DNA of 46,964 nucleotides. Origin: Welwitschia mirabilis. Lineage: Eukaryota. Where the stretch lies: assembly GCA_051453625.1 (NCBI GenBank), contig JBOZIK010000001.1, forward strand, positions 24,139,572 to 24,186,535. The letters are read 5' to 3'. Below the pieces are notes generated by a model. That model saw only the letters and a list, made by a program, of their open reading frames with translations, was not told where the DNA came from and ran no database searches. Positions 1-46,964 of the stretch are shown here, in pieces (the stretch's first letter is position 1; every line of letters begins with the position of its first letter). The position numbers and the translations under genes are program-made.

Positions 1-862
1 TGTTATGATACAGTTTAATACCAACTAGATAATTATGCTTCTACTTTATGTTAGGGGCTATAACCAAAAAAATCCCTCATCATTCTCAGTGTAAGATTTC
101 ATGACCCCCCGAAAAGGGAATGATAGAAACACACTTAACACACGTAAAAATGTAACAATAACCCAGATAAGGATATAAGGCAACTTTGGCACACCATGGA
201 GGTTTACCACAAGAACTAATTGTGTTAGATATCTCTAATGGTAAAGGGGCACTCTGCATCCCACTATTATTGCACTAATGAGACTATTGTGCCACTTGAT
301 TTAGCATGTGTTTAACGCCATCCGACAATCCCAGGCATCGTAACTAGTGAAGACAACGTTAGAGAGAAGAAGAACATTTGAGAGAGAAATAGAGAGAGAA
401 AGATTGCAAACTGCTTCAAATCCTTTTGAGTCCATGTAAAGGCTTAAACATTCTTGGTTAACACATCAACAACTTGAGCTTCTTCATATTGAGATTAAGT
501 TGACAATATGATTAGAGGTTTCCTAGGTTCATCATGGACAAAGTTGTGCTTACAGTCGCCAATTAATACCTAAGGAACAACAAAAATCAGCTAGGTAGAA
601 TCCTTTGTCAATTTGAAGCACAAGGTCTTTAATAATCCCTACTAGTTTAGTAGTTGAAGTATCAACTATTTCAAGAATGATATCAATAGGTTGGATTCAT
701 CCTTCTAATTGTAATCACTAGGCAATATAAAGAGGCATGACATTAACTCTTGCTCCTAGATCAATTAGACATTCCCTCACCTTTTTGCTTCCTTCTAGAA
801 TTACACTTACAACAATAGCTCCTAGATCTTTATGTTCATATGTGAAGCCAAATTTATTATTT

Positions 863-1260
863 TGTAATGTCCCCAATATCATGTTTTACGTTGGCCCTAG
901 TTTCATATTGTAAAAGAAGGTTTCTATTGTAAAGATGGGACGTGTCAAGAGAGGGATGACACCCTCTTTAGGGTTTTGGCCTATAGCCCTAATTGGCTGT
1001 AACCTTGGCCTATTAAATTGTGGTGTGAGCATTGTTTGAAATATACGATAGTTGACAAAGTTCTACGAGGCATTCCTGCCTAAAGCTTGTTCTTGGCTTG
1101 AAGCTTGTTCTTAGCTTGTAATCTTTAAAAAGACCATGGAGCTTTGCATTGCTTTCTCATGGTTTTTCCCCCTCATTGGGGTTTTTCACATAGATTGTTG
1201 TGTCTATGTGTTCTCTTAATGCTCTCTTGAATCACGTTGTTCTTGTATATTTTCGTAACA
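863..1260 (+). repeat. 5' LTR of Ty1/copia element A (start uncertain)
   Basis: Ends ...TCGTAACA at 1260, directly before a PBS. Has a copia-type U5 stretch (TGGTTTTTCCCC...GGGGTTTTTCACAT) and TATA-like CTATTAAA at ~1010. TG start at 863 or 909 is only a guess. Confidence 0.55.
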
Positions 1261-1262
1261 CT

Positions 1263-1274
1263 TGGTATCAGAAC
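1263..1274 (+). promoter_or_regulatory. Primer-binding site (tRNA-iMet), element A
   Basis: TGGTATCAGAAC, one mismatch from canonical TGGTATCAGAGC, 2 nt after the LTR end. Confidence 0.8.
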
Positions 1275-1354
1275 ACTATGTTTGGAGTTCACAAGCTTTA
1301 GCGATAAGCTTTGTGTCTATACAACGCATTTGTTATCAGTCCGTACAACCACAC

Positions 1355-1670
1355 AGTTAAATGACAAGGGAGCATTTGCAAACAAGCAACTAACTAATCG
1401 GAGCTGAGAACTGGGGTTCATGGAAGATTCTGATGAAAGGCATCCTTTGTCAAAAGGAATGTGACGTTGTGCTAAAGACGGAAGCACATGCGAATGCAGC
1501 ATCTAGACTTTCTGACGCAGAATGGCTGAAGAAATACCCTAATGAAGAGTGGAAGAAACTTGACAGAAGGGCGTTTGCGTTGATTCAACTGTGCCTTAGC
1601 AACAAGATTCTTCAATCCCATAGCAACATTTCTACAATAGTTGAACGGTGGCAAATTTTGATGCAAAGGT
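1355..1670 (+). pseudogene. gag: Copia gag N-terminus (element A), truncated by insertion at 1671
   Basis: MKGILCQKEC...EEWKKLDRRAFALIQLCLSNKILQ matches the copia gag N-terminal pattern (WxxLDxxAxxxIxLxLS). The ORF runs into another element's LTR at 1671. Confidence 0.75.
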
Positions 1671-3146
1671 TGTTAAATTATGTTTTGCCAATTGATGTTA
1701 AACTAATGTTTTCTGTATAGCAAATTTTGTGTATCTTGTACAGAAGATGTTAATTATTTGCAAGTTGAAAGATGGAACCAAAACCATTGAATTCTAAGCA
1801 CTAAGAACCTGTCAGCTCTTTTACCCTCTTAAGGGGTCGACCAGACTTTCAAGGGGTCAACCGCACCTGAAGCAAACAGACAAAATGAACTACATCAAGA
1901 GGGGTCAACTGGATTTATGATGAGGTCAACCGGACCTGTAACCCCGAGAACCTGAGTCCCTAAACCAAATGGAAAGGGGTCGACCGGGTCCTTATGGGGT
2001 CGACCGAATTTGAGGACTTGATAAACAGTACTCCTGAACTGATTGTCAAGGGGTCGACCAGACCTATGATGGGGTCAACCGGACCTGAGCACTGCGCAGC
2101 TGATACTTCTAAGCCTATCGTCTTGAGGTCGATCGGACACCTTAAGGGGTTGACCGAACCTGATGCTGGAAACTGGAAAGAATTTTATCAGGATGAGCGG
2201 GCGATCGAATCATGTAGCGTGCGACCGGACTGGGGTCGACCGGACAGGGAGTCGTAAGAAGCTGGGGCAACCGAAATTCTCACTCGAGCGACCTGCGTAA
2301 GTCACGGCACCAAATGGGGTCAACCGGACTTTTAAGGGGTCTACCGGACAGAGCGGAAGTAAAATTTTCTAGTCATTATGTAATCGTTGTCGTTGGGTAG
2401 CCATGTTCTAGCCATTTATAGCCGTTAGAAGCGCATTTCAAATGTAATAAACCCTAAAATCCTTCTAATATAAATAGCCAAGAGATAGATGACTTTAGAA
2501 TCCTTTTTTGAAACTATATTCAATTGTGTCAATTTGTTGGATCTAAAGGATCGAGCACTGTAATATTGTGATATTCATTGTTGTATCTTGGCATCTGTAC
2601 TGCTGACCAAAGAAGATCTATCATCTGTATCATCTTTATATTCAAGGTCAGATCCTATGCTTCATCTATTTTATATTTATAGGAGAAGAGCTCCATCAAA
2701 TCTATTGCATCAAGAACGAGTGATATTTGTGCACAATAGGCATCATTACATCACTACTTTGCTTTGTGAAGGTTGAGACTAAGCCTTGAAAAGTCCGTTC
2801 AAAGGTTGAGACTAAGCCTTCAAAAGTCCGTTTGTAAAGGTTACAGGTGAACTTGGAAAACCTGGTGGAGTAACGAAGATCCGAGATCTAGCTTGGGGAA
2901 AAGCTGATTATCGAGAGTGGAGTAGAGGGTTTCCCGAACCACTATAAATCCTACATGCATCCATTTGGTATTTTTGTGCTTTTAGTTGTTATTTCTTTAC
3001 TTTTATTATTTTCTTATTCCATGCACATTTTGGATTAGTTAATTATTGTATGCAAGTTTTATTTAAGATTAGATTCATTTAGAATTTTGTGTTGCATATT
3101 TTTCAAAGAACCTATTCACCCCCCTCTAGGGTTCTCGATCTTATCA
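1671..3146 (+). repeat. 5' LTR of Sirevirus B (~1.48 kb)
   Basis: TGTT...TTATCA termini. Palindromic GGTCGACC repeat cluster at 1833-2350, TATAAATAG at 2469-2477, and the Sirevirus-type C-rich end motif CCTATTCACCCCCCTCTAGG at 3111-3130. Homologous to 7344-7398 and 9156-9967. Confidence 0.92.
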
Positions 3147-3148
3147 TT

Positions 3149-3160
3149 TGGTATTAGAGC
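3149..3160 (+). promoter_or_regulatory. PBS (tRNA-iMet), element B
   Basis: TGGTATTAGAGC (one C>T from TGGTATCAGAGC), 2 nt after the LTR end. Confidence 0.88.
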
Positions 3161-3250
3161 TAAGTTGAGTCTTCTTTAGATTTTAACCAATCTTGACTTT
3201 AGAACCCTAAAAAGAGTAATCCATTTAATGTTTTTTCCGTTGGTCATCAA

Positions 3251-5190
3251 CCTATGTTTGACGGGTCAAACTATGCTTACTAGAAAGCTAGGATGAGAAT
3301 ATTTCTTAGATCTTTAGATGCCAATATAAAGGAAGTCATCTACAAAGGTTACACTGTGCCTATGTTAACCCAAATTGATGTTAACGATAACACTATCCTA
3401 GTTCCCAAAGCCCAAGATCAATGGACCTCCACCGACAAGTCAAAAGCCACCATAGATGCCCATGCTCTTAATACCATATTTTGTGCAGTCTGTGTAGAGT
3501 TTAAACGTATAGTAAACTGTAATCATGCTAAGGAAGCTTGGGACATTCTTGAAGTAGCACACGAAGGAACCTCAACTGTGAAGCAAGCACAAACTTCATA
3601 TGCTTATTTCAAAATTTGAAGATATACATATGGACGAAGAAGAGACCTTGCAGGAATTCTTTGCTAAACTCACTGATATTGTAAACTCTATGGCAAGCCT
3701 TGGAGAACGCTTGGATGAAGGAAAGGTGGTAAGGAAAGTCTTGAAATCCATACCTAAAAGATTCGAACCAAAGGTCACAGCCATCGAGAAGAGCAAAAAC
3801 ATAAATGCAATGGCATTGGAAGAACTGAAGAACTACAAGGTAATTTGCAAACTATGAACTTAAATTTGTTAAAGATAAGAAGAACGGTATTGCTTTAAAA
3901 TGTGTGCATGAAGACTATGGATCTGAAAGATCAGATGAGGACTTGGACAATGATGAAGTGGCTCTTCTAGCCAGATGGTTCAGAAAGTTTCTTCATAGGA
4001 AAAAAGGAAGAGGAATCTAGTAGAAATTCAAAAAGAAGCCATCTAAAACACAGGAAGGTGCAAGAAAAAGGTAAAGAGATCCAATGCTACTCATGCAAAG
4101 GATTTGGTCAAATGGCAAATGAGTGCCCCAACACAAGGAGAGATAACAAGAAATCAAAGAATCCCGCTTTTATTGCCACATAAGACAATGATGATGATGA
4201 TGATGAAAGCTATTCTGATCAAGAATCAGACAAAGACAGAAGGTTATCTTTTATGACTATTGTACCAACCCTCAAAGATGTTTCTAGCACATCAGAGCCT
4301 GATGATTTGGACATGATCAATGAAGAAGAAAATGAGTTAGAAGATACATGTCAGGAGTTATATGATGAATGTGAAAAGCTAGCTACGAGGATAAACGATC
4401 TGAACAGAGTAGTGAAAACTCTCACCAAAAAGAAAAAGGAACTGGAAATGAAATGTAATGTGCTAAAATTCGACAACACCACTCTAATGTCTCAGGTAAA
4501 AGATCTTTTTTTTTTGGTAGATAAATTTTCTGGTATTCTTCTACATTGGAACAGATGCTTAGAGTGCGAAAACCTACTAGAGACAGATCAGGTATTGGCT
4601 TTAGTTCACAAAAATCACAGGACCAAGTAATCTGGAAGAGTAAGTATGCTTCTAAACTTTCATGTAATTCAAAGTTTTTTCGCAAAATTAGACAATTAAT
4701 GCTTTTCTCAGAATCTACAAATACTTTACCATTTAAATTTATTCCTAAGAGAAGTGTATCACATAAGTCTAACAAAACTAAGTGGATTAAAACTAATAAT
4801 CTTAAAAAATTTTAACACAGATAGCTCTTAGAGGATTAATTACAAATAGTTGGTATCTAGATAGTGCATGTTCAAGGCATATGTCTGAAGAAAGATCAAA
4901 CTTTTAGCATCTAAGAGGTACAAATGAAAGAGAAGTAATTTTTGAAAACAATGAAAAGCAAAGATAAAAGGTACAGAATGCATCAAGGGAGGAAAGTCAC
5001 CTAAACTTGATAATGTGCTTTATGTAAATGGTTTGAAAGATAATTTATTGAGCATTATTCAATTATGTGACAAAGACCAAAAAGTAATTTTTAAGAAATT
5101 GAAATGCAAAGTTATAGATGTGAAAACAAATGTTTCTAACTTTACTACAAAATGAGCAGATAATATCTATAAAATAGATACTTGTTTGAT
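3251..5190 (+). pseudogene. gag: Sirevirus gag-protease, broken by stops and frameshifts
   Basis: PMFDGSNYAY*KARMRIFL; AKEAWDILEVAHEGT; KVLKSIPKRFEPKVTAIE (UBN2-type gag); zinc knuckle CYSCKGFGQMANEC at ~4085-4126; coiled-coil region; protease WYLDSACSRHMS at 4851-4886; NVLYVNGLKDNLLSIIQLCD. Confidence 0.9.
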
Positions 5191-5720
5191 CGATTAGTTA
5201 AATCATACGAACTACAATATGCAAAAAGAAAATATTAGTCTAACTTTTGAAAAATCTAAACATTTTCTAGAAAATTCTAATGTAACACCCTATTTTTGGA
5301 ATTTACTTATCAATTATAAAAACAAATTAGAGGTTCACTCACCGTTCTTTGGCTGATTACAGGGCGATTGACCAGATCTATGATTTAGCTGACCAGATGT
5401 AGTGAGTCAACTGACCTGAAAGCTCGGTCGCCCAGACCCCTTCTAATATTGTATACCCGCATCTTAACAGATCAACTAAAATATCTAACAGTCAACTAGA
5501 CCTGACGGATCACAGTGCAAAAGTACCATTAGTGGACCCAATTTATTTCTTCATTTTGCCTTATTTCGTATAGTCTATAAAATAAAGAGTATTCTAAACT
5601 GATTTTCTTATGTTCTAGTCTTCTCCATCTCTCAGATCTAGAGCTTCTTCTTCTAGATCCAGAGATTTTCTCTCAAATCTAATGCTTCTCTCTTAGTTTT
5701 CTTACTTTCAAAGCCTTAAA

Positions 5721-6765
5721 ATGGCTAAAAACTTGTTCAGAAGGAGAATGAAGAAAGCTTCTTTAAGGGATCCTGCTATTTTCTACCAAGGAATATTTGA
5801 GGAAGACATAGAGAAGTTATCAGAAAAGTTTGAGAAGAAACCGGTGTGCTAGGAGCATTCTGTAGCAAAATCAGAGCTTAGAGAGCTCAGGGAAGTCATT
5901 CAACTCCTGAGAAATTAAGATCTTAATTACTTTTTAGATGTTTCTGGATCTACTTATCCATTTCTCACTTGGATGTTTTATTGTAATGCTTCTTATGATC
6001 ATGACTCTAGAATCCTTAAAACCCTTATTTTGGGGAAGCAGCTGATAGCAACAATCAATCTCATTTCTGATATGACCGATCTTTGTAGGGATGACTATGA
6101 AGAGTTTTAGCCTCTTTGAGACACCATGGAAGATAAGCCTACTATTACTAGGGAGATCTGTGGTAAAGTGCACTCTTAGAAGCACACCTTTTCTAATTTA
6201 TTATTGACACCAAAGTATCTTTTTATTCACTTGATTTTTACTTATAACTTTTTATCTTTAGCTAGACATTGTGATGAAGCCTCCTACTATAGAGTCTATC
6301 TGATGTATTTAGTAGGGACTGAGCATTGTATTGATGCTCCTACTATTATACTAAAGAATATGCTCTCATAGCTAGAGTACCACAGGACTAGGAAATTACT
6401 CTACTCTATGCTTATCATAAGTTTGTTCCACCATTTTTGTATTACTTTTCATCTAAAACTGGAGACCCTTCAGCCTCTGGCACCTTGGGCATGAAACCTT
6501 ATCCTGTATGCATAGTTTTTCCCCCTCTAAAAAATCCTCAAAGTCTTCTTCTCCAAAGGAAGCCTCTCCTAATGAAACCCTTTCATATCTGAGATAGATT
6601 GATTCCCATATTAGACACATGAAGGAAGCACTCATAGCGACTAGTTATGATATTTTTGACACCTCAGCAGAGGCCACTAGCCTAGAACACATAGAAGATA
6701 ACAAAGAAGATTCAAAGGAAGACTCTGAAGAAGAAGAATAAGAAGAGGATAAGGAGTCTGATTAA
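5721..6765 (+). pseudogene. Sirevirus env-like ORF, copy 1 (putative plant transposon protein / Transposase_32-like), disrupted
   Basis: ATGGCT at 5721. YPFLTWMFYCNA, LILGKQL, IDAPTIILKN and LLYSMLI motifs, then an acidic tail ending TAA at 6763-6765. Lies between pol and the PPTs. Confidence 0.75.
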
Positions 6766-6820
6766 AATTTTCAAATTATGTTTTTCTTTACATTTGTATT
6801 CTCTCCTTTATCATTGATCT

Positions 6821-7343
6821 CAAAAGGGGGAGAATTAGTTGTTTATTGTTAGATGTTTTGTATATGCTTTCAAATGTATGCTCTTGATAAGAACTTTTTT
6901 ACTTTGTAATGTTTGCTTATATTCAATGAAATGCACTTATCTATTTTGCACAAAATTATGTTTCAATTGGTATCTTAAATCTTTTTGTTCTTTTACAAAT
7001 CATATATGCGTAACATGCTTATCTATTGGTATCATATGTGCTTAACTTGAAAAGTTTAAAGTCTTCTAACATTAGAAATAAATTCTAATATGTGACATCT
7101 AATTAAAATGTTAAATGATTCACATGATCACATTATGTTTATCATAAAGTTATGCCTTTAACCTTTCAAATGTGCATATTAAAATTTGTTCTATTTTAAG
7201 CACAAAATTTAATTGTTTAAAATGTCTTAACTTGTTTCAAAAGGAGTATTATTTTGTAGTAGGAATTTTTTAAGGGGGAGCTTTTCTAAGTTCTAATTTT
7301 TCACGACTAAGTATTGTTTGCCATCAATGTCAAAGGGGGAGAT
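6821..7343 (+). promoter_or_regulatory. Multiple polypurine tracts of Sirevirus B
   Basis: CAAAAGGGGGAGA (6821), TAAGGGGGAG (7271) and CAAAGGGGGAGAT (7331-7343), the last abutting the LTR TG. Confidence 0.88.
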
Positions 7344-7498
7344 TGTTAGATTATGTTTTTCCAATTGATGTCAAACTAATGTTTTCTATATAACAAATNN
7401 NNNNNNNNNNNNNNNNNNNNNNNNNNNNNNNNNNNNNNNNNNNNNNNNNNNNNNNNNNNNNNNNNNNNNNNNNNNNNNNNNNNNNNNNNNNNNNNNNN

Positions 7499-8579
7499 CC
7501 AATGTGCTAGGAGCGGTCTGTAGCAATTGCAGAGCTTAGAGAGCTCAAGGAAGTCATTCAACTCCTGAAAATTTAGGATCTTGATCACTTTTTAGATGTT
7601 TCTGGCTTTGCTTATCCATTTCTCACTCGGATGTTTTATTGTAATGCTTCTTATGATCATCACTCCAGAACCCTTGAAACCCTTTTCTTGGGAAAGCAGC
7701 TAAGAGTAACAGCCAATCTCATTTCTGAGCTGACGAATCTTCCTCAGGTGACTATGAAGAGTGTTGGCCTCTTCAAGACACNNNNNNNNNNNNNNNNNNN
7801 NNNNNNNNNNNNNNNNNNNNNNNNNNNNNNNNNNNNNNNNNNNNNNNNNNNNNNNNNNNNNNNNNNNNNNNNNNNNNNNNNTCTCATTTCTGAGCTGACT
7901 AATCTTCCTAAGGTGACTATGAAGAGTTTTGGCCTCTTCAAGACACCATGGAAGACAAGCCTGTCATTACCAGAGAGATCTGTGGTAAGGTGCACTCTTG
8001 AAAACACACCCTTTCTACTTCATTGTTGACACCAAAGTATCATTTTCTTCACTTGATTTTTACTTATAACTTCTTACCTTTAGTTGGACATCGTAATGAG
8101 GCCTCCTGCTATAGAGCCTATCTGATGTATTTGGCAGAGACTGAGCATTCTATTGATGTTCCTGCCATTATACTAAAGAATATAGTCTCACAATTAGAGT
8201 ACCACAGGACTAAGGCATTACCCTACTCTATGCTTATCACAAGTTTGTGTCGCCATTTTCGTGTTACTTTCATCCGAAACTGGAGACCCTCCAGCCTATG
8301 ACACCCATTGGACGTGCAACCTTATCCCATATGCACATTTTTGCCCCCTCTAAGAAATCCTCAAAGTATCTCTCTCCAAAGGAAGCCTCTCCTAATGAGA
8401 CCCTTTCATATCTTAGACGGATTGATTCTCGCACCAGACACATGAAGGAAGCACTCATAGCAGCTGGTTATGATATTGCTGATACCTCAGCAAAGGCCAC
8501 TAGCTCAGCACGCACAAGAGGTTATGAAGATGATTCAGAAGAAGCCTCTGAAGACAAAGAAGAGGAGGAGTCTTATTAA
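7499..8579 (+). pseudogene. Sirevirus env-like ORF, copy 2 (5' end in gap, better preserved)
   Basis: Colinear with 5841-6765. LTPKYHFLHLIFTYNFLPLVGHRNEASCYRAYLMY...SIDVPAIILKNI...ALPYSMLITSLCRHF, then acidic tail EDDSEEASEDKEEEESY. Confidence 0.78.
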
Positions 8580-9155
8580 AATTTTCAAATTATGCTTTGC
8601 TTTGTGTTTGTATTCTCTCCTTTGTCACTGATGTCAAAAGGAGGAGAATTAGTTGTTTATTGTCAGATGTTTTTCATATGCTTTCAGATGTATGCTCTTG
8701 ATGAGCACTTATACTTTGTAATGTTTGCTTATGTTTAATGAAATGCATTTATCTATTTTGCACAAAATTGTGTTTCAATTGGTATCTCAAATCTTTTTGT
8801 GCTTTTACAAATCATATATGCATAACATGCTTATCTATTGGTATCATATGTACTTCACTTGAAAAGTTTAAAGTCTTCTAACATTGGAAATAAATTCTAA
8901 TATGTGACATCTGATTAAAATGTTAAATGATTTAAATGATCACATTATGTTTATCATAAAGTTGTGCCTTTAACCTTTCAAATGTGGATATTAAAATTTG
9001 TTCCATTTCAAGCACAAAATTTGATTGTTTAAAATATCGTAACTTGTTTCAAAAGGAGTATTATTTTGTAATAGACATTTTATAAGGGAGAGCTTTTCTA
9101 AGTTCTAATTTTTCACAACTAAGTATTGTTTGCCATCAATGTCAAACGAGAAGAT

Positions 9156-9967
9156 TGTTAAATTATGTTTTGCCAATTGATGTCAAACTAATGTTTTCTG
9201 TATAGCAAATTTTGTGTTTCTTGTACAGAAGATGTTAATTACTTGCAGGTTGAAAGCTAAATCCAAAACCACTGAATTTTGAGCACTAGAAACCTGTCAG
9301 TTCTTTTACCCTCTTGAGGGGTCGACCAGACTTTCAAGGGGTCAAACGCACCTGAAGCAGACAGACAAAATGAACTGCATCCAGAGTGGTCGACCGGATT
9401 TATGATGAGGTTGACCAAACCTGTAGCCCTAAGAACCTGAGTTCCTGAACCGAATGGAAAGGGTTCGACGGGATCCTTATAAGGTCGACCGGATTTGAGG
9501 ACCTGATAAACAATACTCCTGAACTGATTGTGAAGGGGTCGACTGGACCTATGATAGGGTCGACCGGACCTGAGCACTGTACAGCTGATGTTTCTAAGTC
9601 GATCGTCCTAGGGTCGACCAGACCTGATGCTAGAAACTGGAAAGAATTTTATCAGGATGAGCGCGCGACCAGATCATGTAGTGTGCGACCGGACTAGGGT
9701 CGACTGGACCCAGATGGGGTCGACCGGACATGGAGCTGTAAGACATGGGGGCAACCAAAATTCTCACTCGGGCGACCTGCGTAAGTCACGGCACCAGATA
9801 GGGTCGACCGGACTTTTAAGGGGTCGACCAAATGGAGCAAAAGTAAAATTTTCTAGTTGTAATGTATCCGTTGTGTACCCGTTGGGTAGCTGTTTTCTAA
9901 CCGTTTATAGCCGTTGGAAGCGCATTTCAAATGTAATAAACCCTAAAAATTTTACAATATAAATAGC
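9156..9967 (+). repeat. 3' LTR (U3 part only) of the second Sirevirus copy, truncated just after the TATA box
   Basis: Aligns with 1671-2478 from TGTTAAATTATG to TATAAATAGC, then homology stops. Preceded by a decayed PPT (AAACGAGAAGAT). Confidence 0.9.
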
Positions 9968-12390
9968 AATTAGTTGAGAATGATATGATTAGGAGAATTC
10001 TTAAACTTAAAGATGTAAGNNNNNNNNNCATGTGAAGACTATACTAAATGTGAACAAGCTAGAATCTCCTTTCAAAAAGTACAAAACGAGATGAGAGATT
10101 AACTCATTCTTGTTCACAGAGATATTTGAGGCTCCATTAGAACATCTTATCTAAACAAAAATATGCATTTTATCGCATTCATTGATGATTCTACCCAGTT
10201 TACCCATGGGTTCTTTATGGAATTTAAGTCACAAGGCCTACATTATTTTATGTTATACATACATTTTATTGAAAATGAGATAGGTTGTAAAATCAAAATA
10301 CTTAGAAGTGATAAAGGAGTAGAGTATATGTCATATGAATTTCATTCTTATCCTACAGATTGTGGGGTTAAACATCAAACAACAAGTTACACCCCACAAC
10401 AAAATGGGGTGGCTGAAAAGAAAAAAAGAACCTTGATAGACATGGCTAGAACCATAATACATGGTGCAAATATGACATACAACTTTTGGGCTGAAGCTAT
10501 AAATACAGCCTACTTTACAAATAAGTCTTGAGACAAAGCATCTTGACAATGTCTCCCTATGAAGTTTGGTATAGAAAAACCCCACATCCTCTCCATGTGA
10601 GAATTTCTGGATCCACTAGTTATGTCAAAGATGTCAAACCAGCAAGAAACAAGTGGAATACCAAATCAATAGAGTGCATATAAGTTGGATATTCATCCAC
10701 TAGTAAAGGCCATAGATGTTATGATATCCAAGAGAAGAAAGTGGTTGAGAGTATTAGTATTAAACTTCTTGAATGAGCATTTGTTGCCCCTTCAAGTCCC
10801 CATCCTATGATGAAGACGGAAAATATGTTCAAGTCCCTTGTGATGATGAGGATAAAACCCTCAGAAAATATTCAAAAAAAGTTGATGATGAAACCCATGC
10901 TGATAATAAAAAAGGATGATGATGAAATTGAAGGAGTTCCAAGACTAGATGAAGTGTTTGATATATCCCATTAATATAAGATGCCTTCCCATTTAAAGAG
11001 AGAAAGTGAGTATCATGATGGAAGTAATATTTTTGGCCCTATCTCCAAGAATATGGTACAGATTATGGGAAAACCTATGCCCCAATAGCCCGCCTTGAAT
11101 CTGTGAGAGCATTCCTTGCCTATGTACCTAAATCCCAAATGAAGGTATATCAAACAGATGTTAAATCAGCATTCTTGAATGGCAATCCAGATGCCGAGCT
11201 TTATGTGAAGCAACCCAATGGCTTTGTTGTGGAATGAAAAGAAGATTATGTGTACTTATTGAATATGAAAAATGTATGGCCTTAAACAAGCCCCTAAAAC
11301 ATGGTATTTAAGGTTGCATAAATATCTAAAACAGCAAGGATATGAAAAATGTGCAGCAGAAAACACCATGTGTAAGATCTCCAGGAAGTGTTAACTGTTG
11401 TTTGCCATGGTGTATGTTGATGATGTAATCTTTGCTAGTTCCTCACACATCATCATTAAAAATTTCAAGAGAGATACAATGAGTGAGTTTGAGATGACTA
11501 ATCTTGATGAGTTAACTTATTATCTTGGAATTGAGATAAAAGAAAGCCCAAAGGGCATTTTCTTGAATCAAGCAAAATATGTTCAAGATATGCCACATAA
11601 ATCTTCCATGCATAATGCTAGAGTTATAAGTACCCCTTTGCCTTCCCCTATAAAACCTTCAAGGAACATGAATGGTAAGGAAGTTGATGGTCACAATTTT
11701 AAATCCACAGGGGGAAGCTTGATGTACTGGACAGTTGCTAGAGCTGATATCCAATATGCAGTGAATCTGGTAGCAAGATTATCTCAAAACCACGTGCCCC
11801 TCATCTTCAAGCAGTCAAGAGAATTCTAAGATGTGTTAGAGATACACCACAACATAGATTATTTTATGAAGCCCGAAATGACTTTACCTTATGTGGATAT
11901 GTTGGTGCTGATTAGGGAGGGTCTCTTGATGATAGAAGAAGCACCACTAGCTATGCTATGTTGATAGGATACAGCCTTTTCTCTCAGTATAGCAAAAAAC
12001 AAACATGTGTGGTCCTAGCAAAAAACAAACATGTGTGGTCCTATCTACCGTGGAGGCTGAATGTATGGCAGCATACTTAGCCTCTCAACAAATAGTTTGG
12101 CTTGAAAATTTGTTTAATGAGTTCTTTATTCCCCTTCACAAGCCAATGACCCTTCAGAGTGATAGCATGTCTGCCATTGCTATCTCTAAAAATCCCATCA
12201 TGCATTTGGGAACAAATCATATTGATGTTAAGTATCATTACATAAGAGATTTAACTTGAGAAGGCTTAATATCAATCCAATTTTGTCCAACTCATATGCA
12301 ATTAGCCTTTTTTTCAACAAGGCCTTGCATACACAAAGATTTGTTCGATTAGGAGAGAAATTGCTCATTCTTGACATGTTAGTTAAGGGG
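9968..12390 (+). pseudogene. pol: Ty1/copia pol relic: pre-integrase, integrase, RT (N-terminal part deleted), RNaseH
   Basis: FIDDSTQFT, KIKILRSDKGVEY, YTPQQNGVAEKK, FWAEAINTA (IN); TYAPIARLESVR, DVKSAFLNG, YGLKQAPKTW, VYVDDVIF (RT); SKKQTCVVLSTVEAE, NPIMHLGTNHIDVKYHYIRD (RH). PPT-like TTAAGGGGAAG at ~12383-12393. Confidence 0.92.
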
Positions 12391-12394
12391 AAGC

Positions 12395-14454
12395 TATCCT
12401 AAAATTTAAAAGAAGACACTAGATGTCGTGCGGCACCATGTACACCCCAAACATGTGGCCATTGTACCACCAACTATAAAAAAGTGGTTTCTCTATCAAA
12501 ATTTTACGAAAGAGGGGTGACTAAAATGTCAAGGGGAAGTTTGATGGAATAATGCCATTTTAGTCACCCTTAATGTTGATTTACTGTGATACATAGTCCT
12601 CATATTTCCATTTTCTTAACCCTGTCATATATGATTCTCATCACAAAATCATATCATATAACTCAAATTATCGTTCATTTAATTGATCCATTTCATTGCT
12701 CATACTTTTTACCCATCATACTTCATATTCCATATCACTCATAAGTTACCAAAAGTTATAATTTTAATTTTACTTCATAATAGTCATTTTATTGTCTTAT
12801 ATATGAACAGCAACCTCCAATCTGAGACATTATACCTACAATGATCTAATCCTCAATCAAAGTATATAACTGATGTTATGGAGGCATAATGGAAAAACAA
12901 TATCCATATGATCAGTTTTATTAAATGACTATTAGTTCGTGAAGGTAATTAGTTAAGCCTTAACTAATTAAACCCCATAAATATTAATCTAATCAACTTC
13001 GAATCTATGTCAGCTTTTGGGCCTTAAGAGAATAATTATAATACAAATTTCTCATTCTAATTTTAATTCAATTGAAACTTATGCTTGATCAAAAGTTTGT
13101 TGTTCCTATGTAATTAACCCTTGCAATTTTCCAAGGGTTCATCATTTGAGGATCCAACCACTTCTTAGCCTTAGTAACATATGTTTGAAGTCAAATCATC
13201 ATAACAATACTTAGTTTCCTTGATCACATTTTTTTGAAGGTTAACTAATTAATGTCTCGTGAGAGTTGGAATTTTCATCCAAAATTGATGTCATTTGACA
13301 CACCTCCTTCAAGGAATCCAAATCAATTTTTTGCATGAGGAAATTGAATGTGCATTAAAAGATAACAAGGTTTAAAGTTTAAAACAAGAAGAGTTAGTCA
13401 TTCCTATAAGGCTATAACTAATTCATATTAAAACCTGTTGACCCCAAGCAACTTGTAAAATATCCCTTTTCCCAAGGCACCCTATATCTTACTAGATCAA
13501 GAATTAAAATGGAGCAATTCAAATCGAAACAATGACAGATTACATTTGAAGCGATGCGGCCCTCTAAATCTCAACCCTAATTCATGCAATAAAAAGAAGG
13601 AGGTACCTATGTCATTTCTCAATCCAGTGAAGAAAGGTTGAAGACAAATAGAAGCAGATCTGATTTGGGAATTCAAGAGAAGAATCAAAGTGATTGGCAT
13701 AAACCCTTGAACAATGATGTAAATCTCAGCAATGCATTTATGTCAGTGGCTTTAAAAAGTCACGTCGGGAAGACATGCTGTCGTGTCGGCACAAAATGTC
13801 ATTGCAAAACGTTGGCAATTATTTTTAAAAAAAACATGAGAATTATTAATTTCGTAATAGTTGCAAATAGCATAAGCTAAAAAGAACTAAAATGAAGTAA
13901 TAAAACCAGCATTTGACGTGTATAAATGAGTTGAAAGCCAATTATCATGTAAATGGCCCAACTATACCCTTTGTGATTTTTTTATTCTCTACTTTTTGCC
14001 CATTGAGTATGACATTTTGAGTTTTAGTCATGACACGTCGTGGAATTTTACTCATGGCTACGTGTCGCCAACTTTTTGAAAATGTTAGGGGGAACGTTGC
14101 CTTTCAAAAGACATAAACCCCGAAGGTCTATTGCACTACATGTCGCCCAATTTTGGAAACATGTCGCCCTTTTTAAATCACTGCCCTTCAAGAAGATAGC
14201 CCCTTCGAAATCGGCATAAGAGCCTAGACCCCTATGGCAGACCTTGTGAAGTGTAAGAAAGGCAATTAAGGACACCAGTACATAGATCTCATCTAATTGG
14301 AGGAATCAATATTTTGTTGTAAATCTGATCTTTGTTATTAACAAAAAGATTCATACTATTATTGTTACATATTAAATTTACTTATGCTCATAAATTTACC
14401 TTGTGCAAATTTTATTTTATTTTAATTGTGTTTTGGTTCTATATTAATTTTACA
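12395..14454 (+). repeat. Probable 3' LTR of the copia pol relic, possibly with an internal insertion
   Basis: Starts after the PPT-like tract and ends ...TTTTACA at 14454, exactly where the minus-strand protease motif is cut. AAGACAC/TGTCGTG-CGGCAC-like motifs are shared between ~12413 and ~13770. No canonical TG start and no partner LTR to confirm. Confidence 0.35.
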
Positions 14455-16200
14455 ATGAAGGATCCAATCACCACCTCCAAGTGATCTGCAAGATGTGTGA
14501 ATGTCTTCAGAAACATCCATGTCTACAAGGTTAGCCTCATTAGTTTGAGAGCTTGAGCCCTCCCCATTCTTCTACATCTCTTCCTTATATGCCTTCAATT
14601 TCCAACATTCCTTGACATGCCCCCTTTTGTAATAGTAGAAGCATACATTATCCCTTTTGTTGCTCTTTCTAGATCTTAACTTTGACTTGGGTGCTTTGTT
14701 TCCATATCCCCTCTCTATTATGCATCCTCTAATCATCAAGCTTTCCTCAGACAACTCTGTTACACTGGTTTTGATCGTTTTCTTTGACAAATGTGTTGTA
14801 GCCACTATCTCAAACTCTATGTTGTACTTTTCATAAAGTAACGTCCTAGGGAATGGCTTGTAGAATGGGGAAAGAGGTTTGAGAAGGATTAGGACTTGAT
14901 TCACCTCCCAAATGTCCACCTCACTACTAGATAGCTGGCAAATCAACTCCGTAAGAGAAATTGAGTGATCCATTGGGTGATCCACCATGTATGTCCCCTC
15001 CTTCATCTTGAATTATAGAGTTTCAACTTTAAGTACAACTTATTTCCTAGAGACTTGATCATGTACAAGCCCTCTAACTTTGTCTACAGTGCGATAGCAA
15101 AATTCTTCTTTGCCACATTAAGAAAAACTTGATCTGCAATACTCAACTAGATGGTGCTCTTAGCCCTTAGATCAAAATCATCCCATTCTTCATGAAACAT
15201 GGTTGAAGGCTTCTTCACTTTCCCTAACAAAGCCTATCGTGTACTTTTCATCTCAAACTGTATGGTGTACTTTTCATAAAGTAATGTCCTAGGAAATGGC
15301 TTGTAGAATGGTGAAAGAGGTTTGAGAAGGATTAGCACTTGATTCACCTCCCAAATCTCCACCTCACTGTTAGATAGCTGGCAAATCAACTCCGTAAGAG
15401 AAACTGAGTGATCAACCATGGACATCCACTCCTTCATCTTGAATTACAGAGCTTCAACTTTAAGTACAACTTATTTGCTAGAGACTTGGTCATGTACAAG
15501 CCCTCTAACTTTGTCTACAATGTGATAGCAAAATTCTCCTTTGCCACATTAAGCAAAACTTGATTTGCGATACTCAATTGGATGGTGCTCTTAGCCCTTA
15601 GATCAAAATCCTCCCATTCTTCATGAAACATGGTTGCAGGCTTCTTCACTTTCCCTAACAAAGCCTATGGTGTACTTTTCATCTCAAACTCTATGGTGTA
15701 CTTTTCATAAAGTAATGTCCAATGAAATGGCTTGTAGAATGGTGAAAGAAGTTTGAGAAGGATTAGGACTTGATTCACCTCCCAAATCTCCATCTCACTG
15801 CTGGATAGCTGGCAAATCAATTTCATAAGAGAATTTGAGTGATCAACCATGGGCGTCCCCTCCTTCATCTTGAATTATAGAGCTTCAACTTTAAGTGCAA
15901 CTTATTTGCTAGAGACTTGATCATGTACAAGCCCTCTAACTTTGTCTACAATGTGATAGCAAAATCCTCCTTTGCCACAATAAGCAAAACTTGATCTGCA
16001 ATACTCAACTGGATGGCGCTCTTAGCCCTTAGATTAAAATCCTCCCATTCTTCATGAAACATGGTTGAAGGCTTCTTCACTTTCCCCAACAAAGCCTTTG
16101 TAACCTTTGTTGAATGTCCAAGTCCTTGACTTTGATCTTGCACAGCCCAAAGTTATTTTTGTTGCCAACCTACTCTACCTCAAACTTTGTATTCTAAACC
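14455..16200 (-). pseudogene. gag: Copia (Tnt1/Tork-like) gag to the start of protease, with internal triplication
   Basis: EEWEDFNLRAKSAIQLSIADQVL, KLEGLYMIKSLANKL.LK.KL, MKEGT..DH, knuckle relic CFYYYKRGHVKECW. Ends at GGDWIL, the start of the protease WILDSG motif. Confidence 0.88.
14807..16097. repeat. Tandem triplication, 431 bp unit
   Basis: Units start at 14807, 15250 and 15681 (the first has a 12 bp insertion). ORF starts 15006, 15437 and 15868 are 431 bp apart. Confidence 0.93.
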
Positions 16201-16238
16201 CTAACAACCTTTCTTTCTAGATTTTACACAACTGCCTC

Positions 16239-16249
16239 CTCTGATAGCA
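16239..16249 (-). promoter_or_regulatory. Decayed PBS (tRNA-iMet) of the minus-strand copia
   Basis: Plus-strand CTCTGATAGCA reads TGCTATCAGAG on minus (one mismatch from TGGTATCAGAG). Sits between gag and an LTR edge. Confidence 0.7.
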
Positions 16250-16251
16250 GT

Positions 16252-16898
16252 TGAAAAGAAATGCGCAAGAAAACTAAATCGAACATTGGAAGATGGAAAA
16301 ATGTTGAATGCAATAATGCAAAGGAAAAATAAAAGCAGAAACAGCAAGGAAATAAAATGCAAAGAAAAAACACAGAGATTTATGTGGTTTGGAAAGGTGC
16401 TTACCTCCACATGAAATGGGGATTTGCTTTTTGGATTATAGGAGAAAAAGTACAACTCAGAGATCCAAACCTGCTCTGCAATTACAACAGCAGGAGCAAG
16501 ACAAGTGCATAAGCAACCCTTACTCTCTCTTCAACACATAAGCAGGGGAGAAAACACAAAAAGGCACAAAGTCCTCACTGTTACGCAGACATGCCCATAT
16601 CACCATAACATACATTATTGCTTCAATTGGATGCCTTATGCTGAGCCTCTACAACCCTTTAAATAGGTTTAAGGTTATAGATATACTATGTGCCCCAAAA
16701 ATCAAAATCTAAAAACCACGCACCAAAAATATATGTCGTACTACAAATATCATGGGCTGACTAATAAATGCAATGACTGCAAGTAACACACTTAAAGCAT
16801 TTGAGCCTCACACATTTAAGACATTGGTCATAATTTTAGGCCCATGTGCAACATTATAGTGTCCCTTCCATGTCAATTCCTCAGGACCCAACCCAATA
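16252..16898 (-). repeat. 5' LTR of the minus-strand copia (outer boundary approximate)
   Basis: TG at 16252, 2 nt from the PBS. Copia U5-type motif (plus strand GATTTATGTGGTTTGG...CCTCCAC) and minus-strand TATA CCTATTTAAA at ~16658-16667. Confidence 0.6.
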
Positions 16899-19800
16899 TT
16901 GTTGGAAAGATTTTAAGGTGCTGTAGTCACTTATCAGTGTGATACATCCCCAATATAGTTGATATGATATCCAAGTCTTCTCAATGAAGCAGGAGACATC
17001 CTATTTTTATATCGTGTGTAATAGAGTGCCTACAAAGATATTGTCGAGATCTAGGTAAAAAACTATTTTCCATTACAGCAATGTCAAGTCATGAGAATCT
17101 GTTATGGCATGATCTTAATACTGCTGTATATCATTTTAGAAAGATCATCAAACATCGACCACTGCTCACTTTAGTAAAACATGGAACAAAACAAAGCCAG
17201 CATATAGATTTTAGCAAGCGGTTACATGCACCTATCAGCTAAACCCACCCAAAAATCATTACCTAGCAATGTTGTAATGGGCAATTTTTATCACAAAATC
17301 GACATTTAGAAGATAATTGAATATGATTTTAAGTAGAAAAAACTTCTAATCGCATTAAATAAATGTATTGCTAGTGTAACCAAAGGCAACTTCCTCTCAG
17401 GATACAATGAAAAAGTTGCCTAAAGAAGAATGCAGTAAACGTATTTCAACCAATCAGTATAAGGATTGAAAATCTATAAATCATATGGAGATAATGTACC
17501 TCTCTTATGTCGGGATCCTGGCAAGGGCTTTTGGCGGACAATCCATTGAGGATCTAATTTCTCAATGCCTTTGAATTGGACGACCAAGTCATCAATTTGA
17601 TATGCTGTTTCACAATCCTCAACGTNNNNNNNNNNNNNNNNNNNNNNNNNNNNNNNNNNNNNNNNNNNNNNNNNNNNNNNNNNNNNNNNNNNNNNNNNNN
17701 NNNNNNNNNNNNNNNNNNNNNNNNNTTAATTACGGCCTGTGAAATCGATTTCCCAATAATAAAAAGGTTCACAATCAAGAATAGGTTTGAGGGGCATTTC
17801 CGATGATCATAAAAGGCTACCATAACATTGACATGCATCACACCTTCTAGCATAATCAAAAGAGTCCTAAAAAATGCTATGTCAATAAAATCTAAAGTGA
17901 AGAGTTTTCATGGTTATTTTTTGACTGTGAAAATGTTCACCACAAATACCACTATAATAAATATGAAGGATATCAAATTTTTTCCATTCCGGCAAACATT
18001 TTTCTCATAATTTGATCCTTACACCTATGATAAATATGGAGAAAAGATTTTATTTGATTGTAATTTCAATTTTGTGATTTTTTAAAGTAATAAGATAATT
18101 GATGATATCAACATCCCATGGAGGGGGATGAGTAGAAGATCTAGCAAATAATTATTTATCTAGAAAAGAATCATTAATAGAAAGATAATCATATAAAAAA
18201 AGGTGTGATAAGTTATCTACTACATTGTTGTGTTTTCTTGCCTTATCTATCATGGTAAGATTGAATTCTTGCATTAATAGAATTCATTTAATCGACCTAG
18301 TACTAGAATATTTCTTAGTCATTAATTATTTAATCGTCACATGGTCTATGTAGACATTTATGTGAAAGCCTAAAAGATAATGTCTAAGATTATTCAGACA
18401 AAATATTATGGCTAACATCTCTTTCTTTCTTATAGTAGTTGTGTAATTTTTTGAGCTTTGGATAATATTTTATTATGGTAAGATATAAATTTAAAATTAT
18501 TTTCTTATTTTTGTCTAAGCACTCCACCCACAATAATATTACTGGCATTAAACATTAGTTCAAAATCCTTATTCCAGTTAGATCCCATTATGGTAGGTGC
18601 AGAAGAGATTTTATCCTTTAGTGTATTCAAAGCAAGCTTATAAGATTTATTCCATTTAAATTCTGCTTCTTTCTCTAGTAATGGGTGAACAAATTTTAGC
18701 ATAATCTTATATGAAGTGATGGTAAAAATCATAATGTCCAAGAAAAGATAAAATTTGTTTAGCATTGGTTGAAGGAGTTAATTTTTTAATGATTCTTTCT
18801 TTATTGGGGTCCATATTAATTCCTTTTTTAAAAATGGGATGACCTAAAACTATTCCATTATTAATTAGAAATAAGTTGTTTTCCCAACTTAAATAAAGAC
18901 CATATTCTATGCATCTATTAAGAACATTTTCTAATCTTTCTAATATTTTGATCAAAGGTTTCTCCAAAGATTGAAAAGTCATTCATAAAGATTTCTATTG
19001 AATCCTTTAACATGTCTAAAAAAATATCCATCATAGGATGTCGAAAGGTTCCAGGAGCATTACATAATCCAAAAGACATTCATCTAAAATAAAAAGTCCC
19101 AAAAGATGAAGTAAAAGTTGTCTTAGCCTAGTCTTCACGAACTATGCAAACCTAGTTATAACTTCTAGATCCATCTACAAAGTAGTAAAAAGCGTGTCCT
19201 TGAATTCTATCAAGTATCTGATTAAGAAAGAATAAGGGGCAATGATCCTTGTTAGTGACTTCATTAAGTTTTTAAAATCTATGTATACCCTCCATTTCCC
19301 ATCCTTTTTCAAAACTATAGTTAAGAAACTAATCCATTCACTATCTGATATAGCATAAATGATTTTAGCATCCAATAATTTAATAATTTCATCCTTAACT
19401 ACTTCTTTAAGTGCTAGATTTAATCTCCTTTGCAGTTACCTAATAGGTTTTGAGTTTTTCTCAAGATAGATTTTATATTGAACAATAAAAGAAGGAATGG
19501 CTGATAAATCTTTATGAGATCATGTAAATGCCTTAATTTTGGAAATNNNNNNNNNNNNNNNNNNNNNNNNNNNNNNNNNNNNNNNNNNNNNNNNNNNNNN
19601 NNNNNNNNNNNNNNNNNNNNNNNNNNNNNNNNNNNNNNNNNNNNNNNNNNNNNNNNNNNNNNNNNNNNNNNNNNNNNNNNNNNNNNNNNNNNNNNNNNNN
19701 NNNNNNNNNNNNNNNNNNNNNNNNNNNNNNNNNNNNNNNNNNNNNNNNNNNNNNNNNNNNNNNNNNNNNNNNNNNNNNNNNNNNNNNNNNNNNNNNNNNN

Positions 19801-22800
19801 NNNNNNNNNNNNNNNNNNNNNNNNNNNNNNNNNNNNNNNNNNNNNNNNNNNNNNNNNNNNNNNNNNNNNNNNNNNNNNNNNNNNNNNNNNNNNNNNNNNN
19901 NNNNNNNNNNNNNNNNNNNNNNNNNNNNNNNNNNNNNNNNNNNNNNNNNNNNNNNNNNNNNNNNNNNNNNNNNNNNNNNNNNNNNNNNNNNNNNNNNNNN
20001 NNNNNNNNNNNNNNNNNNNNNNNNNNNNNNNNNNNNNNNNNNNNNNNNNNNNNNNNNNNNNNNNNNNNNNNNNNNNNNNNNNNNNNNNNNNNNNNNNNNN
20101 NTTGGAAATAAAAATAGAGATTAAGGTTGATTCTTATTCAGGAAAGAGGTTTTATTTGATTACTAAAGGTTTGTTCTAATCATTACAAAGAAAATATACT
20201 TTAGTCCATGAGGTAGATTTTTTAGATTTAGATTCATATTAAGATTTTTAGTTTCTATCATAAACTTATTGCTTTTAACTATCCTCTTGGACTGTTATTT
20301 GGACATCAGTATAGATGACCTCCCTTAAAGTATGAATTTTCATTTGTTTTTAACAATTGGACTTTCTTGTAGAATAAGGGTTCTATTTATCCCTCATTCT
20401 AATCTAAAAGGTCATTCTCTGAATGCTCAAAGTTGAATTTATCAAAATCTTTTAAGTTTTCTATCTCAAATAGATCATTATATAGTGTAAGTTCATGTAA
20501 CTTTAACCATCTTTCTTTAAGTGGATGATGTTGCAGAAATAAAGTTAGCTTAATTTCATTTTTCATATCCCATTCATTACCTATATCTTTTTTTGCTGTA
20601 TTAAAAACTCTAATCATAAACTTTTTATTTCCTAAGTGATACTCCATCATCTCAGTTCTTATATCACTAATGTAATGGGCTGTAGAATGCTCTTTCTAGA
20701 AGTAATGGATAACCTCTGTTATATTTGACCTCTATTACAACCACATCTATTGGGTAGAATTCCTTTTTAATTTAAATCACTAAATCTTTCATGACTTCTA
20801 AGGGTTTCTTAACTGATGTATCTGTCAATTCCAAGATAATCTGAGTAGGATCTATTCTATGTTCTAAACTGAGTCTTTTACAAATGTGTAATGGCATAAT
20901 GTTAACACTCACTATAATGTCAATTAAAGCCCTTTTTATTCTTTTATTTTCTTCTAATGTGATATTAATTGTTGCTGCCCCTAAATCCTTAAATTTTGGA
21001 GATTTTTATAAGACTAAGTTAGTTAGGGATTGAGCTAAAAAGGATTTGCTAGGTATAATTTGTTTTTATTTTCTTCTTATTAAGTCTTTCCATAACTTAG
21101 AATATTTTGGGTTTTTTTGAAAAAGTTTCAAAAAAACCATGGAGTAGTTAGTATTTTTACTCTCTCTTGAGAAGAGCTTTTCTTTTTACTTTTACCATTT
21201 AAGGGAGAAGGGAAGCTATGATTTTCTAATATTTTGACATTATTTTCTTCCTCATCATGTCTAGTGATATTTTGGGAGGTTGAAGCTTCATAAGTAGGAG
21301 GGTTTATTTCATTTCCACTTTGTGTCACAACCTTATAATCTTTTCTTACTTTGTTAGGGTTTGGTAGAGGTTGTGTTGCTAATGATCATTGTGGTCTTTA
21401 ATTTGCTAACATGATTTGTTGATGGACATTNNNNNNNNNNTGATTTCCTAAGTTCATCTATAAAATTTCTAAGTGAATCATTTTCATGTTAAAAGTTTGA
21501 TGGACTTGATTCAATGTTTGAATTTTTATATTGACTTTTGAAAGATTGAGGATTGGTTTGAAGATTTTTGAATTTATTGTCAAAGGTTTGAAAATTAGAT
21601 TGTGTATGCAACCTGGGTTGCAATTGGTTTTGGTTTTTAAAGTTTAAAGTTTTTTTATTGAAAGTGCAAGGTTCTTCGTATATTATTTTCTTATAGGTTA
21701 ACAGTAATAGACAATCCTTGGTTATGTGATAGTTGTCTTCACATCAGTCACATGTTGGTAAGACACTCTTTTCCATTACTAATTTTGTATCTAGAATCAT
21801 CTCATTATATTTTAGAAAGTTGTTATATAGTTTTTAATCAAATTTACAGGTTTAGTTTCTATTTTATCTACCTTCTTTTCTTGTTTTACTTTTTTTAAAT
21901 ATTTGATGATTTGGCCTACAGTGTGGTTATCTCTTAATATTAATTTTGACCAAGGTTGACTTACCTTAATAAGTTCTTCTAATGTTTTTCAAGCATTTTC
22001 TAATGTTAGATTCATTAAGTTTCCACAACAAGAGAAATCTACAAGTTATTTCGTTTCATTGTTTAGTCTACTATAAAAGTAATCTATCAGCTCTTCTTAC
22101 ATGAAAGCACCTATTGGATTAGAATGGATTATGATAAAGAAATATTCATATGTGAAACCATAATCCTCATTTTGGTTGTTGTTAGAAATTAGTTACTTCT
22201 GTCTTTCTCTTCCTAATGGTTGATTCACTCATAAATCTCTTAATGAAAGCTTCTCGGACTTTGTTTAAAGTTTTTATACTCTTATGGAGTATAGATCTTA
22301 ACCAAAGTTTTGCCTTTTCTTTCAACATAATGGGAAAAATAATCATATAGGTATGATTATTAGTTCTTTTCTTTCCAATTCTAGAGGAATTAATTTGTTG
22401 GAGGGGATCCTCATTGTTTTCACCATTAAAGATGGGATAAGCATTTAAATTGTTCATTATATCTCACATTTTCTATTAGCTATCAATTCTTTAAGGGTAA
22501 TATTTACATTAAGATAAGAGGCTGAAGACCCTATGACTTATTTTTATTTTTATGTAGTATTTAACATCTTTAAACTATCTTTTCTAAATTATTTCCTAAA
22601 AAATTTTTCTTTATAGAATCAGATTCTTAAAAAATGAACTCAGAAGGGATATTGTATGCACCTAGGAATTGCATATCTAATTCTAATTCGAAGTTGACCA
22701 ATCCTTCTCTAATATTCTCTTCTATTAGCAGCCTTTCTTTCTGATGTTTCTTTCCTAAATTGATCATATCACAACATCCTTCAAATAGAAAATAAAAAAA

Positions 22801-23222
22801 TAAAAAATAAAAAATAATTGATGGTCATCTACCTCGTCATGGGGATGACACAAGAAATGCCAATCACAGGAAAAAAAAGAATATTGTTGAAATTAGAGAA
22901 AAATTACCATAATCAGAAATTCAAGATGTCATCCACCTTATTGTGGAAATGACAGTGAGGATGATAGTATTTTATTACTACTGCTACTAAAAAGAAAATT
23001 TACCAAAAGAAAACAAATTCAAAAATATATGACTATCATTCTTAGTATCATGTGGATGACTTAAGGAACAATGGTACTTATTAAAGCTATGGAAAATAGA
23101 AATTATAGAAATAAACCTATTAAACTATAATAAAAATACAATATTACTTCAAATAAATAACTGAAATCAAAATCCAAGGTACTTATCTAATATAGTAACA
23201 ATCATTCAGCTCCTTGCAGCCT

Positions 23223-23240
23223 TTCCCAATAATAGTGCCA
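23223..23240 (-). promoter_or_regulatory. Decayed PBS (Athila-type, tRNA-Asp) of element C
   Basis: Minus strand TGGCACTATTATTGGGAA versus consensus TGGCGCCGTTGCCGGGGA. All 7 differences are C>T or G>A. Confidence 0.7.
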
Positions 23241-23246
23241 AGATGT

Positions 23247-24539
23247 TGCGATGCATAATTCTGCAACCCCTTACGTCTTACTTAATCCTATAAATCACAA
23301 ATAGATATATTACAAATACAACACATTAATATAGATGGGAGTAACCCAAATGTCATAAATCCATTAAAGACATGTGAAAGAAGAAGAAGAACTAATTTTT
23401 GAAGAAATATTATATTATTTTAGAATCTAAAGAATAGTGTAAGAAATAATGCAATGAAACACACTTATGCAAATGCATATGCAATCTATTCTAGATGAAT
23501 AGCTATCCGATTATCAAATCGACTTGTTAGGAAGATTGCCTCTATATAATTTAAATCAATCAGAGAAACTATCAATAAATAAGACTAGCTTAAGCTATCA
23601 AGTAAGTTGAATAGAATGCTATACAAGTTAATCTAAAAAATGTACTTAAACTAATATTGTCAACCTTAACAAATATTGCCCTTAAGATTTATATCGTAAG
23701 TGAAACTGCCACTAAATCAAGAATAATATAAACCATAAGGGGCATGTAAAGTATTAAAGAAACAAAAGTGAAACAGAGTTTGTAATAAACAAATCAGCAT
23801 CGAGATTACAAAGCAGCCACACCTTAATGGAGGATGCATAGCCCAACACCAAGGAAGACGTCTCTTTGCAACTACTCAGGGTGGATTTCCCACCCTTAGA
23901 TCTCCTGTTACAAGAATTTCTAGTGCATCAAAGATAATAGGAGAATCAAAGGGGCAGTTTATTTATATAACAAGGAAAATTTAACCATTGCTCAAGGTGT
24001 AACAGTCATGCTAAAAAGCTCACTCAATTCCGAGAAACAAACAGATAAAATGGATGAAAGTCGGCAAGCCATTTTAGTGTCATCCTGCCTATTGTGGGGA
24101 TAACAATGAGGATGACACCTCATAATAATGGATGAGTCATCAAATTCTGGCTTTATAGTCAACCTCATAGTTGGTTCTAGATGCGTTATCATCCTACATG
24201 TCATATGGATGACACTACGGATGACACCTCTCCTAGCTCTAGTCCATGTTAGCATCCCCAATAGCTATTAAAAGTGCTATCATCCTACTTGTTATGGGAC
24301 GCTGGTCCTCTGTATATTTCTAGCTTAAGAGAAATTAGCCTTTTACATCATTGATCTTCCTCCAAAGAACTGAGTACCAACATATGCCTGAAATTCCTCT
24401 AAATATATCAAGAATGGAGTGTTTTCATGGTCATCCCATTGACTCTCCATATTATCAGAATTGCATTTAAACCTATATAAATATTCTACAAAATAACTCA
24501 TAACACTCCATCAAATACACATAATTTAGTAGAGCATCA
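23247..24539 (-). repeat. 5' LTR of element C (~1.3 kb)
   Basis: Minus strand starts TGATGCTCTACTAAATTATGTGTATTTGATG (Athila-like TGAT start), has a TATA (TTATATAAATAAA at ~23960) and ends a few nt before the PBS. Beyond 24539 the sequence switches to a plus-strand gag relic. Confidence 0.7.
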
Positions 24540-24544
24540 TGCTC

Positions 24545-27500
24545 CTACACCATGTAATAGGTATTCTAACTATCATTCAAACAATTTTTATCATAAATCT
24601 TCTCATTCTTATAACAAGAATCAATCTCAATGGCAATCTAAATCTTTACCTCTTCCTCCTTCACAAGAAAATAAATTAGAAGAAATAATGAAGTTGTTGG
24701 TTAATAAAATGGATGAAATGTAAAAAACTATTAATTTCATGTTCTAATGGTAAAATAAAAAGGAGATTCATCCTAGTTTATCTTTCTAATCTACTTTTAA
24801 TCTAAATCAACTAATGTGGTGGAAGAACACATTAATGCGAATGTCATTAGATTAAGAAGTGAAAGAATCATTTCATAACTTAGTTCTAAAACAAAAAAAA
24901 AAGTTGTAAATTTAGATAAAATAATTAAAAATATTAAATCTAATTCTAGGAAAAACTTTTAAAAGATAAAATTAGAAGATTTTGTTCCTTTTCTTAGTTA
25001 TGTTCAATCTAATAAAGGCTTTAATAACTATAGTGATATTCATAAAATTTTTAAAGATGTTAACATTAATATTACCCTTCTTAAGGTAATTAAGTAAATT
25101 CCTTCTTATGCTATGTTTTTTAAAGACCTATGCACTCGCAAAAGAAAGTTCTAACCTTCGAGAGAAATAATTAATCTTATTACATTTACTACTTGCGTTT
25201 TAGAATTAAAAATACCTATGAAATATGGTAACTCTGGACCCCCCCACTATCTCTATTACTATTGGTGGTCATATTATTAATAAAGCCTTATTAGATTTAG
25301 GAGCTAGAGTCGATCTTATGTTATAACTTGTTTTCATTCCTTAGGATTTAACCATGGTGATCCTACTGATGTAATTCTTTCTATGGCTGAGGGAACCTTG
25401 GTTAAAACCTCTAGAATTTTACAAGATGTATTAATTCAAATTAATAAAGTAGTTTATCCTGTTAACTTGATCATTTTTAAGGTTCCCATGAATTCCACTA
25501 TTTATCCTATTATTCTTATTAGACCTTAACTTTCTATAGCAAATGTGGAAATTAATTGTAGATCTAGTACACTAAAAATTATCTTTGACAATCTTTTCAT
25601 TAGCTTAAATGTGTTTTCTAATTGGAAGAAAAAGGCTATTGAAGTAAATGAACATTTACCTGTGCTTAAAATTCAACCTATAAGTGATGATTTATTTTAA
25701 ATTTTGAATGATATGCTTTATTTGGATGCTAATTATGAATTGCTTGTTACACCTTATTCAGATTTAAATGAATTTGATAATACTATTAAATATGTTTATT
25801 TTGAAGACTTTAATTATGTTTTTAAAGAAATAAAAATGAATGTTTCTTTAAATGATGTTTTTGTAGATAATAGTATTGCTAATGATAACTCAAAAACCTC
25901 TACTTGATCATTTAAAGTACATCTTTTTACCTATTATCATTAGTGCTCATCTTACTCCTTTTTAAGAAAAAGAGCTTACTAATTTTTTACTTGAACATTC
26001 TATATCTTTTACTTGGTCTTATAATAATTTGATTGGTATTCATCCTTCTGTTTGTTCTCATCCTATTTATTTAAAGCCTAATATCAAACTTGTTTGTCAA
26101 TCACAGTGTAAGCTAAATCCCATGCTTAAGGACATTGTTAAAGAATAAATCATCAAACTTTGGAAAGTTGATATTATTTACTCCATTATAGATATTAAAG
26201 GAATTAGTCCCTTATAAATTTCCCAAAGAAGAATGGTAAATGGCAAATTTATATAGATTTTCATGCTCTTAATAATCATACTAAGAAATATAATTTTCCT
26301 ATTTCTTTTATTGATTTAATTCTTAATAAACTTTTTGGCCATCATTACTATTGTTTTTTGGATGGACATAATGATTATAACCAAATTCCTATAGCTCCCA
26401 AATATGAAGAAAGGACTAATTTTACTTGTTTATTTGGATCTTTTGCATAATGTCACATGCTTTTTGTCTTATGTAATGCTCTTGTAACTTTTCAAAGGTG
26501 TATGAATGGTTTTTTTGCTAAATTTATAAATCAACTTTTAGAAATCTTTATAGATGGTTTTTATCTTTATGGTGATTATTTTGATCAAATAACGTATCAT
26601 TTGAAGTTAATCTTAAATCATTGTATTAATCATAATCTTTAGATTAGTTGGGGAAAAAAGTCATTTCATCATTACTAGAGGCATTATTCTTCATCATATT
26701 ATTTCTAAAGAAGGAATAGAAGTAGATCCTGCTAAGATTGATATCATTTGTTCTCTTCCTACTTCTACTTATGTTAAAGATATAAGATCTTTCTTAGGAC
26801 ATGCTGGTTTCTATTGATGTCTTATTCCATTTTTTAGTTCTCTTAGTAAACCTTTGTCTAAATTACTTTTGAAAGATGCATCTTTTTATTGGACACCAGA
26901 GTGTGAACTTGCATTTCAAAAGCTTAAAGATTTTTTATCATCTTTACCTATTCTTTAATCTCCTAATTGACCTTGTCCTTTTGAAGTTATGACTGATGCA
27001 AGTGATTTCACAATAGGCGTGCTTTTAGGTTAGACTCTTAAGGATAAACCCTTTATCCTTTCCTATGCTAGTAAGACCTTGCATGATTCTCAACTTAAGT
27101 ATCTATGCTAGTAAGACCTTACATGATTTTCAACTTAAGTATTCCACTATTGAAAATGAGATGTTAGTTATTATCTTTACTCTTGAAAAATTATGCAACT
27201 ATTTTATTGGTTATCCTATAGTTATTTTTATTGATCATGTTGCTTTGAAATACATTCTAAATAGGACCCTAAGTAAACCTCATCTTATGCATTGGGCTTT
27301 ACTTATGCAAAGATTTGATATTACAATTAAAGATAGATTAGGAAATGAAAATCTAATTGTCAATCATTTATCTCATCTTTCTGTGCATACTGATTCATCT
27401 GAAATTAAGAAAATTTTCCTGATGAAAATTTATTTGTTGTTAATGTTTTACCTTAGTATGCTAACATTGCAAATTTTAAATTCTATGGTAAGATTCCTAA

Positions 27501-28738
27501 TAACATGTCTTATTATTATCAAAAGAAAATTCTATCTCAACAACATAAATTTCCTTGGAAATCAACTCTTGTATTTAAATATTATGCTGATCAAGTCCTT
27601 TGAAGATGTGTACCTGAGAATGACATGATTAGTATACTAGAATTTTGTCGCAATGGTATTTGTGGTGGTCATTTTAGTGAAAAGAAAACTACATTTGAGG
27701 TTTTAAAAGTTAACGTTTTTTAGCCTACCCTTTTTAAAGATGCTAATGAATTTTATAAATCATGTGATAAATGCCAAAGAATGGGTAGTATTAATAAGAG
27801 AAATGAAATGCCTCTTGAACCTATCATTGTTTGTAAACCTTCTAATGTTTGGATTATTGATATCGTTGGATCATTTACCCCCTCCTTTGATAATGTTATA
27901 TTCTTGTTTATGTGGATCATGTTTCTAAATGGGTAAAAGCCAAAGCTTGTAAATATTGTGATGCTATGACTATCACTAGATTTTGGAAATATTATGTTAT
28001 TTCTCATTTTGATCATCCTAAAGTAATCACTAGTGATCAAGGAACACATTTTTGTAATAAAATATTTAGAAATCTTATGTTAAAATATGACACTACCAAT
28101 ATAAGGTAGCTACTACATATCATCCTTAAGCTAATGGTTAAGCTGAAGTAACTAATCATGAGCTTATTAGAATTTTTTAAAAAATAGTTAGTGCTAATAT
28201 AAAAAATTGGTTACTAAAACTGTCTAATGCATTATGAGCTTATGATATTGCTTTTAAAACTCCCATTTGCATGACTTCTTTCAAACTTGTTTATGATAAA
28301 TAATATTTTCTTCCTGTTAAGATAGAGTATCAAGCTTTTAATGCTATTTGTAAACTTAATCTTGATTTTGAAAAATGTGCTAAACATAATCAATCAAATG
28401 AATTAGATGAAATAAGATTAAGTGATTATAATAATTAAGTTCTTGCTAAAAAATTAATGAAATATTATTGTGATCAGATCATTCTTAAGAAAACATTTCA
28501 TGTATGTAATAAAGTTTTACTTTTTAAATCTCATTTTCATTTATTTCTTAGTAAGTTCAAATCTAAATGGAAAGGTTCTTTTGTTGTTATTCATGTATTT
28601 TCTTTTAAAACTATTGATATTCAAGATCCTATAACTAGTCATGTTCAATGTATAAATAGATCTAACCTTAAGTTATTTAATGATAAAAATTTAAATGGGG
28701 TTGAGATCTATTTTGATTCATCTTTTTTATATAATTAA
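24545..28738 (+). pseudogene. pol: Athila-like gypsy element D gag(C-term)-pol relic
   Basis: NVIRLRSE; IPSYAMFFKDLCTRKRK; PR KALLDLGARVDLM (~25280-25320); RT YCFLDGHNDYNQIPIAP, LCNALVTFQRCM, EIFIDGF; RH FEVMTDASDFTIG, YSTIENEML; IN CGGHFS, CDKCQR, ITSDQGTHFCN; C-terminal KFKSKWKGSFVV. Confidence 0.92.
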
Positions 28739-29499
28739 ATGTGATAAAACCTAAAAAACTAAAGATAGAAAAATTTATTTGTATTTATTAATTTTACTTA
28801 AAACTTTTAAAAATATTAGCATTTTTTGAATGATGAAATAAGAGCCATGGATCTCATGTAATTGCATTAAAAAGCGGTACAAGATTTGGGAAGGACCTAC
28901 TTCTATTTTTTTCCAAAAAGTATCAACCCAAAAATATTTTTAGCTTTATTTTTGAATTTTCATTTTTCTTTTAATAAATTGTAACCAAGCTATGTATTTT
29001 TCACCTAAAAATCTTAAGTTTTATTTACCTTAGGGGGTATAGCCACTTATTACCTAGGTTCTAGGGTACTTATGAATCTCATTTGACCATTAGTTTTCCA
29101 TTTTTTTTTAACTTGTGCTACTTTTTTTCTAGAAATTCTCTTTAAGTTTTGGTAAATCATGCAATAATAGCACTTCAATGCCAAAACTACACTGTTCATG
29201 GTGCTGCAACACCACTTTTCATAATAGTACATGCCTCTTTCATTATATAAACCATCTTTTTGGCCTTGACACCTTATTTTTGCATCATAATTTTCAAGAA
29301 GCAAGCTGGGGATCTTCATGGTGCTTTTAAAGTTGGATAGCAAGTCTTTGCCAGAATGGCCTGAGTCGTATTTTGACTTTTTCATTTCATCTTTTTCTTA
29401 GCCTCAAATTTAGTTTTATTTTTCATGTTAGAATTTTATTGGCAAAGTTATTTGCTCTCTTCTCTTTGTTAACTTTGCTTCCAAAGATGATTAATTAGT

Positions 29500-30110
29500 T
29501 AGGGATTGAATAATATATTGGTTAGTTGATCTAGATGGTGCTTCATATCCTAATGATACTATATCCATGTTTTCTAGAAATCTTCAGTTTGATGAAGAAA
29601 AAATTGTAGGAGCATCTAATGTAGATGATCTTACCATTTACTAGTCCCATATAGCTATTGCTAGTGCATTAGAGATACCTTATTATAATAGTGACTAGGA
29701 ATTAATGGACTCACATGATTATTTGGATATGGTATTACCTATCTTAGATTATCTTAACCTTAATTCTGGCCTTTATGTTAATGGTTTTCTTATTAATCAT
29801 CTTAGGTTGTCTGATGTACCTCTCACTCATTACATTATGTCTAATATTTTAGGTACTTCTCATACACCTCATGCATTCCTAATGTCTAAAAACCCTTTAA
29901 ATATTTAGATAAGGACATGTTCCTTATGTTTCTTATCTTGTCCACGTTTGTTATGTACTTTATTCTTAGCATTCTGTTGCTATTCCTTTACCCTTTACCA
30001 TTTGAAAAGTAATTACCCATTAGTACCCTAAGTTTCATAGAATTAGTTGTATTAGATACTATTCCCATTTTGCTACTAATTTTAGATAGCTTCGAGAGGC
30101 AGAGATATTT
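29500..30110 (+). pseudogene. Env-like / plant-transposon-protein ORF relic downstream of element D pol
   Basis: SYPNDTISMFSRNLQF...IAIASALEIP...LTHYIMSNIL resembles the YPxxxxxFYxNL / IAxxLxIP / HxxxxxNIL pattern of Athila ORF2. Its position after IN fits. Confidence 0.5.
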
Positions 30111-30743
30111 TTTAAGCATGAGTAGCAATAACAACCACTTAAATGTCAACTTGAGTAGAATGGTATTCCTTTAGATAGGATTAATTAGCACTTGGATAAA
30201 ATTTAATGAAATGNNNNNNNNNNNNNNNNNNNNNNNNNNNNNNNNNNNNNNNNNNNNNNNNNNNNNNNNNNNNNNNNNNNNNNNNNNNNNNNNNNNNNNN
30301 NNNNNNNNNNNNNNNNNNNNNNNNNNNNNNNNNNNNNNNNNNNNNNNNNNNNNNNNNNNNNNNNNNNNNNNNNNNNNNNNNNNNNNNNNNNNNNNNNNNN
30401 NNNNNNNTCCTTAGCTTAGTTATGTTTATCAAGAGTGAAAGCTTTCTTATGCTTCACTCTTATCTTTTGTAACACTATTTTATAATATGATATTATAGGT
30501 ATGCTTTTATTTTATCTAGGTTATGTTCACATTTTTCTTTTTTCTTTTTTTAACTAAATAAAAATTAATAAAATATTAGCTTTATTTTTTCTTAAATAAA
30601 ATGTTTTTGATATGTCTACATTTACTTACCATCTCCTGTGACANNNNNNNNNNNNNNNNNNNNNNNNNNNNNNNNNNNNNNNNNNNNNNNNNNNNNNNNN
30701 NNNNNNNNNNNNNNNNNNNNNNNNNNNNNNNNNNNNNNNNNNN

Positions 30744-30814
<71 letters not shown>
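30744..30814. repeat. (AC)n microsatellite, truncated by gap
   Basis: About 35 perfect AC units directly after an N run. Confidence 0.97.
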
Positions 30815-30818
<4 letters not shown>

Positions 30819-33800
30819 ATCATGCTTTCAGTATTATTAGCTCTGTTATGTTATATGTTGTATAATTTATAGGACCAATAATTAGATCCATAATCATCCA
30901 TGTCAGCTATAGACATCTCAATTATTAATCCGTAAAGCTTGGTAAATGATGTAATTCCTCATCATTAGGTGAATGATGAATGTCATTAGATATTTTGATG
31001 ATAGATTTAATGCTACATCCTACAGTTGAACATATTAATTTTTAGTAGGCTTCATTCCTCTTATCATCATCACTTACATAAGATGTACAAGAAGACTTGT
31101 TGGAGGATGTGATGAAGCCTGAACTTTGTACAAAATAAGGTATTAATAGTCAACATTTTATATTACTTTTTGAACTTTAGTACTGCATTTAGAGGTATTT
31201 TTGCACTTTTCAGATAATAGGTATCTTGGACATTCAGTGAGCTTAAAACATTACATTATGATTTAGTTTGAAGCTCTTCATAATGCTTGCAATTAAGAGA
31301 TTAAGATTAAGGGTGAAAATGCAGATTACAGATAACTACTTCAACATAGAAGCTCTATAGATGATTCATAGTCTCTTTTCCATTACCATCCTCTTGGTGA
31401 TGTGATGATTTTGATTCACTCTAACACTGGATGCATGACATTGGATGACATAAGAACCTTTCAGAACATCAGTACATTGGAAAATTACATTCCAAAGCCA
31501 TAATTTATTTTTTTTAGTTAAAATTGATAAATTCATGTATTATAAGCCTTAAAGAACAAAATTAAATTAAGTTTTATTTTTGGATTTTTAGTAGTTATGT
31601 ATGAAACTACTTGTGACATTGCAACTTCAATTCTAAGAGTAAAATGGCACTTTAGTGCCACGTGATAGTTTTACAAAATAAGACATGAATCACATGCAAA
31701 TTTATGGTGGTTTTGGTAACTCCTTAGTTTGAAGCCCACCCTAGAATACCTATAAAGATTGTCCTTAGTGCTCATACCAATATAATATCATTATTATATC
31801 ATTTTTATGCCAATTTTGCCATTCTAAACATTGGAAAGAGATTTTTCATTATTTCTCTCTCATTTTTCTTCATCTTCAAGTTGATACTCTCTCTATATCA
31901 ACTTTGAAAACCTCTTACATTCCTCATTCCCATCTTTTATTGTCATCAAATTTCATTTTTGGCCTCTTAAAACCTTTTATATTCCATTTCTCATTATCGT
32001 TTCTCCAATTTCCATTCATCTGGAGGACATTGCAAGGGTGGTGAAGTGCACATGAATGGGCGGTACAGGAGGAAGACAAAGCATCAAATATTATAAGCAA
32101 TTGGATGGAGGACTAATGAAAATGGTTATGCATTCAAATAAAATCAATAAATGTTCCTTTTCTTTATGTTTTTTATGCTTTAGTTACTTGATTTATGCAT
32201 TTATGTCATGATTTTATTTCAATGTAATTAGACTTTTTATAACTTATAGCATAAATAGTACTAGTTAGATTGTAGAACAATTAGTGCCTTTCATAGAAAT
32301 TTGATTTTTTGCATGTTTAGTCACTCCTTGTTAAAATAAATCATGTGTTTTGCTCTTCTTCTCTCTTATTTTCTCCATTCGTATCATTTTCTAATACATT
32401 TCTCATGATTCCACATTTCTCCTACGGCAATTGATGTTGAATTTCTATTTTATCCTCTGCAATAGTAGTAGAGTGGTCTACAAATATTTGATTAATACTT
32501 TTCTAAAACTAAAATGATTCCTTTTTGAAAGAATTTTTCTCTCTTCTTTCTTCTTTTGAAAAATCAAAGTATAATAGTTAATTTTAGTGCTTCTTTTGTC
32601 CATAATGTTTTCTTTACAACCCCAATGGATTTGTAACTTTGTTAGTGGATTCATCTCATAATGTACAAACTTTTATTATTAGAGTGTCAAAACCTAAATT
32701 TGGCCTCTAAAACCCCTTTTTCGGCCATTTTTAGTCTTAGTTGTAGTTTTACTTGGACAAATTTCTGAACTATAAAATCTTTTTTTTTTTTGATTTTGTA
32801 CAGTAATTTTATCAGTCATTTTTAATGTTTTTCTAGAAATTCAAGATTCTATCTTATAGTATGTCTTGAGTACTTGTAGAATATGAAATCCAATGTTTTT
32901 CAAGTCTTTATAGTTTGCTTAATATTCTTGATCAAAGTAGGATTGACTATAATTTTTTTAGGTTTTATAGATAAACTATTTTTATCAGTTGCAATTAATT
33001 CTACTTGATCTTGAATATTTAGTTTTATAAACTTGTTTTATGGCATACTCTAAGTATTTTAAAGGTTCTAATCTTTTCTAAATCTATTCTTCTAAATTTT
33101 CTCTCTCCCTTTTCTCTCTCTTCTTCATTTCTTCTCGTTTTATTAGTTAAAACAACTTGAAATTGACTAGGATTACTTTGATTTAATGAATATTTATATG
33201 CTAGTTTTTATTAATTTCCTATTGATTAGAACCCTAATTTTGATGTTTTAATGCTTTTACACTACATTTTATGCTTAGTAAAGAGTTATCTTTCAAGATA
33301 AATATATTAGAACTTAATGAAAATATTGTCATGGTCAAATAGTTTGCTTAGATAATTTGAATAATCTAGACTTACATGTGTTATGTTTTAGTTCTAAATT
33401 GATGTATATTTTACATAGAATGGAATATGATATTTAAACTACCTAACTACATCCATTTAATAAGAATGAAAGAAGCCAACTTTTAAAAAAAAAAATATTT
33501 TTACATATGGAAATGATTCATGTAAATTTGACTAGTTAAATTCCTTTGCTTATTTACATAAAATTATAAATGATCTTGAGAATCTTGTGAATGTTTACAA
33601 AAAATTACTTAGTCTTATTTTCTTGTATTTCTGTTTTTCATCTTGTAAAATTATGCTTTTACACATGTAACTTTTCATGATTATTTTATGTCATGTGTGT
33701 TAAATTAGTTGTATGTCACCTAAGAGAAATAGTTCTTTTATCATATGAAGTGATATCTTAATAGAATAATCTTAATATTTTCATATGAATTCATGTCAAG

Positions 33801-36800
33801 TATTCCATCAGTTCAATACATGTGTGTGCCCACTTTATTTGCAATTTGAACTAGGAGATTTCTTTATGAAATAATTTGAACTTTTTATACTTAATTTTCT
33901 TTTCCTAAGTTTAATTATCATGTTAAGTACACATTTATTTTTGTGAAGGCTCAGAGCGTGAGCTCCTCACTTAAAAATTAAGCTTTTACTTCATTCACCT
34001 ATGATGATCTTATTCTTGAGATGATATTATTCTTTGAAGGATAAGATCCTATTCTTAGGGATTTAAGCTCTTTTGAATCTTTAGCTTTCTAATTTAGCCT
34101 TGATTTCATTACTTCACTTATAAATATAGTTCTTAGCATTTGCAAGATTTATCTAATGTTAAGTGTTCTTAGAAATCAAGTTGATATTTTAATCCTTCAA
34201 TTTCTTTTTAAACCTAGAATTCTTTTAGGACAATAAGTTTAATTCTTCTCTCTCTTATCTTGGATCATATTTTCAAGTGAACTTAATCAAATTTACTAAT
34301 ACAACAAATCAAGATTTAAATCTAACATTGATTTTATTGAAATTTTGACATCTACCAAATCACTTAAGAGGATCTCATTTTCCACTTCAAGTTGCATCAT
34401 AAAATCAGATGCATTCACTAATTATCTAGTATGATGATAAAAAATCCTTTAAATTTATTTAATATTTCCTTTAGTCATTAGGTTATGTAGTTGTTTTCTT
34501 CCTAAGTAATGCTTTATTTGAGAACTTGAATTAGTCACATATAGGAATTGATTTTTTTTTTTTTAAGAATCCATGAAGATTTGTATCTACTTAAAAAAAA
34601 AGATACAGACATAGATAAGAGTTTACAAAAAAATTTCTTAAAAAAATACATTCATAACTTTTAATAATTTTCTTGTAAATAAAAAAACGTTTTGTATTGA
34701 GCAGAAATTTTGTCCATTTTTCCTTAAGTGTAGCTATCATTATAAGGATAAAAAAATTTCTCACATAAAAAAGGAAAATAGGCTAACACAAAACCAAAAA
34801 GATCTTTCAAATTCTATAAGCCTACAAGGTTCAAATTTTGTAGACTCATCTTCCTTTTTAAATAAAATCCATCACTACAATTTGTCATTAATTTTGGAAA
34901 TTATTTAATGCCGCTCATTTCATTAAGTGTGGCATAAATGATATTATCTATATTGATCAAAATAGAGGTAAAAGCTCCTACTTTTTCATTCTTCCATTCT
35001 CTTAATAATGTGCCTACCTCTATAAACTTTCCTTTATTATTTGGATTCTTCTCCAATCTCTCTTTCATTGCAGTTATGAAAGAATCCAATACATCTTACA
35101 TTATGCTGAATTAAAACCAATTATAATTTTCTTTTTTGTTTTCTATATTTCATGTTTATCTCCCTTTGAATATACAATTTTAACACCTTGACTTGCACTC
35201 TATCAAAATAAGGCTAAATTCTTTAAGGTAAATCTCTTAAAGTTAATAGTATATATGTAAAAGGCTATAACTCTAAGATTTTGCTTAGATTTAAAATCAT
35301 AGGATTGTAGCAGATCGGCGATTGAGGTCCAGATCATCACCCAGCTTGGATTGATTATGCTAGGTTAGGCCACTACAACTAGTGCTCCCATAGAGAGTTA
35401 CTTATCAAGGAACACTGGATCATCCTACCAAGCTAACGAACATTAAAACAGGTAGCATTTAAGCAATAGACTTGGAATCAAGAGAATAATTCTAACACAT
35501 ATGTAAGAAAAATAGTTCCAATAAGAGGAACAATTACTTGGATGAGGAACAAGTATGTTTATGAATGAAATGAATAAGGCTCTTCCATCTGTTACCTTGC
35601 AATGAGGCTACATGACTATAGCAATGTGGTAAGGTAGGGTGTGTTCCCAAATTCTAGTCACTGTGGGATCTAGTGAGCCGTATTTTATACATTAAAACCA
35701 CGTTATATCTTATCTGGTTGATGAGCCTTCAGTAGCCATTAGGACAAGGAAGAAGGATAGAAACCATCATCTTCATACATGTGACCATGCAATTCTTTAA
35801 AAAAATAACTGATTAAATCTTTTTATTTCTTTTAGTGTATCAGACCAATATAATAAATTCAAAATAAAATACTTAAACCTCTATCATTACATAAAATCCT
35901 ACACATAAAACATTGTAGTAAAGGATAATAATAGTGATCTCATAGTGGTTTCAAATCCTAAAATTATTCTATAACTTTTTCCCCTAATTAGGGAGCATGC
36001 ATAAGAATTTAGGTATATCCTTGCTATAATATTCAAATCCCAAGAGTGAGTTAGATGCATAAATAAGGCCCATATAATTCCCCTTTAAAATATACATTTA
36101 CAATAGAAATAAAATTCCTAATAATTTCAAATACCATGCATGAATTAATTTAAAAATGGAAAAAGGTCAAAACATTTAAAAAACCTATTTATTTTAGTAT
36201 TACAAAAATATCCTTGCCCATTAAGAGAGACTTGAAATAAATAACAAATTAGTTCTTATTAAGGTTAAATGCTTTCTAATTCTCTTTAACCTCCATGTCA
36301 TCTCTCTTTCTTTTTAGTTTGCTCATCTAATCCTCTTCTGTAGAAGTGTTTTCTCTTTTTACATTGTTCTTTTCTCTTAGTATCTCATGTCATTTACAAT
36401 TCCAAATAAAATTTGAAATCTATTTAAAAACTAGAATTTCCTCTAATGAACTAGCATATTTATTATCTTGCTATAAACATCCTCCTAGAATTATCTCACT
36501 GTAGCTATGTTTATCTAAAATTTTATTACCTAGCTCATTATTAACATTATATTTTGGGTCTTTTTCCTTTATCCATTTTACAATTCATTACATTATCTGT
36601 TATAAATAATACTTTTTTGCTTTTCTTCAATGAACCTTTTGATCTGTTATGACTTATTAAAAAAAAAAAAAGTGCTTTGCCTCTCTCAAAATTTTAGAAA
36701 GACTAAAAAAGAAAATGTGCAATAATTAAAAATTTTAAGGTAATAAAAAGATCCAAAATTAGGTTAAATATAAACCTTAAAAACTTAAAGTAGATTATCA

Positions 36801-37819
36801 ATTTTTACATGCTACAATATATGAAAATATTAAAAAAAAAATAAAGACATACTTGCATACATCCTTGCTAAGTTATCATAATGGGAAAGTTAATACATCC
36901 TAAAGTTGGGTTCTCAAGTTCAAACCCTCATAATGGTAAAGGGAAGTTGTAGTTAAATCCATACATTAGTGGGATTTTATTGACATGCATAGGCCCAAGT
37001 GTTGTTGGGTATAATGTAGTACAAAAGCTAACTTACCTCCTTATATACTCTAAGAAAAATAAAAAAAAGAAAAAAAATATTTGTACTTACTAGTATTAGT
37101 ACAATAACTTCTATGGTCTTAATATCTTCTTCCTTCGTTAGTTTTTATTTTGACTTTTACCTTGTTAACGTAAAACCCTAAATTATGATTGGACATAAAA
37201 AGGAACAATTAACTATTATAATAAAAATGAAAAAAATTCTTACCTAAATGATTATTTAGTGTTATACCTATGGCACTATCCTTTTTGAATTTACATCCTT
37301 ATTCATAAATAACTATTGGGATGCTAATATAATTTTGATATCATATTTGGTTTCATTTAGTACCCTTGATAATGATAATGTTTTAATCATAGAAACTCTT
37401 TTTAGACTTATTTATTTATCTATTCTCTATATATTAATTCACAGATCCAAATGTAGAATTGTCAAATAATGGTAGAGGTTGATGACAATAATCTGCCCTT
37501 CTTCCTTTAAGATCTTGAATTTAATTTCAATAGAGTAAGACTGGTACATACTATTAATCCAAATCCATTACAATATCATTAGATAAGAATTCTATCTATC
37601 TTACAAGAAGATCAGATATTGTACTAAGATTTAAAAATAAAACAAAATAGCATGTTGGAAAAATATCATTATCAAAAGAACAAAATGTTCTAATAGATAA
37701 TCACAATGTTGACTCATCTCAGAAAGATAAAGTTTTAAAAATAGATGATAATATAAATGATAATATAGAAATAAAATTATAAAATATACTCTAAATGAAC
37801 AGACATATGTTCACCTAAT

Positions 37820-38690
37820 ACACCAAGGACATTCTTGAGATGATAAGAAAGTCATAACTCATAACATAGTCATCAAAATAGATTACATTCTAATAAAATA
37901 AAAGGTCTAAAAACTTAACCCAAAAATTGCACTCATTATTAAGAAAGATTTTAATAACTCTTAATGGCCAAATTTATTTGATCTATACATTGATCTGATT
38001 GGATCTCGAAATTTGTTTTTATCATTAAAAAAATGGAGCAATTAGGATTTGTATAAATTGTAATAATCTAAATAAAGTAACATTTAAAGATGATTTTATT
38101 TTACCAAATATTAATGACTTGATTAATAAAACTACTAAATATGATCAATTTCATGGATAGCTATTCAAGATATAACCAAATTTTCATAAGGATAGAAGAT
38201 CAACATAAGACAACATTCATAGCCTCTTAGGTCTATTCCATTAAGTAATCATGCCTTCATGCTTTGAAAAATGTTGGTGCAATGTATTAACATACAATGA
38301 TCTATATATTTCATAGTTCCATTTATAAGATAATTTAATATTATATTAATAATATTAGTTGTAAAATCTTCCTAGGCTTAAGATCATTTTCACCATATAT
38401 AAGAGCTATTCTAAGCAGCAATAAAATTTGATCTCAGATTAAATCAAAGACATGTATTTTTAGAGTGTCATCAAGAGAATTAATAGGATTCATTATATCA
38501 AAAATAGAAATTAAAGTAGGTACAAAAAATCTAAAAGGAATTATGGAAATGCCATCACCTAAAAACATTTTTAAACTATCCTTTCTAATTGATAAGTACA
38601 TCTCATTTCTTTACTTATTTAAAAAAAAAGTAAAATTTGAATGGGATGAAAAATTGCAATAAATATTTGACCAAATTAAAAAATATATTT
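37820..38690 (+). pseudogene. pol: Very old Ty3/gypsy RT relic (Tat/Ogre-like)
   Basis: SDWISKFVFIIKKNGAIRICINCNNLNKVTFKDDFILPNINDLI; MDSYSRYNQI..RIEDQHKTTF; LKNVGAMY; IGFIISKIEIKV..K.KGIMEMPSPKN; KKVKFEWDE. Confidence 0.8.
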
Positions 38691-41600
38691 TATTAGAACT
38701 GAATATCCTTAAGTTAATAGAATAGCTATGGTAAATTTTTAATTTTGAAAGTTTAACCTAATTGGCACACTTTAATATCTAATGAAATGAAGGAATTACA
38801 CTATGCAATTTAATCTATTAGATATATAAAAATACATATAATTGTAATGTAGAGTAAAGATCATAATAAAATCATACTAAAGATAGAAAATAAGATTTTT
38901 TTCCCTTTATTAATCAGTAAAGCCTCCATAACACTCTACTGAGACTTTATGGTAGTCCTTCACTTTCAATAGGATTCTACGATAATGTGTAGCCTTTATG
39001 AAATCTTAAAATATTTCAATTATAAAGTGAAATTGTATAAATATTGAAGATAAAGGAGAGAGATAAGGTACAAAGTGTGAAGTTTACAGTTTAGGCCTAA
39101 TGATCAATGATGAAAAAGTTCTTTCTTAGTACAATAGTATTTTGATTTATACTTGATAGATGCTAGCTATTGTTGATTAGTTTTCTAAGAAGTATGACTA
39201 TTACAAATGTTAAAATAGTTATTTAGCCTTTCAAGACATTAGGAAATAAGTCATAAGTAATCTTAAATGGATAAATATAGTGATAGCTAAGTGCATGGTA
39301 GTTAACCACTTGATAGGATTCTATTAACCCCTTAGCTAGTTGACTCACATTTATAGATGGTCAACATATAGTTGAAATAGTCTTCAATTTAAGATGTTCA
39401 AGTGATCAATCCTTAGGATTTTTAGTCAATCATTCAATAATTAATTTACTTTGGGTTATAGTTAATAGTTAGCCCTAATTGAATTTGGATAACTGTAAGA
39501 TGATTTCTTTAGATTTTTGTGTATTATCTAGTTGATCTTCAAGAAAAATCTAATCAACCTATCATTAGTTTATTTCAAATTTTATGTTTTTCAATCTAGC
39601 TTTTCATCTTAGTTGATCTTCTAGTAATTTTCTCTTGTGCTTGGTTAAATTTGATCTTTATGTCTTAAAGTAGCTAACCTATATTTAAATCATCAATATT
39701 TTACTAATGACTTGATTTCTCATTAATAGATAATTAAGAGGTAAAACAATATCCTTCTTTATCATGGATAACAACCAAGTATTCTTTATTGCTCCCTCTT
39801 GATCTATGATCCTCTTAAGCTAGTGCATCTCATATAAGAATGTGTCAAACACATAGTACGATTGAATTTCTAATTAAAGATAGACATTATATAATGAAAT
39901 TTTATGGCTTTATGGTATATAGTGATAAATATTTTGCTAAAAAAGAAGCAAGAAATAATTTTTTTAGAAACTAATATATTTTCAAAAAAATGAAAGTCTA
40001 GGTAAATGTAAAATATTTTATTAAATTTTAATATCATATCTACTGCATGATATAGGCTGTGAGCACATTAAGGAGATAGTGAAAATTCACACTAGTTTTA
40101 AATACGCCTTATGTTACATATTATCATAGAAATTATAATTATTAAAAATCACATTGAATTATAAGCATTATGCATGGAAAAAGTATTATTTTTTATAATT
40201 TTTGTTAAAGACACATTAGTACAATAGTTGTTATGCTAAATAAAGTAAAAATAACAATAAAAAACTGTTGGTTTCTCTTCCTCTTTATCATCAATGAAAA
40301 CGATGGAGGTGCATAATAAAGATACTAAAGAAAAGCAATAAAGAAAAAGAAGCACATAATGTTTTTATAAGCATGTAATAACTAAGTTACTAAAGATGGT
40401 TGTAGCCTATCTATGTGTAATGTCTAAGGAATGGAAAGAGTGCTAGATTTGGAATGATAGTAAAAGTAGTGCAATGGACCCCATAAAGCTCTTTCTAGAG
40501 GGGTCAACTTACACTATGATAATGATGCCAGACAAGTATGCAGCATTGGCAGTGTCTCCTCTAACTTCTCTATTTTTACAACTAACTTCTCACCTAAGTT
40601 GTCTTTAGACTTAGCTTTCTCCTCTTCTTATTCCTTACACTATACCTCCTCTTTTTCTTCTGTCTCCTCTATCTCTTCCTCCTTTAGTTCTATTTACTCC
40701 TCTTTTTTTTTTTACCTTTGTAGAAGACCCTATATATTATAATAGAGTAGTGTACTCAAAACTCTCTAAATAAATAAGTTCATGAAATCAGTGCACATCC
40801 ACTTCACTCTTATGAATAGCCTACATAATTTTTCTCAATAAAGTGAATGAGGCATTATTAGATTTAGCATTGCTTATAAATCTATATAGATATAAATTAT
40901 AGCATGTTAGCTACTAGGTGAGTGTCACATTGAGAGCGAGTTGTATACTATTGTAGCCTTGGATGAGTAGAAGGATGTGTCTTTCTAATAGGCCTTGGTA
41001 CTAGTTTAGCCTTAAAGAGATGCATACATACTAAAGTGAAAAAGTTCAAAGGCTTTAATGAATTTAAAATACTAATATTATGTTGTTGAAAAGGTACCTT
41101 AAGTTTCTTGTATATGGTCATAATTAAACCTTCATAACATAACCCTTTGTTCTTATACTATAACATATGCACCATGAAGTTGACTATCAACTTAAAAGCA
41201 AATCAAAGCATGGGTAGTATAAGTTAAATGTTCATTTTTACATACTTTGAAGGAATTTTTTAGATGTTTTATTTAGATTTAGTGGAATAATTTAATTAGA
41301 TAATGTTATAATTAGACTTATGATGGGTGATGTTAATCTAAAAGTAGGATTTGAATTAAAGTAAAGAACCTAATTCATACTTGAATTGATAACGAGCTTA
41401 TATTTTGAGTAGAATATGGTAAGAAAGTATATTAGTCAATCCTAGTGTTTTATGTTGTATTAATATTTGACATATTATAGAAAATTTCATACTTATAATT
41501 GTACATCCTTTGTTTACAACTTGTACATTATTACTACATATCATTATTCAAATGAACTAATAATACACATGTGGTTGGCATAGCCATTGAAGTCATGTTT

Positions 41601-43861
41601 CCTTAATTTTTGAATGTTTTCTTCTTGATTGTAGATTATGTAAGAAGCGAATATTAGTGGGCTATCATGTTTAAGACCTATTTATTAGAGCTAGGTATTT
41701 ACCATATTGATGTGAGCATTTTAAAAGTTTTTTTTTTTAGCTACATTAGTATTTGATAGTTGTCCTAAGTAACTACATTCACTAGGTTTTCTTCATTTCT
41801 TTATAAAAAATGAGATAGTTTTTTTTGTGGATAGGAATTATTTTTTCATAAGGGATTGGTGCATTAAAAGATTTGAAATCTTTAACCATTCCTACAGGAT
41901 TGAAATAGTAACTTTTAATTTCTCTATGCATATTTCTGGAAGAGGTTCACAAGTATAAATAAACTAAAATAAAATGAATTTCAACCAATTCTTAGTTAGT
42001 TAGACATATCTTCCTAGGATTTAAAATTATCTAATTATGACAAGTATCTAATTATCTAAATTCAAAAGACATCCTAGTTCTTCTAAAAAGAAAGGGTAAT
42101 TGGAAAATATAGTTGGATCTTTTATTTAAAGTTTATCAAATTATTGATTTTGATTATATTCAATACTAATTTCCTCTCTATATTCTAATGATTAAGGTTT
42201 TAATTCAATTGAGAGTCAAGGATATTATCTTGGAATTATCTTATTATTCAAATTTTACTTGTTATGGACTTATAAATTTAGTTGTGATAGCTTTCTTTAG
42301 AGGCTATAACTATGAATGGTTCGTATCTTTAACTAAGATTTCTTCCCTTATCATCTAGGATTGAGAAGTTATAACATAGAAAGAATGTATCTTTTTTCCA
42401 CAAAGGTTATTTACTAGGTTTTTCTTGATATTTTATCATGTAATTAGTATTTTATGTAAATAATTAAAATTCATGTAGTGGAGATCTTAATATATATCTA
42501 GAATAATGATAATCCCATTCATAATAAAATAAATTACAAAAGAACTTTTACTTTTGATTCCAAATCAATTCTTATTAAATTTGTAGTTTATCTTGGGAAT
42601 AATAAGTTTAACAACCTTTTCTAAAAATAAATTAAGTACCTTTGATATAATTCAAAAATGATTTAGATAATTACCTATATATTGATGTACAATGAAGTGT
42701 AATTTGCTTCTAATAATCATTCTATGTATCTAACTTTTTACAATACTTCAAATATTCTTACTCTTGTACCTCTTAGAACAAAGAATAAATGAATATTATT
42801 GTAAGTTTTTATTTTATCAAAAAGGAATAGTCATTAAAAGAACTAATACTAATAATGAAAAAAATTTAAAAGCAAAAAATAATGAGAAATAAATTTGTAT
42901 AAAATAAAGTAGAAGGAAAATGCAATAAATAATTTTCAAAAAAACAATGAAATAACTTGAAAAATAAAGCTTAAAATAAAAGAAAAGAATTCCAAGAATT
43001 TGAAAGAAATTAATAAAACAAATAAAGGTAAATAACTCAACCTATTCCAAAATTTTAGATCACTAATATTCCTTAATAATCATGCTACAAAGTGATGATG
43101 TTGATGAAACAATAGCCAATCTAATTAAAAATATATCTATCTTATCTATGAAGACTATCAGATTGTGATTTAAAATAACCTAGGAAAAAAATTAAGTAAA
43201 TTACATGTAACCCTAAGTTTTTTTTAAAAAAAGTTAAATAATGAAAGCTATTGAAATGATAATAAAATTTTGTTATGAAATAAAAAACAAAAGGTACAAA
43301 TTAATTCAATTCTAATATAGACATAAAAAGAAAATTAAATAATATTGATTTCATAATGTTAATAGTTTACCATTATATTAATGATGTATTTAAGTACAAG
43401 ATATCAATGAGGTATGTATTCATTAGTTATACTAATGAAATTATGAATGGATGACATATCATAAGATAAGAAATAAATAATAATTAATTCACTAATAAAA
43501 TCATGCATCAAATACATTAACTACATAGGACATTAATATGAAATGTAAAATGAAAATAGAAATTTGTGGAAACAAAGTGAAATTAACTCCTATACTTTAA
43601 ATAGTACTCTTAAATTCAAATAAAATTTACACAAAATTATAGAAAATTAAAACTAAAAATAAAAAATCATAAACAACTAATTATCACACCTAACTCAAGC
43701 ATAATCTAGTAAGATTTTAATAAAGAAAAACTTAAATGTAGAACATATAATAAAACAAAATGGAACGTTCAAGGGAAATAAATTAAATTCAAGATTTCTT
43801 GTAAAGAACATAAAAGTGTAAGAATGATTTAAAAGACGTTTCCAAGTGAAATTAATTACCA

Positions 43862-45041
43862 AACTCCACTCTGATACTCTTCAAAGGATGCCTAACCCTT
43901 TGGGACAAAATATAGGTACTGGGATGCGAAGCTCTATTAGACAAATTGAAGGGAAAGATCAAGGCCAATATCGCTGCATTTTACAGAAGGTGGAGAGGCC
44001 ATAGAACCACCTTTAAAAGAATCCTAATTGAAATCACAAAAGAATTGCTTGTCGACCTATTAGAAATACTTGCAAAAGGGGTGAGGATTCCTCTCAAGTG
44101 CTAAGGACAAAGGCAATCTCTCCATTCTTTCTCAGGAGGCATTTCTAAGCTGTCAAGTGGACATATAAGTAGAAAAGTACTTCCACTGCCATGGGTTTTA
44201 GGTGCAGAACTGGCACATAGATACTTCATCCAGTTATAATGCTGCTTGAAGCTATTGAGTCTACATTTCATCTTTCTCAAGGCCTTAGACCTAGGGCACA
44301 AGGTTAATTTACCTCACTTCATTCTCTAGACACTTAAAAAAAAGGATATGATGAAGCATTTAGGCCTCATTATTGCCTTGTGGAGAGCCATGTAAGATAT
44401 AGAGGTAAAAGAGATTCCTTCCCCTTTCCCTCGGCTAAGGGCATCAATCAAGGCTTAGCAGATGAGGAGAAAAAGAAGAAGGCAGATAAGAATGATAACA
44501 ATCCTCAAAATAAGTGGGAAGATGAGTCAAGATGCTCCCAAACTCAAAGAGGGGTGACTCTTCCCCCACCCTAAGAGACTTAAGAACGAGAAGATCTAAT
44601 TTTACCCCCTAATGCAGTGTAGGTAGAGTAATCATAGTCTAAAAATGGCTAGGAGAAAACCCCTAATGAAGCACAGGAATAGGAGCAATTATAGACTAAA
44701 CAAGAGTAAGAGGAAGCCCCTCAGAAGGAGGCTAATAGCCCTAAATATAGCAAGGAGATAGAACCTCAAAATCATTAGAAATTCATTCAGAGAAATGAAA
44801 TCAAGCATCTCATGACAATATTGATATGAATCATATAAGAAGAGAAGTATTACTAGCTAAAATTCATGAGATGAAAAGGTGTTCCTTCTTGACCCTTGTC
44901 ATCTCACATAGATTTCGTCCGAATGCGATTAAATCAAGCTTTCGTAAGAAGGCGCTAAAAATTCACCCTGACAAGAATCAAGTAAGAGAAAAAGAGTTTA
45001 AAGTGATGAATCAGGCATTTAAGGTTCAGTGTATGAATTGA
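43862..45041 (+). pseudogene. Decayed ORF: plant-transposon-protein-like domain + E/Q/K-rich linker + C-terminal J-domain
   Basis: Reading through in-frame stops from 43862: LWDKI*VLGCEALLDKLKG...AAFYRRWRGHRTTFKRILIEITKELLVDLLEI.AKG...ISRKVLPLPW...HFIFLKALDLGHKVNLPHFIL*TL...KHLGLIIALW. Charged linker at 44460-44820. IKSSFRKKALKIHPDKNQVREKEFKVMNQAFKV with HPD at 44964-44972. Confidence 0.65.
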
Positions 45042-45310
45042 GACAATTCTTGTTATAGCATAACCCTAGCCACTTGTTCCCCAACTGGAGGGGATATTAG
45101 CTAATTTTTTTCTCATAGCTTAGATTAGTCCTTCTCTAGTCTATCACTTTTTTGCATCTCTTTTTCTATTTAGTGAATTCACATGATTACTTAGAAGGTT
45201 GGTTTTTTTTTTATCATAGTCGGGATTTCTCGTGATTCTTAACATAGGGGTGCTTTCACCCCCATTCTGTAACTACTTATTTTTTAATATAATGTATTTA
45301 TTTTTCAAAA
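45042..45310 (+). other. LINE-like 3' UTR/tail with terminal stem-loop
   Basis: GGGGTG-CTTT-CACCCC hairpin at 45247-45262, then TGTAA...TTTTTTAATATAATG...TTTTTCAAAA. The sequence returns to AT-rich background after 45310. Confidence 0.5.
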
Positions 45311-46565
45311 GATAAATAATTAAACTCTACTTTCCAATGGAAACTATCTTAATTTATAATAAGAGTTATGAGAGAATTTAAGGGAAACATACAAATGGAA
45401 TTAATGCCAAACTTAATAGAAAGGAGTAGAATATAGAGTAACGATTATTTTAGTACTAATTTGTGCATTTATCCTCTTGTAATCTTCTTGTAAACAACTA
45501 TTAATAATGATATTTCCAAGCTATAACATTGGATTAATATTGATTTCTTTATCACCAAATTATTACCACTTATTGAACATTACATCACTAAGTGATAAAG
45601 GTGCTTTCAACCAACTTTAACCCTAGATCATCCTTATCATCAAATAATAGAAGAAGATCATATAACGTAGCTATTTTCCATTTTCATTAGCTAATATGGC
45701 ATTTTATCACCAATCCTATTACATATGATAATCACTAACTCCATATTACTAGTGAGAACTCATTTATACCAAAAATAGTTCATTTTGGGTGATAAGTATA
45801 GTTGTTCCTTTATCATGTCCATGTAGCTTACTGATAACATAGTTATAACATTAAATACATATTATTAGCTTAACACTAGATAATAACATAACAAAAGTAA
45901 AAAAATAAGAAATGCTGAAAGAGTAAGAAAAATTTATTAAATAATAATTAAGAATATTTAGTTTTCTATTATTCTGAAAAGTATAAATGTTGTCTAATTA
46001 AAATATATTTCATGATTAAAGTAGGATAAAATTATCTATGAAATAATTAGTTTCATGATTGCATTGATGCCCATTTATAATGTATGTTTCCATTTCATCA
46101 ATATGTCCTCTTTCCACTACTTCATTATCTAATAATTTAATTATGTTAAAGGGTTCAATTTGTTTTGCACATATTTTTATTTACTATGCATATATTTGGA
46201 ATTAAATAGTAATATTTGGTTACTTCCTTAAATTCTATTTTTCCAATTTTCTACTCATGTCTTATTTTATTTTTATTTTTAGTTAATTATTTTTCTCATT
46301 AATGTTTTCTTTTTTTTTTGGTCTAGTTCATTTATGTTATGAGGCCTTCTTCCTAGGATTTATTTAATTTTTAATTTAGTGTCTTATCAAGTTTAAATGT
46401 TTTAATTTAGAGTGTTGTTAACATGTAAAAATCAACATTTATATCAAGTGCTTGAGGATAACTTATTGTAAATTAAGACATTAATTTAATTTTTTTAATC
46501 ATAAAATATGTCTTCTATTGTTTTTTTAAAGGAAATTAAATGTCATCTTTTTCTCAATATTAGAC

Positions 46566-46964
46566 TGTAGATAGTTAAGCCATTTTTGAAACACATGGTG
46601 GAAGATGGACTCAATTCTGCCTAAAACAACAGTGGCAAATGGAGACATTAGGTGGTGATATATAGTAGAAGAAATTAAAGACCCGTGGCAAAGGCATATG
46701 GAGGTGGCATTAGAAACATGTGGTGATAGCACTAGTTGGTAGAGGAATTTAGCTCCAATGGTCACATGATGGACTCATCATAATGAAGACTTTACCAAAT
46801 GCTACATGATGAAGACTCCACCAAACACTATCTAATGGCCTCCACCAAATCCTATAAGATAGAATCTTATGTACCTAATGCTAAATGATGAAGATTCTAC
46901 CTAATGCTATAAGCCAAAAGTTTTAACCATCCCTTACCTTCATCTCTCCCTATAAAGAGGCCTT
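46566..46964 (+). repeat. Possible start (U3) of another LTR running off the window
   Basis: Composition shifts at TGTAG (46566). Short degenerate repeats ATGAAGACT.TACC.AATGCTA (46782-46910) and CCCTATAAAGAGG at the window end. Confidence 0.4.

Follow-up and report, generated by a model that had tools for sequence, protein, structure and literature searches.

The window analysed here, a 46,964-nt stretch of the Welwitschia mirabilis genome, carries near its 3' end an island of GC-richer sequence (0.35–0.44, against 0.17–0.25 in the flanks), in agreement with the sequence-only reading that drew attention to it. The composition by stretch is 0.38–0.435 at positions 43800–44799 and 0.345 at 44800–45199, compared with 0.165–0.23 upstream and 0.205–0.30 downstream; this difference might merely separate coding from non-coding DNA, and the limits of the element need not coincide with it. 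The sense strand of the island is A-rich (AT skew +0.1 to +0.36). The island holds a repeated unit of three parts in the same orientation, namely a ~190-aa helical domain, a purine-rich stretch and a short J-domain, followed by a non-coding 3' region (Table 1); introns are not obvious in this unit. DnaJ (PF00226) is the sole Pfam family in the three forward frames of 37500–46964, and the three reverse frames of 43400–45700 match no family. The Rfam analysis of 42000–46964 gave two matches, both far under the gathering scores, and two small tandem arrays were noticed, both outside the island. The window contains no second copy of the unit, the longest other blastn match being 34 nt.

Table 1. 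Features of the J-domain-containing unit (positions refer to the window)
Feature	Position	Strand	Remarks
N-terminal domain frame (frame of 43802)	43865–44458	+	198 codons, 6 TAA/TAG stops
Purine-rich low-complexity 'linker'	44459–44798	+	read in frame 43801, E/Q/K/P-rich with 10 stops; read in frame 43802, R/K-rich with 4 stops
Open 80-codon frame with J-domain	44799–45041	+	stop TGA 45039–45041; Pfam match 44895–45026
HPD tripeptide codons (CAC CCT GAC)	44964–44972	+	within KIHPDKN
Non-coding 3' region	45042–45310	+	at least 45042–45135 common to other copies (piece 44837–45135, about 81% identical)
Hairpin GGGGTG-CTTT-CACCCC	45247–45262	+	6-bp, G+C-rich

The profile HMM analysis confidently identified the last frame of the unit as a member of the DnaJ family (PF00226; E 1.7e-9, 38.1 bits, against Pfam's curated gathering cut-off of 27.8 bits), with residues 33–76 aligned to positions 6–52 of the 63-position profile, and the match persists (E 2.2e-7) inside a 3155-aa frame. 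The absence of stops over 80 codons was equalled in 0.1% of 2000 shuffles (P 0.001). Helices I–III are present, with the HPD tripeptide intact between helices II and III; helix IV is absent, the frame terminating 5 codons past helix III, short of the complete four-helix domain. The closest relatives of solved structure are the J-domains of dnj-12 and DNAJA1 (E 9e-6 to 4e-5), aligned without gaps from helix II via HPDKN to helix III. Judged by its sequence, this is a genuine J-domain, as was first proposed, and it most resembles those of class-A DnaJ proteins. The features shared with the class-A proteins DNAJA1 and C. elegans dnj-12 comprise helix I, a basic helix II, HPD and helix III, in gapless alignment. 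In contrast to these proteins, in which the J-domain is N-terminal, here it is C-terminal in the frame, lacks helix IV and is accompanied by no G/F region, zinc finger or client-binding domains, while the upstream sequence is unrelated. A word-indexed protein search with the J piece returned 24 candidates in the 'longer' mode, none of them significant, and no candidate in the 'near' mode. For the J piece by itself, AF2 produced a single-sequence model (pLDDT 70.4) whose Foldseek comparison with the PDB yielded 17 rows at E<=10, none at E<=0.001 and no J-domain among them; we take this failure to reflect a weak single-sequence model and not to be evidence against the J-domain.

For the upstream part, a search of 1,835,955,588 proteins identified one match at E<=0.001 (P0001; E 1.4e-16, 53% identity), a 91-aa ORF from a transcript of Welwitschia mirabilis, which is homologous to residues 5–82 of the N-terminal frame (about 43877–44110). 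P0001 begins with M, 13 residues ahead of the shared part, and ends after 91 residues; by alignment to it, the ORF of the window copy would start around position 43838, at the 5' margin of the island. An intact version of the N-terminal domain is thus transcribed in Welwitschia, and the homology bears out the upstream domain, first described as helical, as a real one that is distinct from DnaJ-gene sequence. None of the 1.84 billion proteins provides a homologue from any other plant, and the protein collections searched contain no full-length homologue. Neither the window copy of the N-terminal part nor P0001 matches any Pfam family at E<=10. With the alignment of the two sequences as a query, 1758 candidates were obtained in the 'longer' mode, none at E<=0.1, and a scan of metagenome contigs gave 29 pattern matches, none of which was confirmed. 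The AF2 model of P0001 built from this two-row alignment was unusable (pLDDT 43.8). So far, the family has been found only in the Welwitschia-like (gnetophyte) lineage.

The two upstream frames of the sequence-only reading contain 16 internal stops, all of them TAA or TAG and none TGA, and, of the two that fall within the alignment with P0001, one stands opposite Q and the other opposite R; the CpG observed/expected ratio is 0.23. This pattern fits the C>T decay that had been suggested. Passages of the Welwitschia genome description (PMC8275611) report long-term deamination, with a GC content of 28.8% in transposable elements and 35.8% in intact LTR elements. That the three parts form a single colinear ORF interrupted by about two frameshifts, as was initially read, was not demonstrated. 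The linker frame used in that reading (44437–44820) has 10 stops in 113 codons, no fewer than shuffled sequence (mean 7.6), and fusion into one protein is therefore unproven; the N-terminal frame carried on through the linker meets only 4 stops, one of them TGA. The codon-position likelihood leaves the two linker frames indistinguishable (a gap of 0.2 log units between 43802 and 43801). At position 44796, where 9 contigs of run X1 have G, the window has the T with which the stop ahead of the J frame begins.

The evidence for further copies comes from contigs of 11 public runs, compared with the window at 80% likeness; no RNA run was listed among them, a result without bearing on expression. 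In run X1 the summed contig depth, which is a rough sum and not a copy number, is 66–419 over 43994–45225, compared with 9–17 in the flanks (43070–43223 and 45534–45841), and it is back to the flank level by about 45530; a single X1 contig has a depth of 3.6–6.6. Tens of pieces of ~80% identity tile 43964–45135 in two sets of overlaps, 43964–44373 (43964–44163 and 44128–44373) and 44470–45135 (44470–44715, 44592–44908, 44786–45025 and 44837–45135). Among the pieces listed none covers 44374–44469, and contigs in runs X3, X4 and X9 connect 44234 directly to 44626, leaving that stretch out. In 30 contigs of X1, position 44961 is C, which changes Ile to Leu just ahead of HPD. The predicted repetition of the stretch was thereby confirmed, the J-domain and some of the non-coding 3' sequence included. 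A second organism (B) holds an orthologous copy, about 97% identical, with contigs that span both edges of the island (42300–44006, and 44270–46444 with 72 differences and 5 gaps). Repetition and colinearity of the unit are shown, as is the old age of the insertion; because of the ~80% identical pieces and the ~97% identical orthologous copy, the window copy is regarded as an old, dead member of a repeated family, fixed before the split of organisms A and B.

With moderate confidence, we explain the locus as a defunct member of a moderately repeated family that derives from the accessory or chimeric ORF of some mobile element, probably a retroelement, with a J-domain from a host DnaJ mRNA. Within this frame the unit might, although this is rather unlikely, be an internal piece of an LTR retrotransposon, i.e. 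an Athila/Tat-type 3' accessory ORF located between pol and the 3' LTR, perhaps of a non-autonomous element. The Atlas language-model features of P0001 (0.88–0.91 to plant clusters, some members of which carry Transposase_32, PF20167, or ATHILA ORF-1, PF03078) are a weak pointer to such a retroelement accessory ORF, and PF20167 occurs in an Athila 3' accessory ORF according to the part of PMC11728184 that concerns it. The same window contains a PF20167-like ORF (5916–6515; E 1.4e-6, under the cut-off) enclosed by direct repeats of 83% identity (1666–2478 and 9151–9967), and a decayed Ty3/gypsy pol with the same strand orientation occupies about 37950–40300, its RT and integrase motifs recognized by eye only; non-autonomous LTR elements are common in Welwitschia, as stated in sections of PMC8275611. 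However, of the Pfam families named in the sequence-only reading, DnaJ was found, whereas Transposase_32 is matched by neither the window copy nor P0001, and the likeness in motif order to the ORFs at 7631–8300, also noted there, is without statistical support: tblastn gave no match there at E<=100, and hhalign against the better-preserved paralogue at 5916–6515 gave a probability of 0.15% (E 0.38). The gypsy pol, 3.5 kb upstream of the island, is below Pfam detection and has a GC content of 0.24–0.26, compared with 0.39; as it is far more decayed than the ORF, it is probably older and unrelated. Moreover, neither an LTR pair nor a polypurine tract was found (no direct repeat of >=80 nt involves 30–47 kb), and the flanks drop to single-copy depth. 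The abundant repeat starting at 46416 has about 100 times the depth of the ORF and is unpaired within the window; a sensitive repeat search with 46300–46964 returned only AT-rich noise (58–65%).

The sequence-only reading had instead proposed a free-standing non-autonomous retroposon, 5'-truncated and about 1.45 kb long, mobilised by a LINE that would recognise and copy its 3' tail (the hairpin and an A-rich end). We consider this unlikely. The unit does look mRNA-like, with the ORF starting at the 5' edge of the island, no obvious introns, an A-rich sense strand, a 3' region of about 270 nt with a hairpin, and repetition in the contigs. LINEs are also comparatively abundant in gnetophyte genomes. 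However, the 3' end of the island has no poly(A), not even an A-run, and no target-site duplication was found beside an A-rich end: the top direct repeat in the flanks, 13 nt long (43340/45535), is not preceded by an A-tail, and we estimate its chance expectation at about 0.08. The 6-bp hairpin of the described stem-loop is present, but the 3' region as a whole does not fold significantly (z -1.57; 13 of 200 shuffles fold equally well), and its tail has no match elsewhere in the window. Neither the LINE-like tail nor the retroposon status is thus supported.

Could the copies be pseudogenes of a lineage-specific host J-protein family with a novel N-terminal domain, spread by ordinary duplication or as processed pseudogenes derived from a single expressed gene? 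The intact N-terminal ORF is expressed in the Welwitschia transcriptome, and the LTR, target-site duplication and TIR searches revealed no hallmarks of transposition, the last of them giving 38 inverted pairs, all AT-rich and none at the island edges. We nevertheless regard this origin as decidedly unlikely in view of the tens of dispersed ~80% identical pieces in TE-rich, heavily decayed DNA, the lack of a homologue in other plants among the proteins searched, and the feature-based leads, which point to transposon proteins. A DNA transposon of the Helitron or Pack-MULE type with captured gene fragments is highly improbable: such elements are the usual carriers of gene fragments in plants, according to portions of a review (PMC7264820), and the G+C-rich hairpin close to the 3' edge of the island could be a Helitron 3' hairpin, but no CTRR follows it within about 20 nt, TIRs are absent, and both fragments are sense-oriented and apparently intron-free. 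An origin as a processed pseudogene from an ordinary DnaJ gene was rejected, as only ~44 residues (33–76) are J-like and the transcript ORF matched by the upstream part is not of DnaJ type.

Under the preferred explanation, a mobile element, probably a retroelement, would have taken up a class-A-like J-domain from a host DnaJ mRNA, and methylation-driven C>T decay would have turned its copies into AT-rich sequences with TAA and TAG stops. We infer a single ancestral ORF, capture of a host gene, RNA-mediated spread and, from the domain itself, recruitment of Hsp70. Provided that both domains belonged to a single ancestral chain, the C-terminal J-domain would dock host Hsp70 and trigger its ATPase beside whatever the N-terminal domain binds. 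In the strongest form of the proposal, at present a doubtful one, a gnetophyte-specific mobile element has, or once had, an Hsp70 co-chaperone of its own, an accessory protein composed of a novel N-terminal domain that would bind a component of the element or of the host, and a minimal C-terminal J-domain (helices I–III with HPD) that would recruit host Hsp70. Such recruitment may then aid the assembly or uncoating of the element's particle. Or perhaps it may disturb the J-domain/HSP70-dependent silencing of the SILENZIO-MBD5/6 pathway, which reads plant DNA methylation (parts of PMC8616336).

Among known systems, the Athila accessory ORFs (PF20167/PF03078) are likewise lineage-specific helical proteins in repeated methylated DNA; the language-model features of P0001 point to their clusters, and a PF20167-like ORF lies in the same window, but the unit shows no Pfam or profile–profile match to them, and no LTRs or age-matched pol were found. 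With gene-capturing plant elements (Bs1, Pack-MULEs, Helitrons) it shares a host-like domain inside a repeated unit with unrelated sequence, and differs from them in that what was captured, an almost complete functional module, is retained where the frame ends. Viral J-domains that exploit host Hsp70 are well known, among them that of the polyomavirus T antigens, which is located N-terminally. The concept of a selfish element with a minimal J-domain for host Hsp70 would be the same here, with the function suggested by the domain; the likeness drawn is one of concept, and the T-antigen domain differs in belonging to a virus. In the literature searched we found no report of a J-domain in a plant transposable-element ORF, and 'DnaJ' does not occur in the review PMC7264820. 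The present value of the finding is that of a lead from a dead relic, the architecture of which is only partly shown. If the proposal is true, the unit would be to transposons what the T-antigen J-domain is to polyomaviruses. An intact member in which both domains are joined would extend the known transposon accessory proteins by a chaperone-recruiting module and connect mobile elements, in a way open to testing, with the Hsp70/J-protein machinery of methylation-dependent silencing in plants.

The 3' reading frame of the GC-richer island (about 43860-45310) is, on sequence comparison, firmly assigned as a genuine J-domain, as the sequence-only reading had proposed: Pfam identified DnaJ (E 1.7e-9; score 38.1 bits, cut-off 27.8) in residues 33-76 of the frame, corresponding to profile positions 6-52 of 63. 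A Pfam scan of all three + frames of 37500-46964 yielded DnaJ and no other family, and the three - frames of 43400-45700 yielded none. Among solved-structure sequences there were 38 distinct matches at E<=1, and the matches listed are J-domain proteins; the best, C. elegans dnj-12 (8.7e-6) and human DNAJA1 (2.7e-5 and 4e-5), show a gapless alignment that starts with helix II, takes in HPDKN and reaches the end of helix III. The pattern of helix I, counted back from HPD, is also present, and helix IV is missing because the frame stops five codons past helix III. A stop-free run of 80 codons was matched by 0.1% of 2000 shuffles.

The N-terminal part, too, is firmly assigned as a genuine, lineage-specific domain, though of no known family. 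With HMMER, a complete search of 1,835,955,588 representative proteins returned one match at E<=0.001, P0001, a 91-aa ORF from a Trinity transcript of Welwitschia mirabilis in EukProt (E 1.4e-16, 53% identity, query residues 5-82 on 14-91), which begins with M and runs off its contig. In the alignment its start codon maps to about 43838, on the island's edge, and the stops at 43913 (TAG) and 44102 (TAA) lie opposite Q and R of P0001, as expected if CAG and CGA had decayed by C>T and G>A changes. Pfam at E<=10 identified no family, PF20167 included, for the window copy, nor any for P0001. A language-model look-up of P0001 returned plant clusters (scores 0.88-0.91); PF20167 is carried by 49% and 16% of the members in two of them and ATHILA ORF-1 by 87% in one, a possible kinship that we regard as a lead, not a test.

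The likeness previously seen between the N-terminal part and the ORFs at 7631-8300 could not be reproduced: tblastn gave nothing on these ORFs at E<=100, and hhalign against the PF20167-like ORF of the window (probability 0.15%, E 0.38) aligned only the region of the VNLPHFIL and IDAPTIILK motifs. These ORFs are part of a unit present in two copies (5845-7398 and 7503-9210, 86-87% identical), whose better-preserved paralogue at 5916-6515 matches PF20167 positions 8-175 of 177 (E 1.4e-6, with 28.7 bits below the cut-off of 45). The unit is bracketed by direct repeats (1666-2478 and 9151-9967, 83% identical), which could be LTRs of a non-autonomous element, and the same region holds a coiled-coil ORF at 4184-4630.

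Positions of the features in the window
Feature	Position	Strand	Remarks
Copia-type integrase	10130-10531		rve, E 2.1e-5
Ty3/gypsy RNase H	27029-27628		E 8.6e-16
N-terminal part	43865-44458	+	frame of 43802, 198 codons, 6 stops
Middle stretch	44459-44798	+	purine-rich
J-domain frame	44799-45041	+	80 codons open, TGA end
Other-locus pieces, N-terminal side	43964-44163, 44128-44373
Other-locus pieces, middle/J side	44470-44715, 44592-44908, 44651-44890, 44786-45025, 44837-45135

That both domains belonged to one ancestral, now decayed frame is no more than plausible. All 16 internal stops in the frames first proposed are TAA or TAG, yet the E/Q/K/P-rich linker frame, 113 codons long, contains 10 stops where shuffles average 7.6 (probability of a count this low, 0.86). 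Prolonging the N-terminal frame gives an R/K-rich sequence in which TGA accounts for one of 4 stops (P 0.11). The third frame contains 16 and is the only one ruled out by a codon-position model that had been trained on the coding pieces of the window, so the tally of 16 TAA/TAG stops rests partly on a possibly wrong frame. The stop preceding the 80-codon frame begins at 44796, where the window has T and nine contigs of X1 (a public run of organism A) have G (depth 58.1 of 61.5); this speaks for continuous coding sequence immediately before the J frame. The decay is firmly of the methylation type.

The window as a whole (31% GC, CpG observed/expected 0.27) consists of AT-rich DNA, assembly gaps and decayed retrotransposon pieces. 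This composition fits the Welwitschia genome paper (PMC8275611), which reports 28.8% GC for TEs, 29.0% for incomplete versus 35.8% for intact LTR elements, and a long history of methylcytosine deamination. An overlapping tandem duplication (14807-15669 and 15250-16100, 90-92% identical) adjoins a - strand ORF (14572-15012) with no Pfam match at E<=0.01. The island itself is real: GC steps sharply from 0.195 at 43600-43799 to 0.38-0.435 at 43800-44799, then falls to 0.345 at 44800-45199 and to 0.27 and below; the + strand is A-rich over ~42800-45000. As the island has the same extent as the reading frames, its borders may be those between coding and non-coding DNA and need not be those of an insertion.

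Both domains firmly belong to one repeated colinear unit, of which this copy is old and dead. Eleven public runs from three studies, none on record as RNA, gave sampled-word shares of 0.89 and 0.76 in two runs of organism A and 0.23-0.24 in four of organism B. Contigs of X1 and of three organism B runs (X3, X4 and X9) were compared with 42300-46900 at 80% likeness, a depth profile with the same coding/non-coding bias as the GC island. Across 43994-45225 the summed depth in X1 ranges from 66 to 419 and is highest at 44148-44301, compared with 9.3 at 43070-43223 and, on the other side, 15-17 at 45534-45841; individual contigs have 3.6-6.6, which points to tens of copies, the summed depth being a rough sum and not a copy number. 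Among the pieces listed, those from other loci (~80-81% identical) overlap one another across 43964-44373 and 44470-45135 and none covers 44374-44469; contigs of three runs join 44234 to 44626, omitting that segment. The pieces that cover the J-domain reach the sequence before it and also the 3' region and are thus copies of the family, not host DnaJ genes. At 44961, 30 X1 contigs have C, changing Ile to Leu directly before HPD. Organism B contigs cover the locus itself (42300-44006, with 22 differences and 31 gap letters; 44270-46444, ~96.7% identical, with 72 differences and 5 gaps), hence the insertion is older than the A/B split. Own-locus contigs break off between 44006 and 44270; the peak at 44148-44301 reaches 419-616 in X1, X3 and X4 and 238 in X9, and this segment of the N-terminal part may be common to a related, more abundant family. 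Another repeat, at 46416-46964 and continuing past the window end, starts with TG, contains short internal repeats (46780-46804 and 46885-46909) and has a summed depth of at least 10^4 in each of the four runs, contigs diverging by hundreds immediately before 46416. It was rejected as the LTR of the J-domain family because it is ~100x deeper than the ORF and has no partner within the window.

What kind of element carried the unit is less certain, and no element ends or mobility marks were found. An accessory ORF of an LTR element, although doubtful, is a serious rival, since a same-strand pol lies upstream and PF20167 is reported in a 3' accessory ORF of an Athila element (PMC11728184). In the + frames at ~37950-40300, motifs of a Ty3/gypsy RT, of the RNase H linker and of integrase were recognized by eye. 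However, this heavily decayed pol has GC of 0.24-0.26 and many stops and escapes Pfam at E<=1, whereas the J-domain ORF has GC of 0.39 and scores above its cut-off; thus the two are probably of different age. Direct repeats of at least 80 nt involving 30-47 kb were absent. Downstream of the pol, 40560-40760 is a pyrimidine-rich low-complexity tract, locally GC-richer, with GC skew of -0.51 and an S/F/L-rich translation.

Mobilization by a LINE, as originally suggested, is a little less probable and on balance unlikely. The 3' edge has no A-run, and the best direct repeat between the flanks, an exact 13-mer (43340-43352 and 45535-45547; chance expectation ~0.08 by our own estimate), has no A-rich tract before its downstream copy; the pair encloses a 2.2-kb span including the island and may be either a chance match or the target-site duplication of a larger unit. 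The predicted hairpin exists (45247-45262), but the fold of the 279-nt 3' region is unremarkable (z -1.57; 13 of 200 shuffles fold as well). No CTRR was found downstream of the hairpin, and Rfam and TRF gave no additional element evidence. A host gene family is less likely than either of these readings. Capture by a DNA transposon is the most improbable; no TIRs were found at the island.

The broader reading, of which the LINE-driven and LTR-accessory versions are special cases, is a family of accessory or chimeric mobile-element ORFs that would have acquired a class-A-like J-domain by capture; we give it about an even chance. Literature searches, supplementary files aside, gave no account of a plant transposon ORF with a J-domain, and 'DnaJ' occurs 0 times in one review (PMC7264820). 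Judging from the domain alone, the encoded protein may recruit Hsp70.
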